From: an uncultured bacterium | GTDB taxonomy: Bacteria; Actinomycetota; Acidimicrobiia; Acidimicrobiales; VFJN01 | Assembly (NCBI GenBank): GCA_963717085.1 | Contig: CAVQVM010000023.1 | Location: 210,627-274,626, forward strand | Direction: 5' to 3' | DNA length: 64,000 nucleotides | Program-made: the position numbers and the translations under genes | Shown: piece after piece, positions 1-64,000 of the stretch | Layout of the letters: every line of letters starts with the position of its first letter | Numbering within the stretch: the first letter of the stretch is position 1 | The notes under the pieces: model-generated | The model's input: the letters and a program-made list of their open reading frames with translations, nothing else | Databases searched by the model: none | What the model was told of the DNA's origin: nothing

Positions 1-73
1 CGACCACGGTCCAGCCCTGCTCGGCGATGCGGTCGGCGTGGCTCGTCAGTTCCTCGGCCGTCAGCGTCCGCAT
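1..73 (-). CDS. 5' end of a gene running off the window edge; possibly phytanoyl-CoA dioxygenase family
   Basis: ATG at 73 reads MRTLTAEELTSHADRIAEQGWTVV with GC-rich codon usage. The ending resembles the N-terminus of PhyH-family proteins. Only 24 aa are visible. Confidence 0.35.
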   Translation of the reverse strand, partial: MRTLTAEELTSHADRIAEQGWTVV

Positions 74-97
74 GGGCGGAACTCTAGGTTGCGTGCC

Positions 98-373
98 GTG
101 TCGGACCTGACGCCGTTCGAGGAGGCGGTGGTGGCCGTAGTCAGCTCGCTCGTTCCCGGTGACGTCGTGACCTACGGCGAGGTCGCCGCCGAGGCCGGCT
201 ACCCGGGACGGGCCCGCGCCGTCGGCCGCATCCTGGCCACCAGCGACCTGGACCTCCCGTGGTGGCGGGTGGTCACCTCCACCGGCCGGCTGGTCCCCGG
301 TCACGAGGTCGAACATGCCCGGCGGCTCCGGGCCGAGGGCGTCCCGGTCACGGACGGGCACGTGCGGCCCTAG
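98..373 (+). CDS. Alkyltransferase-like (ATL/MGMT family) DNA-binding protein
   Basis: GDVVTYGEVA...RARAVG...PWWRVV. Trp replaces the catalytic Cys of the PCHRV motif, which defines ATLs. GTG start estimated. Confidence 0.85.
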   Translation: MSDLTPFEEAVVAVVSSLVPGDVVTYGEVAAEAGYPGRARAVGRILATSDLDLPWWRVVTSTGRLVPGHEVEHARRLRAEGVPVTDGHVRP

Positions 374-408
374 TGGGATCCCGGCGGACATCGGCGAAAC
401 TCACCTCG

Positions 409-2004
409 ATGGTGGTCGCCACGGATCTCGACGCTGGCAGCTACAGCGACACCCCGCCCTGGACGCTCGACGACCCCACGGCCCTGGCCTGGCGGTGGGA
501 CCTGGCCGACGTGCGGTCCCGGGTGGTGGCCGAGGTGCCCCGGTTAACCCGCCCGGGACGGTGGCCGCCCGGCCGCCGCGTGCTCACCGTCACCCACCGG
601 CTGGGCGCGGCCCTGGCGCTGTGGGCGATGCGCGAGCGGCGATCCGACGCGCCGGAGGTCCGCCGGGCCGGCATCTCCCGCCGCCTCCGCCTGGCCGCGG
701 AGCGCCTGGGGCCGACGTACATCAAGCTGGGGCAGATCATCTCCGCGGGCGAGGGCATCTTCCCCGCCGAACTGGTGGATGAGTTCAAGCTGTGCCGCGA
801 CCAGGTGCCGGCCGAGCCGTTCCGCGTCGTGCGCCAGGTCATCGAGGAGGACCTGGGCCGCCCACTTGACCACACGTTCCGCTGGGTCGACCGCAGCCCG
901 CTGGCCGCCGCCTCGATCGCCCAGGTCCACGCCGCCACCCTGCGCACCGGCGAGAGCGTGGTCGTCAAGGTCCAGCGGCCGGCCGTCGCCCGGCTCGTGC
1001 GCGACGACCTGCGGGTCATGGCCTGGCTGGCCCCCAAGCTGGTCGGGCGCATTCCGGTCACCGCGCTGGCCAACCCGCCGGCGCTGGTGGAGCTGTTCGC
1101 GCAGACCATCGCCGAGGAGCTCGACTTCCGCCTCGAGGCCGAGAACATGGTGGACCTGGCCCGCACCTTCGCCGAGCTCGGCCAGCGGGGTTACGTCGTC
1201 CCCCGACCCCACCCCGAGCTGGTCACCCGCCGGGTCCTGGTCATGGAGCGGCTCGACGGCTTCCGCTTCGACGACGTGGCCGGCATGCGCGGCGCCGGGG
1301 TCGACACCGAGGCGGTGGTCCGCACCGGCATGATCGCCACGCTCGAGGGGGCGATCCTCAAGGGGATCTTCCACGGCGACCTCCACGGGGGAAACCTGTT
1401 CGTCCAGCCCGACGGGCGCACGGCCCTGCTCGACTTCGGCATCACCGGCCGGCTCGACGAGCTTCGGCGCCAGGCGTTCCTGCGGCTGCTCATGGGGGGA
1501 GCCGGCAACGACGTCCTGGCGCAGCTGGCCGCCCTGCGCGACCTGGGTGCGTTGCCGCCGGGAACCGACCTGGAAGCGCTGGTGCGCGAGCTCCGCCTCG
1601 ACCAACCGCCGGTCGACCCTACGACCATGTCGGGCGAACAGCTGGTGGCAGAGATCCAGCAGGTGATGAAGGCGCTGCTCGGCATCGGCGCCCGCTTCCC
1701 CAAGGAGCTGATGCTGTTCGTCAAGAACCTCGTGTTCCTGGACGGTGCCATCGCCCGGCTGGCGCCCGACCTCGACATCTTCGCCGAGATCGCCAGCATC
1801 TCGATCTACTTCGCCACCCACCACGGCGACCGCATCGCCGCGGACGTCGGCATCGACCCTCGCGCCATTGAGCTCGACATGACCGGCGTCAAGGCCAGCT
1901 TCGGCATCTCCGACGACACCGAAGGCCTGACCCACCGCCAGCTGCAGCAGCGGCGTGAGACCATCCGGCGGAACCTCGCACGACGGCGGACGGGGCGCGG
2001 CTAG
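409..2004 (+). CDS. AarF/ABC1/UbiB family atypical protein kinase
   Basis: GPTYIKLGQ, AAASIAQVH, VVVKVQRP, FHGDLHGGN and DFG motifs. Confidence 0.9.
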   Translation: MVVATDLDAGSYSDTPPWTLDDPTALAWRWDLADVRSRVVAEVPRLTRPGRWPPGRRVLTVTHRLGAALALWAMRERRSDAPEVRRAGISRRLRLAAERLGPTYIKLGQIISAGEGIFPAELVDEFKLCRDQVPAEPFRVVRQVIEEDLGRPLDHTFRWVDRSPLAAASIAQVHAATLRTGESVVVKVQRPAVARLVRDDLRVMAWLAPKLVGRIPVTALANPPALVELFAQTIAEELDFRLEAENMVDLARTFAELGQRGYVVPRPHPELVTRRVLVMERLDGFRFDDVAGMRGAGVDTEAVVRTGMIATLEGAILKGIFHGDLHGGNLFVQPDGRTALLDFGITGRLDELRRQAFLRLLMGGAGNDVLAQLAALRDLGALPPGTDLEALVRELRLDQPPVDPTTMSGEQLVAEIQQVMKALLGIGARFPKELMLFVKNLVFLDGAIARLAPDLDIFAEIASISIYFATHHGDRIAADVGIDPRAIELDMTGVKASFGISDDTEGLTHRQLQQRRETIRRNLARRRTGRG

Positions 2005-2033
2005 CCGGCATTGGCCGCGTCTAGCCTCCGGCG

Positions 2034-2708
2034 ATGCGCCTGGTCGTGGCCCGCTGTTCCGTCGACTACGCGGGCCGGCTCGAGGCCCACCTGCCCCCGG
2101 CCCCCCGCCTCATCATGGTCAAGGCCGACGGCTGCGTGGCGATCCACGCCGACGGCGGTGCGTACAAGCCACTCAACTGGATGAACGCGCCCAACACAGT
2201 GAGCGAGTCGATCGACGACGGGGGCCAGGCCGTGTGGACGGTCCGCTCCCCCAAGGGGGAGACCCTCACGATCACGCTCCACGAGGTCGTGTCCGACACG
2301 AGCCACGACCTGGGTACCGACCCCGGGCTGTGGAAGGACGGCGTCGAGTCCCACCTGCAGGAGCTGCTGGCGGCGAACTGCGGTGCCATCGCCCCCGGGT
2401 TACGCCTCGTCCGCCGCGAGTACCCGACCGACATCGGCCCCGTCGACCTGCTGTGCCGCGACGCCGATGGGAACGCGGTCGCGATCGAGATCAAGCGCCG
2501 GGGAGAGATCGACGGGGTCGAACAGCTGGCGCGCTACGTCGAGTTCCTCGAGCGCGACCCGCGGCTGCGCCCGGTGCGCGGCATGTTCGTCGCTCAGCAG
2601 ATCAAGCAGCAGGCGCGGGTGTTGGCGACCCAGCGCGACATCGCCTGTGTCGAGGTCGACTACGACGTGCTGCGGGGCATCGAGCCCGATGCCCTGCGCT
2701 TGTTCTAG
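2034..2708 (+). CDS. nucS: Endonuclease NucS (EndoMS mismatch endonuclease)
   Basis: [46 protein letters not shown] and [14 protein letters not shown] match actinobacterial NucS. Confidence 0.95.
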
Positions 2709-3565
2709 TGGGCGCCGTCGAACGCAACGGAACCGGCGTCGAGGACGACCCGCCCGTCGGGCCCCACGGTTTGGAACAAGGCCTCGCCCTCGCCCCCGCG
2801 CCACACCCGGACGGTGAGCGCTTCGCCGGGGAACACGGGGCTGGAGAAGCGGCCGCTCATGGACCGGAAGCGCGCCGGGTCGCCCCCACACAGGGCGTGC
2901 AGCAAGGCCCGGCCGGTGAACCCGTAGGTGCACAGGCCGTGGAGGATGGGCCGCGGGAAACCGGCCATGGCTGCGAACTTGGGGTCCGAGTGCAGCGGAT
3001 TGCGGTCGCCCGACAGCCGGTACGTCAGCGCCTGGTCGACCCGCGTCGGGTACGTGACCTCGTGGTCGGGGTCCCGGTCGGGAACGGCGAACGTCGATGA
3101 CGGGCCTCGGTCGCCGCCCCAGCCGCCCTCGCCCCGGATGAACAGGCCCGAACGGCTCGTGAAGAGCGGTTCGCCGTCGGCCACCAGGGTCGACATCGAC
3201 TCGAGGACCACCAGAGCCCCCGAGCCCTTGTCGTGGATCCCGACGATCTCGGAGATCGACTCGATCCCGCCGTCGACCGGGATCTCCCGTGCCAGCGAAA
3301 TGGCCTGTTCGCCGTGGACCAGCATGGCGGGGTTGAAGTTGCCCAGGGCTCCGAAGACCCCGCCTCCGCCGCCGAGAACTACAGCCATGGTGGGCAGCGC
3401 CCGCTGCTCGACGTCCTGGCTGTTCTCGGTGGTGAACGCCAGCTCCTGGGACGGGTCGTCGGCGCCGGCGCCCACCCCAACCGCATAGAGCAGGCAGTCC
3501 TTCGAGGTCCAGGCGTGGCGCACGGGCTCGGACCTGGCGCCGACGGCATCGTGGTTGATGGGCAT
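2705..3565 (-). CDS. MaoC-family (R)-specific enoyl-CoA hydratase 2 (double hot-dog)
   Basis: Hydratase-2 motif [17 protein letters not shown], plus LHGLCTYG and HGEQ. C-terminal part of track ORF 2705..4135. Confidence 0.9.
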
Positions 3566-3576
3566 GCTGGCCTCCC

Positions 3577-4479
3577 TCAGGTCTCGTCGTAGCCGAACAT
3601 GTTGGCGTTGGGCCGTGCCTGGGCGACCAGGTCCGTGATGGCGTGGCCGAGGACCTCCGGGTCGGCGTCGGGCCTTTCGATCGACGGGCCCCGGTGCCAG
3701 CCCTCGGAAACGGAGATCATGCGACCGCTCACGTCGAACACCCGACCGCTGACACCGGCGGACAGCGGGCTTGCAAGCCAACACACGATCGGCGCGATGT
3801 GGTGGGGGGCCATCTCCTCCTTGCCCTCGTCGGTCAGCTGGCCCATGCCCAGGTCGGCGGTCATCCGTGTCAGGGCCGCCGGGGCGACGGCGTTGACGGT
3901 GACGCCATAGCGGGCCAGCTCCTTGGCGGCGATGATCGTGAACGCCGCGATCCCCGCCTTGGCGGCGCCGTAGTTGGTCTGGCCGACGTTGCCGTAGATG
4001 CCCGACGGTGACGAGGTGTTGACGATGCGGGCGTCGAGGGTGTCGCCGGCCTTGGAGCGCTCGCGCCAGTGGTTGGCGGCGAAGTGCGACGGACCGAATG
4101 TGCCCTTGAGGTGAACCCTGATGACGGCGTCCCACTCGGCCTCGCTCATGTTGACGAGCATGCGGTCGCGCAGGATGCCGGCGTTGTTGACGAGGACGTC
4201 GAGGCGCCCGAACGCCTCGATGGCCGTGCCGACGAGCTTCTCGGCCCCGGCGAAATCGCTGACGTCGTCGTTGTTGGCGACCGCTTGACCACCCTGCGTA
4301 GTGATCTCGTCGACCACGTCGTGGGCTGGGCCGGTGTCGTTGCCGGTGCCGTCCATCGAGCCACCGAGGTCGTTGACGACCACCCTGGCGCCCTGAGCGG
4401 CGAGCAGCAGCGCGTGCTCGCGCCCGATGCCCCGGCCCGCCCCGGTCACGATCGCGACTCGATCGTCACAGATGCCCAT
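3577..4479 (-). CDS. SDR family oxidoreductase (MFE-2-like 3-hydroxyacyl-CoA dehydrogenase type)
   Basis: TGAGRGIG, NNAGILRD and catalytic YGAAK motifs. Confidence 0.92.
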   Translation of the reverse strand: MGICDDRVAIVTGAGRGIGREHALLLAAQGARVVVNDLGGSMDGTGNDTGPAHDVVDEITTQGGQAVANNDDVSDFAGAEKLVGTAIEAFGRLDVLVNNAGILRDRMLVNMSEAEWDAVIRVHLKGTFGPSHFAANHWRERSKAGDTLDARIVNTSSPSGIYGNVGQTNYGAAKAGIAAFTIIAAKELARYGVTVNAVAPAALTRMTADLGMGQLTDEGKEEMAPHHIAPIVCWLASPLSAGVSGRVFDVSGRMISVSEGWHRGPSIERPDADPEVLGHAITDLVAQARPNANMFGYDET

Positions 4480-4554
4480 CGGCCACGTCCCCCTTCGGCT
4501 ATGCCACCTGATCTTTCAACCCGCTGGGAACGTAGCAGCGCGACACTGGATGGC

Positions 4555-4686
4555 GTGACCGACGTGCACCAATGCCCCTACTGCGAGCTGCGGTTCAGGT
4601 CGCGCAATGAGCTCGAGGACCACGTCTCCTGCGACCATCCGCGAGAGCTCGACGACGACTCCGACCCGCGCACCCCCCGACCATGA
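4555..4686 (+). CDS. Small C2H2 zinc-finger protein (43 aa)
   Basis: GTG start gives MTDVHQCPYCELRFRSRNELEDHVSCDHPRELDDDSDPRTPRP, which contains C-x2-C-x3-F-x5-L-x2-H-x4-H. It sits in an otherwise empty intergenic gap. Confidence 0.65.
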   Translation: MTDVHQCPYCELRFRSRNELEDHVSCDHPRELDDDSDPRTPRP

Positions 4687-4718
4687 CGATCCCGTAACAG
4701 ATCCCGTTTTCGCGCGGG

Positions 4719-7109
4719 GTGTGGTCAAGGGCGGTTAGAACCACGCGGCCACACGTGGCAGGGTGGTGTCCTGTGGACGGGAATGAAGCCACGCCCGGCT
4801 CTCGCCGGGCGGGTGCTGGGGCGCCCAGGGACGAACTCCAGGCACCGGCGCGCGTCGGCGCGCCCACGGACGCGCCGCCATCGGCGGAGCCGACCGGTGG
4901 CGACACGCCTACCGACGAGCCACCCAGCGGGGCTGCGCCCGCTGACGAGCGCGCCAGCGGCGAACCAACCGCCGACGACCCGATCCTGAGCGAACCGTCC
5001 GACGACGACTCCTCCCCGAACGACTCGACCACCGACGACGACTCCTCCCCGAACGACTCGACCACCGACGACGACTCCTCCCCGAACGACTCGACCACCG
5101 ACGACGACTCCTCCCCGAACGACTCGACCACCGACGACGACTCCTCCCCGAACGACTCGACCACCGAGGCGGCCCCGATCTTCGACCTGCCGGACCACGG
5201 AGCCGACGGGGATGCCGACGACAAGCCCTCCGGCAACGGCACCCGGACCCTGGTCCTCGGCGGGGCCGCCGCGGCCGAGGGCCGGACCACCGGGCCGAAC
5301 CCCCGCATCGCCGGTCCCCTGCCGGCCGAGCCACGGCACGCGGCGGGCGGCAACGGCCGTGCCGGCGTCGATGAGGAGGCACCCACCGGCCGCCATTTCC
5401 GCGTGTCGTCGTCCACCGACGGTCGCGGCGGCGGGCCGCCGCGGTGGGCGCTGGCCCTCGTGGCCCTCCCGGTGCTCGTCCTGGTGGTCCTGCTCGTCGC
5501 CTGGGCGATCGACACGGCCGCCCTGTCCGGTCAGGTGCGACGCAACGTCGAGGTGGCCGGCCGTCCCGTAGGCGGCCTGGGCGAGGCATCGCTCCCCGAG
5601 GTGATGAACAGCATCGCCGAGGAGGTGGCGGCCCGACCGGTGCGGATCACAAGCGACGACAAGGTGTACGAGACGACCGCCGGGGAGATCGGGCTGGCCC
5701 TCGACGAACAGGCGACATCCGAGGCCGCGCTCGACGTCGGTCGTGACGATCACCTGTTCATGCAGCCGTTCTCGTGGCTCCGGTCGTTCTTCACGCCCCG
5801 GGACGTCGACGTCCGGTACACCGTCAGCGGCCCCACTGCGACCGCGAAGATCGTGGAGCTGCAGGGCGCCGACCGCACTGCGCCGCGCGACCCCACCATC
5901 ACGTTGGGCGAAGAGGGTTGGGCCGTCGTGCCGGGCACCCCGGGTCAGGGGCTCGACACCGGAACGCTGATCGACGAGCTGCCCGACGCGGCCGCCGAGT
6001 CACGGACCGGCACGATCGAGGTCGCGGTCGGCTCGGCGCCGGTGGCCCCGACCCTCACCGACGCGCAGGCCCAGGAGCAGGCCGACCGGGCGAACCAGAT
6101 GACCGCCAATGGGCTGCAGCTCACGGTGGCCGGCGCCACCAAGACCGTGCCGGCCGCGCAGGTCCGCACGTGGATCGCGCCGACCGCCGAGAGCGGCGAG
6201 CTCGGGTTGGCGGTCAACAAGGCCGCGGTCGACAAGGCGCTGCCCGGCGTCTTCGCCGACATCATCGCCCCGGCGCAGAACGCCCGCATCGTGCTCGGCG
6301 CCAACGGCCCCACGGTCGTCCCGTCGCAACAGGGCGTTTCCTGCTGCGGTGCCGACAGTGCCGAGCGGGTCTGGACGGCGCTGAGCGACGGCCAGCCGGG
6401 AACCGAGCTCGAGGCGACGACGACCGAACCCTCCCTCACCACCGAAGCGGCCCAGGGCCTGGGTGTGGCACGGCCGGTCTGCGGCAACAACGCCTGGCGG
6501 AACGGTGCTGCCACCACGGCAGGTCCGGGGTTCACCACCTGGTACAACCCCGGCGAGCCGCGCGTCACCAACATCCACCGCATCGCGGAGATCGTCGACG
6601 GCACCCTGGTGTTGCCGGGACAGCCGTTCTCGATGAACGACGTCGTCGGCCCGCGCACCCTCGAGAAGGGGTTCGTGGTGGCTGGCGCCATCCGAGACGG
6701 CAAGCACGTGGACGAGGTGGGGGGTGGCGTGTCGCAGTTCGCGACCACGACCTTCAACGCCGCCTACTTCTGCGGCCTCGACATCACCACCTATCAGTCG
6801 CATTCCGAGTGGTTCCCCCGCTACCCGCGCGGGCGTGAGGCCACGATGGGGTACCCGGCACCGAACCTGGCGTTTGTCAACGACACGCCATTCGGCATCC
6901 TCATCGACACCTCGTACACGGACACCAGCATCACCGTGACCATGTGGTCGAGCCCGTATGCCCGCGGCGAACAGGTGGGCCTTTCCGAATCCACGTCCGG
7001 CGCCTGCAAGGTCGTCACCACCACCCGCCGCATCGCCTACCCCGACAAGCCGCCGGCCACCGACACCTTCACCGCCACGTACCGCCCGGGACCGGATCAG
7101 CCCTGCTGA
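4719..7109 (+). CDS. VanW-domain membrane-anchored protein with peptidoglycan-binding-like repeats and a disordered acidic N-terminus
   Basis: One TM segment (WALALVALPVLVLVVLLVAW). C-terminal VanW motifs FSMNDVVGPRT..KGF, VGGGVSQFATT, RGREATMGYP. Exact start uncertain. Confidence 0.85.
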   Translation: MWSRAVRTTRPHVAGWCPVDGNEATPGSRRAGAGAPRDELQAPARVGAPTDAPPSAEPTGGDTPTDEPPSGAAPADERASGEPTADDPILSEPSDDDSSPNDSTTDDDSSPNDSTTDDDSSPNDSTTDDDSSPNDSTTDDDSSPNDSTTEAAPIFDLPDHGADGDADDKPSGNGTRTLVLGGAAAAEGRTTGPNPRIAGPLPAEPRHAAGGNGRAGVDEEAPTGRHFRVSSSTDGRGGGPPRWALALVALPVLVLVVLLVAWAIDTAALSGQVRRNVEVAGRPVGGLGEASLPEVMNSIAEEVAARPVRITSDDKVYETTAGEIGLALDEQATSEAALDVGRDDHLFMQPFSWLRSFFTPRDVDVRYTVSGPTATAKIVELQGADRTAPRDPTITLGEEGWAVVPGTPGQGLDTGTLIDELPDAAAESRTGTIEVAVGSAPVAPTLTDAQAQEQADRANQMTANGLQLTVAGATKTVPAAQVRTWIAPTAESGELGLAVNKAAVDKALPGVFADIIAPAQNARIVLGANGPTVVPSQQGVSCCGADSAERVWTALSDGQPGTELEATTTEPSLTTEAAQGLGVARPVCGNNAWRNGAATTAGPGFTTWYNPGEPRVTNIHRIAEIVDGTLVLPGQPFSMNDVVGPRTLEKGFVVAGAIRDGKHVDEVGGGVSQFATTTFNAAYFCGLDITTYQSHSEWFPRYPRGREATMGYPAPNLAFVNDTPFGILIDTSYTDTSITVTMWSSPYARGEQVGLSESTSGACKVVTTTRRIAYPDKPPATDTFTATYRPGPDQPC
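5001..5165 (+). repeat. In-frame tandem repeat, 5 perfect copies of 33 bp (DDDSSPNDSTT)
   Basis: Unit gacgacgactcctccccgaacgactcgaccacc starts at 5001, 5034, 5067, 5100 and 5133. Confidence 0.97.
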
Positions 7110-7127
7110 GCACGTAGCGTTGAGCGG

Positions 7128-8363
7128 GTGCTCGCCGCCGACGTCGTCGTGATCGGAGGGGGCCCCGCCGGGTCGGCGGCGGCGATCGGGCTGGCCCGCG
7201 CCGGGCGGGACGTGACGCTCGTCGACCGGGCACGATTCCCCCGCGACAAGGTCTGCGGAGACGGGATCACGACCGGTGCGCTGCGCCTCCTGGAGGACCT
7301 GGGGCTCCAGCCCGGTCGCGTCGCCACGTGGCAACGCGTGGACGACGTGGTCGTGCGGGGGCCGGCGGGGCCCGAGGTGATGTTCCCGCTCCCCCGGGGC
7401 CGGGGCACCTACGCGGCGGTGGCCCGCCGGGCCGACCTCGACGCCGCGTTGCTCGACGAGGCCCGGGTCGCCGGCGTCAAGGTCCTCGACGGGCACGCGT
7501 GCGTGGGGGCGCGGGAGCACGACGACCACGTCGCGATCCGGGTCGACGGTGTGGGCGAGCTGGCCGCCGCCTATGCCGTGGCGGCCGACGGCATGTGGTC
7601 GCCCACCCGCAAGCACCTGGGCCTGGCCGCGCCGGGGTACCGGGGTGAGTGGCACGCCTTTCGCCAGTACTTCGGGGGCGTCGGTCCCCGGGCCGGGCGC
7701 GACCTGTTCGTATGGTTCGAGCCCGATCTCCTGCCCGGCTACGCCTGGTCGTTCCCGCTGCCCGGGGGCCGGGCCAACGTCGGGTTCGGCATCGTCAGGG
7801 GCGAGCGGGTCGAGCGCATCCAGGACATGGCCGGCATCTGGCGCGACCTGCTCGACCGCCCCCACATCCGTCAGGTGCTAGGCCAGGGTGCGGAGCCGGA
7901 GGCACCGCACCGGGCCTGGCCCATCCCGGCCAGGATCGACGAGGCGGTGCTCACCGGACGCCGCACGCTGTTCGTGGGTGACGCCGCCGCGGCCAGCGAC
8001 CGGCTCACGGGCGAGGGCATCGCGCAGGCGCTGTTGAGCGGCATCCTCGCCGCCGGGGCCATCGCCGGCACCGACGGCACCGGGGCCGACGGGACCGGGG
8101 GCGAGGCGCCCGGGGTGGTCACGGCGCGCTACCGCCGGGCGGTGCGCCGGGCGCTGGTGGCCGACCACCGGATGTCGATGCTGCTCATCCGGGCGGTGCG
8201 CCACCGCCGGGGCGTGCGTGCGGGACTGGGGTTGGCCGGCGCCACCGAATGGACGCGGCGCAACTTCGCCCGCTGGTTGTTCGAGGACTACCCCCGCGCG
8301 GTGTTGGCGACGCCGCGCCGCTGGCATCGAGGCATGTTCAGCGGACCGGGTGCGTATCGCTGA
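7128..8363 (+). CDS. Geranylgeranyl-reductase-family FAD-dependent oxidoreductase
   Basis: [28 protein letters not shown] and GEGI motifs. Confidence 0.88.
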
Positions 8364-8368
8364 GCCTC

Positions 8369-8824
8369 GTGGTTCCCGCCTCCCTCCTGCCGCACCTGCG
8401 CAACGCCCGGGATCTCGCCGACCGGCACTTCCGCTCGCCGCTCGACCTCGACGCCCTCGCTGGCGCCGCCCACGTCTCGAAGTACCACTTCGCCCGGTGC
8501 TTCACCGAGACCTACGGCGAGACCCCGATGCGCTACCTCACCCGCAGGCGGATCGAGCGGGCCCAGGACCTCCTGCGGTCGGCCAACCTCACCATCACCG
8601 AGGTCTGCATGATGGTGGGCTTCACCAGCCTCGGATCGTTCTCGTCGCGCTTCCGGGACCTGGTGGGTGAGACGCCGACGCAGTACCGCGATCGCTGGGC
8701 GGAGCGGGGCGAACCGCGCATACCTGGCTGCTTCCTGTTCATGCGTGGCATCGACGGCTGGCCCGGCGGGCAGCGAGCGCAGGAGAGCAATCTGGGAGAA
8801 GCATCCGCGCCGGACGATCCCTAG
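8369..8824 (+). CDS. AraC-family transcriptional regulator (HTH-only)
   Basis: ARDLADRHF, SKYHFARCF, ITEVCMMVGFTSLGSFSSRF. GTG start estimated. Confidence 0.88.
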   Translation: MVPASLLPHLRNARDLADRHFRSPLDLDALAGAAHVSKYHFARCFTETYGETPMRYLTRRRIERAQDLLRSANLTITEVCMMVGFTSLGSFSSRFRDLVGETPTQYRDRWAERGEPRIPGCFLFMRGIDGWPGGQRAQESNLGEASAPDDP

Positions 8825-8834
8825 GTTCGCACCC

Positions 8835-9266
8835 ATGATCACGAACGTCTCACTTGCGACCGTCTGGGTGACCGACCAGGACGAGGCCAAGGTCTTCTAC
8901 GTCGACACGCTCGGCTTCCAGGAGCACACCGACATCACGATGGGCGACGGCTACCGGTGGCTCACCGTCAGCCACCCCGATCATCCCGAGCTGGAGCTCA
9001 CGCTCATGAAGCCGGGGCCGCCCCTCGACGAGGAGGACGCCGCAACCTTCCGGAGGATGCTCGGCAAGGGCTCACTGGGTGCCGTCGGTCTCGCCACCGA
9101 CGACTGCCGGAAGACCCACGAGGAGCTCGCCGCCAAGGGGGTGACGTTCATCCAGGAACCCGCCGACCGCCCCTACGGCGTCGAGGCCATCCTGCGAGAC
9201 AACTCGGGCAACTGGCTCGTGCTGGTCGAGCAGAAGCCGTACTCGGGTGAGGACATCCCCCACTGA
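8835..9266 (+). CDS. VOC/glyoxalase family protein
   Basis: VWVTDQDEAKVFY, RWLTV, EPADRPYGVEA, RDNSGN. AraC plus VOC is a common actinobacterial pair. Confidence 0.9.
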   Translation: MITNVSLATVWVTDQDEAKVFYVDTLGFQEHTDITMGDGYRWLTVSHPDHPELELTLMKPGPPLDEEDAATFRRMLGKGSLGAVGLATDDCRKTHEELAAKGVTFIQEPADRPYGVEAILRDNSGNWLVLVEQKPYSGEDIPH

Positions 9267-9448
9267 CCCCGGGGTGCCGCCGGCAATCTGATCTTCCAGA
9301 CCGCGACACCGAACGTTCATCTCGGACTCACCGTCACGCCACCCTTCGCCCCTAGGGTGCCGCTGCAGCGCTCGGTGTCGGTGCACCCCCTCCACCAGCA
9401 CCCGCACGAGCTTGCACGGTGGCTACCCAGCGGCGGTTGTAACCACCA

Positions 9449-9488
9449 GCATCCGGCGCACCCGCTACCCCCTGGGTGCGCCGGATGC
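9449..9488. repeat. Perfect 15-bp-stem hairpin (REP-like or terminator)
   Basis: gcatccggcgcaccc - 10-nt loop - gggtgcgccggatgc in the intergenic gap. Confidence 0.75.
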
Positions 9489-9512
9489 GCGTCTCGGGCG
9501 CGATCGGCCGCA

Positions 9513-9530
9513 CTTGACCCGGCGGTCAAG
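9513..9530. promoter_or_regulatory. Palindromic candidate operator overlapping a -35-like TTGACC
   Basis: CTTGACC-cggc-GGTCAAG, ending 20 bp before the ATG at 9551. Confidence 0.55.
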
Positions 9531-9550
9531 GTGCGACCAGCATCCCTGGC

Positions 9551-10513
9551 ATGCTGCGTACCCGCCTCACGGACGCCCTGCAGGTCGAGCATCCGGTGAT
9601 GCTCGCAGGCATGGGCGGGGTGTCCTACCACCGCCTGGTGGCCGCCGTGTCCGAGGCCGGCGGCTTCGGCTGCATGGGTGCATCCACCATGCGCGACGAG
9701 GAGATGCGGGCGGAGATCGCCGCGGTGCGCGCGGCGACGCCCAGGCCGTTCGGCGTCGACCTGCTCACGGCGCTGCCGCAGGGCCTCGAGAGCAAGGTCC
9801 AAGACGTCGTCCGCGGTGGGGCGAGCGTCTTCGTGGCCGGACTGGGCGTGCCGCGCGACGTCATCGATCAGTGCCACAGCCACGGCCTGCTCGTGGTCAA
9901 CATGTGCGGCAAGGTCCGCCACGCGGTGGCGGCGGTCGAGGCGGGCTGCGACATCGTGGTGGCCCAGGGCACCGAGGCCGGTGGCCACACCGGCCGGGTC
10001 GCCACCATGGCGCTGGTCCCCCAGGTCGCCGACGCCGTCGGCGACCGGGTTCCGGTGGTGGCGGCCGGGGGCATCGTCGACGGGCGGGGGCTGGCGGCGG
10101 CCCTGGCGCTCGGGGCCGACGGCGTGTGGATCGGCACCCGCTTCATCGCCACGCCCGAGGCCCGCGGCGTCCGCGGCTACAAGGACACGCTGCTCCGAAG
10201 CCACGAGGACGACACGGTCGTCACCAACGCCTACACGGGCAAGACGTGCCGGGTGATCGCCAACAGCTACACGCAGGAGTACGAGAACGGTGCGCGGGAG
10301 GTCCAGCGGTTCCCGGCCCAGGTGCTGCAGTCGATCCAGGACGGCGCCAACCACCTCGGCGGCGACGAGGCCACCACCGGCGTGGATCCCGACCGCGAGT
10401 TCTTCCCGGCCGGCCAGGGCGTCGGGTCGATCGACGCACTCGTGCCCGCCGGCGACCTGGTCCACCAGATCGTCGACGAGGCCGAGGCGGTCCTGGCCAA
10501 GATCCGCCCCTGA
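9551..10513 (+). CDS. Nitronate monooxygenase / FabK-like flavin oxidoreductase
   Basis: AGMGG, QGTEAGGHTG, VVAAGGIVDGRG, GVWIGTRF and AGQGVG motifs. Confidence 0.92.
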   Translation: MLRTRLTDALQVEHPVMLAGMGGVSYHRLVAAVSEAGGFGCMGASTMRDEEMRAEIAAVRAATPRPFGVDLLTALPQGLESKVQDVVRGGASVFVAGLGVPRDVIDQCHSHGLLVVNMCGKVRHAVAAVEAGCDIVVAQGTEAGGHTGRVATMALVPQVADAVGDRVPVVAAGGIVDGRGLAAALALGADGVWIGTRFIATPEARGVRGYKDTLLRSHEDDTVVTNAYTGKTCRVIANSYTQEYENGAREVQRFPAQVLQSIQDGANHLGGDEATTGVDPDREFFPAGQGVGSIDALVPAGDLVHQIVDEAEAVLAKIRP

Positions 10514-10524
10514 GGGGGTCTGTG

Positions 10525-12033
10525 CTAGCGCTGCAGCTTGGCGCGCAGGCCGCGGCGGTAGCGCAGGCGCACGATCCGGCGCAGCGAGGCCGTGACCCAG
10601 CCCGGGAGCGGGAACCACTGGAGCTCGCGGCGGAAGTCGAACCGACCTGCCAGCACAGACTTGGTGTTGCAGAACGCGCGCAGCCCCTCGACGCCGTGGA
10701 TCCGGCCGATTCCAGACTCCTTCACCCCGCCGAACGGTAGGCCAGCCACGGCGTAGCTCACCATGCAGTCGTTGATGCAGACGTTGCCGGCCTCGATGGC
10801 GCGGGCGATCTGCTCGGCCCGCTCGTCGTCGGCCGACCACACGGAGCTGTTGAGGCCGTAGCGCGAGTCGTTGGCCAGGCGCACGGCCTCCTCGTCATCG
10901 CGCACCCGCATGATCGGTAGGACGGGGCCGAACGTCTCGTCCCGCATGATGTCCATCGAGTGGTCGACGTCCACCAGGACCGTCGGTTCGTACCACAGGC
11001 CGGCCCGGCCCGGGACCCGACGACCACCGATCAGGACCTTGGCGCCCTTGGCCCCGGCGTCGGCGACGTGCCGCTCGACCGTCTCGACCTGAGGGCCGAA
11101 GCTCATCGACCCGATGTCGTGCCCGGGGCCGCGACCCTGCCGGACCGCCCTGGTCCGCTCCACGACGAGGTCGACGAACCGGTCGTAGACAGCGTCCTCG
11201 ACGTACACCCGCTCGACAGACATGCAGGTCTGCCCGGCGTTCATGAAGGCGCCCCACACCGCGCCGGACGCGGCGCGCTCGACGTCGGCGTCGTCGCACA
11301 CGATCATCGGATCCTTGCCGCCGAGCTCGAGCAGCACCGGCGTCAGGGTCGCGGCCGCCGCCGCCATCACGAGCTTGCCGGTGCGGACCGAGCCGGTGAA
11401 CGCGACCTTCTGCACGCCGGCGCGGACGAGGGCATCCCCGGTGCGGCCGCCTCCCGTCACGACCTGCACGAGGTCAGGATGGGTGCCGGCCTCGGCGAAC
11501 AGCCTGCCGATCTCCAGGCCCACCAGGGGGGTGACCTCGGAGGGCTTGAGGACCACGGTGTTGCCGGCCAGCAGGGCCGACACCACCGGCGTCATGGCCA
11601 ACGTGAGCGGATAGTTCCACGGCGAGATCACGCCCACCACGCCCATCGGCTCGTAGCTGCGCCAGGCCCGTTTGTGCGGCAGCAGCGACCCCACCGGCAC
11701 CTTCTCCGAGCGGAGCGCCTTGGCCCCGTGCTTGCGGTAATGCTCGATCAGCTCGCACGTCGCCAGCACCTCGGCGCTGAGCGCCTCGGGCTCCAGCTTG
11801 CCGGTCTCGCTACAGATGACGTCGACGACCCGGTCGATCCGGTCGATCAGCAGGTCCCGCACCGCCAGCACGTGGTCGAGGCGGTGGTCGAAGTCCAGGG
11901 TGCTCCAGGCCCTGAACGCCTGACGGGCTCGGGCGACGGCGGCGGCCACGTCGTCGGGTCCGTGCTCCGGCAGGCGCGCCAACACCTCGCCCGTGCGCGG
12001 GTCGAGGGTGTCGAAGCCGGGCTCCATCACCAT
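10525..12033 (-). CDS. Aldehyde dehydrogenase
   Basis: SPWNYP, FTGS, LELGGKDP, NAGQTC and ETFGP motifs. Confidence 0.95.
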   Translation of the reverse strand: MVMEPGFDTLDPRTGEVLARLPEHGPDDVAAAVARARQAFRAWSTLDFDHRLDHVLAVRDLLIDRIDRVVDVICSETGKLEPEALSAEVLATCELIEHYRKHGAKALRSEKVPVGSLLPHKRAWRSYEPMGVVGVISPWNYPLTLAMTPVVSALLAGNTVVLKPSEVTPLVGLEIGRLFAEAGTHPDLVQVVTGGGRTGDALVRAGVQKVAFTGSVRTGKLVMAAAAATLTPVLLELGGKDPMIVCDDADVERAASGAVWGAFMNAGQTCMSVERVYVEDAVYDRFVDLVVERTRAVRQGRGPGHDIGSMSFGPQVETVERHVADAGAKGAKVLIGGRRVPGRAGLWYEPTVLVDVDHSMDIMRDETFGPVLPIMRVRDDEEAVRLANDSRYGLNSSVWSADDERAEQIARAIEAGNVCINDCMVSYAVAGLPFGGVKESGIGRIHGVEGLRAFCNTKSVLAGRFDFRRELQWFPLPGWVTASLRRIVRLRYRRGLRAKLQR

Positions 12034-12103
12034 GTTTCCCGCTCTCGGTCTTCGGCCGGGCCGCTCGGGCCCCGCTCGCTCTCTCGCCCTCCGGGACGCT
12101 CGC

Positions 12104-13138
12104 TCAGTCGCCAATCCACTCCTTGAGCCGGCCGACCAGCGCCGGGATGTCCGCAGCGATCGGCGTCACGTTGAGAACCGTGACGCCCGTGTCCCGGTAG
12201 GCGGCGATCCGGTCGCGGACGTAGCCCTCGGGACCGCAGATGGTGGCGGCCTCCAGGAGGCCGGGTGGGACGGCCGCGGCCGCCTCGTCCTTCCGCCCGT
12301 CGAGGTACAGATCCTGGATCTTCTCCGCCTCCGCCTCGTACCCGAACCGCCGGGCCAGGTCGTTGTAGAAGTTGCGGCCCTTGGCGCCCATGCCCCCGAC
12401 GTAGAGCGCCAGCATCGGCCGGGCCAGGTCGCGCATGCCGGTGGCGTCGTCGCCTACGGCCAGCAGCCCACCGGCGACGATCTCGAGCGGTCCCAGGTCG
12501 GGCGGGCGCTTCGTCGCGCCCGCGGCCAGGTCGGGCCCCCACACCTCGTCCACCTTCTCCGGCAGGTAGAAGATCGGCAGCCAGCCGTCGGCGACCTCGG
12601 CAGTCATCCGCACGTTGCGGGGACCGAGCGACGCCACGTAGATGGGCACGCGCTCCCGGACCGGCGTGGGGATCAGCTTGAGCGGCTTGCCCAGGCCGCT
12701 GCCTTGGCCCGGTGGCAGCGGGAGCGTGTACGAGCGGCCCTGGTGCGTGACCCGTTCCCGGGTCCAGACCTTCCGGCAGATCTCGATGATCTCCCGGGTG
12801 CGGCCCACCGGCTCTGTGTAGGGGATGCCGTGCCAGCCCTCGATGACCTGCGGACCGGAGGCGCCGAGGCCCAGCACGCAGCGGCCGTCCGACAGGGCGT
12901 CGACCCCCGCGGCGGTCATGGCGAGCAGGGTCGGCGTGCGGGTGTAGATGGGCAGGATGGCGGCGCCGATCCCGAGGCGCTCGGTCACGGCCGCCAGGTA
13001 GCCCATGAGGCTCACCCCGTCGAACCCGTACGCCTCGGCCACCCACACCATGTCGAGCCCCGCCGCCTCGAGCTCGGCCGCCTGGGCGGCGGACTCCTTG
13101 AACCCGCCTGCGTAGCTGAGCGGCATGCTGAGCTTCAA
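12104..13138 (-). CDS. LLM-class (F420-dependent type) oxidoreductase
   Basis: WVAEAYGFD, RTPTLLAMTAA, GLGASGPQVIEGWHG. TTG start at 13138 follows an AGGGGG RBS; ATG at 13126 is an alternative. Confidence 0.9.
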   Translation of the reverse strand: MKLSMPLSYAGGFKESAAQAAELEAAGLDMVWVAEAYGFDGVSLMGYLAAVTERLGIGAAILPIYTRTPTLLAMTAAGVDALSDGRCVLGLGASGPQVIEGWHGIPYTEPVGRTREIIEICRKVWTRERVTHQGRSYTLPLPPGQGSGLGKPLKLIPTPVRERVPIYVASLGPRNVRMTAEVADGWLPIFYLPEKVDEVWGPDLAAGATKRPPDLGPLEIVAGGLLAVGDDATGMRDLARPMLALYVGGMGAKGRNFYNDLARRFGYEAEAEKIQDLYLDGRKDEAAAAVPPGLLEAATICGPEGYVRDRIAAYRDTGVTVLNVTPIAADIPALVGRLKEWIGD

Positions 13139-13148
13139 CGAGATCCCC

Positions 13149-13535
13149 CTACGCAGCGGCCAGGCGCTCGCGTGCCCGCCGGGAGCGGTCGAGCAGGTGT
13201 GCCGGCACCGACACACCGTTCACGGTCTTGTCCTCGCCCGCGGGCGCCGCGCCGTCCTCGGCGGCCTCGTCGGCCTGTTCGGCGGCCTCCTCGGCGGCGA
13301 TCGCCACCTGCTCGCGCCGCTCGAGGGCCGAGACGAAGTCGCGCGGGCGGGCCAGGACCGCACCGTCGAGCGAGCCGATGTCGACGCCGTTGTCGAACAG
13401 CACCCGATACCGGGTCCAGGCGAAACCCTCGACCAGATAGACGCGTCCCCGGGTGCCGGCCGGCACGCCCGGCAGGTAGTCGAGGTTCTTCACCTTCTCG
13501 TTCCGCCTGAACCCGTCGAACGCGGCCTTCGCCAT
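13149..13535 (-). CDS. Hypothetical protein (128 aa): beta-rich N-terminal domain, acidic linker, short C-terminal helix
   Basis: Good codon usage and fills the gap between genes. No family recognised. Confidence 0.75.
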   Translation of the reverse strand: MAKAAFDGFRRNEKVKNLDYLPGVPAGTRGRVYLVEGFAWTRYRVLFDNGVDIGSLDGAVLARPRDFVSALERREQVAIAAEEAAEQADEAAEDGAAPAGEDKTVNGVSVPAHLLDRSRRARERLAAA

Positions 13536-13592
13536 ACGCCCATGATCCTGCCAAATCGGCCACGGATTGCCCGAATTTCCCGGCTGTTGGAA

Positions 13593-13607
13593 TAGTTCGC
13601 CTAACTA
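13593..13607. promoter_or_regulatory. AT-rich palindrome, probable MarR operator
   Basis: TAGTT-cgcct-AACTA in an AT-rich patch just upstream of the marR ATG at 13625. Confidence 0.5.
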
Positions 13608-13624
13608 ATTAGCCTAGTGAACTG

Positions 13625-14080
13625 ATGGCAGGTACAACGACGGCCGACTTCGAGATCACCGAGCTTGCCGGACGCCTGCGGCTGGCGTCGGCACGGCTCC
13701 ACCGTCGGCTGCGGCAGGAGGCCGACACCGGCCTCTCACCGTCACAGCAGTCGGCGCTGGGCACGATCGACCTCCAGGGCCCGATCACGCTGGGCGACCT
13801 CGCCGCCGCGGAGCAGGTGACGCCGCCGACGATCACGAAGGTGGTCGCCCGACTCGAGGAGGAGGGCCTGATCGACCGGAGCGTCGACGCATCCGACCGG
13901 CGCATCATCCGGGTGTCGACCACCCGCGAGGGACGTCGGCGCCTCGAACACAGCCGGGCCCGGCGGAATGCGTTCCTCGCCGCCCGGCTCGACGAGCTCG
14001 GTCCCGACGCCATGCGCCGGCTCCATGACGCCATCGATGCGCTCGAGGAGCTTGCCGGCGTCGGGGCGTCGCGCACTTGA
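13625..14080 (+). CDS. MarR-family transcriptional regulator
   Basis: LRLASARLHRRLRQ, LGDLAAAEQVTPPTIT, LEEEGLI, DRR motifs. Confidence 0.93.
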   Translation: MAGTTTADFEITELAGRLRLASARLHRRLRQEADTGLSPSQQSALGTIDLQGPITLGDLAAAEQVTPPTITKVVARLEEEGLIDRSVDASDRRIIRVSTTREGRRRLEHSRARRNAFLAARLDELGPDAMRRLHDAIDALEELAGVGASRT

Positions 14081-15363
14081 GCGAGCGTCTGCGCATCGCC
14101 GGCCACGAGACGTTCCGTTCGTTCGCGAGCCGGAACTTCCGCCTCTTCTTCGGGGGCCAGCTCATCAGCCAGGCCGGCACGTGGATGCAGTCGGTCGCGA
14201 TCACCTGGCTCGTCTTCGACCTCACCGGCAGCGGCGTCGCCCTCGGCCTCGTGACCGCGGCGGAGTTCCTGCCCATCCTGGTGTTCGGCGCCTGGGCGGG
14301 AGTGATCGCCGACCGCGTCGACCGCCACCGGCTGATGATCTGCACCCAGTCGGCGTTCCTGGCCCTGGCGACCACGCTGTCGGTGCTCACCCTGAGCGGC
14401 CGCATCACCGTCGGCGCGCTGTTCCTTCTGTCGCTCGTCTTCGGGATCATCAACGCCTTCGACAACCCGTCGCGCCGGGCGCTGGTGGTCGAGCTCGTCC
14501 CCGAGACCGACGTTCCCAACGCCGTCGGACTGAACAGCGCGCTCATGACCGGGTCGCGGGTCGTCGGTCCCACGATCGCGGGCGTGCTCATCGCGGGGCC
14601 CGGCGCCGGCGTGTGCTTCGCCGTGAATGCCGTGACCTACGTGGCCGTGATCGGGGCCCTCCTGCGCATGAACCGGGCGCGGTTCCGATCGTCCCCACGG
14701 GTCGCCAAGGCAAAGGGCCAGCTCCGCGAGGGCCTGCGGTACATGTGGCGGACGCCCGAGCTGCGCCTGCCCATCATCCTCATGGCCGTGGTCGGCACGG
14801 TGGCGTTCAACTATCCGGTGACCCTGCCGCTGCTGGCCGAGCGGAGCTTCCACGGCACGGCGTCGACGTTCACAATGCTGTTCGCCACGCTCAGCCTCGG
14901 ATCGGTGTTCGGCGCCCTGGTGGTGGCGCGGCGGAGCTCCGTGGACCTGGGATTCCTGGTGCGGTCCGGTGCCGGACTGGCGGCCTCCACCCTGGCTCTG
15001 GCCGCGGCGCCGACGCTGCCGTTGGCGGTCCTCGCCACGGTGACGGTGGGCTTCTGCAACGTGTTGATGATCTCGGGCGCCAACACCGTCGTGCAGCTGC
15101 GGGCGGCGCCACCGATGCGGGGCCGGGTGCTTGCGCTGCTCACCGTGGTGTTCCTGGGATCGACCCCGATCGGAAGCCCGATCATTGGCGCGGTGGCCGA
15201 GCTGACCGACGTCCGGGTGGCCCTCGTCCTCGGCGGCCTGGCCACCGGCCTCGCCACGGCCTGGACGGCACGCCAGATGCGGGCCGCGCCCCAACCGAAA
15301 CCTGCCGCGGGATTGGTTGCCATGGCCACCAATCCCGCGGCAGGTTTCCGCGAGGTGGCCTAG
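14077..15363 (+). CDS. MFS transporter (MFS_3/DHA3-like)
   Basis: RNFRLFFGGQLISQAGTWMQ, G..ADRVDR, NAFDNPSR, MRGRV, about 12 TM segments. Overlaps the marR stop. Confidence 0.92.
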   Translation: MSERLRIAGHETFRSFASRNFRLFFGGQLISQAGTWMQSVAITWLVFDLTGSGVALGLVTAAEFLPILVFGAWAGVIADRVDRHRLMICTQSAFLALATTLSVLTLSGRITVGALFLLSLVFGIINAFDNPSRRALVVELVPETDVPNAVGLNSALMTGSRVVGPTIAGVLIAGPGAGVCFAVNAVTYVAVIGALLRMNRARFRSSPRVAKAKGQLREGLRYMWRTPELRLPIILMAVVGTVAFNYPVTLPLLAERSFHGTASTFTMLFATLSLGSVFGALVVARRSSVDLGFLVRSGAGLAASTLALAAAPTLPLAVLATVTVGFCNVLMISGANTVVQLRAAPPMRGRVLALLTVVFLGSTPIGSPIIGAVAELTDVRVALVLGGLATGLATAWTARQMRAAPQPKPAAGLVAMATNPAAGFREVA

Positions 15364-15391
15364 GCCCAGGCGACAGGCGGCGCCTCGGTCG

Positions 15392-16504
15392 TCAGTCGTG
15401 CGGCAGGCCCAGCGCCCGTTCGCCGATGATGTTGCGCTGGACCTCACCGGTTCCACCCCCGACGGTCAGGGCGGGAGCGAACAGGAACCCGTAGTGCCAG
15501 AGGTCGACCGGGACACCGAGCGGTCCGTGGTCGGTGAGCATCCCGGCCGCCCCGGCAAGGTCCTTGGCCAGCCGGAACAGGTGCTGGCCGTGCTCGTCGG
15601 CCAGCACCTTGCGGACGGACGCCTCGGGCCCGGGCGGCTCGCCCCGAATCTGGGCGCTCACCGTCCGCAGGCGGATCAGGCGCAGCAGTTCGCCCTCGAT
15701 GTGCAGGCGGACGATCCGATCGCGCAGCATCGGGTCGGCGACCGGTCCGCGGGAACGCACGACGGCGAGCAGGTCCTCGGCCGCCGGCCCCCGGCCCCAC
15801 AGGCCGCCGCCGGTCGAGAGGGACACCCGCTCGTTGGCCAGCGTCACCTTGGCAAGCTCCCAGCCCCGGCCCTCCTCTCCGACCAGGGTGTCCGCCGACA
15901 GGCGCACGTCGTCGAGGAACACCTCGTTGAACATGTGGGCGCCCGTCATCTCGACGATCGGACGCACGGTCACGCCCGGAGCGTCCATGGGGCAGACGAA
16001 GTACGAGATGCCGCGGTGCTTGGGCGCCTCCGGATCGGTCCGCGCGATGAGGATCCCGAAGCGGGCCTCGTGGGCGAGCGAGGTCCAGATCTTCTGGCCG
16101 GTGACGACCCACTCGTCTCCGTCGCGCACGGCGCGGGTGGTGAGCGACGCCAGGTCCGAGCCGGCGCCGGGCTCGCTGAAGAGCTGGCACCAGATCTCGT
16201 CACCCGACAGCAGCGGGGGGAGGTAGCGCTCCTGCTGCGCCTGGGTGCCGGCGTGGAGCAACGTCGGACCGGCCCAGCCGATGCCCACCGGGTTGGCGGG
16301 TCGGGCGACACCCGCCCCCCGCAGCTCTTCGTCGATCGCCAGCTGGTGGACCGGATCGGCGTCCAGCCCGTAGGGCTTGGGCCAATGTGGCGCGACGAGC
16401 CCGGCCGCGGCCAGCTCGCGGCCCGACGGTGATGGATGCTCGGCCAGCCACACCCGCACCTCGACCCGCCGCGGATCGTCGTCGGCCGGCAGTTCGAAGT
16501 CCAC
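15392..16504 (-). CDS. Acyl-CoA dehydrogenase
   Basis: WCQLFSEPGAGSDLASL, GQKIWTS, FNEVF and GGTGEVQRNII motifs. Confidence 0.95.
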   Translation of the reverse strand: MDFELPADDDPRRVEVRVWLAEHPSPSGRELAAAGLVAPHWPKPYGLDADPVHQLAIDEELRGAGVARPANPVGIGWAGPTLLHAGTQAQQERYLPPLLSGDEIWCQLFSEPGAGSDLASLTTRAVRDGDEWVVTGQKIWTSLAHEARFGILIARTDPEAPKHRGISYFVCPMDAPGVTVRPIVEMTGAHMFNEVFLDDVRLSADTLVGEEGRGWELAKVTLANERVSLSTGGGLWGRGPAAEDLLAVVRSRGPVADPMLRDRIVRLHIEGELLRLIRLRTVSAQIRGEPPGPEASVRKVLADEHGQHLFRLAKDLAGAAGMLTDHGPLGVPVDLWHYGFLFAPALTVGGGTGEVQRNIIGERALGLPHD

Positions 16505-16586
16505 GGGACGACCCTACGTGGGGTGGGCCACCTACGGACCAACCGCTACCCTCCGACGAGCCGCCGATCCCCCGAGGAGCGCACCG

Positions 16587-18200
16587 ATGCCAGGCTGGAG
16601 CTTCGCCGATGTCTGGGAGGTCATCGCCCAGCAGCTGCCGGACGCCCCCTGCCAGATCCAGGGTGACAGGCGCATCTCGTGGGACGAGTTCGACCGCCGC
16701 GCGAACGGGGTGGCGCAGACCCTGCTCGACGCCGGCGTTGCCGAGCAGGACAAGGTGGCCCAGTACCTCTACAACTGCCCCGAGTACATCGAGTCGATGT
16801 TCGCGGGGTTCAAGGCCGGGCTGGTCCCGATCAACACCAACTACCGCTACCAGGACGACGAGCTCGTCTACCTGTGGGACAACGCCGACTGCGTGGCCAT
16901 CGTGTTCCACGGCGCCTTCACCGACACGATCGAGCGCATCCGCGAGCGTCTCCCACGGGTGCACACCTGGCTGTGGGTCGACGACGGCAGCGGCCCTCGT
17001 CCCGACTGGGCGGTCGCCTACGAGGATGCCGCCGCGTCTCACCCGGAGCGGGCGGCGGGGCCGTGGGGACACGACGGCGATCACCTGATCATGCTCTACA
17101 CCGGCGGGACCACCGGGATGCCGAAGGGTGTCATGTGGCGGCAGGACGACCTGTTCCGCAACCTGGTGTCGCAGGTGAACCCCGTCTACAAGGACGCCGA
17201 GGCCGACCCGGCGATGGTGCGGGAACAGGTGAGGGACGTGGGGCCCGTCGGCCTCCCCGCCTGCCCACTCATGCACGGCACCGGCCTCTACACGCAGCTC
17301 ATCTGCCTGGCGCTGGGCGGGAGCACGGTGACCCTCGCGTCGCGCCGCTTCGACATCGAGGAGATGTTCGACACGATCGAGCGCGAGCGGGTCAACCAGA
17401 TCGCCATCGTCGGGGACGCCTTCGGCAAGCCCATGCTCAAGGCACTCGACGAGAACCCGGGACGATGGGACCTGGCCAGCCTGTTCCTGGTCGCATCTTC
17501 GGGCGTGATGTTCAGCGAACCGGTCAAGCAGGGTCTGCTCCGGCATCACCCGAACATGCTGTTGGTCGACGCCTTCTCCTCGTCCGAGGCGATCGGCATG
17601 GGCCAGTCGGTCTCCTCCGGAACGTCGGCCAGCGACACGGCCAAGTTCGTGCTGGGCGAGCACACGATCGTGATCACCGACGACGGCCGGCGGCTGGAGC
17701 CGGGGTCCGACGAGATCGGCCGGGTGGCGGTGGGCGGGCACCAGCCCGTCGGCTACTACAAGGACCCGGAGAAGACCGCCGCCACGTTCATCGAGTTCGA
17801 GGGTCGGCGCTACTCCTGCCCGGGTGACTACGCCCGGGTGGAGGCCGACGGCAGCCTGACCCTGCTCGGCCGGGGCTCCGTGGTCATCAACACCGGAGGC
17901 GAGAAGGTCTTCCCCGAGGAGGTCGAGGAGGCGCTCAAGACCTATCCGGGGATCCGAGATGCGGTGGCCGTGGGCATCCCCGACGATCGCTTCGGCGAGG
18001 TGGTCACCGCGGTGGTCGAAGTCGCCGACGGAGCCGACGTCGAGCCCGACGCCGTCATCGACCACGTCCGGTCCAAGCTGGCCGTCTACAAGGCGCCGAG
18101 GCGGGTTTTCGTCATCGACACCATCGGCCGGGCGCCCAACGGCAAGGTCGACTACAAGCGCCTGCGGGCGTACGCGATCGACAATTCGGCCGCCGGGTAG
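16587..18200 (+). CDS. Acyl-CoA synthetase (FadD19-like AMP-binding)
   Basis: YTGGTTGMPKG, PLMHG, GYYKDPEK, GD and INTGGEKVFPEEVE motifs. Confidence 0.93.
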   Translation: MPGWSFADVWEVIAQQLPDAPCQIQGDRRISWDEFDRRANGVAQTLLDAGVAEQDKVAQYLYNCPEYIESMFAGFKAGLVPINTNYRYQDDELVYLWDNADCVAIVFHGAFTDTIERIRERLPRVHTWLWVDDGSGPRPDWAVAYEDAAASHPERAAGPWGHDGDHLIMLYTGGTTGMPKGVMWRQDDLFRNLVSQVNPVYKDAEADPAMVREQVRDVGPVGLPACPLMHGTGLYTQLICLALGGSTVTLASRRFDIEEMFDTIERERVNQIAIVGDAFGKPMLKALDENPGRWDLASLFLVASSGVMFSEPVKQGLLRHHPNMLLVDAFSSSEAIGMGQSVSSGTSASDTAKFVLGEHTIVITDDGRRLEPGSDEIGRVAVGGHQPVGYYKDPEKTAATFIEFEGRRYSCPGDYARVEADGSLTLLGRGSVVINTGGEKVFPEEVEEALKTYPGIRDAVAVGIPDDRFGEVVTAVVEVADGADVEPDAVIDHVRSKLAVYKAPRRVFVIDTIGRAPNGKVDYKRLRAYAIDNSAAG

Positions 18201-18221
18201 CCGCCGGGTAGCCGCCGGGTA
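18189..18221 (+). repeat. Three tandem copies of 11-bp gccgccgggta spanning the stop codon
   Basis: Copies start at 18189, 18200 and 18211. Confidence 0.9.
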
Positions 18222-18296
18222 GCCGTCGCGTGGCCATTACTGGCCACCACAGGGCCAATGTGTGATCGACGCTGAACGGGCGGGTACGGTGCGCCC

Positions 18297-18953
18297 GTGT
18301 CCGAGCCCTTCGAGCCCGAGCACGAGCTACGCAAGCGGTTCCGCCAGGAGCTCGACGAGATCCACGCCCGGGTCATCCGCCTGTTCGCCCTCGTCACCGA
18401 GGGCGTGGCAGCGGCCTCAGAGTCGCTGCTGGCCGGTGACACCGAGATGGCCCGCCGTTTGGCGGGCCGCGACGCGCTCGTCGATCAGCTCGAGGCCGAT
18501 CTGGAGAAGGTGGCCGAGCGCGAGCTCCTCACGCAGGGGCCGATGGGGCGCGACATGCGCTACCTGGTGTCGGTGCTGCGCATCGTGCCCGAGCTGGAGC
18601 GCAGCGGCGATCTCGCCGAGCACATCGCGCAGCGGGCCGCCACCGGGCTAGCCCTGCGCCTCACGCCTACGGTCCGGGGGCTGCTGGAGCAGCTGGGCAC
18701 CACCTGCGTCGTGATGTGGCAGGGCGCTGCCGATGCGTGGGTGGAACGCGACCCCGAGGCCGCTGAGCGCCTCGACACGACCGACGACCGCATCGACAGC
18801 TTGCACGACCAGTTGGTCGAGGAGCTGGGCAAGTCGGACATCGCGCTTCCCGACGCTCTGCAGGCCACCCTCGTGGCGCGGTTCTACGAGCGCCTCGGCG
18901 ACCACGCTGTGCACATCGCCGAACGCATCCGCTACCTGGCCGTCGGGACCTGA
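18297..18953 (+). CDS. phoU: Phosphate uptake regulator PhoU
   Basis: Two PhoU repeats: ELERSGDLAEHIA and YERLGDHAVHIAERI. Confidence 0.88.
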   Translation: MSEPFEPEHELRKRFRQELDEIHARVIRLFALVTEGVAAASESLLAGDTEMARRLAGRDALVDQLEADLEKVAERELLTQGPMGRDMRYLVSVLRIVPELERSGDLAEHIAQRAATGLALRLTPTVRGLLEQLGTTCVVMWQGAADAWVERDPEAAERLDTTDDRIDSLHDQLVEELGKSDIALPDALQATLVARFYERLGDHAVHIAERIRYLAVGT

Positions 18954-19035
18954 TGCGCTTTCGCCTGGTCCAGGCGCGCCCGAGGAGAGCGAGCAATGCG
19001 GGGCCGCCCCAGACACCCCTCTACGCTCCTGCGCC

Positions 19036-19929
19036 ATGGCTGATCTCGGATTCGATGGCAAGGTCGCGATCATCACGGGCGCCGGCGGGGGTCTGGGACG
19101 TTCTCACGCCCTCGAGCTGGCCCGCCGTGGCGCCCTGATCGTCGCCAATGACCTCGGCGGATCGGTCGACGGGACCGGCAGCGGCACCACCGCCGCTCAG
19201 GCCGTGGTCGACGAGATCACGGCAGCAGGCGGTGACGCCGTGGCCAATTACGACTCCGTCGCCACGTCGGAGGGCGGCCAGGCCATCGTGCAGACGGCGC
19301 TCGACCGCTTCGGCCGCGTCGACATCGTGATCAACAACGCCGGCATCCTGCGGGACGCGTCGTTCAAGAACATGGGTCCGGACAACGTCAACCCCGTGCT
19401 CGACGTCCACCTCCGGGGCGCGTTCCACGTCACGCAGCCGGCCTGGGAGCACATGCGGGCCCAGAACTACGGCCGCATCGTCAACACGAGCTCCGGGGCG
19501 GGCGTGTTCGGCAACTTCGGCCAGACCAACTACGGCGCCGCCAAGATGGGCCTCGTCGGCCTCACCCGGGTGCTCGCGGTCGAGGGAGCCAAGAACAACA
19601 TCAAGGTCAACGCCATCGCCCCGGTGGCCAAGACCCGCATGACCGAGGATCTGCTGGGGCCGATCGCAGACAAGCTGCTTCCCGAGTCGGTCACGCCGCT
19701 CGTGGTCTTCCTGGCCCACGAGGACTGCCCGGTGACCGGCGAGCTCTACACGCTGGGCGGGGGCCGGGTGGCGCGGGTCTTCCTGGGGGTCACCCAGGGC
19801 ATCGTCGACCCGAAGCTCACGCCAGAGATCGTGCGCGACCGCTTCGACGAGATCCGCGACGAGGCGGGCTACGAGGTACCGGCGCAAATGAACGACGAAC
19901 TGCGGATCGCTCTCAAGTCCCTGAGCTGA
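19036..19929 (+). CDS. SDR family oxidoreductase (MFE-2/HSD17B4 dehydrogenase-like)
   Basis: TGAGGGLG, NNAGILRD and GNFGQTNYGAAKMG motifs. Confidence 0.93.
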   Translation: MADLGFDGKVAIITGAGGGLGRSHALELARRGALIVANDLGGSVDGTGSGTTAAQAVVDEITAAGGDAVANYDSVATSEGGQAIVQTALDRFGRVDIVINNAGILRDASFKNMGPDNVNPVLDVHLRGAFHVTQPAWEHMRAQNYGRIVNTSSGAGVFGNFGQTNYGAAKMGLVGLTRVLAVEGAKNNIKVNAIAPVAKTRMTEDLLGPIADKLLPESVTPLVVFLAHEDCPVTGELYTLGGGRVARVFLGVTQGIVDPKLTPEIVRDRFDEIRDEAGYEVPAQMNDELRIALKSLS

Positions 19930-19948
19930 CAGGAGTGGATTTCGCGAG

Positions 19949-19966
19949 TTAGCGATATATCGTCAA
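19949..19966. promoter_or_regulatory. Palindromic operator upstream of padR
   Basis: ttagCGATATATCGtcaa: perfect 10-bp core in a near-perfect 18-bp palindrome. Confidence 0.6.
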
Positions 19967-19996
19967 CCCATCGGCAAGCGATCGATAGGAGTGACG

Positions 19997-20566
19997 ATGA
20001 GAAATCGAACGTTCGGGCACCACTACGGCCCGTGGATGGCCCCCTTCCCCGGGCATTTCGCGTTCGACTTCGATCCCCGAGGCCGAGGCCGGGGCGGACG
20101 GGGTCGCGGTCGTCGTAACCGCGGCGATGTCAGGGCGGCGTTGCTGGCGCTGCTGAACGAGCGGCCGATGCACGGCTACGAGATGATCCAGGAGCTCGAC
20201 GACCGGACCGGTGGCATCTGGCGCCCCAGCCCTGGGTCCGTCTATCCGACGCTGCAGCTGCTCGAGGACGAGGGCCTGATCACCAGCGAGACGAGCGAGG
20301 GCCGCAAGCGGTTCACGCTCACCGACGCCGGGCGCGAGGAAGCCGCGAAGGCGACGGCGGCCCCGCCCTGGGCCCAGTACGCCGACGACGACACGGTGTC
20401 GACGGTCACCGAGTTCCGCAAGGCGTCGTTCGGCGTCATGAACGCCCTCGGCCAGGTCGGTTTCTCGGGGTCCGACGAGCAGCGGGCCCGGGCGCTCGAG
20501 GTGCTCGCCGAGACCCGCCGCAAGCTCTACGCCATCCTCGCGGAGGACGACGCCGAGTCGGTGTAA
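19997..20566 (+). CDS. PadR-family transcriptional regulator
   Basis: RGDVRAALLALL, HGYEMIQEL, PSPGSVYPTLQLLEDEGLI. AGGAG RBS upstream. Confidence 0.93.
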   Translation: MRNRTFGHHYGPWMAPFPGHFAFDFDPRGRGRGGRGRGRRNRGDVRAALLALLNERPMHGYEMIQELDDRTGGIWRPSPGSVYPTLQLLEDEGLITSETSEGRKRFTLTDAGREEAAKATAAPPWAQYADDDTVSTVTEFRKASFGVMNALGQVGFSGSDEQRARALEVLAETRRKLYAILAEDDAESV

Positions 20567-20591
20567 CTGCCCGGGGTGGCAGGCTGCCGGG

Positions 20592-20976
20592 ATGAGCGAT
20601 CCCAGCTCCTGGTTTCCGGAGCTTCGGCCGGCGGACGAACGCACCGCGCTGGAGCAGTTCCTCGACCAGTATCGGCATATCGCTGCCGGAACCTTGGGCG
20701 TCCGCTCCCCTGGCTGAGGACCCCGACTGGCCGTTCCACTCCAGCCGGCACGACTCGGTCGACGAGGTGCTGTCCCTCTACTCCACCGCCTGTCCGCGCA
20801 GTCGCGCCGCAGCCAACCGTTTCGACTCCCTAGATGCCGTCGCGGTGGTCCCTTCGTACGGGAAGGGTCCGGTCAACCTCAGGTGGATCCTCGTGCACAT
20901 GATCGACGAGACCGCTCGCCACGCGGGCCACCTCGACCTGTTGCGCGACGCCATCGACCGCCGAGCCTCGAGCTAG
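20592..20976 (+). pseudogene. DinB/DUF664-family pseudogene (internal deletion plus frameshift)
   Basis: The N-terminus (ADERTALEQFLDQYRHI) is in one frame. The C-terminus (LPEPWASAPLAEDPDWPF...NLRWILVHMIDETARHAGHLDLLRDAID) is in another. The middle of the domain is missing. Confidence 0.8.
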
Positions 20977-22277
20977 CTGCCGGCCGTAGCGACGGCACGC
21001 TCGGCGAGCACACGGGCGCGGAGACGGGCACGCCAGGCCTCGAGCCATGCCTTGCGTCGTTCGAGGTCGGCGTCGGGTGGTGGCCGTTGCGGCGCGGCCG
21101 CCGGAGGGTTGCCATCGCCGTGTTCCCAGCGCCAACGGTTGTGGTACGGGCAGCGGAGTTGGCCGTTCTCTGCGTCGGTGTCGCCGCCGCGCGACCACGG
21201 TTGGATGTGGTCGCCCTGGCAGCGCTCCGCGGGCATGTCGCAACCAGCGTGCGTGCAGCCTCGGTCGAGGACCTCGAGGGCTCGGCGCACGGCTCCGGTG
21301 AAGCGGCGGGCCCGTCCCAGGTCGACTACCCGGGAGGGACCATCGAACACCACCCGTTCGATGAGCGCCTCGTCGAGCAGGGAGGCGACTGTGCCGGGCG
21401 TGATCACGGTGCGATCGGCCAGTTCACACACCCGGCCCCTGAAGGTCTCGTAGCCCACCAACACGCTGACGAGCGGTTGGGGGCGCTTGCCGTCTGCCGG
21501 TGCCGTCAAGGCCCTCCGAGCCATCTCCACCAGGGCGTCGTGTCGCCGCTGGGCAGGGGTACGAGTCAGATGGCCGGTGGTGGCGGCGTCGCCGTGCTCG
21601 GCCCGGGCTGCCGCCCAGTCCGCATCGAACAGCTCCTGTTCGATGCGGCCCAACGCCGACGCCACTGTGGCCCGGCCCAGCGATGTCAGCAGCCCGTCGA
21701 GATGGCCGGTGCCGCGGAGGCCCGGAGAAAGATGGAAGCGCCGCAGCGCCTCGTCATGGGCGGCGTCCTTCCGTCCCGTCGGGGTCGGCGCACTGGCGCC
21801 AGTACTCGATGGCTCGGCAGAAGTCGGGCCATGGCAGCGTGCGGGCGAAGTCGACGAGTATCGCCTCGTCGCGGGCGAAACACTCGACGGTACGGCCACC
21901 CGCCAGCGCCGCCAGACAGTGACGCGTGCCTCTGACTGATGTTCCCCGCCGCGAATGCTTCGGCCGTGACCGACATGGTCCGCAACCGGCGCCCCAACCA
22001 CACCCTCGGCTCGCGCCTGGCCCGACCGGCAACCTGCAGTGATGCGCCAACCACGCGCCGCAGCTCCGAGACCCGTCATCGGCCCATGCCCGCCGTGCCT
22101 CCAACGCCGCCGTCAGGCCGACTCGTCGCCGCCGCCATCCGCGCCTGTTGGCGGTGCAAGCTCCACAACCGCATCCGCCAACTCGCCATCAGTCGAGCGA
22201 GTCGGGATCCAGGCCCGACCGACCCATCGAGTGCCGCGTGAGTGGGAGAGTGCAGCGCTGACCGCCGTGCTGCTCAC
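20973..22277 (-). pseudogene. DUF222 + HNH endonuclease (13E12/REP13E12-like) pseudogene with at least 4 frameshifts
   Basis: Recognisable segments alternate among three frames: DGELADAVVEL; WADDGSRSCGAWLAHHCRLP; LGRRLRTMSVTAEAFAAGNIS; FARDEAILV..DPDG; then the intact C-terminus DRGCTHAGC..DHIQPWSRGGDT..NGQLRCPYHN. Confidence 0.85.
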
Positions 22278-22302
22278 CCGTCCACGCCACTCTTCGGATA
22301 CC

Positions 22303-22316
22303 CCAACATATGTTCG
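22303..22316. promoter_or_regulatory. Putative LexA (SOS) box upstream of the HNH pseudogene
   Basis: CCAAC-ATAT-GTTCG is one mismatch from the Gram-positive/actinobacterial consensus CGAAC-N4-GTTCG. Confidence 0.55.
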
Positions 22317-22363
22317 TATCAATACCATGTGACACGTTGACTGGCCAGTAGTTTTCGTAGAAC

Positions 22364-22798
22364 TCAGTGGCCTCTAGCCACCCGGAGGGCCCACCCGACG
22401 AGCGGTAGCTGGAGCGGCAGCCGAGCCAGAGCAATCGCCCGGAAACGGCCCACCGGCATGTCCGGAACGGCCTGGTGCTCGGTGCCGGCGTCGAGCGCCA
22501 TCTGCACGTTGGCGGGGAACACGGCGACCAGCACGGCCGCGGTGAGCACGCCGCCGACCCTGCCGGTGCGCCGGCTCGACAACAGCGCTCCGCATGCGAT
22601 CTCGGCCGCCCCGCTCGTCAGTACGACACGCCGGGCGTCACCCGCCCAACGCGGGACGATGCGCTCGTAGGCCGCCGGCGCGACGAAGTGTGTGACTCCG
22701 GCGCCCACCATGAGCGCGGCCAACCCCAACCGTGAACTTCGGACGCTCGCAGACTCGGGCTGGGCTCCCTGAAGCTCGAGGCCGCGCTCTGTCGACAC
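22364..22798 (-). CDS. DoxX-like membrane protein
   Basis: GAGVTHFVAPAAYERIVP, SGAAEIACG, VAVFPANVQMAL and RLPLQLPL motifs. Start estimated. Confidence 0.8.
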   Translation of the reverse strand: MSTERGLELQGAQPESASVRSSRLGLAALMVGAGVTHFVAPAAYERIVPRWAGDARRVVLTSGAAEIACGALLSSRRTGRVGGVLTAAVLVAVFPANVQMALDAGTEHQAVPDMPVGRFRAIALARLPLQLPLVGWALRVARGH

Positions 22799-22809
22799 CG
22801 GCGGGGAGG

Positions 22810-23433
22810 TCACGCGCCGCCGGATGCCAGGACGGCCCGGACCAGGCGGGCGAGCACGGCTCGGGCGCGTGCGGGGTCGTCGTCCCAATCCGTGCGCAGC
22901 GTCTCCCAGGTCGCCCACGACGAGGCGGTCGCCAGGGCCTCGGTCACCTCGGCGCGGACCTGCGCCGGGACGCCGGCCAGTTCCGATGCAAAGACCTGCT
23001 CGACCTCGGCGCGCAGGAAGGCCGAGCCGGCGCGCATCGCCCTCCGTATCTCGGGAGCGAACGGACCGTGGACGCCCGCCGCCACCCGGAAGGGCGTCAT
23101 CGCCTCGAGCAGGTTGGAGCGCTGCTCGACGAAGCGGGCGATGCGGTCGTCGAGGGGGAGCGTGGCATCGATGGGGGCGAGCAGCGCGGCCATGCGCTCG
23201 GCGATGCTCTCGGTGACGGCGATGTGCAACGACGGGAGGTCGTCGAAGTGCTGGAACACCGAGCGGACCGAGACGCCGGCGCGCGCGGCGATCCGGGGGG
23301 CGGTCGGCCGAAGGTCGCCCTCCTCGACGAGCGCGATGCAGGCGTCGACGATGGCCTCGCGCGTGCGCAGGGCTCGCGCGGCACGCCCGTCGGCGGGCAC
23401 CGCGGGCACGGCAGGTGCGGCAGTTTCTTGCAC
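22810..23433 (-). CDS. TetR/AcrR-family transcriptional regulator
   Basis: RTREAIVDACIALV, IAARAGVSVRSVFQHF. Confidence 0.92.
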   Translation of the reverse strand: MQETAAPAVPAVPADGRAARALRTREAIVDACIALVEEGDLRPTAPRIAARAGVSVRSVFQHFDDLPSLHIAVTESIAERMAALLAPIDATLPLDDRIARFVEQRSNLLEAMTPFRVAAGVHGPFAPEIRRAMRAGSAFLRAEVEQVFASELAGVPAQVRAEVTEALATASSWATWETLRTDWDDDPARARAVLARLVRAVLASGGA

Positions 23434-23445
23434 TCGCCCTGCAGG

Positions 23446-23841
23446 TTACCCGGGAGCGCTGGGCGCCACGGGCGACCCGTGGTGCAGCACCATGCGCCAG
23501 TGGCCGTCGATGCGGCGGAACATGTTGACCGCCGCCACCGTCCCCCCCACCTGCTCCCCGATCAGGTTCTCGTCGAGGGTCACCCAGGCGAGCTCGCCCG
23601 CCAGGTGCACGCGCTCGTCGGTGAGGATGAACTGCAGGTGCTGTGGCCCGCCGAACAGGGCGAACCACGACCCGGCGACGGCGCCCCAGCCGTGCAGTGT
23701 CTTCCAGCCCGGATGCGTGCACACCACCTCGTCGTCGTGCACCCACAGGTCGGACATGGCGTCCAGGTCCCGAGCCTCGAACGCCTCGTAGAAGCCCCGG
23801 TTCGCGGCCAGCACCGCCTCGACGTCGACCAATTCGCGCAT
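23446..23841 (-). CDS. SnoaL/NTF2-like protein
   Basis: AANRGFYEAFEARDLDAM, CTHPGW, ENL, WRMVLHHGS. Confidence 0.88.
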   Translation of the reverse strand: MRELVDVEAVLAANRGFYEAFEARDLDAMSDLWVHDDEVVCTHPGWKTLHGWGAVAGSWFALFGGPQHLQFILTDERVHLAGELAWVTLDENLIGEQVGGTVAAVNMFRRIDGHWRMVLHHGSPVAPSAPG

Positions 23842-23914
23842 CACGCCGACCCTATCGCCACCGGCCGGGTGCGCCGGTTGGGCCCAGGGCGAGGGCCGCT
23901 GCCAGCATGGCGGC

Positions 23915-24766
23915 GTGCCCCCCATCCGGAAGGTGCCCTCGACCGACGGCGTCACGCTCGCGCTCATCGACCTGGGCGGCGACGGTCGGCCGCTGCTGTT
24001 CTGCCACCCCACCGGGTTCCACGGGATGATCTGGGCACCGCTGGCCGCGCACCTGGCGGACGTGGCGCACAGCTGGGCGGTCGACTTTCGCGGCCACGGC
24101 GACAGCTCGGTGCCCGCGTCGATGGACTTCGCCTGGGACCGCATGGTCGACGACGTGCTCGCCGTCGTCGACGACCTCGGCATCACCGAGGTGAAAGCCG
24201 TCGGCCATTCGATGGGCGGTGCCGCGCTGCTGCTGGCCGAGATGCGCCGGCCAGGGACCTTTGCGGGTCTCTGGCTGTACGAGCCCGTCGTGTTCCCGAG
24301 GTCGGGGGGCGTGCCCGCCCCCAACCCGATGGCCGCTGCGGCCCGGCGTCGCCGTCCCTGGTTCCCCGACGCCGAGGCCGCGTATGCCAACTTTGCCGCC
24401 AAGCCGTCGCTCGGCTCCCTCGATCCCGCGGCGTTGCGCGCCTACGTGGACCACGGGCTGCGCCCATGCCACAGCGCAGACGGCGACCACGCCGTCGAGC
24501 TCAAGTGCGCGCCCGAGGTGGAGGCGCTCGTGTTCGAGAACGGCCTCCGCGCCGCCGCCGCCACATTCGACCGCCTGGCCGAGGTGCGAATCCCGGTCAC
24601 GGTTGCGGCCAGCGTGGACGGCGGTGGTCCCGCACACGCAGCGCCGCTGATCGTCGACGCGCTGCCCCACGGGCGCCTCGAGCGGTTCCGGCTGACGCAC
24701 TTCGGACCGATGGAGGATCCGGCCGGCATCGCGGTCGCCATCCGGGCCGACCTCGACCTCGGCTGA
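23915..24766 (+). CDS. Alpha/beta hydrolase
   Basis: HPTGFH oxyanion region, GHSMGG nucleophile elbow, C-terminal THFGPME. Confidence 0.9.
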   Translation: MPPIRKVPSTDGVTLALIDLGGDGRPLLFCHPTGFHGMIWAPLAAHLADVAHSWAVDFRGHGDSSVPASMDFAWDRMVDDVLAVVDDLGITEVKAVGHSMGGAALLLAEMRRPGTFAGLWLYEPVVFPRSGGVPAPNPMAAAARRRRPWFPDAEAAYANFAAKPSLGSLDPAALRAYVDHGLRPCHSADGDHAVELKCAPEVEALVFENGLRAAAATFDRLAEVRIPVTVAASVDGGGPAHAAPLIVDALPHGRLERFRLTHFGPMEDPAGIAVAIRADLDLG

Positions 24767-24830
24767 GGCGATCCCCCCGCGCCGTGAGGGTCCGCCGTTG
24801 GTGTCACACCCCGCGCCTACTGTCGGCGGC

Positions 24831-25673
24831 ATGGCGTTTCCGGTGCCACGATCGCTGAGCCCTTCGAAGGTGTCCTCGTTCACCGACTGCGCGCTCGCCT
24901 TCCGGTTCTCGGTGATCGACCGGCTGCCGGAGCCGCCGTCGCCGGCGGCCACCAGGGGCACGCTGGTTCACGCCGCGCTCGAACGCCTCCATCTGCTGCC
25001 ACCCGCGGAACGCACGGTCGACGCCGCGCTGGCCTGCCTGGCCGACGCCAGCGTCGAGCTGCGCGACGACCCCGAATACGTCGGTCTCGAGCTGAGCGGC
25101 GACGACGAGGTGGCGTTCCATGCCGAGGCCGCGCAGCTGGTGCGCAACTACTTCCGCCTGGAGGATCCGCGCTCGGTGCGGGCGATCGGCCTCGAGCTGA
25201 TGCTCACTGCCGAGGTGGATGGCCTGCCCCTGCGGGGGATCATCGACCGCCTCGAGCTCGACGGCGAGGGCGGCCTCGTCGTCACCGACTACAAGACGGG
25301 TGCTGCGCCATCGACGCAGTACGAGCGCAAGCGCCTCTCCGGTGTCCACATCTACTCGCTGCTGTGCGAGGAGTTGCTGGGCCGCCGGCCGACCCGGGTG
25401 CAGCTGCTGTTCCTGCGCGACCCGCTGGCCATCATCACCGAGCCGAGCGACCGCTCGACGCGCGGCACCCGGCGCACGCTCGGAGCCGTGTGGCAGGCGG
25501 TCGAGCGCGCCTGCCACCGGGAGGATTTCCGGCCCCAGCCCTCCCGGCTGTGCGAGTGGTGCTCGTTCCGGGCCTACTGCCCTGCCTTCGGCGGCGATCC
25601 CGACGCCGCCCGGGCGCTGGCCGAGCACGCGGCGGCCGAGGCGGAGCCGCAGCTGGCACTCGAGCTCGCCTGA
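24831..25673 (+). CDS. RecB-family PD-(D/E)XK exonuclease (stand-alone, Cas4/AddB-like Fe-S cysteines)
   Basis: LSPSK..FTDC, GTLVHAALE, LRGIIDRL, DYKTG and LCEWCSFRAYCP motifs. Confidence 0.9.
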   Translation: MAFPVPRSLSPSKVSSFTDCALAFRFSVIDRLPEPPSPAATRGTLVHAALERLHLLPPAERTVDAALACLADASVELRDDPEYVGLELSGDDEVAFHAEAAQLVRNYFRLEDPRSVRAIGLELMLTAEVDGLPLRGIIDRLELDGEGGLVVTDYKTGAAPSTQYERKRLSGVHIYSLLCEELLGRRPTRVQLLFLRDPLAIITEPSDRSTRGTRRTLGAVWQAVERACHREDFRPQPSRLCEWCSFRAYCPAFGGDPDAARALAEHAAAEAEPQLALELA

Positions 25674-25689
25674 CGCGGCAGCCGTCCCG

Positions 25690-26247
25690 ATGCCGGGCCG
25701 CCTCAACGACATCGCCCAGGCCATAGGTCGCTTCGACGGCGCGATCGACGAGCGCATCGACCGCTTCCGGGGGCACCCGCACGTCGACCGGTTGATGTAC
25801 GCCGCCTCGGAGCTCGGCGACTTCAGCCTGGTGTGGCATCTGGTCAACACCGGGCGGGCGCTCGCCCCGGATCGGCGCCTCATCCACGCGGTCAGGGTCG
25901 CCGCCATCCTCGGCGTCGAGTCGGCGTTGGTGAACGGACCGGTCAAGAGCCTGTTCCGGCGCCACCGGCCCGCCTGGGAGCAGGCGCGGCCGCTGCGCCT
26001 ACGGCGCCCGCGCACGTCGAGCTTTCCGTCGGGGCACGCCTCGGCGGCCATGACCGCGGCCGGCATACTGAGCCAGGGCGACCCCCTGTGGCCGCTCTAC
26101 TACGCGATCGGCGCGGTGGTGGCGGGCAGCCGGGTGTACGTGAAGATCCATCATCCGTCGGACGTGGTGGCGGGCGCGATTCTCGGCGTGGTGCTGGCCC
26201 GCCTCGCGCGACACGCGTGGCCCCTTCCTCCCGCCCATCCGGAATGA
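25690..26247 (+). CDS. PAP2-family phosphatase
   Basis: KSLFRRHRP, SFPSGHA and SRVYVKIHHPSDV motifs. Confidence 0.92.
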   Translation: MPGRLNDIAQAIGRFDGAIDERIDRFRGHPHVDRLMYAASELGDFSLVWHLVNTGRALAPDRRLIHAVRVAAILGVESALVNGPVKSLFRRHRPAWEQARPLRLRRPRTSSFPSGHASAAMTAAGILSQGDPLWPLYYAIGAVVAGSRVYVKIHHPSDVVAGAILGVVLARLARHAWPLPPAHPE

Positions 26248-26876
26248 CTCGGGGTGCCGACCCGTTGATCCACTCGATGAACGACTTCGCCGTCACTTGG
26301 GACTACCGGTGCCCGTTCGCGCGGAACGCACACGAGCACATCATCGAGGCGCTCCGCGCCGGGGCCCCGTGGACTGTCAGATTCGTGCCGTTCTCGTTGG
26401 CGCAGGTCCACGTCGCCGAGGGCGAGCCCGACATCTGGACCCGGCCGCAGGACGACTCCGGGCTGCTCGCGATGCAGGCGGCCGTGGTGGTGCGGGACGA
26501 GTTTGCCGACCGCTTCCTCGATGCGCACCGGGCGCTGTTCGCACTCCGGCACGACGAGGGCAAGCACCTGGAGGACCCCGAGGAGGTCCGCCGGGTCCTC
26601 ACCGCCGCCGGCGTGGACGCCGACAAGGTGTTCGCGAGGATCGACGGCGGGGAGGCGCTCGAGCGCGTCCGGGCCGAACACACCGCCGCCGCCGAGGATC
26701 ACGAGGTGTGGGGCGTCCCGACCTTCATCCAGGGCGAAGGCGCCGTCTTCGTGCGGCTCATGGAGCGACCCCGGGGCGACGCGGAGCTGGCGACCCGGAC
26801 CATCGAACGCGTCGTGTCGTTGTTGACCGAGTTCCCGGAGCTCAACGAGTTCAAGCACACCTCGTTGAAGCGCTGA
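26244..26876 (+). CDS. DsbA/thioredoxin-fold protein with a single-Cys active site
   Basis: WDYRCPFA and WGVPTF (cis-Pro). Start is 26244 (ATGA overlap) or 26277. Confidence 0.8.
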   Translation: MTRGADPLIHSMNDFAVTWDYRCPFARNAHEHIIEALRAGAPWTVRFVPFSLAQVHVAEGEPDIWTRPQDDSGLLAMQAAVVVRDEFADRFLDAHRALFALRHDEGKHLEDPEEVRRVLTAAGVDADKVFARIDGGEALERVRAEHTAAAEDHEVWGVPTFIQGEGAVFVRLMERPRGDAELATRTIERVVSLLTEFPELNEFKHTSLKR

Positions 26877-26930
26877 GAGTCTGTCGTCAGGCCACCGCCA
26901 TCAGGTGGCGGCAGCCAAGGGGAGCGAGCC

Positions 26931-27131
26931 TCAGCCCGGCACCGGGACGTCGAAGTCGTCCCGGTCGTCGCTGCCCGAGCCCGAGTTGGCGAGGAGCGTC
27001 CGCACGTCCAGCAGCAGGTCGGCCACCTCGTTCGAGGACACCAGCTCACGGTGCAGCAGATCGCCCAGGCCCTTGTCGATGACGGCCAAGGCCTCACTGA
27101 TCGTCTCATCGAGCGTGTGGGTCTCCGTCAT
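26931..27131 (-). CDS. Small hypothetical helical protein (66 aa)
   Basis: Amphipathic helices (ISEALAVIDKGL..ELVSSNEVADLLLDVRTLL) and good codon usage. Confidence 0.65.
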   Translation of the reverse strand: MTETHTLDETISEALAVIDKGLGDLLHRELVSSNEVADLLLDVRTLLANSGSGSDDRDDFDVPVPG

Positions 27132-27231
27132 TAGCGCCCACCATACCGGTCGCTCGACGGTCGGCGACGACAGCGAGCGGTGAATCGGTCACATGGGAGC
27201 GGGTTCTGAGGTCCCCGCCGGCGAGGTTCCA

Positions 27232-28113
27232 CTAGCGCAGGGCGGCCAGCTCGGCCTCGATGCGGGACAGGCGGCGCTCGATGTCGCGCACGCGCTCATC
27301 CAGGGCGGAGGTGTCTTCGGCCATGGTGAGCTGGGGCAGGGTCGCCAGATGGTTGCCGCCCACATCAGGTGGTGGTGGCGGCGGTGGCGGCAGCGTCGGA
27401 TCCTCGCGCCAGTCGCTCGAATGGTAGGTGGTCCGGGCGCCGGGCGGGTGGGGTTGATCGGCGCCTGGCGGGGTGGACGGCTCTTGCCGCTCCAGCGCCT
27501 CGGCCAGGCGCTTCTCCAGCTCGGCCACGCGGGTGGACAGGTCGGCGTACGACGGCGGCAGGGCCTCGAGCGGAGCGCCGCCGGCAGCAGGCTCGGCGGT
27601 GCGCAGCCGCGGGAAGGGCGCGGTCAGGACCTCGACCCAGCGGGTCTCACCGCCCGCTCCGTCTCCCTCCAGGCGGGCTGCAAACGGCGTCGGGGTGCGG
27701 GCGGCCAGCATGTCGAGCACGGCGTCCACGTCGGCCGGGTCGGCGAACGGCGCCAGCCGCCGGGCCCTCTCCCGAACCTCGGACACGGTCTGGACGCCGT
27801 ACAGCAGCAGCGTCGCCAGCACCGCCAGGTCGCCCCGTCCCAGGCGCCAGCGCTCGTCGGCCCGGTGGCGATAACGGGTGGTCCGCTCCCCTGGTGCGCG
27901 CGCCAGGACGAACCGCGCCAGGCCCTTGGACTTGAGCGACAGCAGGGTGTCCTCCACCGTGCGGTCGTCGTAGGCAACCACCGGATCCCGCCCGCTGGTC
28001 TGGTTGCAAGCAAGGCGCAGGTCGTTGAGCGTGACCGGGTACGCCTCGGGGGCAACGGCCTCCCGCTCGATGAGGCACCCGAGCACGCGCCCCTCGGCCT
28101 CCGTCAGGTCCAT
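27232..28113 (-). CDS. DUF480/YceH-family protein with a C-terminal low-complexity/coiled-coil extension
   Basis: EGRVLGCLIERE, YPVTLNDLRLACNQTSGRDPV, RTTRYRH and QTVSEVRER motifs. Confidence 0.85.
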   Translation of the reverse strand: MDLTEAEGRVLGCLIEREAVAPEAYPVTLNDLRLACNQTSGRDPVVAYDDRTVEDTLLSLKSKGLARFVLARAPGERTTRYRHRADERWRLGRGDLAVLATLLLYGVQTVSEVRERARRLAPFADPADVDAVLDMLAARTPTPFAARLEGDGAGGETRWVEVLTAPFPRLRTAEPAAGGAPLEALPPSYADLSTRVAELEKRLAEALERQEPSTPPGADQPHPPGARTTYHSSDWREDPTLPPPPPPPPDVGGNHLATLPQLTMAEDTSALDERVRDIERRLSRIEAELAALR

Positions 28114-28206
28114 AGGGGGTCGATGGTATGTGCCCACACCGGCGGCGCGCGGCGCCGAGTGGACGCCACGATGACTTCCGCGAGGGTCCACTAGGTTGGG
28201 CCGGCC

Positions 28207-29223
28207 ATGGGAATGGACGAGGCAGGTCTCACCTTCGCATCGCTCATGAGCTTGGGGCCCGAACTGGCCGTGTCGACCGCCGAGACTGCCGCCGAGCTGG
28301 GCTACCGGAGCTTCTGGACCGCCGAGACCACCGGGCCGGAAGCGTTCTCCCTGCTGGGCGCCGTCGGCACTGCCGCGCCGGGGCTCGATCTCGGGACCGG
28401 GGTCCTGGCCCTCCAGCTGCGCACGCCCATGGTCGTGGCCATGGCCGGAGCCACGCTGCAGGCCTTGCGGCCAGAGCGGGCTGTCCTGCTCGGCATCGGC
28501 ATCTCATCGCCCGTGGTCACGGAGCGTTGGCACGGCGTCCCCTACGGCGACCGGCCGGTGGCCCGGGTGCGCGAGTACGTCACCCTGCTCCGCGCCTGCC
28601 TATCCGGCGAGAAGGTCGACTTCGACGGCGACTTCTACCAGGTCAAGGGCTTCCGGCTCGGGGTCCGTCCCGGGAATCGTGTTCCCAAGATCGTGATCGG
28701 CGCACTGAACCCCGCGATGTTGCGCCTGGCCGGTGAGGTGGCCGACGGGGTGCTGCTCAACTACCTGCCGGCGTCGCACGTTCCCTGGTCGGTCGAGCAG
28801 GTGCGCCAGGGCCGAACGGCCCGAGCGGCCTCGGGAGTGGGGGGTGCGTGCGCCATCTACTCCTACGTGCACGCCGGCGTGTGCGAGCGGGACGAGGGGA
28901 TCGAGCTCGCGCGGCGCGACCTGTACTCGTACGCCGTGGTGGACAGCTACGCCCGCAACTTCGAGCGGGCCGGGTTCGCCGACGAGGTGGCCGAGATCCG
29001 GGAGCGGTTCGCCGCCGGGGACCGCGACGGCGCCGTGGGGGCGGTGAGCGATCGCATGGTCGACGCCATCGACGTCATGGGCGATGCTGACGTCGCGCAC
29101 GCGACCATGCAGTCCTATGTCGACGCCGGAGTCGAGGTCCCGATCCTCATGCCCCTCCCGTGGGGGCGCGATCGGCGAGCCTCGGCCGACGCCACCATTC
29201 GGGCGGCCATCGGGAAGGGTTGA
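28207..29223 (+). CDS. LLM-class flavin-dependent oxidoreductase
   Basis: FWTAETTGPEAFS, LLGIGISSP and IGALNPAMLRLAGEVADGV motifs. Confidence 0.9.
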   Translation: MGMDEAGLTFASLMSLGPELAVSTAETAAELGYRSFWTAETTGPEAFSLLGAVGTAAPGLDLGTGVLALQLRTPMVVAMAGATLQALRPERAVLLGIGISSPVVTERWHGVPYGDRPVARVREYVTLLRACLSGEKVDFDGDFYQVKGFRLGVRPGNRVPKIVIGALNPAMLRLAGEVADGVLLNYLPASHVPWSVEQVRQGRTARAASGVGGACAIYSYVHAGVCERDEGIELARRDLYSYAVVDSYARNFERAGFADEVAEIRERFAAGDRDGAVGAVSDRMVDAIDVMGDADVAHATMQSYVDAGVEVPILMPLPWGRDRRASADATIRAAIGKG

Positions 29224-29228
29224 CCGGC

Positions 29229-30098
29229 ATGGAGCTGCGTGACCGGATCTGCGTAGTGACCGGCGGGGCGAGCGGGATAGGTCAGGCACTGTGCCGGCGC
29301 TTCGCCGCCGAGGGCGCCCGCACGGTGGTCATCGTCGACAAGGACGCCGACGGCGCGCTGGCCACCGCGGACGCGGTCGGGACCCAGGGAACGGCCCTCA
29401 CCGCCGACGTCACCGTGGAGGCCGACATCGAGGCGGTCGTCGAGCGCACCGAGGCAGAGATCGGACCGATCGACCTGTTCGCCTCCAACGCGGGCATCCT
29501 CGGCTTCGGCGGCATCGAGGCTCCCGACTCCGTGTGGGAGTCGGTGTGGTCGGTCAACGTTCTCGCTCACCTGTACGCGGCCCGGGCGATGATCCCCCTC
29601 ATGCTCGAACGGGGCGGCGGCTACCTGCTGTCGACCGCATCTGCAGCCGGGCTGTTGAGCCAGCCCGGTGACGCCCCCTACTCCGTCACCAAGCATGCGG
29701 CGGTGGCGTTGGCCGAGTGGCTGGCCATCACGTACGGCGACCTGGGCATCAAGGTCTCCTGCGTGTGCCCGATGGCGGTCGACACCGCCATGCTGCGGGG
29801 CGGCGCAGGCCCTGCGGCACAGGACACGGGGGGTTCCGAGGGCTCCGGCGCCTCGCGTCCCGAGACGCAGGCTGCCGCCGTTGCGGGAATCCTGTCCCCC
29901 GAGCGCGTGGCGGACAGTGTGGTTGCCGGCATCCGTGACGAGCGCTTCCTGATCCTCCCCCACCCGGCGGTGGCCACGTTCGAGCAGCGCCGGGCGGCGG
30001 ACCGCGACCGTTGGCTCGCCGGGATGCGCCGGCTCAGCGCGGCCCTGACATCGGGGATTCGGCGGGTCGGCACCGAGGCTCCGCCGCACGAGGACTGA
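29229..30098 (+). CDS. SDR family oxidoreductase
   Basis: TGGASGIG, SNAG and YSVTK motifs. Confidence 0.92.
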   Translation: MELRDRICVVTGGASGIGQALCRRFAAEGARTVVIVDKDADGALATADAVGTQGTALTADVTVEADIEAVVERTEAEIGPIDLFASNAGILGFGGIEAPDSVWESVWSVNVLAHLYAARAMIPLMLERGGGYLLSTASAAGLLSQPGDAPYSVTKHAAVALAEWLAITYGDLGIKVSCVCPMAVDTAMLRGGAGPAAQDTGGSEGSGASRPETQAAAVAGILSPERVADSVVAGIRDERFLILPHPAVATFEQRRAADRDRWLAGMRRLSAALTSGIRRVGTEAPPHED

Positions 30099-30140
30099 TA
30101 CCGTCGCCTTCTGACGCATCCGTCAGTAGGGGGAGAGCAG

Positions 30141-32624
30141 ATGCGGGGATTCAAGGCAAGCGCAGCCGCGCTCGCAGCCTTGGTCATCGCCGTCGCGGCC
30201 GGCACCATGGTGCCGGCCGGCGCGACGACCGGGTCGGCGACGGCAGCCGGGCGTCACAGCCCGAACCGGTTCGAGATCACGGTGCTGTCAGGGCGCGCCG
30301 ATCAGGTGTCTGGTGGCGACGCCCTGGTCCAGGTCGCGGTGCCACGCAAGCTGGCGACCGGCGACGTGATCGTCGAGCTCGGCGCGAGCGATGTCACCGA
30401 CGCGTTCAGCGCTGGCGACGACGGCACGCTCGTCGGGTTGGTCGAGGGGCTTGTGAACGGCGACAACACGCTCACGGTCAGCGCCGAAGGGGGCCAGCAC
30501 CGCGTCCCCCGCGCCCGCCTCACGCTCACCAACCATCCCATCGGCGGCCCGATCTTCTCGGGCCCGCAGCAGCAGCCGTTCGTCTGCACCACCGCCCGCG
30601 CCCGCTTCGACGGGCGGCCGATGCTGAGCCAGCCGCTGGTCGACAACCAGGATCGGATCGGCATTCCCGTCGCCGCCGAGGACGCCCAGGGCGGCTACCC
30701 GCAGGACGGCCGGGGTTACCCCACGGCCGAGGCGCAGATCGTCGGCTGGAGCAAGGACTGTGCCGCCAACGCCCGCATCGACTACGTCTACGGCACGACC
30801 GGTGGACAGTTCCGCTGGCTCGAGGATCCCGCAGGGCCGCTCCCCGCCGACATCGCCTCGGTCACAACGCTCGACGGCCGGACGGCACCGTTCATCGTCC
30901 GCTGGGAACGCGGCACGATCAACCGCTTCATCTACAGCGTCGCGATGCTGGCGCCCGCCGGGGAGGCCGATCCCGCCGCACCCGACGACTCGCTGTGGAA
31001 CCGCCGGCTGGTGTTCAGCTTCGACGGAGGCGTCGGCATCGGCCACTTCCAGGGCACCACCAGCACCGGGTCAATGCTGCCCACCGACCTCCTCGGCAAG
31101 GGCTACGGCGTGATGTGGTCGAGCGGCACCCGCACCAGCACGCACTACAACCTGCAGGTCGGGGGCGAGACCGCGCTGATGCTGAAGGAGCACACGGTCG
31201 AGACGCACGGCGTGCCGGACTACACGGTGGCCGTGGGCGGCTCGGGCGGGGCCATCCAGCAGTACGTCTATGCCCAGAACCACCCGGGGCTGATCGACGC
31301 CGCCATCCCCCAGTACTCGTACTCCGACATGGTCACCCAGACGATCCACGTCGGCGACTGCGAGCTGCTGGAGCACTACTTCGACGTCAGCGGGCGCGCC
31401 AGCCCGCGCTGGAAGGACCCGGAGGTGCGCCAGGCGATCATCGGCCTCAACGCCACCAACTTCCCGAAGAACCTCTCCCAGGGCGAGATCGACCAGTGGA
31501 ACGGCCTCTACGGGTTGTACGGGCTCCTCGGCTATCAGGTCATGGACCGCGACCCTGCCTCGCCGGCGCCCGCGCTCACGGAGTGCCGGGCCAGCTGGTT
31601 CGGGCTCACCCCGTTGACGCTCAATCCGACGTTCACCAACGTCAACGACATCGACAAGCTGGCGCAGGGTACCGCCGGTGTCGAATGGACCCACTGGGGC
31701 GACACCGTGAACATCTACGGGCGGGGCGCCGACGGGTTCGCACGGGTGCCGTGGGACAACGTCGGCGTGCAGTACGGCCTGCGGGCGCTGGTCGACGGCG
31801 TGATCACGCCGGCCGACTTCCTCGACCTCAACGCGCAGGTCGGCAGCTGGAAGAACACCGCTGAGATGGCGCCCGAGGGCTTCCCGTTCCAGGGTGCGTT
31901 CAGCCCCCAGAACTTCGACCCCTGGAGCTCACGCAACATGAACCTCAGCCCCGACGGCGGCGCCACGCCCGCCCCCCGGCGCGAGGGCGACCCCGATGCC
32001 ATGCGGGCCGCCTACACGTCGGGCATGGAGTTCCAGGGCGACATCGACATCCCCATCATCGACTGGCGGCACTACCTCGAGGACGAGCTGGACATGCACC
32101 ACTCGCACCAGTCCTTCGCCACCCGCCAGCGGATGCTCAACGCCGACGGCGATGCGTCCAACCAGGTCATCTGGTTCACCGATGCCCGCCCGGCCCGGGC
32201 ATTCGACCAGACGGCGATGGCTTTCGAGGTGATCGACGAGTGGATGGCGAACATCGCCGCCCACCCCGAGCGCAGCGTGGCCCGCAACAAGCCGGCGCGG
32301 GCCGTCGACTCCTGCTTCGACACCAACGGCAACCCCATCGCCTCGGGCCGGAACGTCTGGGACGGCGTGCTCGACGATCGCCCGGACGGCGCCTGCACCC
32401 AGCACTTCCCGGTCTACTCGTCGTCGCGCCGCCAGGCGGGCGGGCCCTACGAGGGTGGCGTGTGGAAGTGCCAGCTGCAGTCGGTCGACCGCGCGATCCG
32501 CAACGGCCTGTACGGGGACTGGCAGCCGACCGCCACCGAGAAGGCCCGCCTCGAGCAGATCTTCCCCGACGGCGTGTGCGACTACACCAAGCCCGACGCC
32601 GGCAGGCCCCGGGGCCGCCACTGA
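30141..32624 (+). CDS. Large secreted alpha/beta-hydrolase-like protein (DUF6351/tannase-like)
   Basis: Signal peptide, LSGRADQVSGGDALV N-terminal domain, GGSGG nucleophile-elbow-like motif, C-terminal FPDGVCDYTKP. The family name is from recollection. Confidence 0.7.
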   Translation: MRGFKASAAALAALVIAVAAGTMVPAGATTGSATAAGRHSPNRFEITVLSGRADQVSGGDALVQVAVPRKLATGDVIVELGASDVTDAFSAGDDGTLVGLVEGLVNGDNTLTVSAEGGQHRVPRARLTLTNHPIGGPIFSGPQQQPFVCTTARARFDGRPMLSQPLVDNQDRIGIPVAAEDAQGGYPQDGRGYPTAEAQIVGWSKDCAANARIDYVYGTTGGQFRWLEDPAGPLPADIASVTTLDGRTAPFIVRWERGTINRFIYSVAMLAPAGEADPAAPDDSLWNRRLVFSFDGGVGIGHFQGTTSTGSMLPTDLLGKGYGVMWSSGTRTSTHYNLQVGGETALMLKEHTVETHGVPDYTVAVGGSGGAIQQYVYAQNHPGLIDAAIPQYSYSDMVTQTIHVGDCELLEHYFDVSGRASPRWKDPEVRQAIIGLNATNFPKNLSQGEIDQWNGLYGLYGLLGYQVMDRDPASPAPALTECRASWFGLTPLTLNPTFTNVNDIDKLAQGTAGVEWTHWGDTVNIYGRGADGFARVPWDNVGVQYGLRALVDGVITPADFLDLNAQVGSWKNTAEMAPEGFPFQGAFSPQNFDPWSSRNMNLSPDGGATPAPRREGDPDAMRAAYTSGMEFQGDIDIPIIDWRHYLEDELDMHHSHQSFATRQRMLNADGDASNQVIWFTDARPARAFDQTAMAFEVIDEWMANIAAHPERSVARNKPARAVDSCFDTNGNPIASGRNVWDGVLDDRPDGACTQHFPVYSSSRRQAGGPYEGGVWKCQLQSVDRAIRNGLYGDWQPTATEKARLEQIFPDGVCDYTKPDAGRPRGRH

Positions 32625-32628
32625 GCTT

Positions 32629-33393
32629 GTGGCCGCGGGCGAAACCAGCGAGCGGTGCCTCCGGGACGTCGCGCCCGAGCGGCTGCCCCTGGCGCTCGCG
32701 GAGCTCCACCGGGCCCTACCGATCGAAGGCGTGTTGCAGGTCGCAGTCTGCGCCGGCGACAGGCTCGATCCGTCCGGGCTGGATGACGACCGGCTGCGCG
32801 ATGTGCTCGTCGGCGCCGGCTTCGAGCCCGACGGAGTCGAGCCGGCGGCCGCCCGCCACGTCTCGGCGGAGCGCCGGCTGGTGGCCCGGGTGCGGCGGGC
32901 ACGGAGCCTCCCCGACACGGTCGGACCCGCCATGCGCCTGCTGATCTGCGGGCTCAACCCGAGCCTCTACGCCGCCGACGCCGGTGTGCCCTTTGCCCGA
33001 CCCGGCAACCGCTTCTGGCCGGCGGCGCTGGCGGCCGGCCTGGTGACGGTCGGCCGCGATCCCGACCACGCCCTCCGCCATCACGGCGTCGGCATGACCG
33101 ACCTGGTCAAGCGGGCCACGGTCGCCGCCGACGAGCTGACGACCGCGGAGTACCGGAGCGGGCTGGCGCGCGTCGAGCGGCTGGTGCACTGGCTTCGCCC
33201 GGGCGGCGTCTGCTTCGTGGGGTTGGCCGGCTGGCGAGCGGCGGTGGACCGACGGGCGCAGCCGGGTCGACAGGCACGGCACCTCGGCGGTGTGCCCGTG
33301 TACGTCATGCCGTCGACCAGCGGGCTCAACGCCCGCACCTCGCTGAGCCAGTTGGAGGGCCACCTGCGCGCGGCGGGCGCCGGGGTCGGCTGA
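32629..33393 (+). CDS. Mismatch-specific (Mug/TDG-family) uracil-DNA glycosylase with an N-terminal methyltransferase-like fragment
   Basis: LICGLNPS, ARPGNRFW, GMTDLVKR and PSTSGLN motifs. N-terminal segment LPLALAELHRAL...LRDVLVGAGFE. Start uncertain. Confidence 0.82.
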   Translation: MAAGETSERCLRDVAPERLPLALAELHRALPIEGVLQVAVCAGDRLDPSGLDDDRLRDVLVGAGFEPDGVEPAAARHVSAERRLVARVRRARSLPDTVGPAMRLLICGLNPSLYAADAGVPFARPGNRFWPAALAAGLVTVGRDPDHALRHHGVGMTDLVKRATVAADELTTAEYRSGLARVERLVHWLRPGGVCFVGLAGWRAAVDRRAQPGRQARHLGGVPVYVMPSTSGLNARTSLSQLEGHLRAAGAGVG

Positions 33394-33399
33394 TCTGGA

Positions 33400-34671
33400 T
33401 CAGTCGCCCATCTCGGCGAGGCGGGCCTGGGACTCGTCGGCGGCCCAGGAGAACACGCCCTTCGACATCGTCGACAGCTCCTCCGCCGATCGGGCGCTGA
33501 AGACCTCGGCCCGCACCCGGTGGACGCCCGCGTCGGCGGGCGCCGCCTGCGCGGCCAGCTCGGCCAGGTGCCCGGCCAGGCGCAGGTCCCCTGCCGCCGC
33601 CAGCTCCGCCGCGCGGTCGGCCAGCCGCGTTGCCCCGCCGGCGAGCGCCGCCAGCTCCCCGGCCAGCTCGCCCTCGGGGGCGGGCTTGAGGTGTGCTGGA
33701 TTGCCGTCGTACCAGCCGCCGTAGAGGCGCCACACGGTCCGCACCACGAACTCCGGCTCGTCGTAGACGGGCCGCAGGTAGGGCCGGTCGAGGAGGTCGG
33801 ACGGTGCTCGCACCGTGTGCACGATGTCGTCGAGGCGGGCGCCGGCGTTCATGAGCTCGAGCACCTGATCCACCAGGCTGTCCAGCAGGTCCGCCGTCTC
33901 CGTCAGCGCACGTCGCACCCGGTCCGCACCGGCGATGGGCCAGCCGTGGCCCGGCAGGAGCAGCTCCGGCTCGAGCGCCACCATCTCCCGCAACGCGATC
34001 GCCCAGTCCCGCGGGTAGCGCTGCACCTTCTGGGGGTTCCCGCAGTTGGGCGACGCCCAGATGAACAGGTCGCCGGTGCACACAACGCGCCGGTCGGGGA
34101 TCCAGATCCACGTGTGGTCATCGGTCTCGCCCCGGCCATGGTGCAACTCGAAGCGCTCGCCCCCCACCTCGACGTCGTGCCGCTGGACGTAGGTCTCGTC
34201 CGGATAGCGGTACTCCGTGGGCCACTGCAGGCCCGGGATCTTGAACTGCCGAGCGTTGATAACCGCGTTGTAGCCGGCCGTCAGGCGATAGCGGTCGAAT
34301 CGAGCCGACACCAACTCGTGGGCCACCACGCGCGGCCCCGCCCGACCGGCGGCGGCCGCCTCGTCCTCGTAGGGCCCGAGGCCGAAGACGTGATCGATGT
34401 GCCCGTGCGTGTAGAGCGCCGCCGCCAGCGGCAGGTCGGTCCAGGCCCGCATCTTGTCGAAGTTCGCTCGGGCCAGGAACTGGCTCCCGGTGTCCACCAA
34501 CACCAGGGACCCATCGGCGACCACACCCGTTACGTTGCCGAAGGCCGTGATGAAGGCGAGGCCGGGCGCGACCTCGTCGAGGTCGCTGTTGACGGCCACC
34601 GGGTGCACCTGCTCTACCGAGATCTCGCCGCTCCAGAGCTTGTCCGTCACCTCGAGTGCGCCGTGGCCCAT
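33400..34671 (-). CDS. Alkyl/aryl sulfatase (metallo-beta-lactamase fold with dimerisation domain)
   Basis: THGHIDH, GETDDH, PNCGNPQKVQRY, PGHG, YGGWYDGNP motifs. Confidence 0.9.
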   Translation of the reverse strand: MGHGALEVTDKLWSGEISVEQVHPVAVNSDLDEVAPGLAFITAFGNVTGVVADGSLVLVDTGSQFLARANFDKMRAWTDLPLAAALYTHGHIDHVFGLGPYEDEAAAAGRAGPRVVAHELVSARFDRYRLTAGYNAVINARQFKIPGLQWPTEYRYPDETYVQRHDVEVGGERFELHHGRGETDDHTWIWIPDRRVVCTGDLFIWASPNCGNPQKVQRYPRDWAIALREMVALEPELLLPGHGWPIAGADRVRRALTETADLLDSLVDQVLELMNAGARLDDIVHTVRAPSDLLDRPYLRPVYDEPEFVVRTVWRLYGGWYDGNPAHLKPAPEGELAGELAALAGGATRLADRAAELAAAGDLRLAGHLAELAAQAAPADAGVHRVRAEVFSARSAEELSTMSKGVFSWAADESQARLAEMGD

Positions 34672-34878
34672 GGGCCCGACACTACGACCACGCGCCGCGC
34701 CGATTGCGGTGTCGGCAACGTTGGTGACGGCGCGCGTGGGTCACCACGGTCCGCAGCGAGGCCACCACACGCAGGGGAACGCATGCGCGTGAATGCCCAC
34801 CGTGAAACCCGCTGGGACCGCGGAACGTGCCTACGGGTGGAGGGTCCGCCCACCTGTTGTGTTAACAATGGAGACCCT

Positions 34879-37164
34879 ATGAAGGATCGGGTCTGGGGCG
34901 ATCCGGCTGGTCCCGCACGAGCTAGCGGTCACACCAACGGTTCTCGTGCTTCCGGTACCAACCACTCCGACGTTCGCGATGACGGCCGCGACGCCGGGGG
35001 CACGCCCATGCATCTCAGGTCGTCGCCGACCGAGAACGGCCGCCGGCGGGGGCCGTTGCGCCGAGCATTTCGCACGATGCTCGACTACCTCCCCCGTGGC
35101 AACACGCTGGACGACGAGACGTTCCAGCGGCGCCACCTGCTGCTGTGCTGGGTGCTGGCGCTGCATATACCGGCACTCTTCGCGTTCGGGCTTTGGCAGG
35201 GCTACCAGGTCAGCCACATGGTGCTGGAGGTCACACCACCGGCCGCCGCCCTCCTGTTCGCCCGGCTGGCGCGCAACCGGCGGCTGGCGGGCTTCTTCAT
35301 CACCTTCGGGCTCATTTTCTGCTCGTACTTGCTGGTCCACCTCTCCGAGGGCTCGATCGAGGCCCACTTCCACTTCTTCATCCTCATCGGCCTCATCGTC
35401 CTCTACCAGGACTGGGTGCCGCTCCTGTGGAACACGCTCTTCACGGTGGTTTCCCACGGGGTGGGCGGCGTCATCGACCCCAGCGGCGTCTACAACCACT
35501 ACGCAGCGCAGAACAAGCCGTGGCTCTGGGCGGGCATCCACGGCGTGTCGGTGCTGGCCGCCTGCATCGGTGTGACGATCTTCTGGAAGAACACCGAGAT
35601 CGAGCAGCACCGCAGCGCCCGGCTGGCGTCCGACCTGGCGGAATCGGAGCTGGCGGCGGTCCAGGCCCAAGCGGCACAGCGTCAGTCGATATCCGACCTG
35701 TTCGTCAACCTCGCCCGGCGCAACCAGTCGCTGCTCGATCGGCAACTGGCGCTCATCTCCGAGCTCGAGCAGCACGAGAACAAGCCCGAGGCGCTGTCCG
35801 ACCTGTTCCAGCTCGACCACCTCGCCACCCGCATCCGTCGCAACGCCGAGTCGCTGCTGGTGCTGTCGGGCGACGAGCCGCCGCGCCTGTGGGGACGACC
35901 GGTCCCCCTGTCCGAGGTCGTGCGCGCCGCCGCTGCGGAGGTCGAGGACTATCCGCGGGTCGAGGTGCTCGTGAGCGACTACCTCGAGGTGTCGGGCCGC
36001 GTGGTGGCCGACTTGTCCCACCTGCTGGCCGAGCTGATCGAGAACGCGACCATGTTCTCGCCGCCGACCTCGGGGGTCCGCGTGCGGACCCACCTGGTGC
36101 CGGGCGAGGGGCGCACGTTCCTGCTCAGCATCGAGGACACCGGCATCGGCCTGTCCGACGAGCACATGCAAGCGGCCAACGAGCTGCTCGCCGACCCACC
36201 CGACATCGATCCCCGTCGCTCGACGTTGGGCTTCCACGTCGTGGGTCGTCTGGCGATTCGCCTCGGGCTCCGCGTGAGCCTGGCGCACACGCCGGGCGGT
36301 GGGGTCACCGCCCTGGTCACACTCCCACCCGACGTCGTCAGCGAACGCAGGTTGCCGGCTTCCGAGGTGGCGTCGCCGGCCTTCGCCGCGTCCGCTCTCA
36401 GCGGAGCCGGGGCATACGACGGCGGCCCCTGGGGCGTCCAGCACCACAACCTGGCCCGCGCGTCCCTCGCGCCCCAGACGGCGGTCGCCGTCGCCGAGCC
36501 GGCCGCCTCGGCCGTCGCGCCACCGTTTGCGCCGCCATTCGCGACGCCGAACCCGCCGTTCGACGCACCGAACCCGCCGTTCGACGCACCGGCACCGTCG
36601 TACATAGCACCGGCACCGCCATACGACGCACCGGCACCGCCGTACGAGGTGCCGGCACCGCCGTACATGGCGCCGGCACCGCCATACGACGCACCGGCAC
36701 CGCCATACGTGGCACCGGCGCCGCCGTTCGACGGACCGGCACCGTCGTACATGGCACCGCCATACGACGCACCAGCACCGTCGTACGAGGCGCCCGCCGC
36801 AGAGCCCGCCCCGCCGTTCGTGGCGCCGGCCTCGCCGTACGAGGCACCCGCACCACAGCCAGCCCCGCCATACGAGGCGCCCGATCCGGCGCCGCTCACC
36901 ACGACCCCGTCGCCGGTGACCGCCGACGGCCTGGTCCGGCGCGTGCCCGGCGCCAGCCTGGCCCCCTCCCTCCGCAAGACGCCCACCGGCGACGGCGGAG
37001 CCCCGACCGCCGTCGGTGGCACGACGCCCGCCGACTGGCGACCCGGCGCGCAGGCCGGCTCGATGCTGTCGCGCTTCCAGGCCAACCAGCGGGCCGGGCG
37101 GGCCGCAGCCGCGGCCTCGCCTCCGGTCGACATCGAGACCCATCCCGGAGACGACGATCCGTGA
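34879..37164 (+). CDS. Conservon sensor histidine-kinase-like protein (CvnA type) with a multi-TM N-terminal sensor and a Pro/Tyr-repeat tail
   Basis: NLARRNQSLLDRQL..I..LE, LFQLDHLATRIRRNAESLLVLSG, ELIENATMFS, IEDTGIG, LGFHVVGRLA. Start estimated from ATG 34879 with a GGAGA RBS. Confidence 0.88.
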   Translation: MKDRVWGDPAGPARASGHTNGSRASGTNHSDVRDDGRDAGGTPMHLRSSPTENGRRRGPLRRAFRTMLDYLPRGNTLDDETFQRRHLLLCWVLALHIPALFAFGLWQGYQVSHMVLEVTPPAAALLFARLARNRRLAGFFITFGLIFCSYLLVHLSEGSIEAHFHFFILIGLIVLYQDWVPLLWNTLFTVVSHGVGGVIDPSGVYNHYAAQNKPWLWAGIHGVSVLAACIGVTIFWKNTEIEQHRSARLASDLAESELAAVQAQAAQRQSISDLFVNLARRNQSLLDRQLALISELEQHENKPEALSDLFQLDHLATRIRRNAESLLVLSGDEPPRLWGRPVPLSEVVRAAAAEVEDYPRVEVLVSDYLEVSGRVVADLSHLLAELIENATMFSPPTSGVRVRTHLVPGEGRTFLLSIEDTGIGLSDEHMQAANELLADPPDIDPRRSTLGFHVVGRLAIRLGLRVSLAHTPGGGVTALVTLPPDVVSERRLPASEVASPAFAASALSGAGAYDGGPWGVQHHNLARASLAPQTAVAVAEPAASAVAPPFAPPFATPNPPFDAPNPPFDAPAPSYIAPAPPYDAPAPPYEVPAPPYMAPAPPYDAPAPPYVAPAPPFDGPAPSYMAPPYDAPAPSYEAPAAEPAPPFVAPASPYEAPAPQPAPPYEAPDPAPLTTTPSPVTADGLVRRVPGASLAPSLRKTPTGDGGAPTAVGGTTPADWRPGAQAGSMLSRFQANQRAGRAAAAASPPVDIETHPGDDDP
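36517..36888 (+). repeat. Degenerate in-frame 21-bp (heptapeptide) tandem repeat, consensus APAPPY(D/E)
   Basis: About 17 A-P-(P/S)-(Y/F)-type units, e.g. gcaccggcaccgccatacgac. Confidence 0.9.
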
Positions 37165-37580
37165 GCAACTCTCACGACGGTGGGGAGCTCGACTGGCTGA
37201 TCAACAGCTTCGTCGACCGCATACCCGGCGTGAGCAGCGCGCTCGTCGTGACCACCGACGGCCTGGTCCTCGCCCACTCCCACCGGATCGCCCGCGACAC
37301 GGCCGACCAGCTGGCGGCGGTCACGTCGGGGCTCGCCAGCCTGACGGCGGGCGCCGCGCGGTGCCTCGAGGCCGGAGCGGTCCAGCAGGTGATCGTCGAA
37401 CTGACCCGCGGCTACCTGTTCGTCACCACCATCGGCGACGGCTCCGCCCTGGCCCTGATGTGTGGCACGGAGTGCGACATCGGCCTCATCGGCTACGAGA
37501 TGAGCCTGCTGGTCACCCGCATCGGGCAGGTGCTGACGCCCGCCATGCGGGCCGACGGCCAGGTCATGCCGCCGCGATGA
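37161..37580 (+). CDS. Roadblock/LC7 (MglB-like) protein, CvnB type
   Basis: LDWLINSFV, DGLV, ADQLAAVTSGLASL, VELTRGYLF, DIGLIGYEM. GTGA overlap with the kinase stop. Confidence 0.93.
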   Translation: MSNSHDGGELDWLINSFVDRIPGVSSALVVTTDGLVLAHSHRIARDTADQLAAVTSGLASLTAGAARCLEAGAVQQVIVELTRGYLFVTTIGDGSALALMCGTECDIGLIGYEMSLLVTRIGQVLTPAMRADGQVMPPR

Positions 37581-37939
37581 ACGCGTTTCCCGACGACCCC
37601 CGGCTGGTGCCGTTCTACGCCCTGACCCAGGGCCGCACCCAACCGGACGGGCGCGACCTCCCGTGGGAGACGATGATCGTCGCCACCAGCGACGGTCGGG
37701 CGGCGCGGCCACAGCTGCGCTTCGAACAGGGCCAGATCGTGGACCTGTGCGGCGGCCCTGTGTCGGTGGCCGAGATTGCCGCCCACCTCGGCGTGCCGCT
37801 GGGGGTGGCGGCGGTGTTGGTATCCGACCTGCACTCCGGCGGCTACATCGCCATGCACCGGCCCAGCGTCTCCGACAATGGACGACCGCATCGGGAGATC
37901 CTCGAGCGGCTCCTCCACGGCCTCAAGGCGCAGGCATGA
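37577..37939 (+). CDS. DUF742 protein, CvnC type
   Basis: RLVPFYALTQGRT, SVAEIAAHLGVPLGVAAVLVSDL, ILERLLHGL. ATGA overlap. Confidence 0.92.
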   Translation: MNAFPDDPRLVPFYALTQGRTQPDGRDLPWETMIVATSDGRAARPQLRFEQGQIVDLCGGPVSVAEIAAHLGVPLGVAAVLVSDLHSGGYIAMHRPSVSDNGRPHREILERLLHGLKAQA

Positions 37940-38517
37940 GCGCGTACGGCGGCCCCGCCGTCGACGCACCGATCCCGGTGAAGATCGTGATCGCCGGCGG
38001 CTTCGGCGCCGGAAAGACCACGTTCGTGGGGGCGGCCTCCGAGATAGCAGCGCTGAGCACCGAGGCGGCGATGACCGACCTGTCGGTGGGCATCGACGAC
38101 CTGTCGGCGGTCCGGGGCAAGTCCACCACCACCGTGGCGCTCGACTTCGGCCGCCGGACGATCGACGAGGGCATGGTCCTCTACGTGTTCGGCACCCCCG
38201 GCCAGGATCGGTTCTGGTTCATGTGGGACGACATCGCCCGCGGAGCGGCCGGCGCCATCGTCCTGATCGACACCCGCCGCATCGCCGATGGGTTCGCCGC
38301 GATCGACTTCTTCGAGGATCGGCGGGTGCCGTTCGTCGTCGCCGTCAACCTGTTCGACGACGCGCCGCGTCATCCGCTGGACTCCGTCCGAGACGCGTTG
38401 GCACTCGCCGCGGACGTTCCGCTGGTTGCCTGCGACGCGCGCGACGGGCGCTCGGTCGTGCCCGTGCTGGTCACCCTCGTCGAGCACGCCCTGATCCGCT
38501 CGATGGCCGGGGCCTGA
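37936..38517 (+). CDS. Small Ras-like/MglA-like GTPase, CvnD type
   Basis: KIVIAGGFGAGKTT, TTTVALDFG, FGTPGQDRFWFMW, VAVNLF. ATGA overlap. Confidence 0.95.
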   Translation: MSAYGGPAVDAPIPVKIVIAGGFGAGKTTFVGAASEIAALSTEAAMTDLSVGIDDLSAVRGKSTTTVALDFGRRTIDEGMVLYVFGTPGQDRFWFMWDDIARGAAGAIVLIDTRRIADGFAAIDFFEDRRVPFVVAVNLFDDAPRHPLDSVRDALALAADVPLVACDARDGRSVVPVLVTLVEHALIRSMAGA

Positions 38518-38528
38518 CCGGCCCGCGC

Positions 38529-39155
38529 TCAAGCCGCCAGGTCCTCGTCCGGGGCGACGACTTCGCCGGCCGGCTTCTCGAAGATGCCGGAATGGCGGAG
38601 GGCGAGCTCGGTCAGGGCCGCGAGCGTCACCCCCACGGCGACCCCGAGCCCCGTGGCCAGAAGCGTGTGGTCGTGGAACGTCGTGCCACCGAGGTAGCCG
38701 AGGGAGGCGCCGAACGCGGCCCACAGGGGCGCGGCGAAGCAGGTGATGGCGCTGAAGCGTGCAAGCGGGAACTGCAGGCGGCCGCTCATGAAGGTGCTGG
38801 CGGTACGCCCGCCGGGCACGAATCGGGCCACCAGGAGGATGGTCGGCCCGCGGAGGTGGAGCTGTTGCGCCGCCCAGGCCTGGAGCCGGGCGACCTTGCC
38901 GCCGGAACGCCGGAAGCCGCCCTTGCCCGTCCAGCGCCCGAGCCCGTAGGAGAGGTGGTCGCCGACGATGGCCCCGGCCGCCGCCGCGAGGCCGACGGCC
39001 ACGATGCTGAGCCGTCCCTGCCACGCCAGCACGCCGGCCAGGATCACCGTCGCCTCGCTGGGCAGTACCGGGACGACGACGTCGAGCGCGACGAACCCGA
39101 AGATCAGGAGGTAGGCCAGGAGGCCAAGATCCGCCAGGGCGTTGAGGTCGATCAT
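38529..39155 (-). CDS. DedA/VTT-domain membrane protein
   Basis: LPSEA, GAIVGDHLSYGLGR and ARFVPGGR motifs. Confidence 0.92.
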   Translation of the reverse strand: MIDLNALADLGLLAYLLIFGFVALDVVVPVLPSEATVILAGVLAWQGRLSIVAVGLAAAAGAIVGDHLSYGLGRWTGKGGFRRSGGKVARLQAWAAQQLHLRGPTILLVARFVPGGRTASTFMSGRLQFPLARFSAITCFAAPLWAAFGASLGYLGGTTFHDHTLLATGLGVAVGVTLAALTELALRHSGIFEKPAGEVVAPDEDLAA

Positions 39156-39261
39156 CGCCGTTCACGGCATGCGGAACTCCGCCGAAGCGCATGCATGGTC
39201 GCCACCGTACGGCCGCAACGCCCGGCAGGGCATCGGGGATTCCCCGGAGGCGCGTCCGGGG

Positions 39262-40251
39262 TCAGCGAGGGGCGAGGTCGCGGATCGCCTGCCGCTGGTC
39301 GTAACCGAAGGGCAGCAGGGCCAGCGCGGGCGTCGACACGCCGTTGTCGACATAGCGCTGGATGTGTTCCCGGCATTGCTCGGGCCTGCCCCACACGATC
39401 AGGTCGTCCACGACCTCGTCGGGGATGGCGGCCAATGCGCCCTTGCGGTCGCCTTCCTTCCACAACCGCCACATGTCTCCGAGCCGGTCGCCACGCCCCA
39501 GCCACGCGTGGAACGCCGCGTACACCGGCACGTTGAGGTAGGCGGCGATCGCGAAGCGCCCCATGCCCCGCACGGTGTCGGCGTCGTCACTGGCGGCCAC
39601 GAAGATGCGGGCCGCGATCTCTGGGGCGGGGTCCGCGTCGTGCGTGCTCGCCTTCCCCTCCGCGGCGCGGCGCACGATCGGGGCCACCGTGGCCACGTCG
39701 TCGGCCGACAACCAGTTGACGATCGCGCCGTCGCCCTCGCGGCCGGCCAGCCGCAGCATGCCCTGCCGCAGGGCGGCCACCAGGATCGGCACCGGCTCCG
39801 GCGGCACCACGCCCAGCCTGAAGCCCCGCACCGAGAACGTCTCGTACTCGGCCGTCACCTTCTCGCCCGTGAGGGCCTGGCGGAGGAAGCGCACCATGTC
39901 GCGGGTGCGCTCGTAGGGCCGTTGGAACGGGATGCCGTTCCAGCCCTCGACGATGACGTCGGACGACGTGCCTACCCCCAGGGCGACCCGGCCGGGTGCC
40001 GCCTGGGCCAGCGAGCCCACGCTCTGCGCCAGGCAGCCCGGTCCCCGCGTGAACGCCGGCACGATGGCGGTGCCCAGGCGCAGTGACGGCGCCCACGCCG
40101 AGGCGAGCGCCAGCGGCGTGAAGGCGTCGGCCCCGTTGGCCTCGGACGACCAGACATCCGTGTAGCCGAGGTCGGCCAGCTCAACGATCCAGTCGCGTTG
40201 CTCGTGCAGCGGGATGCCGTCGAAGGGGATGGTCATGCCGTAGCGCTGCAT
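39262..40251 (-). CDS. LLM-class F420-dependent oxidoreductase
   Basis: GYTDVWSSE, DAFTPLA and LRLAGREGDG motifs. Confidence 0.9.
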   Translation of the reverse strand: MQRYGMTIPFDGIPLHEQRDWIVELADLGYTDVWSSEANGADAFTPLALASAWAPSLRLGTAIVPAFTRGPGCLAQSVGSLAQAAPGRVALGVGTSSDVIVEGWNGIPFQRPYERTRDMVRFLRQALTGEKVTAEYETFSVRGFRLGVVPPEPVPILVAALRQGMLRLAGREGDGAIVNWLSADDVATVAPIVRRAAEGKASTHDADPAPEIAARIFVAASDDADTVRGMGRFAIAAYLNVPVYAAFHAWLGRGDRLGDMWRLWKEGDRKGALAAIPDEVVDDLIVWGRPEQCREHIQRYVDNGVSTPALALLPFGYDQRQAIRDLAPR

Positions 40252-40263
40252 GACCGGATGCTG

Positions 40264-41079
40264 TCACATGCGTCGACCGCTGCCGACCCGGACGATCGTC
40301 GACTGGCTGGCCGTCGCCAGCAGCGTGCCGTCCTCGGCCCAGATGTGGACGACGCCGTGCCCGAACCCGTGGGCGACGGCATCGATGCGGATGTCGAGCA
40401 GCACCCACTCCGTCGGCACCAGTCGGTACACCCGCAGCGTGTTGTCGAGGCTGCTGTTCCCGCCGCCGGCGAGCCCGAGCGCCTGGCTGATGCCGAAGGG
40501 CACGTAGTCGCCGAGGATCGCCAGGCTGGCACCCGACGACAGGTCCAACAGGTCGGGCATGCGCGCCCACACCGAGGACCGCCCGTCCGGTGTCGGATGG
40601 CCCTCGATGTCCTCCCACGAGCGGGCGCGGGCCAGCCGGACGTCGATCCGATCGTGGATCGACTCGCCAGTCGACAGCCGCGGCGGACGGACCGGGCAGC
40701 CGTCGGGGCTGGGCACGTCGGGCCTGGTCACCCAGACGGCCTCTGCCAGGTCGCCACGCATGCCCAGCGCGGCGTTGACCGTGAGGATCTCGGTGTCGGC
40801 CACGTGGCCCACGACGCGGGCCTGGGTGACGTGCTTGCCGGTCGCCGCCAGGGTCACGTCGATGTCGAGGATCGACGGTGGCCGGGCGTAGGACAGGTAC
40901 TGCGCGGTCGCCCAGATCACCGGGCGCTGGCCGGTGTGTTCCATGGCCGCGATGGCGGCCCCGAGCGCGCATCCGCCGAACAGGAACGGGGCCCCGGTGG
41001 AGATGCCAGGGGTGACCGGCAGGACCCAGCGCATGGGGTTGTGCGTCGGTTCGAGTCCGAGCCACTTGCGGGCGTCCAT
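40264..41079 (-). CDS. Acyl-CoA thioesterase (double hot-dog)
   Basis: LFGGCALG, ATAQYL, GDYVP, SLDNTLR and ASQS motifs. Confidence 0.85.
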   Translation of the reverse strand: MDARKWLGLEPTHNPMRWVLPVTPGISTGAPFLFGGCALGAAIAAMEHTGQRPVIWATAQYLSYARPPSILDIDVTLAATGKHVTQARVVGHVADTEILTVNAALGMRGDLAEAVWVTRPDVPSPDGCPVRPPRLSTGESIHDRIDVRLARARSWEDIEGHPTPDGRSSVWARMPDLLDLSSGASLAILGDYVPFGISQALGLAGGGNSSLDNTLRVYRLVPTEWVLLDIRIDAVAHGFGHGVVHIWAEDGTLLATASQSTIVRVGSGRRM

Positions 41080-41111
41080 CCGAGCGACTGTAGGTGCCAG
41101 ACTGCCAGGCC

Positions 41112-42500
<1,389 letters not shown>

Positions 42501-42527
42501 ATCCCCCGACGCCAGGGGCCATTCCGC

Positions 42528-43463
42528 TCAGGTCATCACGATCCGGCGCGCCGTCACCCGGTAGCCGGCGCGCTCGAACGCCGCCGCCATCGGGCGGTTG
42601 CCGGTGTCGGTGTCGGCCACGATCCGCTCGGCCCCCTGACTGACGAGGAGCGCGGTGGCTTCGGCGAGCAGCCGACCAACGTGGCCCTGACCGCGCTGCT
42701 CGGGGACGACACCGATGTAGGCGATGACAAACGCCTCGTAGTTGCGCGAGGGCATGACCGCGCCCACGAGCGCACCGTCGGCGGAGCGGGCCAGCCGCCA
42801 CCACTCGCGGGGCGCCGGCATCCAGCCCAAGTCCTCGAGCTGTGCGCGTGCCGCGGCGGCGGGACCGTGGCGCTCGATGTCACGGCGCGCGTACGCGTCC
42901 AATGTTCCGACATTGATCCGCTCGAGCACGTCGAGCAACTCGGCGTCGTCGACCGCGGGAGCGAACGTCAGCCGGCCGTCCGTCGCCGGGGCGCCCGACG
43001 CCGCCACCCATTCGATCCGCAGTCGCTCGACGAAGGGCCGCAGGCCCGCCTGGCCGGCAGCATCGGTCCGCTCGTCGACCGCGCGGCGGACGTCCGGCCG
43101 GTCGTGCCAGTCGGACGGCAGGAACAGGTGGTACTCGGGGAAGCCGCCGGCGTCGGTGCGTACCCGTTCGCTGGCGGCCCGCAACAGCGCCGCCCCGACC
43201 GCGACCCGGTCGGGTGCACCGGCGAGATCGAACCAGTCGAGCGCTATCGGGTGCTCGTCATCGGGGGCACCCCACCAGGCCGCCCGAGCCACGACCCGGC
43301 CGTCCCGCTCCGCCACCCACGTCCAGTGCGGGCGGTAGTGGTTGTCGGCGGCGGTGGCCAGGAAGTCGCGATCGGGTGGGCCGTAGGACGGCCCCTCCAG
43401 CGCCAGGAAGCGCTCGAGGTCGGCGGCAGTGAGCGGGCGAATGGTGACGTTCGAACTGGTCAA
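42528..43463 (-). CDS. GNAT-family N-acetyltransferase (tandem fold)
   Basis: C-terminal YIGVVPEQRGQGHV...TDTGNRPMAAAFERAGY. TTG start estimated. Confidence 0.85.
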   Translation of the reverse strand: MTSSNVTIRPLTAADLERFLALEGPSYGPPDRDFLATAADNHYRPHWTWVAERDGRVVARAAWWGAPDDEHPIALDWFDLAGAPDRVAVGAALLRAASERVRTDAGGFPEYHLFLPSDWHDRPDVRRAVDERTDAAGQAGLRPFVERLRIEWVAASGAPATDGRLTFAPAVDDAELLDVLERINVGTLDAYARRDIERHGPAAAARAQLEDLGWMPAPREWWRLARSADGALVGAVMPSRNYEAFVIAYIGVVPEQRGQGHVGRLLAEATALLVSQGAERIVADTDTGNRPMAAAFERAGYRVTARRIVMT

Positions 43464-43520
43464 CGGCGCCTCCAGGGCGGACAGGCCCAAATTGTCACAC
43501 CCCCTCTGGATACTGGGGCC

Positions 43521-43736
43521 ATGACGAACCAACTCACCCTGATCAGCAGCTCCCACCCACGTCGGCCGCATGCCTGGCGGCTCGACAACGAGACGCGGAG
43601 GATCGGCCGCAAGGGCCTGGTGGACGCGCGGGCCGCATTGACACGGGCACGCCAGCGAGGCCACGTCTCGGCCCGGCGGGGGCCCGGGAGCCGACGAGGC
43701 GCAGCACCCGGGGCCCGAGATCGCCCGGCGGCGTGA
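43521..43736 (+). CDS. Small basic hypothetical protein (71 aa)
   Basis: MTNQLTLI..WRLDNETRRIGRKGLVDARAAL in the gap between genes. Confidence 0.6.
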   Translation: MTNQLTLISSSHPRRPHAWRLDNETRRIGRKGLVDARAALTRARQRGHVSARRGPGSRRGAAPGARDRPAA

Positions 43737-43763
43737 CCGGCTGGCGGATAGCGTGCGGCGCCG

Positions 43764-44030
43764 ATGACCGTCCTCGGGTGGATCGTCGTGGGGTTCCTCG
43801 CCGGCACGCTGGCGCGGTGGGCCACCGGGGCGCGCCGGCGCGGCTGCCTGGTGACGATCGTCGTCGGCGTCCTCGGCGGCCTCATCGGCGGCACGCTGTT
43901 CCAGTTGGCGACCGACAGCGACACCGACGTGATGGACGACTTCGACATCGGCTCGGTGTTCGTTGCGTTCGTCGGCGCGGTCCTGTTGTTGCTGATCCTC
44001 GAGGCGATCAGCCGCGATCGTCACTGGTGA
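43764..44030 (+). CDS. GlsB/YeaQ/YmgE (transglycosylase-associated) membrane protein
   Basis: WIVVGFLAGTLAR, TIVVGVLGGLIGG, AFVGAVLLL. Confidence 0.9.
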   Translation: MTVLGWIVVGFLAGTLARWATGARRRGCLVTIVVGVLGGLIGGTLFQLATDSDTDVMDDFDIGSVFVAFVGAVLLLLILEAISRDRHW

Positions 44031-44081
44031 CCCTGAGACCGCCCTTCGGGGCGGTCGAGACGGTCCAGTAGCGTGAGCTCC

Positions 44082-45260
44082 ATGGCTGACGTCGTGATCG
44101 TCGAGGCCGTGCGCGCGCCCGTCGGGCGCCGTAACGGCGGACTGTCCACCGTGCACCCGGCCGACCTCCTGGGCACCGCCCTGACCGAGCTGGTTGCTCG
44201 CTCCGGCATCGATCCTGCGGAGGTCGAGCAGGTGGTGGGTGGATGCGTGAGCCAGGTCGGCGAGCAGTCCTTCAACGTCACGCGTACGGCGTGGCTGAGC
44301 GCCGGCCTGCCGCTCGGCACCGCCGCCAGCACCGTCGACAGCCAGTGCGGGTCCTCCCAGCAGGCGACCAACGTGGCCACCAGCCTGGTGGCATCGGGTG
44401 TCGTCGACGTCGCCATCGCGTGTGGGGTCGAGCTGATGTCCCGGGTGCCCATCGGGTCGAACTCGTCCAAGCGGCTCGGCCTGGGCGTGCCGATCCCCAA
44501 GACGTATTTCCCGCGCTATGAGTTCACGTCACAGTTCGAGGGCGCCGAGCGCATCGCCGACAAGTGGGGCATCACGCGCACCGACACCGACGAGTTCGGC
44601 CTGCTTTCCCAGCAACGAGCCGCCCGGGCCTGGGCCGAGGGCCGATTCGACACCCAGGTGGTCGCGGTCGACGCTCCCGATGTCGACGACGAGGGCAAGC
44701 CGACGGGCACCACCCACCATGTCGCCCGCGACGAGGGCCTGCGCGACACCAGCCTCGAGGCCTTGGCCGCGCTCAAGCCGGTGGCTCGACCCGACGGGGT
44801 CCACACGGCGGGTAGCTCGTCCCAGATCAGCGACGGTGCCGCCGCGCTCCTCATGATGACCGCAGACAAGGCAGCCGAGCTGGGGTTGCGGGCACGGGCC
44901 CGGATCGTCGACACGTGCCTGGTCGGGGTGGATCCGATCCTCATGCTCACGGGGCCGATCGACGCCACGCAGCGATTGCTGGCCCGCACCGGCATGGCGC
45001 TCGCCGACATCGACGTGGTCGAGATCAACGAGGCCTTCGCCTCCGTGGTGCTGGCGTGGCAGCGCGAGCTGGGTGCCGACCTCGACCGCACCAACCCCAA
45101 CGGGGGTGCCATCGCGCTCGGGCACCCGCTGGGTGCCACCGGGGCGTTCCTCATGACGAAGGCGGTCCACGAGCTCGAGCGCACCGACGGATCCACGGCG
45201 CTCATCACGATGTGCTGCGGCGGCGGCCTGGGCACAGGCACGATCATCGAGCGCTCCTAG
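44082..45260 (+). CDS. Acetyl-CoA C-acyltransferase (thiolase, FadA5-like)
   Basis: QCGSSQQA, EINEAFA, GHPLGATG and MCCGGG motifs. Confidence 0.95.
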   Translation: MADVVIVEAVRAPVGRRNGGLSTVHPADLLGTALTELVARSGIDPAEVEQVVGGCVSQVGEQSFNVTRTAWLSAGLPLGTAASTVDSQCGSSQQATNVATSLVASGVVDVAIACGVELMSRVPIGSNSSKRLGLGVPIPKTYFPRYEFTSQFEGAERIADKWGITRTDTDEFGLLSQQRAARAWAEGRFDTQVVAVDAPDVDDEGKPTGTTHHVARDEGLRDTSLEALAALKPVARPDGVHTAGSSSQISDGAAALLMMTADKAAELGLRARARIVDTCLVGVDPILMLTGPIDATQRLLARTGMALADIDVVEINEAFASVVLAWQRELGADLDRTNPNGGAIALGHPLGATGAFLMTKAVHELERTDGSTALITMCCGGGLGTGTIIERS

Positions 45261-45375
45261 CCCGGTCCCCACCCCCGACCGAACCCACCGGTTCCGCCCC
45301 AGCTCTTCGCACGGGACCTCCCGGATCGCGGCCGTCGGCCGCCACCAACCGACGCCGTCGACCGCGGGAGCCCCA

Positions 45376-45942
45376 TTGTCCACTCGTGCAACCCCTCGCC
45401 CCGCCGCACCGGCGCTGTTGATGGCCGCCGCCGGCGCCGCCGTGGTAGCCGCGGCCGTGACGTTCCCGCCGTTCCCGCGCCGCTCCAGCACCCAGGGCAC
45501 CCCGGGCGCGGCGACGGTCGTGGAGGTGATCGACGGCGACACGCTGGTGATCGACCTCGCCGGCGGCGACGGGGGCGACGAGCACGTGCGACTCATCGGG
45601 ATCGACACGCCCGAGTCCGTCGCCCCCGACCGTCCCGACGAGTGCTTCGGGGCCGAGGCGTCGCGCCACCTCGCCGACCTGGCGCCACCCGGCACGGCGC
45701 TTCGGCTGGAGCGCGACGTCGAGGCGCGCGACCAGTACGACCGCCTGCTCGCGTACGCCTACCGCGTCCGCGACGGCCTGTTCCTGAACCTCGCCCAGGT
45801 GGCCGGCGGCTTCGCGGAGCCGCTCGCCTACCCGCCCAATGTCGCGCACCGTGCGGATTTCGAGCGGGCCGCCCGCGAGGCCCGCGTCGCCGGCGCGGGC
45901 CTCTGGACGGCATGCGGCAGCGCGGACGTGCCGGTCGGCTGA
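45376..45942 (+). CDS. Thermonuclease (SNase/ParB-like), membrane-anchored
   Basis: VIDGDT, VRLIGIDTPE, DQYDRLLAY and GLWTAC motifs, N-terminal hydrophobic segment. Confidence 0.92.
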   Translation: MSTRATPRPAAPALLMAAAGAAVVAAAVTFPPFPRRSSTQGTPGAATVVEVIDGDTLVIDLAGGDGGDEHVRLIGIDTPESVAPDRPDECFGAEASRHLADLAPPGTALRLERDVEARDQYDRLLAYAYRVRDGLFLNLAQVAGGFAEPLAYPPNVAHRADFERAAREARVAGAGLWTACGSADVPVG

Positions 45943-46068
45943 GAGGCCGAGCGGATGGCCTGCACGTGGGCACCGAACAGCACGGGATTTGCAGCGTGAG
46001 CCCAGGCCTCATAGCCCGGCCTCCAGGCAACGCTGACAACGGTGCGCCGAGATGACGTACCTATCCGC
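45942..46068 (+). repeat. Dispersed ~127-bp intergenic element, copy A (MITE/REP-like or structured ncRNA)
   Basis: About 86% identical by hand alignment (18 differences in 128 columns) to the reverse complement of 57669-57795. Ends are gcggat(a)gg...cctatccgc. Confidence 0.85.
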
Positions 46069-46112
46069 GCATGTTCTGAGGCTCGGCCGGGACCGGCGAT
46101 AGCCTCGGTCCG

Positions 46113-46949
46113 ATGGCCACGCTCGCCGAACGGCTCAGCTACGGCCCCGACGACCGGGTGCTGATCATCAACTGTGACGACCTGGGTTCGTGCCACGCGG
46201 CCAACGTGGGTGTCTACGAGGCGCTGCGCGACGGCGTCGCCACCAGCGCCTCGTTGATGGTGCCGTGCCCGTGGGCGCGGGATGCCGCGGCGCGCTACCG
46301 GGGCGAGGACGTGGGCGTGCACCTCACGCTCAACGCCGAGCACGACCTCTACCGCTGGGGGCCCATCACCCACGCCCCCTCGTTGCTCGACGGCGACGGT
46401 GGCTTCCCCCGCACCCTGCGCGATGTCTGGGATCACGCCGACCTCGACGAGGCCCGGCGGGAGCTGCGGGCCCAGGTCGAACGGGCGATCCTCTGGGGGT
46501 TCGACGTGAGCCACCTGGACAGCCACATGGGCACCCTCCAACTCAGGGCCGAGTTCTTCGACATCTACCTCGACCTGGCCCTCGAGTTCGGCCTGCCCAT
46601 CCGGCTGTCGGGCGCCTCCACCGAGCGCACGATCGGCTTCCCGTTCCGGAAGCTCGCCGAGGAGGAGGGCGCGGTGTTCCCGGACCACTTCGTCTACGTC
46701 CATGGCGGGGTCGGCAGCCGCCGCGACATCGAGCGCACCGTGCACGATCTCCAACCGGGGGTGACCGAGGTCTACGTGCATCCGGCCGTGGATTCTCCCG
46801 AGCTGCGGGCGCTGACCACCGATTGGGCGGCCCGGGTCGACGACCACGACCTGGTGGTCACCGACCGCAGCCTGCGCACCATGCTCGAACGGGCCGGCGC
46901 CAGCCTCATCGGCTACCGCGAGCTGCGCGACCTCCAGCGGACCGGCTAG
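46113..46949 (+). CDS. ChbG/HpnK (YdjC)-family deacetylase
   Basis: INCDDLG, SASLMVP, GVHLTL, SHLDSHMG and EVYVHP motifs. Confidence 0.9.
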   Translation: MATLAERLSYGPDDRVLIINCDDLGSCHAANVGVYEALRDGVATSASLMVPCPWARDAAARYRGEDVGVHLTLNAEHDLYRWGPITHAPSLLDGDGGFPRTLRDVWDHADLDEARRELRAQVERAILWGFDVSHLDSHMGTLQLRAEFFDIYLDLALEFGLPIRLSGASTERTIGFPFRKLAEEEGAVFPDHFVYVHGGVGSRRDIERTVHDLQPGVTEVYVHPAVDSPELRALTTDWAARVDDHDLVVTDRSLRTMLERAGASLIGYRELRDLQRTG

Positions 46950-46962
46950 TCGGAGGGCGTCA

Positions 46963-47370
46963 TCAGGGCGCGGCGGTGCGCTCGTGCAGGGCGGCCCGGG
47001 CGGCCCGGAAGTCGCGGCTACGCGTGACCGGAAGGATCGCGAGGAGCGCGCTCATGGAGCCGGCCACCTTGGCCCGTCCCTGCATGACGGCGACGCTGAG
47101 GTCGAGGTCTCCGGATGCCAACGCCAGCGTGTCGGCGTACGTCGTGGTGACCGTGAGCTCGGCGTCGGGATCCGGTTGGTCGCCGTCGGCGGGGGTCGCA
47201 TCCACCAGCCGCCCGTCCTCGAACGCGAGCGTGAACACCATGTCGCCGTCTGGTGCGCCCGTGACCACGCGCTGGACCTGTGCCGTTGCCCCCGGACAGG
47301 GCGCCACGTCGCCGAACAGCTCGCGCGCCAGCCCCAGCCATTCGGCCCCCAGAAAGGCGACGCCTCCCAC
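46963..47370 (-). CDS. SCP2 sterol-binding-domain protein
   Basis: FLGAEW, AVMQGRAKVAGSM. Confidence 0.82.
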   Translation of the reverse strand: MGGVAFLGAEWLGLARELFGDVAPCPGATAQVQRVVTGAPDGDMVFTLAFEDGRLVDATPADGDQPDPDAELTVTTTYADTLALASGDLDLSVAVMQGRAKVAGSMSALLAILPVTRSRDFRAARAALHERTAAP

Positions 47371-47397
47371 GACCTACCCGCTGGCTCCGAGGCTCGC

Positions 47398-48285
47398 CTA
47401 CGCCTGCCGGCCTACCCGGCTGCGGATGCCGGCGAACAGGTCGGATTCCGGCCTGTCCGTGTCGACCAGGCTGCGGGCGAGGATGTAGTCGTCGAACGGG
47501 TGGATCGCCGCCTGCTCGCCCCGCGGCAGGCCGAACCAGAACGGGGATGCCGGGTCGACCTGGGTCTCGTGCGCCAGCAGCGCGTCGAGCCGCACCTCGT
47601 TGAAGCCGGCGAGGTCGATCGTCGTGGTGATGCGGTCGTCCTGGGACTCCCGCTCGAGCCACTCGGGAGGGAAGGGCGATTCGAGCCCGAGCTCGACGAA
47701 GCGCCGGTGCATGGCCTCGATGCGACGGCGCGACCACACCGAGTAGTAGAGCTTCAGCGGCTGCCAGGGCTCGCCGGCGTCGGGATGCGCGTCGGGGTCA
47801 CCGGCACGCTCGAACGCCGGCACCGAGATGTCGTGGACCCGCAGGTGATCGGGATGCGGATAGCCGCTCTGGTCCTCGGGGTAGGTGACGATCACCTGTG
47901 GCCGCTCCCTGCGGATGACGGCGACCAACCGCCCGACGGCCTCGTCGAGCGGCGCGTTGGCAAACGCGTCGGGATGCTTGTTCGGATCGGTGTCGGGCAT
48001 GCCCGAGTCGCGGTAGCCGAGCATGACCACCTCGTCGTAGCCGATGATCTCGGCCGCTCGGGCCAACTCGCGGCGCCGGACGGCCGGCAGGTCGGCCGTC
48101 ACCTCGGGCCGGTCCATCGCCGGATTGAGGATGTCGCCGGCCTCGCCGCCGGTACACGTCACCAGCACCGTGCGCACACCCTCGGCGTGATACCGGGCGA
48201 CGGTGCCGGCCCCCTTCGACGCCTCGTCGTCGGGATGCGCGTGAACCGTGAGCAGGCAGAGCTCGGAATCGGAACGCTCGCTCAT
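47398..48285 (-). CDS. mca: Mycothiol conjugate amidase (PIG-L/LmbE family)
   Basis: VHAHPDDEASKGAGT, TCTGGEAGDI, LGYRDSGM, YPHPDH, H.TQVDP.SPFWF. Closer to Mca than MshB by recollection. Confidence 0.82.
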   Translation of the reverse strand: MSERSDSELCLLTVHAHPDDEASKGAGTVARYHAEGVRTVLVTCTGGEAGDILNPAMDRPEVTADLPAVRRRELARAAEIIGYDEVVMLGYRDSGMPDTDPNKHPDAFANAPLDEAVGRLVAVIRRERPQVIVTYPEDQSGYPHPDHLRVHDISVPAFERAGDPDAHPDAGEPWQPLKLYYSVWSRRRIEAMHRRFVELGLESPFPPEWLERESQDDRITTTIDLAGFNEVRLDALLAHETQVDPASPFWFGLPRGEQAAIHPFDDYILARSLVDTDRPESDLFAGIRSRVGRQA

Positions 48286-48428
48286 GGCCGGTCACGCTAC
48301 CGTCGCCGAAACGCGCCCAAACCGACTGCGCGCCGCAGCACACCTCGGATGCAGGGGCGGGATAGATTTCCCAAGTGTGGGGGACATCAGTTCCCCGGTT
48401 CCGGCTACGCCGAGCGCAAGAGGCAACC

Positions 48429-48914
48429 ATGGACAGCCCCGAGGACTGGCGCTGGGTCTGGATCATCGCCACCGCCGTGTTCGCCATCGGCGAGCTGACG
48501 AGCCCCGGGTCGTTCTTCATGCTGCCCTTTGCCATCGGTGCCTTCGTCGCCACGGTGCTGGCGTTCCTCGACGTCGACGTCGTCATCCAGTGGCTGGTCT
48601 TCGTGGGCGTGTCGCTGGCGGTCCTGGCGGCCCTGCGCCCGCTGGCGCACCGCCTCAACCGGTCGGTGGACGACACGGGCATCGGGTCGCGGCGCCTGCT
48701 CGGTCACGCGGCAGTCGTGCTCCGTGACATCCCCGCGGGCGGGGACGTCGGGCTCGTGCGAGTCGACCGGGAGGAGTGGCGGGCCCAATCGACCGATGGG
48801 TCGGCGATTCCCACGGGCACCGCCGTCCGGGTCGCCGACGTGCAGGGAACGCGGGTGATCGTGGCCGCCGTCGACCAGCTTTCGACGTCGGCCCCCGACG
48901 AGCTCGAGCAATGA
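48429..48914 (+). CDS. NfeD-like protein
   Basis: N-terminal TM segments, C-terminal OB-fold VRVDREEWRA..G..VRV. Upstream of an SPFH gene. Confidence 0.9.
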   Translation: MDSPEDWRWVWIIATAVFAIGELTSPGSFFMLPFAIGAFVATVLAFLDVDVVIQWLVFVGVSLAVLAALRPLAHRLNRSVDDTGIGSRRLLGHAAVVLRDIPAGGDVGLVRVDREEWRAQSTDGSAIPTGTAVRVADVQGTRVIVAAVDQLSTSAPDELEQ

Positions 48915-48939
48915 GGAACGGGACAAAGGAGGTGTCGCC

Positions 48940-50001
48940 ATGACCGCCGCAACCGTCCTGCTCATCGTCTTAGCGGTCATCGTCATCGTCTACGTGGCGG
49001 CGGGGGTGCGCATCGTCCGGCCCTACCAGAAGGGCTTGGTCGAGCAGCTCGGCAAGTACAAGGAGACGGTCGACCCCGGCTTCCACCTCATCGCGCCCAT
49101 CTACCAGACGCTGCGGCCGGTGGACATGCGGGAGCAGGTCGTCGACGTGCCGCCCCAGGAAGTCATCACCGAGGACAACGTGGTGGTTTCGGTCGACGCC
49201 GTCATCTACTACGAGCCGACCGAGCCCCAGCGTCTGGTCTACAACGTCGCCAACTTCATGCTGGCCGTGACCAAGCTGGCGCAGACCAACCTGCGCAACC
49301 TGATCGGCGACATGCAGCTCGACGAGGCGCTGACATCGCGCGAGAAGATCAACACCGAGCTGCGGGAGATCCTCGACGACGCCACCGACAAGTGGGGCGT
49401 CCGGGTGGCCCGTGTCGAGATCCAACGGATCGAGCCGCCGGCCGACGTCATGCACGCGATGCACGAGCAGATGAAGGCGGAGCGCACCCGGCGGGCCGTG
49501 GTGACGTCCGCCGAGGGCGAACGCCAGGCGGCCATCACCCGTGCCGAAGGCGACAGGCAGGCGGTGGTGTTGCGGGCCGAGGGTGACAAGCAGCAACGCA
49601 TCCTGCGGGCGGAGGGCGAGGCCGAGGCCATCCAGCGGGTGGCGGAGGCCGAGAAGTTCCGCCAGGAGACCGTCGCCGAGGGCGAGGCGGGTGCCATCCT
49701 GTCCGTCTACGGCGCGATCCACGAGGGCGCCCCCGACACCCCGCTGCTCACCATCAAGTACCTCGAGGCGCTCCGCGCCATGGCCGACGGACGGGCCACC
49801 AAGATCGTGGTGCCCACGGAGCTGGCCGGCATCGCCGGGTCGCTTACCGCCGTGGCCGACCTGCTCGGCGGCAACAGCAGCAACGGCACGAGCAACGACG
49901 GCGCCGAGCCCCCGCCGGTTCCCGAGGCCGGGACCGATCCCACCGCCCGCGCCCCCCGTCCGCCGTCAGCGGAGCCACCGGTCTCGCCCCCGCCCGCCTG
50001 A
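48940..50001 (+). CDS. SPFH/Band 7 (stomatin-like) protein
   Basis: VDMREQ, VITEDNV, AQTNLRNLIG, WGVRVARVEI, QMKAER and a coiled-coil tail. Confidence 0.95.
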   Translation: MTAATVLLIVLAVIVIVYVAAGVRIVRPYQKGLVEQLGKYKETVDPGFHLIAPIYQTLRPVDMREQVVDVPPQEVITEDNVVVSVDAVIYYEPTEPQRLVYNVANFMLAVTKLAQTNLRNLIGDMQLDEALTSREKINTELREILDDATDKWGVRVARVEIQRIEPPADVMHAMHEQMKAERTRRAVVTSAEGERQAAITRAEGDRQAVVLRAEGDKQQRILRAEGEAEAIQRVAEAEKFRQETVAEGEAGAILSVYGAIHEGAPDTPLLTIKYLEALRAMADGRATKIVVPTELAGIAGSLTAVADLLGGNSSNGTSNDGAEPPPVPEAGTDPTARAPRPPSAEPPVSPPPA

Positions 50002-50022
50002 CCCCTTCCAACGTTCGGACGT

Positions 50023-51255
50023 TCAGCCGACTCCCGCCAGCGGTTCGAGCCGCTCCTGGCCCGTGTCCTCGTCCTCCTCGAGGCGCCAGCCCAGGCGGGC
50101 GGCGAGCAGGGGGTGGCCCTCGTCGGGCCCGCTGGCGAGCAGCTCGTCGCCGGCGTGCAGCTCGACATGACCGCGGGGCGAGTAGATGTAGCGGCCGCCC
50201 CGGCGCACCGCGAGCACGTGGAACCCGGGATCCACGTCGAGCTGGAGCTCGTGGAGGGTCGCGCCGTCGGCGGGCGAGCTCGGGCCCACGGGGACCCGTA
50301 CCACCACTTCGTCGCTCTCCCCCAGCGCGATCTTGATGATCGGATGCACCTCCTCGTGCTTCTCGATCAGCCAGACCATCTGCTGGGCCGAGTCGCCGAG
50401 GTCCTCGGCGGCCTGGGACAGATGGAGCAGGCCGCGCAGCGGTGACGGGTCGATGTCGCCCGAGCTGGCGCGCAGCACCCACAGCTCCAGGCGGTCCTTC
50501 ATCTCGTCGAGGCGGTCCTCCAGGTGGCGCACCTCGGCGGCCAGCCCCAGGTCGCGCAGAACGAGCGCCGAGTACGCCAGGCCGACGGCCGTCTCGGAGA
50601 CGTTCTTCATCTCCACCAGCACGTCGATGGCCCGGTCGAGGTCGGTGAGCGTGCCGTCCTCCGGCGGTGTCGGCGGCTCCCACAGCGGGGCGGCGGCGAG
50701 CTCCCTGAGGCGGGTGATGCCCGCGGGCGACCCCCGGAGGAACAGCACATCGCCCGGGAGCATGATCTCCTCGCCCTCGACGTCGGTGATCCACTCCCGG
50801 TCACGCCGGATGGCGACGATGCGCATGCCGGTCTGGACCGGCAGCTCGAGGTCGGCCAGCGGGCGGCGGGCGAGGTGCGACCCGTCGCGCACCCGCACGC
50901 GGTGCGACACCTCCTCGGCGTTGGACAGGTCGGCGACGAGCTCGCGGGGGATGCCGAGCCGGTGGGTGACGATCCGGGCGATGTCGACGGCGGCGTTGGC
51001 GATGCGCTCGATGGCGGAGATCACCTGCAACACCGATGCCATTGCGTCGGCCTCGCGGGGGTTGCGGGCGGCCATGACGCACACCGAGCGCATGTCGTGC
51101 ACCAGCGCTTCCATGCGCTCCTCGAGGGCGCCCACCTCTTCCGCCATGTCCGGATCGCCGAAGTAGAGGGCGGCGTATGCGAGATCGACCATGAGCTCCG
51201 AGAGGTCTTTGACCTCGGCGAGCATGGCCCGGAGATTTCGGGGTATGTCGTCCAT
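50023..51255 (-). CDS. PhoU/TrkA-C (RCK_C) tandem-domain protein: PhoU-RCK_C-PhoU-RCK_C
   Basis: KDLSELMVDLAYAA and AIERIANAA; GMRIVAIRR..GDVLFLRG; KNVSETAVGLAYSA and AAEDLGDSA; GFHVLAVRR..GDELLASG. Confidence 0.85.
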   Translation of the reverse strand: MDDIPRNLRAMLAEVKDLSELMVDLAYAALYFGDPDMAEEVGALEERMEALVHDMRSVCVMAARNPREADAMASVLQVISAIERIANAAVDIARIVTHRLGIPRELVADLSNAEEVSHRVRVRDGSHLARRPLADLELPVQTGMRIVAIRRDREWITDVEGEEIMLPGDVLFLRGSPAGITRLRELAAAPLWEPPTPPEDGTLTDLDRAIDVLVEMKNVSETAVGLAYSALVLRDLGLAAEVRHLEDRLDEMKDRLELWVLRASSGDIDPSPLRGLLHLSQAAEDLGDSAQQMVWLIEKHEEVHPIIKIALGESDEVVVRVPVGPSSPADGATLHELQLDVDPGFHVLAVRRGGRYIYSPRGHVELHAGDELLASGPDEGHPLLAARLGWRLEEDEDTGQERLEPLAGVG

Positions 51256-51285
51256 TGCGGGTATCGACCTCAGACGATAGGCGGA

Positions 51286-52518
51286 TCAGGCGAGCCCCAG
51301 CAGCGCGATGGCGATGATCAGGGTGAAGGCGCCCACGAAGTCGACCGACGAGCTGACCAGCGGGATGCCGTAGGTGTCGGGGTCGACCCCGGTGCGATAG
51401 GCGGCCACGGTGCCGTAGTAGGCCACGGCCACGACGAACAGCAGAGCCAGCCCCCCGGCAATGAGCGATGCGGCGACCATCTGGCCCAGTCCGGGGCTGG
51501 CCTCGCCCAGCGCCTCGGCGACCCAGTGGGCGCCGAACCCGTTGAACACGTACACCGGCACGGCGAGCAGGAAGACGAGGGAGATGTCACGCCGCGCCTC
51601 GCGGTCGGGCCCGGTCTGGGGGTCGACCAAGCCCAGGAACAGCTTCGACGAGAGCCGACCGGAGAGGATGCCGCCGAGCGCACCCGAGCTCGACAGCTGT
51701 GCCGGGACCAGCACCAGCAGCGCCGGCAAGGCCTCGAAACGGGCGAACGACTTCTCGAGCGTGACCCCGGCCAGCGCGCTGATGGACCCGGCGACCACGA
51801 GGATGGGAACGGATTCCCGGACGATGCGGCGCAGGCCCTCGCTCGAGGACTCCCAACCCACAAGGAGCAGGAGGAGTGACGCCACCACCAGGACGGCACC
51901 TACCGTGGGCGAGACCACCGGGATCCCCAGCAGCAGCGTGGCCAGGAACAGGGCCGGCAGCGTCAAGACGTCGCCCAGGGTCGAGACGAGCGGGGCCGTG
52001 ACGTTGTCGAGATCCCAGCCGTAGCGAACCGCCCCCCCGGTAAGTGCGAGCGCGGCGCCGAGCACGACCACAGACCCCAGCACTCCACCAATGATGGACA
52101 CGGTGGACATCGACAACAGGTCGATCGAGTCGGCGATCCCGAGCCCGACGGCGATGGCTTTCGCCACGACCGCCAGCGCGAGCGAGATCGCCATTGTGAG
52201 CAACATCGATGCCACGACGTTCTGACCCAGGACGGTCTCGCGTCGCAGTGACCACCTGAACGTGCCGGCATGGATCGACGTCGACAGCCGGTTGCCGAAG
52301 GAGCCGAAGATGTTGCCGCGCAGCCCGATCGCCGCTGGGACCAGCACCAACAGGCCCGGGTAGCGCTCGAGGGTCCCGGTGATCGACCCCAGGAACGCCC
52401 CGGCCACGAAGCTGGTGCTCGAGTTCAGCCCGAGCGCGACGAGGCTCTGCCGGGCGCCGGCCGCGTCCGGCCCCAGGAGTGCGCGCAACCGCGCCCTAGG
52501 CGGCAAGAGCCATCGCAT
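51286..52518 (-). CDS. MgtE/SLC41-like divalent cation transporter with two membrane domains and no CBS domains
   Basis: P-x6-GN (PAAIGLRGN) and D-x4-P-x6-D (DNVTAPLVSTLGD) in domain 1. PAQLSSSGA and PDTYGIPLVSSSVD in domain 2. Confidence 0.88.
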   Translation of the reverse strand: MRWLLPPRARLRALLGPDAAGARQSLVALGLNSSTSFVAGAFLGSITGTLERYPGLLVLVPAAIGLRGNIFGSFGNRLSTSIHAGTFRWSLRRETVLGQNVVASMLLTMAISLALAVVAKAIAVGLGIADSIDLLSMSTVSIIGGVLGSVVVLGAALALTGGAVRYGWDLDNVTAPLVSTLGDVLTLPALFLATLLLGIPVVSPTVGAVLVVASLLLLLVGWESSSEGLRRIVRESVPILVVAGSISALAGVTLEKSFARFEALPALLVLVPAQLSSSGALGGILSGRLSSKLFLGLVDPQTGPDREARRDISLVFLLAVPVYVFNGFGAHWVAEALGEASPGLGQMVAASLIAGGLALLFVVAVAYYGTVAAYRTGVDPDTYGIPLVSSSVDFVGAFTLIIAIALLGLA

Positions 52519-53205
52519 CGGTGCTGTGGTTTCACGAGGCAATCGAGGGGGCTACCCATCGGAGCGCCGCCAGTCTGCAACACCCTGAGGCGGCTGCGGT
52601 GTACCAACGAGGGTCGACTGCGGCCAGCAGATGCCTGCTCGCCGAGCGGCGACCATCTTCACCCTCGTGTTCCTGCTCCGCTCCCCCAAGCGGATTCGGC
52701 AAACCTGTAACAGAGGGCGGGCTCGACGCGATCTCCATCTGTACGGCTCAGACCAGTGCTGAGCCGTTCCGAGGAGCCGGGGTACGGGACGTGCCGGGGA
52801 GTGGCGGGCATCCCCGGCTCCCCTCGGATCCGACCGATCCCGGCCTCAGGCGCCCCTCAGTGCCTGGGGCCGGAACGCGCCTACGGGCCGCACGCCATCA
52901 GAACTCCGGCGAGCGTCGTCGCCATCACCACTGATACCCGTAGCCCTCGCATGGTGCCCTACCTACCGCTCTCCCGCCGCCTGCGGTGCGACGCAAGTAC
53001 TGACGCCCGACCTCCCCGATCCGATGACCAAAAGAGAAGACGTTTCTTGAGCGAGTCGCAGACACGCGACGAGATACGGCGGCGGCGTGTCGCTGCACGT
53101 TGCCGGGGCTACGCGCTATCTCTCGACGGGGCCGAGCACGTGCCCAATCGTCGCCATGGCGGCCCTAGCGACCCACCCCCGAAGCCCGATTTGGTGTCTT
53201 ATGGC

Positions 53206-53607
53206 TCAGGTGTTGGGGCCGATGAGATGGCATACCCGCTGGGGGTCGCAGTCGGCTGGGTCAAGGTGCTGGGCTCGGTCTTCGAGCCGGCCGAGCTCGG
53301 CTCGGAGGCGTCGGAGCTCGCTGATGCGACGGTCTAGGTCGGCAGCGCGGGCGGTGATCAGGTCGAGCACGTGGCCGCAGGGTGTTGTGCCGCGGTCGCG
53401 GAGGGCCACGATCCCACGGATCTCGCCGAGGCTGAGTCCCACCGCTTGGGCCGAGCGGATGAAAGCGAGGCGGTTGGTGGCCTCCGGGGTGTACTGGCGG
53501 TAGCCCGATGGCGTGCGGGCGGGCGGGTCGAGGACGCCGATGTCTTCGTAGTAGCGGATCGTCTTCGCTGTTACCCCGCTGACGGCGGCGAGCTCTCCGA
53601 TACGCAT
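53206..53607 (-). CDS. MerR-family heavy-metal-responsive regulator
   Basis: MRIGELA, TIRYYEDIG, GYRQY, FIRSAQAVGLSLGEI. Cys in TTPCGHV plus C-terminal ADCDPQRVC. Confidence 0.93.
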   Translation of the reverse strand: MRIGELAAVSGVTAKTIRYYEDIGVLDPPARTPSGYRQYTPEATNRLAFIRSAQAVGLSLGEIRGIVALRDRGTTPCGHVLDLITARAADLDRRISELRRLRAELGRLEDRAQHLDPADCDPQRVCHLIGPNT

Positions 53608-53612
53608 CACCC

Positions 53613-53644
53613 TTGACCTTCCAGCGTGGAGGAACCTTTAGGGT
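53613..53644 (+). promoter_or_regulatory. MerR-type promoter/operator 1
   Basis: TTGACC - 20-bp spacer - TAGGGT, with dyad ACCTTCC-N8-GGAACCT at 53616-53637. Confidence 0.75.
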
Positions 53645-53651
53645 AGCGAGC

Positions 53652-54572
53652 ATGGACATCGAGGTGCTGACGGTTCCGGACTGCCCCCACCGGGCGGAGG
53701 CGATGGCGCGGTTGAGGGTCGCCCTGTCCGCCACGAGAACCGAGGGCGGGGTGGTGTCCGAGCGTGTCATCGCGACCGAGGCCCAGGCGGCAGCGGCGGG
53801 CATGAACGGTTCGCCCACGATTCTCGTCGACGGGGTCGACCTGTTCGGGGTGGAGCTGGCCGAGCCCTCGCTGTCGTGCCGGCTGTATCCATCGCAAGCG
53901 GGGATCGAGGGGGCACCGACAGTCGACGCTTTGATCGACGCGCTGGCCAACCGCGGCATCAGTCCGGCGAGCATGGTCAACGACGTCACGTGCGGCGACC
54001 TGCCTGCCGGTCCGGAGGTGTCGGCGCTCGGACGCCAACTCCGCGTAGCCGGATTCGTGGCCCTCTGGCGCGGCGAGCGGCTCAGCGTGGCGGATCTGGC
54101 CGAGGACACAGCGACGGTCGAGGCTCTGGTGGACGCCGGCCGGCTCGAGCTCGACGATCAGGGCGTTGTGGTGGGGGTGCATGGTCTCGTGGCTCGCCCC
54201 ACTGCGCACCGCGTCGAACACGCCGGCGGGGTGATTCACACGTGGTGTGCGTTGGACGCCATCGGGATCCCCGCGGCGCTGGCGCTCGACGCGGCAGTGG
54301 TTTCGACATGCCCGGCGTGTGGCGCTGCTCTGCGGGTCACGCTCGATGCCGGGATACCTGCCGACGACGGCGTCATGCGGCTCTGGCTTCCCGGTGGACA
54401 GTGCACCCATCTCGTGGAGGACTTTTGCCGGCACGCCAACCTGTACTGCACCGCCGAGCATGTTGCTTCCAAGGTTGCGCCCGGGACGCCCGGATGGGCG
54501 GTGACCGTTACTGACGCCGCGGGCATCGGCCGCGTCGAGTGGGCCGACGTGTCTGCCGTACTTGCCTCTTGA
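53652..54572 (+). CDS. merB: Thioredoxin-like domain fused to alkylmercury lyase (MerB) domain
   Basis: N-terminal EVLTVPDCPH..GSPTILVDG..SLSCRLY. C-terminal HTWCALD (MerB Cys/Asp catalytic pair), STCPACG, EDFCRH (second catalytic Cys). Confidence 0.8.
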   Translation: MDIEVLTVPDCPHRAEAMARLRVALSATRTEGGVVSERVIATEAQAAAAGMNGSPTILVDGVDLFGVELAEPSLSCRLYPSQAGIEGAPTVDALIDALANRGISPASMVNDVTCGDLPAGPEVSALGRQLRVAGFVALWRGERLSVADLAEDTATVEALVDAGRLELDDQGVVVGVHGLVARPTAHRVEHAGGVIHTWCALDAIGIPAALALDAAVVSTCPACGAALRVTLDAGIPADDGVMRLWLPGGQCTHLVEDFCRHANLYCTAEHVASKVAPGTPGWAVTVTDAAGIGRVEWADVSAVLAS

Positions 54573-54600
54573 CCTTCCTCTGCACTGGAAGGTGCAGGAT
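54569..54600 (+). promoter_or_regulatory. MerR-type promoter/operator 2, overlapping the merB stop codon
   Basis: TTGACC - 20-bp spacer - CAGGAT, with dyad ACCTTCC-N8-GGAAGGT at 54572-54593. Confidence 0.8.
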
Positions 54601-54609
54601 TCGGGGGTC

Positions 54610-55116
54610 ATGCAACCCGCGATCGAGGCCAACAGCGAACGGGAAGCCACACGCCATTCCATCGGACCGGCAGGGACCGCCGCCCGGGTCGCGGTCGGCA
54701 TCACGCTGGTCGCGCTGGCCCTGTTCTGGTGGACGCCCACCTGGCTCGACTTCATGCTCGGGCTCGTCGTCCTGCCCGGCGCCGCCATCGGCTTGTTCGC
54801 CTGGCGGGCCCGGTACCATCCGGCGCATTTGAACGCGACGGGACCGGTGGGCCATCTGGCGAACGCGATGGTGTTCGCGCCCCTGTTCATCGTGCCCGCC
54901 ACCGCTGGCGGCGCCGTGCTCTTCTACGGCTCGTCGATGCTCGTGGCCGCGGCCCGCCGCTCGGGCGGTTGCGAGGTCACCGTGATCGCCAACACTGCAC
55001 TCAGGCGCGACGATCAGATTGGCTGCGTACTCTTCGCGCCGATCGACCTGACCGAACGTGCCATCAACCGCGACGAGCGCGGCGCCCCTCGATCGACGAG
55101 CCAGGACATGGGCTGA
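54610..55116 (+). CDS. Uncharacterised membrane protein with two C-terminal Cys (possibly DUF6410-like)
   Basis: Several hydrophobic segments followed by GGCEVTVIAN..LRRDDQIGCVLFAPID. The family label is unverified. Confidence 0.75.
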   Translation: MQPAIEANSEREATRHSIGPAGTAARVAVGITLVALALFWWTPTWLDFMLGLVVLPGAAIGLFAWRARYHPAHLNATGPVGHLANAMVFAPLFIVPATAGGAVLFYGSSMLVAAARRSGGCEVTVIANTALRRDDQIGCVLFAPIDLTERAINRDERGAPRSTSQDMG

Positions 55117-55143
55117 GGCCCTACGGGCCGAACGGTTTCGAGT

Positions 55144-55461
55144 TCAGCCAAGTCGGTACCACCTCGAGACGTCGGATTCGAAGCGTCGCATCAGGTCAGC
55201 CGCCCACTGAACGTCCGCCTCGGCTCGGTCAAGCGCGTTGTGGGCCAGGACTCGGAACCGCTCGGGCGGTAGCGACGGGTCACCGCATTCGGGGCAGGGC
55301 CGCCAGTCCAGCTCGGCGAGATAGGCGAGGTACCTGGCCCGTGCGTAATCGGCGCCCTGCATGAACACCTCGCGCCCATCTGGCGGCGGATCGTCGTGGG
55401 CCGCAGTGATCGCCCACGATGCCACGGCCTCCGCCACTCGACGGTGCACCGTGTCGTGCAT
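55144..55461 (-). CDS. Hypothetical protein with a CxxC motif
   Basis: WRPCPECGDP. The start may extend to 55497. Confidence 0.45.
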   Translation of the reverse strand: MHDTVHRRVAEAVASWAITAAHDDPPPDGREVFMQGADYARARYLAYLAELDWRPCPECGDPSLPPERFRVLAHNALDRAEADVQWAADLMRRFESDVSRWYRLG

Positions 55462-55617
55462 CACTCTTGGTGGCCCTCTGTCAATAGCCGGCATCACGAG
55501 CAGTTGAGCAGCTTCCGGGTACCAGGGCGCGGACCACCAGCATCCCCATCAGCGGATGGCGGAGATCGGCTCGATCCCCGCCACGGGGTCGACGTCGGGA
55601 TCTGCAACACTCGACCG

Positions 55618-56277
55618 ATGCGGTGGGTATTGGCGACCTGTGTCATGGCCCTCGTGCTCGCCGGGTGTGGCGACGAGGGCCAGGAACTGCGCGCACCGAG
55701 TTCCGACCAGACCACGACGTCTGCCAGTACCTCCACGACCGCAGCCTCGTCCACGACCGAAGTCGCCGCCGGCACCGGCGGCGGGACCGGCGGGGAAGAC
55801 GCCTCCGGCGGCGCGGCATCACCGACGACGGCGACGACGCTGCGGCTGACCAGCCCCGCCTTCGAGAACGGGGCGGCGATCCCTAGCGACTTCACGTGCG
55901 TGGGCGACGACGTGTCCCCACCGCTGGCCTGGACCGGGGTCCCGGCAGGCACCGCGGAGCTGGCGGTGGTGGTCCGTGATCCCGACGCCGACGGCTTCGT
56001 CCACTGGGTCATCGCCGGCTTGTCACCCGATCTCGGCGGTGTGGCGCGCGGCAATCCACCCTCGCAGGCGGTCGAGGAGCTCAACGACTTCGGCCGCCAG
56101 GGATGGTCGGGCCCCTGCCCGCCATCGGGCACGCACAACTACGACTTCCGTATCTACGCCCTGGACGAGCCGAGCGGGCTCGCCGCCGGTGCGGACGGGG
56201 CACGGGCGGCCGAGCAGCTGGAGTCCGCCACCGTCCTGGCGTCGGCTGCGCTCAGCGGGACGGCGGCGGCGCCCTAG
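55618..56277 (+). CDS. YbhB/YbcL (PEBP/Raf kinase inhibitor-like) lipoprotein
   Basis: Lipobox LAGC, Thr-rich linker, LTSPAF, SPPLAW, DPDA..FVHW, GPCPP..HNY. Confidence 0.92.
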   Translation: MRWVLATCVMALVLAGCGDEGQELRAPSSDQTTTSASTSTTAASSTTEVAAGTGGGTGGEDASGGAASPTTATTLRLTSPAFENGAAIPSDFTCVGDDVSPPLAWTGVPAGTAELAVVVRDPDADGFVHWVIAGLSPDLGGVARGNPPSQAVEELNDFGRQGWSGPCPPSGTHNYDFRIYALDEPSGLAAGADGARAAEQLESATVLASAALSGTAAAP

Positions 56278-56299
56278 CCGCCAATTCGGCGGGCCACCG

Positions 56300-56611
56300 T
56301 CAGCGGACGGCGAAGCGCCGCGTCGCCGGCGAGCCCGGTGCCTCGACCGGCAACGCGTCGACGGTCACCGACTCGACGATCGCCAGCCTGGGACCCTCGT
56401 GGGCCCACGCCACCAGCGCTTCGACGGCCGCCCGGCTGCCCTGGGCCTCGATCTCGACACGGCCGTCCCACAGGTTGTGCACCCAGCCGGTGACGCCCAA
56501 CCGCTCGGCCTCGTGCCGGCAGCTCTCGCGGAACCACACGCCCTGCACCCGGCCCGCGACGACCGCCCGCACCCGGACGACGGCGCCGGGGCTCGACGCC
56601 GCGGCGCTCAC
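56300..56611 (-). CDS. acyP: Acylphosphatase
   Basis: GRVQGVWFR, GWVHN..DGRVE and GP..A.V motifs. Confidence 0.92.
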   Translation of the reverse strand: MSAAASSPGAVVRVRAVVAGRVQGVWFRESCRHEAERLGVTGWVHNLWDGRVEIEAQGSRAAVEALVAWAHEGPRLAIVESVTVDALPVEAPGSPATRRFAVR

Positions 56612-57555
56612 TCCTCGGGTGTGGACCCGCGGGACGGATCCCCGCCCCCACCCCGACGGGAGCGCTCGTCGGCCTCCATCTCGGCCTCCAGCTCGGACAG
56701 GGGATCGGCCTCCTCGCCCGCCCTGTCGCCCACCGCCTCGTCGGCCCCGGGCTCCTCGCCCGTGTCGGCGTCGGGGCCGTCGGTCCGTCCGGTGCGCTCG
56801 CCGGTGGCGCCGGCGTCGTCGTCGACGGGTTCGTCCGAGAGTTCCTCGGACTCGGCGTCGATGACGCCACGCCGCCCCCGCGTCGGGGCCACCCTCTCGG
56901 CCACCCGCGCCGGCATGTCGGCCTTGCGAATCTGGTAGCTGGCCACTGCGAGGGCCACGAGCGTCGGGAAGAAGAAGTAACCGCCGAGGAACAACACCAT
57001 GGCGGCGAGCGCCACCAGGGCGAACGTGAGGAGGCGGCTCCGGTCGGGGCGACGGTTGGCCCAGAACGCGAATGCAGCCACCGCCACCGGCAGCGCCAGG
57101 TACAGGATCACGCTCGGTCCGCTGGCCTCGAGCAACCCCTCCTTCTGGTCGGGCATCTGCTCGCCGGTGATGGCCTCACGGGCGGACACTGCCACCCCTT
57201 GGAAGGTCCGCGGCAGCGGCTCGCCCCGGTCGTCCACCGGAACCCGGGTGAAGAAGAGCACCGAGACCGCCGACACGATGGCGAGGCCCAGCGCAACCGT
57301 CACGGCCAGATCCCCGGGGCGGCGGTTGCCCCTGGAGCCCAGCAGGCCGCCGAAGCCGGTCCTGCCGGCGGTCGCGCTCGCGGCCGTCCCTGACTCTGCG
57401 CCCGCAGAACCCCCGCTCGAGGCGCGTGAGGAGGCCGGGGACGTCGCGCTGGTCACCGCGTTGGTCCGACGGGCAGCGAGCGCGTCACGGGATGCCCGGT
57501 TCCGGGAGGCCCGGCGCTGCTTGGAGGTCTGGCGCTTGTCCGGCACAGCCGACAA
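56608..57555 (-). CDS. Hypothetical membrane protein (basic N-terminus, 3-4 TM, acidic C-terminal tail)
   Basis: Clear TM segments and good codon usage. Overlaps the acyP start by 4 nt. Confidence 0.75.
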   Translation of the reverse strand: MSAVPDKRQTSKQRRASRNRASRDALAARRTNAVTSATSPASSRASSGGSAGAESGTAASATAGRTGFGGLLGSRGNRRPGDLAVTVALGLAIVSAVSVLFFTRVPVDDRGEPLPRTFQGVAVSAREAITGEQMPDQKEGLLEASGPSVILYLALPVAVAAFAFWANRRPDRSRLLTFALVALAAMVLFLGGYFFFPTLVALAVASYQIRKADMPARVAERVAPTRGRRGVIDAESEELSDEPVDDDAGATGERTGRTDGPDADTGEEPGADEAVGDRAGEEADPLSELEAEMEADERSRRGGGGDPSRGSTPEE

Positions 57556-57668
57556 CGGTAGGCCGCCGAGGGTGCCGGGGGCGATCCGGCGACCGGTGTG
57601 CCTGCGGGGTGGTCTTTTCGTCGCCGTCCTACCCCGGTCGTCCGGCCGCCGGCCGCCTAAGGACCGGA

Positions 57669-57795
57669 GCGGATAGGGACGTCGTCTTGACTCACCGTGG
57701 TCAGCGCTGCCGGTGGCCTAGCTGTGCGGCCTGGGCTCACGCTGCAAATCCCGGGCTGTTCTGTGCCCACATGCGGGCCTATCCGCTCGGCCTCT
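57669..57795 (-). repeat. Dispersed ~127-bp intergenic element, copy B
   Basis: Reverse-complement match to 45942-46068. Perfect 11-bp inverted repeat gagcggatagg (57667-57677) / cctatccgctc (57778-57788). Confidence 0.85.
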
Positions 57796-57808
57796 AGGCT
57801 GACGCCAG

Positions 57809-58633
57809 GTGGGACGTATCTCGAATGCCTGGAGACTCGCCCAGGCCTCGTGGCGGGTGCTGTCGCATGATCGTGAGCTGATCGCGATCCCGATCATCGC
57901 CGGGGTCGCGGCGCTGGTGGCGTTCGGGATCATCGCCGGGCCGGGGGTGCTGCTGCTCGGTGGCACCGACGAGTCCGACGCCAGCGACTTCGCGCTGTGG
58001 TTGATCCTGGCGGTGGCGGCTATCGCCGCCAGCTGGGTTGCGGCCCTGGGCCAAGCCGCGGTCGTCGCCGGCGCTGGACAGCGGATGGACGGGGGCGACC
58101 CCACCCTGGCCACCGGGTTCGACGCCGCTCGTGCCCGTGCGGGCCGATTGTTCGGATGGGCGTTCCTGGCCACGGTGGTGGCGCTGATCCTCGACCTGAT
58201 CCAGGACCGGCTGGGCTTCGCCGGCCGCATCGTCGGCTCGCTCGGCAACATCGCGTTCAGCGTCATGTCCTTCCTGGCGCTGCCGGTGATCGTGTTCGAG
58301 GACATGGGGCCGATCGACAGCTTCAAGCGGTCGTCACAGCTGCTGCGGACTACCTGGGGGGAACAGATCACGTTCAGCTTCGGGATGGGCCTACTGGGTT
58401 TCATCGCCGCGCTGCCCGGCATCGCAGTCGGGGCGGGAGCGATTGCATCCGGTGTCCTCGTCGTCCAGGTCGTGGGCGTAACCCTCGCCGCGGTATGGGT
58501 GATCGCGGTCGTGGCGGCGGTGTCCGCGCTCTCGGCCGTCTACAAGACCGCGCTCTACCGCTGGGCCACGAAGCGCCCCGTCGACCCGGCGTTCGACACC
58601 GCGGACCTGTCCGGCGCCTTCCGCCGCCGCTGA
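57809..58633 (+). CDS. Conserved membrane protein (DUF6159-like)
   Basis: WRLAQASWRVL, GWAFLATVV, ALPVIVFE..P..FKRS..L..TWGE, YKTALYRWA. The family label is from recollection. Confidence 0.7.
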   Translation: MGRISNAWRLAQASWRVLSHDRELIAIPIIAGVAALVAFGIIAGPGVLLLGGTDESDASDFALWLILAVAAIAASWVAALGQAAVVAGAGQRMDGGDPTLATGFDAARARAGRLFGWAFLATVVALILDLIQDRLGFAGRIVGSLGNIAFSVMSFLALPVIVFEDMGPIDSFKRSSQLLRTTWGEQITFSFGMGLLGFIAALPGIAVGAGAIASGVLVVQVVGVTLAAVWVIAVVAAVSALSAVYKTALYRWATKRPVDPAFDTADLSGAFRRR

Positions 58634-58649
58634 CGCAGTCGAGCCCGGC

Positions 58650-59696
58650 ATGGATGTCCGCCTCGGGACCTTCAACCTCAACAACCTGTTCGATCGGTTC
58701 AACTTCGAGGCCGACCTGGGCACGCTGCCTGCGGAGGATCGCAACGTCCACACGACGTACCAATGGGTCTTCGTGGGCGAGGGCACCGGACCCGAGGACC
58801 CCCCGCCCCAGCTCGACGCTCCCAGCTCGTCGACGCCGGTCGTCCGGATCCAGCGGGGCGTGCGGGGCGAGCTGATCGAGGGCAAGCCCGCCGCCGCCCA
58901 GCAGGCGCTGGCGGCCCGGATCGCGGCCGTGGACGCCGACCTGCTGGCACTGCAGGAGGTCGAGAACCTCGACGCCTTGCGGCGCTTCAACCGCGACCAT
59001 CTGGAGCGGCCGTTCGGATACGAGGTCCTCATCGAGGGCAACGACCCCCGCTTCATCGACGTTGCCGTGCTGGCCCGGCTGCCGATCGCCAACGTCACGT
59101 CCCACCGCTTCGAGGTCCATCCCGACGACCCGACGATGCCGGTGTTCGGGCGCGACCTGCTCGAGCTCCAGGTGTTCAACCAGACCCGGCGCCGGAAGTT
59201 GCTGACGCTGTTCGTCACGCACCTCAAGTCCAAGTTCGTGCCCTTCGACGACCCCGACCCCGCGGCCACGGCATTGGCGAACGACCGGCTCCGCACGCGC
59301 CAGTCGGAGACGATCGCCCGCGTCGTCTCCGACCGCACCCGGCCCGACGCGCGCTATGTCGTCGTGGGGGACCTCAACGACACCCCAGAGGCCGACACAT
59401 TGGCCCCGATGGTGTCCGGCCTGAGCCTGGTCGACGCCCTCGCCGACGTAGTCGAGAGCCGTCCACCGCCGCCGGCCACGCCGGAGAACTCGCCGCCGAC
59501 CGTGCGCTGGACGCATCGTCACTCGGTCGCCAACGCCCCCGATACGTTCGAGCTCTTCGATCAGATCTGGCTCAGTCCTGCCCTGGCGGGCCGGGTGACG
59601 CACGCCGAGATCGAGCGGCGGCGGGCGTGGAACGCCAGCTCGGCCGGCGTGGGCAGCGATCACGATCCCGCCTGGATCCAGCTCGGCGGGCTCTGA
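58650..59696 (+). CDS. Endonuclease/exonuclease/phosphatase (EEP) family protein
   Basis: GTFNLNNL, ALQEVEN, HLKSK, GDLND, FDQI and SDHDP motifs. Confidence 0.92.
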   Translation: MDVRLGTFNLNNLFDRFNFEADLGTLPAEDRNVHTTYQWVFVGEGTGPEDPPPQLDAPSSSTPVVRIQRGVRGELIEGKPAAAQQALAARIAAVDADLLALQEVENLDALRRFNRDHLERPFGYEVLIEGNDPRFIDVAVLARLPIANVTSHRFEVHPDDPTMPVFGRDLLELQVFNQTRRRKLLTLFVTHLKSKFVPFDDPDPAATALANDRLRTRQSETIARVVSDRTRPDARYVVVGDLNDTPEADTLAPMVSGLSLVDALADVVESRPPPPATPENSPPTVRWTHRHSVANAPDTFELFDQIWLSPALAGRVTHAEIERRRAWNASSAGVGSDHDPAWIQLGGL

Positions 59697-59709
59697 TCCA
59701 GGTCGTCGG

Positions 59710-59733
59710 AACTCATCGCGTCGGCGATGAGTT
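59710..59733. promoter_or_regulatory. Perfect 10-bp-stem palindrome (terminator and/or ECF promoter element)
   Basis: AACTCATCGC-gtcg-GCGATGAGTT between the EEP stop and the VOC-sigma operon. Confidence 0.55.
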
Positions 59734-59794
59734 TCGCCGGGCGCGGTCGTTGAACGTCCTAGAACATCGAGCCAACGACTAGAGGAGACGCGAC

Positions 59795-60214
59795 ATGGAC
59801 TTCAAGCTGGAGCTGGTGGTGCTGCCGGTGAGCGACGTCGACCGGGCCAAAGCCTTCTATGCCGACAAGGTCGGATTCGCCGTCGACGTCGACCACAGCG
59901 CGGGAGAGTTCCGCGTCGTCCAGCTCACGCCCCCGGGATCCGCATGCTCGGTCACCATCGGGCAGGGCGTGACAGAGGCGACGCCCGGATCGGTCCAGGG
60001 CCTGCACCTGATCGTGTCCGACATCGAAGCGGCCCGTACCGAGCTGGTCGAACGGGGGGTCGACGTCGCCGAGGTCTTCCACTTCGAGGGCGACAAGCGG
60101 GTGCCAGGACCTGATCCCCAGCGCAGCATGTACAACTCGTTCGCCGACTTCCGCGACCCCGACGGCAACACCTGGGTGCTCCAGGAGGCGAGGCGAGACG
60201 AGTCGGGCGCATGA
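59795..60214 (+). CDS. VOC/glyoxalase family protein
   Basis: LPVSDVDRAKAFY, VQLTPPGSACS, FRDPDGNTWVLQE. Confidence 0.92.
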   Translation: MDFKLELVVLPVSDVDRAKAFYADKVGFAVDVDHSAGEFRVVQLTPPGSACSVTIGQGVTEATPGSVQGLHLIVSDIEAARTELVERGVDVAEVFHFEGDKRVPGPDPQRSMYNSFADFRDPDGNTWVLQEARRDESGA

Positions 60215-61200
60215 CGCGGAGCGCGGGCTCCCCCGAGATCGACGTCGCGGCGGCGGTCTCGGGGGACGAGTCCGCCTTTGCGGCGCTGACCCAGCGCCAC
60301 CGACGCGAGCTCCATGTCCACTGCTACCGGATGCTCGCCTCCTTCGACGAGGCGGAGGACGCCGTTCAGGAGACGCTCCTGCGGGCGTGGCGCAGCCGCG
60401 ACAGCTTCGACGGCGGCTCGCAGTTCCGGGCCTGGCTCTACCGGATCGCCACCAACGTGTGCCTCGACATGCTCCGGCGCCGCTCCCGGCGTCCCACGAC
60501 GATGCAATCGTTCGCCGACGTGCCATGGCTGCAGCCCTATCCCGACCGCCTGCTGGACGAGATCGCACCGAGCGACGACGAGCCCCACGCCGTGGTCGTC
60601 GAGCGCGAGACGATCGAGCTCGCGTTCCTGGCCGCGCTGCAGCTCCTGCCGCCGCGCCAGCGCGCCGCCCTGCTCGTCCGCGACCTGCTGGGCTGGCCCG
60701 CCAGCGAGACGGCATCCCTCCTGGAGACGAGCGTGGCGGCCGCCAACAGCGCGCTGCAGCGCGCCCGCTCGACGATGCAGCAGCACCTTCCCGAGCGCCG
60801 CGCCGACTGGTCGGCCCGGGAGCCGACTGCCCAGGAGCGCGAGCTCCTCGACCGGTTCATCGACGCCCACCAGCGCTGCGACGCGGCCGCTGCCGTGGCG
60901 ATCGCATCGCAGGACATCCGGGTCACGATGCCACCGAATCCGTTCCTCTACGCGGGGCTCGGCGATCTCGTGCCGCTGCTCGAACGGGCATTCGGCGAGG
61001 ACCGGGACGGCGACTGGCGCCTGGTGCCGACGCGGGCCAACCGCATGCCAACGGCGGCGAGCTACCTGCGCAGGCCGGGCGACTCCGAGTTCCGAGCGTT
61101 CAAGTTCGACGTCCTGCGCATCGAGGACGGCACCGTCGCCGAGATCACGACCTTCGGGCCGGCGCTGTTCCCCGCCTTCGGCCTGGCACCGACGCTCTGA
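60211..61200 (+). CDS. ECF sigma factor with a C-terminal SnoaL-like extension (SigG/ECF56-like)
   Basis: HCYRML, AEDAVQETLLRAW, WLYRIATNVCLD, LPPRQRA, NSALQRAR, plus ~130-aa C-terminal domain. ATGA overlap with the VOC gene. Confidence 0.9.
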   Translation: MTRSAGSPEIDVAAAVSGDESAFAALTQRHRRELHVHCYRMLASFDEAEDAVQETLLRAWRSRDSFDGGSQFRAWLYRIATNVCLDMLRRRSRRPTTMQSFADVPWLQPYPDRLLDEIAPSDDEPHAVVVERETIELAFLAALQLLPPRQRAALLVRDLLGWPASETASLLETSVAAANSALQRARSTMQQHLPERRADWSAREPTAQERELLDRFIDAHQRCDAAAAVAIASQDIRVTMPPNPFLYAGLGDLVPLLERAFGEDRDGDWRLVPTRANRMPTAASYLRRPGDSEFRAFKFDVLRIEDGTVAEITTFGPALFPAFGLAPTL

Positions 61201-61375
61201 CGACCGGAGCCCCTGCGGCCGGCGGTCCGTCGGGTGCTGGACCCAGCCGTGATGTTTGGATGGCGCCCAAACCTGGCCGATCGTGACTGAGCCCACTTCT
61301 GACCGCGGACCGGGATCGGTATAGTCGCACGGCCGGGCGAAGACACGGGCGCGGCGCCGACGAAGGAGTGGTTCC

Positions 61376-62110
61376 GTGGCACGAACCTCCACCAAGCGGG
61401 CGACATCCGCTGCGCTCGTGCGGCTGGGCACGCACCACGAGGGGCCCAAGCGATCGTCGTTGGCGCAGGAACGCTCGCGCGAGACCAGGCGGAAGCTGGT
61501 CAAGGCTGCCCTCGACCTGTGGAGCGAACGGGGCTTCGAGACCGGGATAGACAGCACGACCGCCGAGGAGATCGCAGCCCGGGCCGGTGTCGCCAAGGGG
61601 ACCTTCTACTTCCACTTCGCGCGCAAGGAACAGGTCCTCCTCGAGATGGGTTGGTTGACCGCGAGGGCGCTGTACGAGGACGCACTCCGCGCCCTGGCCA
61701 ACGGTCGCTCGCTCGACACGGTCCTCGACCAGCTGATGACGAAGCTCGCTCGGCGCATCGAGAAGGGCCCCCGCGCCGCGGTGGGCCGCATGATCCAGGA
61801 GTTCCACCGGGCCCCCGAGTCCGAGGTCCTGTACGACCAGGAACACTTCGGGTTCCAGCGGGCGTTCTCCGTCGTGTTCACCCACGCCCAGGACTCCGGC
61901 GAGCTCCCGGACGACATCTCCCCCAGGGATCTGGCGGCGATGCTCACCGCTCTGGTCATGGACGGGATCCGGGAATGGACCGTGGACGAACGCGTCGACC
62001 TCGGAGGGGTCCTCCGGCAGCGCACCGCGTTGTTGCTGGCCGGGGCGCGCAACCTGGTCGTCGCCCCGCCCCGCCGGCGTCGCCCGACCGCCGCCGCACA
62101 TCGAGCCTGA
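61376..62110 (+). CDS. TetR/AcrR-family transcriptional regulator
   Basis: EEIAARAGVAKGTFYFHFARKE. Confidence 0.93.
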   Translation: MARTSTKRATSAALVRLGTHHEGPKRSSLAQERSRETRRKLVKAALDLWSERGFETGIDSTTAEEIAARAGVAKGTFYFHFARKEQVLLEMGWLTARALYEDALRALANGRSLDTVLDQLMTKLARRIEKGPRAAVGRMIQEFHRAPESEVLYDQEHFGFQRAFSVVFTHAQDSGELPDDISPRDLAAMLTALVMDGIREWTVDERVDLGGVLRQRTALLLAGARNLVVAPPRRRRPTAAAHRA

Positions 62111-62196
62111 GCGCCAAGACCACGGAGCGCGCAATTCTTGGCCAATGACCAATAACGCGCCTGGCCGCGGATCCCCCGTCCTCTTACGATCCCGCC

Positions 62197-63102
62197 ATGC
62201 CGATCCGCGAGTTCTTCCACTTGATCCACGTCGTCGACGACCAAGCGGAGGCCGATGCCTGGTACGACGACGTCTTCAAGCCCGAGCGGTTCATCGAGAG
62301 GAACTGGTCCGACATCGAGCGGCGGTGGGCCTCTCTGGCGATGATCGGCGACTTCATGATCGAGGTGATCGAGCCCGGCTCAGCACCAGAGGACCGGGTG
62401 ATGCCGCTCGGCCGGTTTCGCGCCCGGTTCGGCCAGCACTTCCACTCCCTCGCGTGGTACGTCGACACGGCCGACGTGCGGCCGCTCTTCGACGGACTGC
62501 GCGCCCATGGGGTGAGGATCGCCAAGTCCGGCGGCGGCATGTTCCCGGATGGTGACGTCGACCCCGGACCGACGATCTTCACCCATCCCAAGGACACCTT
62601 CGGTCAGCTCGAGTTCGTCGCCCTCGACGACTTCTGGCGCGAGCGGGACCCACGGTTCGGCCCCGACTGGTCGCCCGCCTTCTGGCGTGACGACCACCCC
62701 CTGACCATCGAACGCGTGGCGTCCTTCACCACCGTCGTGAGCGACGTCGCGAAGGCCCGAGCGCTGTTCGAGGGCCCGATCGGCGGCCGGGTCGTCCACA
62801 CCCGGGCATCGTCCGTCGCGGAAAGCGCCTTCGTCCTCGTCGGCAGCGACTCGATCGTCGAGCTCGCGAAGCCGACCGTGGACGACTCGCGGCTGGCGGC
62901 GGACCTCGCCGTCAACGGTGAGCTCCCGCATCGCTGCACCTTCAAGGTCACCGACCTCGAAGCGGCCGAACGCCACATCGAAGACGTGGGCGTGCGGGTC
63001 GCCGACCGCTCCGGTGACGGGTTCACGCTCGAGCCGGCGGATTGCTTCGGCGCCGTCTACGGCTTCACGAGCCGTGCCGTCCCGGGTGATCCGCGGCGCT
63101 GA
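62197..63102 (+). CDS. VOC-family protein (two-domain)
   Basis: FFHLIHVV, IEVIEP, FHSLAWYV, THPKDTFGQLE. Confidence 0.8.
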   Translation: MPIREFFHLIHVVDDQAEADAWYDDVFKPERFIERNWSDIERRWASLAMIGDFMIEVIEPGSAPEDRVMPLGRFRARFGQHFHSLAWYVDTADVRPLFDGLRAHGVRIAKSGGGMFPDGDVDPGPTIFTHPKDTFGQLEFVALDDFWRERDPRFGPDWSPAFWRDDHPLTIERVASFTTVVSDVAKARALFEGPIGGRVVHTRASSVAESAFVLVGSDSIVELAKPTVDDSRLAADLAVNGELPHRCTFKVTDLEAAERHIEDVGVRVADRSGDGFTLEPADCFGAVYGFTSRAVPGDPRR

Positions 63103-63116
63103 GCAATCGGCGCGGC

Positions 63117-63776
63117 TCAGCGCCGGATCGCGGCCAGGCAGAACTCGACGAGCTGCTCCACGTCCTCGTCGCTGGGCGGTGACCGCCGGAGGAATTGCTC
63201 GAGGCGACCGAAGGCCACCACCGATATGGCGGCGGCATCACGCTCGGGATCGGGACTGCCCGCGCTGCGGAGGGCATCGACGAGCTGGTGGTCCGTAGCC
63301 GGCACGCTCACTGTCTGGCGCACCTCGATGGGCAGCTCCGCGAGGTTGTGCATGGCCGCCCTCGTTTGGCGGGCCACGGCCCGGCGCTGGGCCTGGGCGG
63401 CCACGCCGACGATCCAGGCCCGTACCTTGAGCTCGGAATCGTCAACCTTGTCGAGCTGGTGGCGCAGGTAGCTCTCGAGGCGGTGGGCCCCCGCCTCCAC
63501 GACCGCGGCGATGAGCTCGTCCTTGCTCACGAAGTGCCGGTAGAACGCCTGGTTGGACAGTCCGGCACGCTCGACGATCTCGGCCACGCGTGGCGCCCGC
63601 TCGTCGCCGAGCTCGACCATCAGGTCGAGACCGGCATCGAGGAGGCGCTGGACCTCGTCGATGTATGCGCTCTCGCGGGCGGCCAGGGCGCGGCGCGCGG
63701 TGCGTGCTGCGACGGGGGACGGCTCCGGGACGTCCTGATCGTCCGCGGCTGCCTGCGCCTTCGACGGCCTCGCCAT
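63117..63776 (-). CDS. TetR/AcrR-family transcriptional regulator
   Basis: VAEIVERAGLSNQAFYRHFVSKDEL. Confidence 0.92.
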   Translation of the reverse strand: MARPSKAQAAADDQDVPEPSPVAARTARRALAARESAYIDEVQRLLDAGLDLMVELGDERAPRVAEIVERAGLSNQAFYRHFVSKDELIAAVVEAGAHRLESYLRHQLDKVDDSELKVRAWIVGVAAQAQRRAVARQTRAAMHNLAELPIEVRQTVSVPATDHQLVDALRSAGSPDPERDAAAISVVAFGRLEQFLRRSPPSDEDVEQLVEFCLAAIRR

Positions 63777-63907
63777 CACCTCGCCCTTCAGCCGGCGTGG
63801 CCCGGCTCGGAACTTAGTTCTGTCGACGGAGAACCCTACTCCCCTCACCCGGGACCAGCAGGGCACGATGTGTCACAGTGCAGAGCAGCGCGCGTGGAGA
63901 CATGCCC

Positions 63908-64000
63908 ATGACACCAGATCCGTACTTCGACCTCACCGGCAAGGTCGCCCTGGTCACGGGCGGCAGCCGCGGCCTCGGTCGCCGGATGGTCCTGGCGTTC
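63908..64000 (+). CDS. SDR oxidoreductase, 5' end truncated by the window edge
   Basis: MTPDPYFDLTGKVALVTGGSRGLGRRMVLAF. Confidence 0.9.
   Translation, partial: MTPDPYFDLTGKVALVTGGSRGLGRRMVLAF

What the first reader, a model, noticed from the sequence alone, without database searches (positions are those of the whole stretch)
45942..46068. Unnamed ~127-bp structured element repeated 11.6 kb away in inverted orientation
Seen: copies at 45942-46068 (+) and 57669-57795 (-) are about 86% identical by hand alignment and share a 26-nt perfect core (cgggatttgcagcgtgagcccaggcc). Both are strictly intergenic and their flanking genes are unrelated. The ends pair (copy B has a perfect 11-bp inverted repeat; copy A has a 1-nt gap). 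Internal stems are kept: CAGCGT pairs with ACGCTG in A and GCGCTG in B, and a GGCC-N9-GGCC hairpin has three of the differences in its loop. I cannot match it to a riboswitch or tRNA. Inference: a non-autonomous mobile element (MITE/REPIN-like) or a multicopy structured RNA, likely with many more copies genome-wide.
Basis: partly seen in the sequence, partly recalled or inferred. Interest (0 to 1): 0.62.

Follow-up and report, generated by a model that had tools for sequence, protein, structure and literature searches.

The report
Small hitch-hiking transposon in soil Acidimicrobiales
The two repeats are copies of a 134-base non-coding "jumping" element (a MITE) that borrows the transposase of an IS5-family insertion sequence found in uncultured Acidimicrobiales; it is an ordinary kind of element, though this family seems undescribed and it lands strikingly often exactly on gene stop codons.

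Summary
The two copies are 85% identical with a 26-nt perfect core. The true unit is 134 nt: 45943-46076 (+) and 57661-57794 (-).

It is a MITE, not a structured RNA.
- Its roughly 19-nt ends (GAGGCCGAGCGGATAGG... / ...CCTATCCGC+8 nt) match both ends of ~975-bp IS5-family insertion sequences (NCBIfam NF033580). These were recovered separately by protein homology, some from Acidimicrobiales MAGs.
- Copies are flanked by 3-bp TNA duplications. Copy A has TGA/TGA, and the left TGA is the stop codon of the nuclease gene.
- A cave-metagenome contig from a relative lacks exactly 137 nt (element plus one TGA). This is an empty site.
- I recovered 76 distinct full-length copies at 67 independent sites, plus tandem copies and sister families with the same ends but different interiors.
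- Rfam gives no hit. RNAalifold finds no consensus fold.

Extra finding: 45 of 67 sites sit exactly on a gene's stop codon, with an orientation bias of 31 to 10.

Verdict: a new member of a known kind, of low to moderate interest.

The parts
45943..46076 (+). MITE copy A, 134 nt (GAGGCC...CATGTTC). It belongs to the subfamily whose right end is of the GCGCGG type, like the tnp-upstream end of the IS.
   Evidence: nhmmer hit E=1.2e-42. Boundaries come from the 76-copy alignment and from the empty-site contig that skips 45939-46075 with 5 nt ambiguous.
45940..45942 (+). Left target-site duplication TGA of copy A. It is also the stop codon of the SNase-family gene 45376-45942.
   Evidence: Read directly from the sequence. 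SNase Pfam hit. Stop-codon analysis.
46077..46079 (+). Right target-site duplication TGA of copy A.
   Evidence: The empty allele keeps a single CTGAG.
45943..45960 (+). Left terminal inverted repeat of copy A (GAGGCCGAGCGGAT-GGCC; one A is missing relative to the family consensus).
   Evidence: It matches the tnp-downstream end of the IS5-family ISs L060, L135, L137, L140 and L141.
46058..46076 (+). Right terminal inverted repeat of copy A (TACCTATCCGCGCATGTTC).
   Evidence: CCTATCCGCGC is the reverse complement of GCGCGGATAGG at the tnp-upstream end of the ISs.
57661..57794 (-). MITE copy B, 134 nt. It belongs to the subfamily in which both ends are of the GAGCGG type.
   Evidence: nhmmer hit E=1.8e-44. 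Alignment.
57795..57797 (-). Left flank of copy B (CTA on the minus strand). It matches the right flank in 2 of 3 bases.
57658..57660 (-). Right flank of copy B (TTA on the minus strand).
57776..57794 (-). Left terminal inverted repeat of copy B (GAGGCCGAGCGGATAGGCC). It is identical to the IS end.
57661..57679 (-). Right terminal inverted repeat of copy B (CCCTATCCGCTCCGGTCC region).

Best explanation
[quoted passage not shown] The element carries no gene. Its ~19-nt terminal inverted repeats are the same as those of a ~975-bp IS5-family insertion sequence found in Acidimicrobiales. That IS has a single 280-aa DDE transposase and resembles the IS1031/IS427 groups.

Inferred mechanism: the IS-encoded transposase, supplied in trans from elsewhere in the genome, binds the MITE ends. 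It moves the element into a TNA site, preferably CTNAG, and duplicates the TNA.

The genome is 71% G+C. In such a genome the TNA sites that can be hit without harm are largely stop codons. The duplication regenerates the stop, so most surviving copies sit exactly on a gene's stop codon, as copy A does.

A and B are two independent insertions. Their inverted arrangement 11.6 kb apart is incidental.
For: SHOWN:
1. Multicopy and dispersed. A 20-mer from the core hits 13 true copies in Acidimicrobiales or uncultured MAGs. The left-end 18-mer hits 120 or more metagenome loci. nhmmer finds 76 distinct full-length copies at 67 independent sites.
2. Same ends as an autonomous IS. L060 carries AGAGGCCGAGCGGATAGGCGCC ... 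GGCGCCTATCCGCGCGGCCTCT around a 280-aa ORF. That ORF scores 154.7 bits on NF033580, IS5 family transposase (cutoff 110), and hits DDE_Tnp_1 plus DUF4096. Its homologues were found by protein search, not by the DNA pattern. Several are named 'IS5 family transposase [Acidimicrobiales bacterium]'. Every complete IS end held in the looked-up loci reads CTTA|GAGGCCGCGCGGATAGG ... CCTATCCGCTC(N6)|TTAG. Only the ~19-nt ends are shared with the MITE.
3. Target duplications. 31 of 76 copies have identical 3-bp flanks (shuffle mean 9.9, maximum 20). 53 of 76 left flanks are TNA. Three of the five ISs have TTA/TTA.
4. Empty site. A contig in run X1 joins 45938 to 46076. It skips 137 nt, with CTGAG fitting both sides. 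Contigs from other runs, for example in X4, X6 and X7, carry the occupied allele.
5. Contig depth over the element is 20-90 times that of the flanks.
6. Head-to-tail tandem copies share one TNA.
7. No RNA signal.

BACKGROUND: IS1031-group ISs prefer TNA and make 3-bp repeats (PMC12016507). The actinobacterial IS1237/ISLxx6 is a single-ORF IS5 element with a 3-nt target (PMC2516522).
Against: - No copy of the partner IS lies in the 64-kb window or in the held loci of the MITE-bearing MAGs. Co-residence in the window's own genome is therefore inferred, not shown.
- Trans-mobilisation has not been demonstrated.
- Copy B's flanks (CTA/TTA) and two of the five IS flanks (TTA/TAA) are imperfect duplications.
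- The interior is well conserved (83% mean column identity) and is unrelated to the IS interior.
- The orientation bias relative to upstream genes (31 vs 10) is not explained by simple neutral transposition.
Confidence: 0.92

Rival explanations
1. The element is a MITE that has also been co-opted as a 3'-UTR RNA element, for example a U-tract-less terminator or an mRNA-stabilising hairpin. Under this reading the conserved interior and the sense orientation downstream of genes are kept by selection.
For: The left end abuts an upstream gene's stop codon at 31 independent sites, against 10 for the right end (p=0.0015). The interior is as conserved as the ends. Metatranscriptome contigs cover the element and its junctions (X5 45901-45995; X8 45627-45995 and 45979-46261).
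Against: There is no covariation in any tested stem. Single-sequence folds are no better than shuffles (z between -0.2 and -1.1). No terminator-like site is found. The RNA contig 45979-46261 runs through the right end of the element into YdjC, which argues against termination there. Copy B lies upstream of both its neighbours. The bias could instead reflect an asymmetric target preference, since the three clean IS duplications read TAA in the MITE's orientation. The RNA runs are unstranded contigs and may contain DNA.
Confidence: 0.06
2. The element is a stand-alone multicopy structured non-coding RNA gene or cis-regulatory RNA, not a mobile element.
For: The consensus can form a 12-bp closing stem and two internal hairpins, with 85% of cells paired. 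It is present in RNA runs.
Against: Rfam has no match, even at E up to 10. The RNAalifold consensus is -2.47 kcal/mol with 0 compensatory pairs. The covariation score is 0.059 against a shuffled 0.066, and 494 of 500 shuffles score at least as high. Target duplications, the empty site, tandem insertions and identity of the ends with an IS are not expected of an RNA gene. Neighbouring genes are unrelated.
Confidence: 0.01
3. The element is a REPIN/REP-type repeat mobilised by a RAYT (Y1) transposase, or an in-situ remnant (solo ends) of a decayed IS.
For: It is short, palindromic and intergenic.
Against: REPINs make no target duplication and have REP hairpin doublets. Here the ends equal those of a DDE-type IS5 element and TNA is duplicated. 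An in-situ remnant cannot explain 67 sites with the same IS-unrelated interior or a precise empty site.
Confidence: 0.01

Closest known systems
Prokaryotic MITEs derived from DDE insertion sequences (e.g. Correia elements of Neisseria; Chunjie of Geobacter uraniireducens; MITEAba12)
   Same: The element is small (134 nt) and non-coding. It has terminal inverted repeats shared with an autonomous IS, short target-site duplications, many dispersed intergenic copies and size/sequence subfamilies. Like Chunjie, one copy (A) lies between two closely spaced co-oriented genes (PMC10969869, PMC6382973).
   Different: The host lineage is different (uncultured Acidimicrobiales; the 2024 MITE review PMC10969869 does not contain the string 'actino'). 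The ends and interior are different. The target is TNA. Two thirds of sites lie exactly on stop codons.
IS5 family, IS1031/IS427-like group (e.g. ISLrh, IS1237/ISLxx6 of Leifsonia)
   Same: The partner IS is ~975 bp with a single DDE_Tnp_1/DUF4096 transposase (NF033580). Its ends begin GAG and it makes a 3-bp TNA duplication (PMC12016507; PMC2516522).
   Different: The window element itself has no transposase. The subgroup could not be assigned because ISfinder was not available. The terminal sequence GAGGCCG(A/C)GCGGATAGG was not compared with named ISs.
Tourist-like MITEs / PIF-Harbinger transposons of eukaryotes
   Same: The transposase superfamily is related to IS5, and the 3-bp TNA/TWA target duplication is similar. 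This comparison rests on my own knowledge and was not tested here.
   Different: Those elements are eukaryotic and have unrelated sequence. This is only an analogy.

Membership tests
MITE (miniature inverted-repeat transposable element) | Short (under ~300 bp) and without coding capacity for a transposase | tested here: met
   The element is 134 nt. Lengths across copies are 131-136 nt, apart from one internally deleted copy of 103 nt, L090.
MITE (miniature inverted-repeat transposable element) | Terminal inverted repeats | tested here: met
   GAGGCCGAGCGGATAGGC at the left pairs with GCCTATCCGC(TC/GC)+6 nt at the right. The 12-bp terminal helix is paired in 85.5% of cells.
MITE (miniature inverted-repeat transposable element) | Target-site duplication flanking the copies | tested here: met
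   31 of 76 copies have identical 3-bp flanks, against 9.9 expected. Copy A has TGA/TGA.
MITE (miniature inverted-repeat transposable element) | Multiple dispersed copies, with presence/absence polymorphism | tested here: met
   76 copies at 67 sites. An empty site for copy A exists in run X1.
MITE (miniature inverted-repeat transposable element) | An autonomous element with the same ends | tested here: met
   The ISs in L060, L135, L137, L140 and L141 have the same ends.
MITE (miniature inverted-repeat transposable element) | Mobilisation in trans by that element's transposase | not testable with these tools
   This needs a transposition assay. Co-residence of IS and MITE in one genome was also not shown.
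IS5 family (partner IS), IS1031/IS427-like | DDE transposase of the IS5 family | tested here: met
   NF033580 scores 154.7 bits against a cutoff of 110. PF01609 and PF13340 also hit.
IS5 family (partner IS), IS1031/IS427-like | 3-bp TNA target duplication and a length of about 850-1050 bp | tested here: met
   L135, L137 and L140 have TTA/TTA and are ~975 bp. L060 and L141 have TTA/TAA. The criterion comes from PMC12016507.
IS5 family (partner IS), IS1031/IS427-like | Assignment to a named ISfinder subgroup or IS | not testable with these tools
   No ISfinder library was available.
Any Rfam RNA family | Covariance-model score at or above the gathering threshold | tested here: not met
   There were 0 hits in the window at gathering thresholds. 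Nothing overlapped the element even at E up to 10.
REPIN / REP element | REP hairpin doublet, no target duplication, associated RAYT gene | tested here: not met
   Target duplications are present and the ends are those of a DDE-type IS. I did not search for RAYT genes.

The most novel reading that the evidence does not exclude
The element may be more than a selfish passenger. The 3:1 excess of copies whose left end follows an upstream gene's stop codon, together with an interior as conserved as the transposase-binding ends, could mean one of two things. Either the sense-strand transcript has been recruited as a 3'-UTR module in Acidimicrobiales. Or the IS5-type transpososome reads an asymmetric target and so effectively homes to stop codons in a fixed orientation.
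Probability: 0.1. Interest if true: 0.5.

Novelty: new member of a known kind. Interest (0 to 1): 0.28.

Why it matters
- For annotation, it explains a recurrent ~140-nt repeat that breaks assemblies of soil, rhizosphere and cave Acidimicrobiales. Contigs end inside it in every run examined.
- It should be masked before any search for non-coding RNAs in these genomes.
- It gives a presence/absence marker for strain tracking in these uncultured bacteria.
- The stop-codon landing pattern is a clean natural example of target specificity (TNA) plus purifying selection shaping where a transposon survives in a high-G+C genome.
- It does not open a new mechanism.

Tried and rejected
- **Rfam.** The whole window at gathering thresholds and the locus at E up to 10 gave nothing.
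- **tRNA or tRNA-derived origin.** The left end resembles a class-II tRNA D-arm (GGCCGAGCGG), but ARAGORN finds no tRNA in the window, so I dropped the idea.
- **blastn of the element against plasmid and phage collections.** No match.
- **Single-sequence folding of both strands of both copies.** No fold was better than shuffles.
- **Promoter and terminator scans at both copies.** None found.
- **Composite transposon formed by A and B.** Rejected. The outer flanks differ (TGA vs TAG) and A alone has its own duplication and empty site.
- **MITE as an internal-deletion derivative of the IS.** Rejected. Only the ~19-nt ends are shared.
- **Empty site for copy B.** Not found in runs X1-X4.
- **More empty-site contigs for A.** None in runs X3, X4, X6 or X7.
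- **L132 as an orthologous SNase-plus-MITE locus.** Rejected. tblastn shows no SNase there.
- **Low-G+C loci sharing the 18-mer.** The match lies inside an IS91-like transposase ORF, so it is a chance match multiplied by copy number.
- **Stranded RNA reads.** Only unstranded contigs are available.
- **Mahillon & Chandler review.** Not held in the library.

Full report
**1. The observation**

The two stretches exist as described. A MAFFT alignment of the two regions gives 85% mean column identity. The 26-mer CGGGATTTGCAGCGTGAGCCCAGGCC occurs exactly twice in the window (45983-46008 +, 57728-57753 -), with none expected in shuffles even when 3 mismatches are allowed.

The window is 71% G+C. Copy A lies between an SNase-family gene (45376-45942, +) and a YdjC-family gene (46113-46949, +). 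Copy B lies between a GT87-like gene (56608-57555, -) and a DUF6159 gene (57809-58633, +).

**2. More copies and the true boundaries**

Rfam has no match, either across the window at gathering thresholds or at the locus at E up to 10. The plasmid and phage collections have none either.

A scan of one genome per species with a 20-mer of the core found 14 loci. Thirteen are true copies. All are in Acidimicrobiales MAGs or unnamed soil MAGs, and eight are in a single MAG.

Aligning them shows that similarity starts at GAGGCCGAGCGG and ends 8 nt after CCTATCCGC. The unit is therefore 134 nt: A = 45943-46076 and B = 57661-57794. The 3' end comes in two types, ...CCGCGCAYGTTC (as in A) and ...CCGCTCNGGTCC (as in B).

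A profile built from these copies finds only A and B in the window. It finds further diverged and tandem copies in the loci.

In total I recovered 76 distinct full-length copies.

**3. It is a transposon end**

Many 18-mer hits were not followed by this element's interior. Some are chance hits in coding sequence. Others are different ~140-nt families with the same two ends and unrelated interiors.

One hit, in L060, is the end of a ~975-bp unit: AGAGGCCGAGCGGATAGGCGCC ... GGCGCCTATCCGCGCGGCCTCT. It encloses a 280-aa ORF. That ORF is an IS5-family transposase. It scores 154.7 bits on NF033580 against a cutoff of 110, and it hits DDE_Tnp_1 plus DUF4096.

A protein search returned thousands of homologues. 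The four of the closest 120 that NCBI names are all called 'IS5 family transposase [Acidimicrobiales bacterium]'.

I looked up four of them on their contigs. This route is independent of the DNA pattern. Every complete IS end held in these loci (L135-L141) reads the same way. Upstream of the gene it is CTTA|GAGGCCGCGCGGATAGG. Downstream it is CCTATCCGCTC(N6)|TTAG or |TAAG.

The MITE's left end is the downstream-type end (GAGCGG). The right end of subfamily A is the upstream-type end (GCGCGG). Subfamily B has the downstream type at both ends. Only the ~19-nt ends are shared, and the interior is unrelated to the IS. No such transposase lies in the window or in the MITE loci I hold.

**4. Target duplication and empty site**

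Left flanks are TNA in 53 of 76 copies. The left and right 3-bp flanks are identical in 31 of 76 copies, against a mean of 9.9 and a maximum of 20 when partners are shuffled.

Copy A has TGA/TGA. Copy B has CTA/TTA. Three of the five ISs have TTA/TTA.

This fits the IS1031 group of the IS5 family, which prefers TNA and makes a 3-bp repeat (PMC12016507). It also fits the actinobacterial IS1237/ISLxx6 type, which has a single ORF and a 3-nt target (PMC2516522).

I then laid the contigs of public runs on copy A. One contig of a cave metagenome (run X1) matches 45723-45938 at 94% and continues directly at 46076-46195. It skips 137 nt, with 5 nt (CTGAG) fitting both sides. That is the element plus one TGA: a precise empty site in a relative.

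Contigs spanning the left or the right junction of copy A show the occupied allele in other runs, for example X4, X6 and X7. No empty site was found for B.

Contig depth over the element is 20-90 times that of the flanks in all runs. Contigs break inside it, as expected for a high-copy repeat.

Head-to-tail tandem copies share a single TNA. This is expected if each insertion recreates a CTNAG site at both its ends.

L040 is 99.2% identical to the last 3.8 kb of the window. It carries a third copy about 0.7 kb beyond the window's end.

**5. Is it also a structured RNA?**

Single-sequence folds of either strand are no more stable than shuffles.

On 65 copies, RNAalifold finds essentially no consensus structure: -2.47 kcal/mol, 6 pairs and no compensatory change.

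- 85.1% of cells pair. That equals the shuffle mean of 85.3%.
- The covariation score is 0.059 against a shuffled 0.066, and 494 of 500 shuffles are at least as high.

The stems are a property of the consensus sequence. They are not maintained by compensatory change. No promoter-like or terminator-like site is found at either copy.

**6. Where it lands**

I collapsed orthologous and tandem copies, which leaves 67 independent sites. At 45 of these sites an element end lies exactly on the stop codon of a long, high-GC3 ORF reading into it. Either the duplicated TAA/TGA is the stop, or TA plus the element's first G makes TAG.

In the window, only 24% of CTNAG sites and 7% of TNA sites coincide with such stops. 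The excess is what one expects from TNA targeting plus loss of intragenic insertions. The duplication keeps the stop codon intact, as at copy A.

One feature is unexplained. The left end abuts the stop at 31 sites and the right end at only 10 (p=0.0015).

Metatranscriptome contigs cover the junctions of copy A, including one that runs from the element into YdjC. However, they are unstranded and may include DNA. Only such contigs are available.

**7. Verdict**

This is a MITE of an IS5-family (IS1031/IS427-like) insertion sequence of Acidimicrobiales.

A and B are independent insertions. Their outer flanks differ, and A has its own duplication and empty site. The inverted arrangement is therefore incidental.

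I found no description of this family. No paper in the library holds both 'miniature inverted-repeat transposable' and 'Acidimicrobi'. The 2024 review of prokaryotic MITEs does not contain the string 'actino'.

It is a new member of a well-known kind.

Noticed in passing
67 independent MITE sites in L001-L134 and the window (e.g. window 45940-45942): At 45 of 67 sites an element end lies exactly on a gene's stop codon. The left end does so three times as often as the right (31 vs 10, p=0.0015). Target availability in the window is 24% of CTNAG sites and 7% of TNA sites. The orientation bias is unexplained.
   Followed up: partly
L001:4051-4332, L010:4360-4569, L020:3494-3777, L035:646-932, L065:8329-8505, L021:3511-3734: Head-to-tail tandem copies share a single TNA at the junction, as if insertions recreate their own target (CTNAG) at each end.
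   Followed up: partly
L025, L032, L036, L043, L061, L096, L102, L129; L026, L104, L105, L125; L021:3511-3734: At least two or three other ~140-nt element families have the same two termini but unrelated or only distantly related interiors. One of them sits, in tandem, after the YdjC homologue in L021, where the window (46950-46962) has none.
   Followed up: partly
L040:4531-4680 (about 0.7 kb beyond window position 64000): L040 is 99.2% identical to window 60156-64000 and carries a third copy of the element. That makes three copies in ~65 kb of this genome.
   Followed up: partly
window 57795-57809: Copy B ends only 14 nt upstream of the GTG start of the DUF6159 gene (57809). That gene's promoter and 5' leader must therefore lie in or beyond the element.
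   Followed up: no
L108:4438-5704 and L020:3494-5899: Pairs of inverted MITE copies bracket one or two genes (in L108, a ~340-aa ORF that I did not identify). These are composite-transposon-like arrangements similar to A...B in the window. For the window pair I excluded a composite origin.
   Followed up: partly
window 52500-57700: This is a block of genes with lower third-position G+C than the rest of the window. It includes a MerB-like alkylmercury lyase domain protein (53613-54572) and a PEBP-family protein (55396-56277). It may have been acquired horizontally. It ends at copy B.
   Followed up: no
L140:2884-3875: The IS5-family IS appears to sit at the start of, or inside, another transposase gene (DDE_Tnp_1_4, called at 3788-5092). 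This would be a nested insertion.
   Followed up: no
L015, L022, L037, L049, L063, L067, L083, L103, L112, L116, L119, L121-L123, L127, L131: Low-G+C contigs share the 18-mer AGAGGCCGAGCGGATAGG inside the N-terminal coding part of an IS91-like (Y2) transposase gene. This is a chance match multiplied by the copy number of that unrelated element.
   Followed up: partly

Follow-up and report, generated by a model that had tools for sequence, protein, structure and literature searches.

We analysed a three-gene cassette in 64 kb of genomic DNA from an uncultured Acidimicrobiia bacterium; the whole 64-kb stretch is referred to below as the window. The cassette comprises merR (53206–53607, minus strand), encoding a MerR-family metal-responsive regulator of 133 aa, a gene for a thioredoxin-like::MerB fusion of 306 aa (trx::merB; 53652–54572, plus strand, ATG at 53652) and a gene for a mer-associated, DUF6410-related membrane protein of 168 aa (54610–55116, plus strand). 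merR is divergent from the fusion gene, and the membrane gene lies downstream of the fusion. The likeliest start of merR is the ATG at 53607, with the GTG at 53610 given in the ORF list, and that of the membrane gene is the ATG at 54610 (168 aa) rather than the TTG at 54562. A previous reading of this DNA, made from the sequence without database searches (the sequence-only reading), had described a MerR, a MerB fusion and a two-cysteine membrane protein. This locus is real, and all three open reading frames were found at the positions it had assigned to them. Each of the three genes has a dN/dS below 1 (0.24–0.52). The setting appears chromosomal, with housekeeping-type genes around the cassette. 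An Rfam search of the whole 64-kb window returned zero matches, and we therefore consider a riboswitch absent from the 660-bp gap upstream of merR.

The merR product matched the Pfam families MerR_1, MerR-DNA-bind and MerR (E 1e-15 to 7e-20), matches that correspond to an N-terminal winged helix-turn-helix and a coiled-coil dimerisation helix. Its best solved relative is the Hg-bound MerR of B. megaterium (4ua1; E 1.4e-21). Cys78, at the start of the dimerisation helix in 'TPCGHV', aligns with Cys79 of 4ua1 and also with the corresponding cysteine of PbrR (5gpe) and CadR (6jyw), whereas CueR (1q05) has a serine at this position. Thus, the sequence-only reading was correct in assigning the cysteine of PCGHV to divalent-metal sensors and the serine to CueR. 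The candidate metal ligands are Cys78 and a C-terminal C-X5-C pair within DPADCDPQRVCH. The first cysteine of this loop aligns with CueR Cys120; when the loop was compared with Cys114/Cys123 (117/126) of MerR, none of its cysteines aligned with CueR Cys112 or MerR Cys114, and their spacing is unlike the positions characterised in MerR or CueR. Because the loop cysteines fall off these characterised positions, the metal specificity of the regulator was read from its context only. The same three-cysteine set occurs in MerRs that adjoin canonical merA, namely those of the metagenomic loci L081 and L093 (66–67% identity) and L075 (51%) and that of Tsukamurella (44%). The NCBIfam MerR equivalog TIGR02051 scored 88.3 bits, below its cut-off of 150.85, and the CueR, ZntR and CadR models scored alike on this protein, all below their cut-offs.

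The fusion gene and the membrane gene share a MerR-type promoter-operator, CTTGACCTTCC-N8-GGAAGGT, placed inside a 20-bp spacer. The copy in front of trx::merB, P1 (53613–53644, plus strand), was read directly from the sequence and is divergent from merR. It consists of a −35 element TTGACC (53613–53618) and a −10 element TAGGGT (53639–53644) separated by 20 bp, with the dyad ACCTTCC-N8-GGAACCT (53616–53637; 2 mismatches). Since the fusion ATG lies 7 nt downstream of P1, the fusion mRNA would be leaderless-like. The second copy, P2 (54569–54600, plus strand), was recognised as a zero-mismatch match to the dyad. Its −35 element TTGACC (54569–54574) overlaps the merB stop, its −10 element is CAGGAT (54595–54600), its spacer is again 20 bp, and its dyad, ACCTTCC-N8-GGAAGGT (54572–54593), is perfect. 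The membrane gene is therefore not the plain third gene of a single operon, as it had been taken to be, and instead has a MerR-type promoter of its own.

An operator inside an over-long spacer of 19–20 bp is a hallmark of MerR regulation; both P1 and P2 show it, and it is kept across loci. P1-type elements precede trx/merB in many relatives, and perfect or near-perfect copies of P2 precede the membrane gene at related loci L003, L006, L014–L018, L022, L031 and L033, with further copies at L037, L038, L040–L042 and L059. At other loci, the operator stands in front of trx/merB, the membrane gene and canonical merA alike. The P1/P2 dyad may resemble the E. coli CueR/copA box, a likeness given no weight here. 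An ordinary promoter scan (16–18-nt spacer) found nothing at P1, which is usual for promoters of the MerR type, and a scan for sigma-70 promoters and terminators was uninformative.

The C-terminal part of the fusion is an organomercurial lyase (MerB) domain (54024–54572, plus strand) that ends with the TGA stop at 54570–54572. Pfam PF03243 (EC 4.99.1.2) matched residues 194–307 of the 319-aa ORF at 64 bits, above its threshold of 27. Within WCALD and the distal FC, Cys199, Asp202 and Cys259 correspond to Cys96, Asp99 and Cys159 of MerB (R831b numbering), and Cys220 is equivalent to MerB Cys117; these four residues make up the MerB signature used in PMC8261052. The catalytic residues also aligned in matches to the MerB structures 3f2g/1s6l (E 4e-10), and C199, D202 and C259 are invariant among 18 homologues. 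The AF2 model has a MerB fold (pLDDT 90.7), and Foldseek retrieved crystal structures of MerB and MerB2 with E values of about 1e-12 and target TM scores of 0.65–0.74; for 3f2f, 3f0o and 5c17 these scores were 0.70–0.74. The curated NCBIfam MerB models scored below their cut-offs (NF033555 exception, 73.7 against 200 bits; NF009710 equivalog, 70.8 against 193 bits). By these sequence scores the domain is a divergent MerB subfamily, for which RefSeq uses the name 'alkylmercury lyase family protein' on plasmids.

Residues 1–105 of the fusion (53652–53966, plus strand) form a thioredoxin-fold 'DF-type' domain, as judged from NCBIfam NF049942, Foldseek and conservation. Where CxxC would be expected, the domain has the monothiol CPHR; it also shows a cis-Pro loop (GSPT), the motif D-G-x-D-x-F and the cysteine of SCRLY. 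NF049942, 'DF family (seleno)protein', matched with an E value of 3.9e-13 and 49.2 bits, below the curated cut-off of 70; we use it as the best name available for a domain whose membership is putative at that score. Cys11 of DCPH and Cys76 of SCRLY do not vary across 18 fusion homologues, the identity of which goes down to 39%, and the full invariant set is C11, P12, G53–T56, D60, G61, D63, F65, C76 and R77. None of the proteins shows the CxxC active site of a thioredoxin or glutaredoxin; they have CPHR or CPN., with the second invariant cysteine 65 residues further on. The AF2 model of the domain is confident, and Foldseek matched it to SelW/Rdx-like thioredoxin folds (2oka, 2obk and 2fa8; E 0.04–0.25). 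The fusion with its DCPH, SCRLY, WCALD and FC motifs was thus borne out, with Pfam MerB above threshold and the catalytic Cys/Asp/Cys aligned.

The two domains are joined by a linker of low AF2 confidence at about residues 106–124 (53967–54023, plus strand), where pLDDT is 50–55 over residues 101–120 and below 50 over residues 115–121. The AF2 model (pTM 0.69, disordered linker) does not place the two domains against each other with confidence. In the relatives L011 and L014 (77–80% identical), a split into two genes falls at the linker. The thiol domain is a separate gene in L011, L014, L016 and L004, divergent in the last, and it is fused or adjacent to MerB in 32 of 34 clusters with MerB identity of at least 50%. 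The fused thiol domain of the sequence-only reading therefore stands, with its two invariant cysteines, as a unit that elsewhere is a separate neighbouring gene. This fused-or-neighbouring arrangement fits a functional partnership with MerB.

The membrane protein has four predicted TM helices, and the C-terminal segment behind them carries an invariant motif, FYG.SM.VAA.R..GCE....N...RDDQ.GC...P.D..E. As previously noted, the GCEV and IGC cysteines are present; they show little or no variation in the family, which comprises 227 clusters. AF2 placed helices at 20–40, 45–69, 79–94 and 96–116, plus two more, and Foldseek/PDB fold searches found no meaningful match. Pfam DUF6410 (PF19948) matched the C-terminal Cys segment only, at E 2e-4 and 21.5 bits against a threshold of 25, and a few homologues have a precomputed DUF6410 match. 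NCBI names for cluster members are limited to 'organomercurial lyase', 'hypothetical protein' and 'DUF6410 domain-containing protein'. There were no Pfam matches of MerT, MerC or MerE to the protein, and its identification as MerH was rejected (E 5.6 against MerH of pMM23).

Linkage of the membrane gene to the cassette was seen in 16 of 24 clusters, some of which have colinear merR-memb-trx-merB-VOC operons, and homologues occur in the merA/merB operons of L081/85, L093 and the Tsukamurella plasmid. Because the family sits in merA operons that have no annotated merT/merP within 6 kb, we favour a role in uptake or hand-off of mercury; the export role that had been proposed found no support.

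We did not find merA, merT or merP in the 64-kb window. Six-frame regular-expression scans for MerA, HMA and MerT motifs returned a single chance CC match only, and no class I pyridine-nucleotide disulfide reductase turned up in the window when two such reductases were used as tblastn queries. Additionally, merT, merP, merC, merE, merF and merH were not encountered at the locus by Pfam, nor was an HMA motif in the window. The reported lack of merA, merT and merP holds within the 64-kb window. Taking GGTCVNVGCVPSK together with a C-terminal SCCA to define canonical MerA, we found this enzyme beside the lyase in 0 of 15 clusters (MerB identity of at least 50%, enough flank), and no merA was found within 6–7 kb of six sampled plasmid merR-MerB loci. 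For this clade, merA is thus not routinely part of homologous cassettes. Disulfide reductases encoded near the cassette at L002, L011 and L019 were considered as MerA and rejected, as they carry GGEC(S/A)YWACIPSK and no C-terminal Cys pair. Among PDB entries, these reductases match Lpd and MerA equally well, and the extra flavoprotein of pMM23 is only 29% identical to them.

Neither the fusion nor its lack of merA makes this an undescribed system, as had been suggested. The fusion matches 108 actinobacterial plasmids in PLSDB, where the genes are mostly annotated as alkylmercury lyase (family) protein or merB, and 'MerB without MerA' was published in 2021 (PMC8261052). In that study, merA was missing from more than half of the merB-carrying genomes; its authors were aware of no tested activity in MerB-only organisms and listed possible mechanisms only. 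We found no paper on the activity, inducer or transport direction of the present proteins, and literature searches for the 'DF family' selenoprotein, DUF6410, and MerB with glyoxalase/Acidimicrobiia returned nothing. Modules of MerR and alkylmercury lyase are carried by plasmids of Nocardia, Rhodococcus, Mycobacterium, Gordonia and Streptomyces, for example N. farcinica pNF2 (NC_006363.1) and S. anulatus pYINM00001. Like the window, they have a thioredoxin-like::MerB fusion (46–54% identity over the N-terminal domain) and an adjacent MerR, and they are set in metal-resistance islands or transposons. The window copy looks chromosomal, and on several plasmids merR is co-directional with the lyase gene and overlaps it, whereas merR in the window is divergent. 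Neither the membrane gene nor a VOC gene was seen in the sampled plasmid modules, while the window retains the membrane gene.

A Cys-rich zinc-ribbon/VOC protein adjoins the lyase in 27 of 32 clusters with MerB identity of at least 50%. Alignment of the window with the 95%-identical locus L006 revealed a deletion junction at 54555–54568, where about 400 bp are missing; in L006 this stretch still contains codons 1–115 of the zinc-ribbon/VOC gene. Fuller relatives have a whole VOC(-ankyrin) gene at this position, and tblastn with VOC proteins found nothing at the window junction. Because the VOC gene was lost by this deletion of about 400 bp, the window cassette is a reduced derivative, and its earlier description as a self-contained three-gene module is inaccurate: a conserved partner has been deleted here. 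L033 shows the same VOC-less junction, as do contigs from four public runs. Metagenomes of soil and rhizosphere contain the locus with this junction, and so do two metatranscriptome assemblies; since the contigs of the latter are of even depth and run across divergent genes, they may represent DNA carry-over.

The deletion could be one step in a stepwise decay, leaving a remnant that no longer works as a resistance unit in this lineage. The VOC gene so common in related clusters is wholly gone here and half gone in L006, and a second lineage, L016–L018 (15 contigs), has lost merB and most of the VOC-ankyrin gene. Additionally, the dN/dS of trx::merB reaches 0.52 against L006 (only 34 changes) from 0.37 against L015, so that some relaxation or decay of this gene may have occurred. 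However, these values are still below 1, the ORFs are intact, and the invariant catalytic and Cys residues as well as both operators are kept. The VOC-less arrangement also recurs in several independent samples, and VOC-less two-gene merR-trx::merB modules are common on plasmids and occur on a Tn3-type element. We consider a non-working remnant improbable. The locus is not a new type of system but a shortened version of a cassette that is common among Actinobacteria; uncharacterised in this cassette are the thiol domain, the VOC partner and the DUF6410-like membrane protein.

As to function, the locus is probably a reduced form of the actinobacterial mer system, a variant that responds to mercury and lacks merA. 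In such a system, Hg(II), and possibly organomercurials, would bind MerR, and both promoters would be activated by the usual MerR distortion of the DNA. The membrane protein would take the place of MerT/MerH, moving mercury species across the membrane or handing them to cytosolic partners, the hand-off passing through its cytoplasmic Cys pair. MerB would cleave the C–Hg bond, and the tethered two-Cys thioredoxin-fold domain would strip Hg(II) from the MerB active site, freeing the enzyme while keeping Hg(II) thiol-bound. For proteobacterial MerB, Hg(II) is removed by NmerA or by added thiols. The final fate of Hg(II) would not be encoded at the locus and could involve low-molecular-weight thiols or an unlinked reductase; in fuller relatives, it could be the Cys-rich zinc-ribbon/VOC protein that the window genome has lost.

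A bolder and rather doubtful extension is that organomercurials are detoxified by a MerA-independent route made up of the thiol domain and the DUF6410-like protein, joined by the VOC protein in fuller relatives. The tethered dithiol would then receive Hg(II) from MerB, and the metal would be sequestered or leave the cell via the membrane protein, with no reduction or volatilisation. If true, this route would explain the Hg(II) tolerance of many MerB-only Actinobacteria.

A different role for the thioredoxin-fold domain would be that of a redox helper and not a metal acceptor, with Hg(II) leaving MerB on small thiols. The domain would then keep the catalytic Cys of MerB reduced, or resolve mixed disulfides or S-mycothiolation. 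The fold itself, the cis-Pro loop and the cysteine at the N-terminal active-site position point this way, as does the NCBIfam family name, which implies that some members are selenoproteins, typical of redox proteins. The lack of CxxC and the pairing of CPHR with a distant second cysteine argue against it. Stand-alone homologues of the domain also occur where MerB is absent, in metal-resistance islands beside MerR, P-type ATPases, CsoR-like regulators and transporters, and the homologue in the mer-like locus L019 adjoins the disulfide-reductase-like flavoprotein, a distribution more like that of a metal-trafficking protein. We therefore regard a purely redox role as quite unlikely, in either form, and retain the domain as the putative Hg(II) acceptor.

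Least likely of all, and poorly compatible with the loci compared here, is the alternative raised in the sequence-only reading, namely another organometal (here organotin, organolead or organoarsenical) as substrate, with the membrane protein exporting or sequestering the metal. In its favour, MerB and MerR both score below their equivalog cut-offs, the Cys spacing of the MerR loop is unusual, ars, cop and cad genes accompany the loci in multi-metal islands, and the C–As lyase ArsI is a member of the same superfamily as the frequent VOC partner. Against it, the regulator type, operator and membrane family are shared with operons of canonical MerA and PGAP-named MerB, and Asp99 is kept where the copper-binding MerB2-type variant has Ser. 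The membrane protein also shows no sign of an efflux fold; it matched nothing in the PDB and does not resemble known exporters. Because the operator, the three-Cys MerRs (44–67%) and the membrane homologues are shared with canonical MerA operons, we read the locus as mercury biology and not obviously that of a different organometal.

A close comparison is with the actinobacterial merA+merB operons of Tsukamurella tyrosinosolvens NCTC13231 plasmid 14 and of the metagenomic loci L075, L081/85 and L093. These share with the window a divergent MerR with the Cys of PC.HV and the C-X5-C loop, TTGACC with a 19–20-bp spacer and an ACCTTCC...GGAAGGT-type dyad, the MerB Cys/Asp/Cys triad and a DUF6410-like membrane protein in the operon. 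In contrast to them, the window has no merA, its MerB bears an N-terminal thioredoxin fold, and its membrane gene has its own operator. The RefSeq gene order on the Tsukamurella plasmid is regulator, then merA, merB and a 'hypothetical' gene, the last being the membrane-protein homologue. The membrane family is the sole membrane-protein candidate seen in some merA/merB operons, yet it is annotated 'hypothetical', and it may add a new family to the mer transport and trafficking proteins. Together with its relatives, the locus points to three conserved actinobacterial partners of MerB that have gone unstudied, namely the tethered thiol domain, the membrane protein and the VOC protein. This bears on the prediction of methylmercury degradation from soil metagenomes. 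The shared operator is a ready-made reporter, and the MerB-only question becomes directly testable.

The proposed role of the thiol domain would be analogous to that of NmerA/MerP, in which a small two-Cys domain tethered to a mer enzyme takes Hg(II) from the Cys residues of a partner; that NmerA takes Hg(II) off MerB is established (cited in PMC8261052). NmerA and MerP have a ferredoxin-like HMA fold, whereas the window domain is thioredoxin-like, lacks GMTCxxC and is fused to MerB, not MerA. The membrane protein is like MerT/MerH in being small and polytopic with an essential-looking Cys pair. It differs from MerT, which has a CC pair in TM1, in that its cysteines lie in the segment after TM4, and it has no sequence similarity to MerT/MerH.

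A pairing of a MerB-family protein with a thioredoxin-fold protein of non-standard Cys motif is also found in the SAO system of anaerobes, which combines the MerB-like lyase SaoL with the thioredoxin-like protein SaoT (Haft & Gwadz 2022, bioRxiv 10.1101/2022.07.06.499078). The SaoL model scored 33.1 bits on the window protein, below its cut-off of 140. Unlike SAO, the window has an FC-R motif, no CU/CC motif and no selenocysteine. SAO is a nine-gene ABC/efflux locus, whereas the neighbourhood of the window cassette is unrelated and its host belongs to a high-GC actinobacterial lineage.

The locus at 53206–55116 is a trimmed representative of a mer-system variant that is widespread and annotated in databases yet experimentally untouched. 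It comprises three ORFs in a window of ~70% G+C whose relatives are uncultured Acidimicrobiales/Acidimicrobiia MAGs. The merR gene lies on the minus strand and its product (133/134 aa) matches the Pfam models MerR_1, MerR-DNA-bind and MerR. The fusion gene, trx::merB, begins at ATG 53652 and encodes 306 aa, of which the first 105 form a thioredoxin-like domain and the C-terminal two thirds a MerB domain. The MerB domain scored 64 bits against a Pfam threshold of 27, and the best name for the N-terminal domain was NCBIfam 'DF family (seleno)protein' (E 3.9e-13, under the model cut-off). We placed the start of the third gene, encoding a membrane protein of 168 aa, at ATG 54610 because the conserved promoter P2 sits just 5' of that codon.

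Cys96, Asp99 and Cys159 of MerB, as well as Cys117, all have aligned counterparts in the fusion, and the catalytic triad is invariant in 18 fusion homologues with identities down to 39%. Also invariant in these 18 are, in the N-terminal domain, Cys11-Pro12 (DCPH), the GSPT loop, D-G-x-D-x-F and Cys76-Arg77 (SCRLY). An AlphaFold model of the fusion (pLDDT 90.7) has two domains of high confidence and, between them, a low-confidence linker (about residues 105–125). Using Foldseek, the C-terminal part matched MerB and MerB2 crystal structures (E ~1e-12, target TM ≤0.74) and the N-terminal part weakly matched SelW/Rdx-type thioredoxin folds. These results confirm what the sequence-only reading described. 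Its remark on the dimerization helix of the regulator also held up on alignment, the Cys opening that helix being matched by Cys in MerR, PbrR and CadR and by Ser in CueR.

Promoters activated by the MerR family are distinguished by an over-long spacer enclosing a dyad. One such promoter-operator, P1 (CTTGACCTTCCAGCGTGGAGGAACCTTTAGGGT), directly precedes the lyase gene, only 5 nt away from the start codon of the oppositely oriented merR. It can be read as a -35 TTGACC, a 20-bp spacer with a 7-8-7 dyad and a -10 TAGGGT, and the ATG follows 7 nt further on. P2 (CTTGACCTTCCTCTGCACTGGAAGGTGCAGGAT), a second, perfect copy of the element, is found between the lyase and membrane genes, with the lyase stop codon falling within its -35. 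A standard promoter scan with 16–18-nt spacers found nothing at this locus, as expected for MerR-type spacers. The element is kept in dozens of related loci, 5' of both the thioredoxin/MerB genes and the membrane gene, and it also precedes canonical merA in related loci that have one. Beyond merR, ~660 bp without a convincing ORF (52543–53205) separate it from an MgtE-like gene (51286–52542, minus strand); no Rfam family reached the gathering threshold in this gap, hence no M-box call.

To define the linkage of these components, we scored each by tblastn in 100 related loci from genomes and metagenomes, collapsed into clusters at 95% MerB identity. Counts cover clusters whose MerB shares at least 50% identity with that of the window, and denominators are approximate, a cluster being assessable if it had sufficient flank or showed the feature. 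The thioredoxin-like module was fused or adjacent to MerB in 32/34 clusters and MerR was present in 27/30. A zinc-ribbon/VOC protein with a Cys-rich N-terminus, often with ankyrin repeats, followed MerB in 27/32, the membrane protein occurred in 16 of 24, and canonical MerA in none of 15. The membrane gene lies either downstream with its own operator (L014, L015, L022, L006, L033, L062) or inside a colinear merR-memb-trx-merB-VOC operon (L031, L036–L038, L040–L042, L059). In L011 and L014 (MerB 77–80% identical) the thioredoxin-like module has a gene of its own that overlaps its neighbour, and in L004 it is transcribed divergently; judged from gene arrangement, these separate genes are Rosetta-stone evidence for a functional pairing of the module with MerB. 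The usual fourth gene was seen at L011 8612–9160, L014 4578–5840, L007 8921–10189 and L009 8970–9395. Its protein carries seven Cys in a Cys-rich N-terminus (VCWCCG...C...C..C), followed by a VOC/glyoxalase-fold core and in many cases by ankyrin repeats at the C-terminus; Pfam support is weak (E 0.09 in L011; 9.6e-15 for the plain VOC of L019).

Canonical MerA, with GGTCVN(V/R)GC(V/I)PSK and a C-terminal SCCA, is found in the more distant MerB loci L075, L081/L085, L093 and L096. In L081/L085, merB is followed by the membrane gene and merR in opposite orientation and then by merA, which diverges from merR; L093 has merR-memb-merB with merA divergent. Their MerRs are 66–67% (L081/L085, L093) or 51% (L075) identical to that of the window, the MerRs of these merA loci share its PC.HV and DPADCDPQRVCH cysteines, and their merA promoters bear the same operator as P1 and P2. 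A cultured organism provides a further example: on plasmid 14 of Tsukamurella tyrosinosolvens NCTC13231, the RefSeq annotation shows merA-merB-'hypothetical protein' and, divergent from them, a heavy-metal-responsive regulator. That regulator has 44% identity to the window MerR and the same Cys pattern, the 'hypothetical protein' is homologous to the membrane protein (36% identity) and keeps the GCE...DQ.GC motif, and a similar TTGACC-dyad element lies in the intergenic region.

The membrane protein belongs to a DUF6410-related family of at least 227 clusters, for which we found no literature and no related PDB fold. MerH was rejected as its identity (E 5.6 against MerH of pMM23), and by Pfam the protein is unrelated to MerT, MerC and MerE. 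Because the family occurs in merA operons without annotated merT/merP within 6 kb, such as that of Tsukamurella, it is most simply taken to have the uptake or hand-off function held elsewhere by MerT/MerH.

Given the gene content, residue conservation, two operators, linkage statistics and kinship with canonical mer operons, we consider the following mechanism reasonably likely. MerR would sense Hg(II) and then activate P1 and P2, the membrane protein would carry mercury species to the cytosolic proteins and MerB would split C-Hg. The tethered Cys11/Cys76 domain would take Hg(II) off MerB, as NmerA or thiols do for proteobacterial MerB. The Hg(II) sink would have no gene in this reduced locus.

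The N-terminal domain matched 108 plasmids by tblastn against PLSDB, from Rhodococcus, Streptomyces, Arthrobacter, Mycolicibacterium, Nocardia, Gordonia and others, mostly inside a gene labelled 'alkylmercury lyase family protein' or 'merB' beside a MerR-family gene. Six sampled plasmid loci (N. farcinica pNF2, R. pseudokoreensis, S. anulatus, M. gallinarum, Streptomyces NBC_00582 and Rhodococcus WAY2, where the annotation splits the lyase region into two genes that overlap) lack merA within 6–7 kb of merR-MerB and are set in multi-metal islands or a Tn3-type element. An exhaustive HMMER search for the domain returned 1812 representative clusters, mostly stand-alone (~100 aa), with a minority fused to MerB and occasional fusions to MerR or a transporter fragment. 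Stand-alone copies adjoin MerR, transporters, P-type ATPases and CsoR-like regulators, and at L019, a Solirubrobacterales mer-like locus, a copy lies directly 5' of a disulfide-reductase-family flavoprotein. Because of these neighbours, the domain appears to behave as a metal-trafficking thiol module; that it instead serves redox maintenance, as its thioredoxin-like fold might suggest, we regard as unlikely. Short 'alkylmercury lyase' genes at L112 7001–7870 (Rhodococcus sp. NBC_00294 plasmid; a 'VOC family protein' gene comes next) and L107 4995–5405 (Gordonia pseudamarae plasmid) encode 107 and 136 aa, the N-terminal ~100 residues being the thioredoxin-like domain; their label is probably misleading, since the products are too short for a MerB domain. 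One match, P0379 (295 aa), has a complete N-terminal MerR regulator and a C-terminal DF-type thioredoxin-like domain, and represents either a true regulator-sensor fusion or a gene call that runs through two genes.

Comparison with L006, which is 95% identical, shows the locus to be a reduced derivative of a fuller cassette. There, the first 115 codons of the VOC gene still lie between merB and P2; this ~400-bp segment is wholly absent from the window. The same VOC-less junction recurs in L033, a metagenome contig, and in contigs from four runs, two of DNA and two of metatranscriptomes, and is therefore no assembly artefact. Could the locus then be a decaying remnant? The dN/dS values (merR 0.24, trx::merB 0.37–0.52, membrane gene 0.28–0.35) indicate purifying selection on all three genes, and selection on the lyase has possibly relaxed since VOC loss, as judged from only 34 substitutions; we think decay improbable. 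Beside the operator and regulator shared with merA loci, another organometal substrate with export seems less probable still. Contigs from two rhizosphere metatranscriptome assemblies (X10, X11) lie over 52800–55500, including the VOC-less junction, and cover merR, lyase and membrane gene; DNA carry-over is possible because coverage is flat and the divergent promoter lies within one of the contigs. An independent internal deletion in L016–L018 (15 contigs, several samples; e.g. L016 4939–6489) removed merB and most of the VOC-ankyrin gene, leaving merR, a 108-aa thioredoxin-like gene, the last ankyrin-gene codons and P2 with the membrane gene. Deletions have remodelled the cassette repeatedly.

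The proposal of an undescribed, self-contained organometal module was right about a real locus and its anatomy and falls short on novelty as a system. 'MerB without MerA' is already published: 906 of 1795 merB-carrying genomes lack merA, many of them Actinobacteria (Mycobacteroides, Corynebacterium, Streptomyces, Amycolatopsis, Mycobacterium, Nocardia), and activities of MerB-only organisms were unreported to those authors' knowledge (Christakis, Barkay and Boyd 2021, PMC8261052). In the SAO system of Haft and Gwadz, which belongs to anaerobes, a thioredoxin-like protein is the partner of a MerB-like selenoprotein; the window locus failed every test of membership. The system of PMC3466566 differs in having no thioredoxin-like, DUF6410 or VOC component. 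We found no paper on the fusion itself, and the value of the locus is that it names three testable partners for the MerB-only problem.

Lastly, the mer-like loci L019 (2823–5231; Solirubrobacterales MAG, GCA_975304595.1) and L020 encode, in order, ArsR, a YHS/TRASH-type Cys-rich zinc-finger protein, a DF-type thioredoxin-like protein and a class I disulfide reductase whose active site (GGECAYWACIPSK) is unusual and which lacks a C-terminal Cys pair. These genes are divergent from those for MerB, the DUF6410-like membrane protein and a VOC protein. According to PMC3466566, a TRASH domain had never been observed in a bacterial mer operon. The flavoprotein, which has no counterpart in the window, may be an alternative Hg(II) reductase, with the thiol protein serving it. 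A 44% identical homologue (GGECSYWACIPSK) lies ~2.4 kb 3' of the merR/trx/merB/VOC cassette in two close relatives, at L002 13332–14708 and L011 11064–12443.
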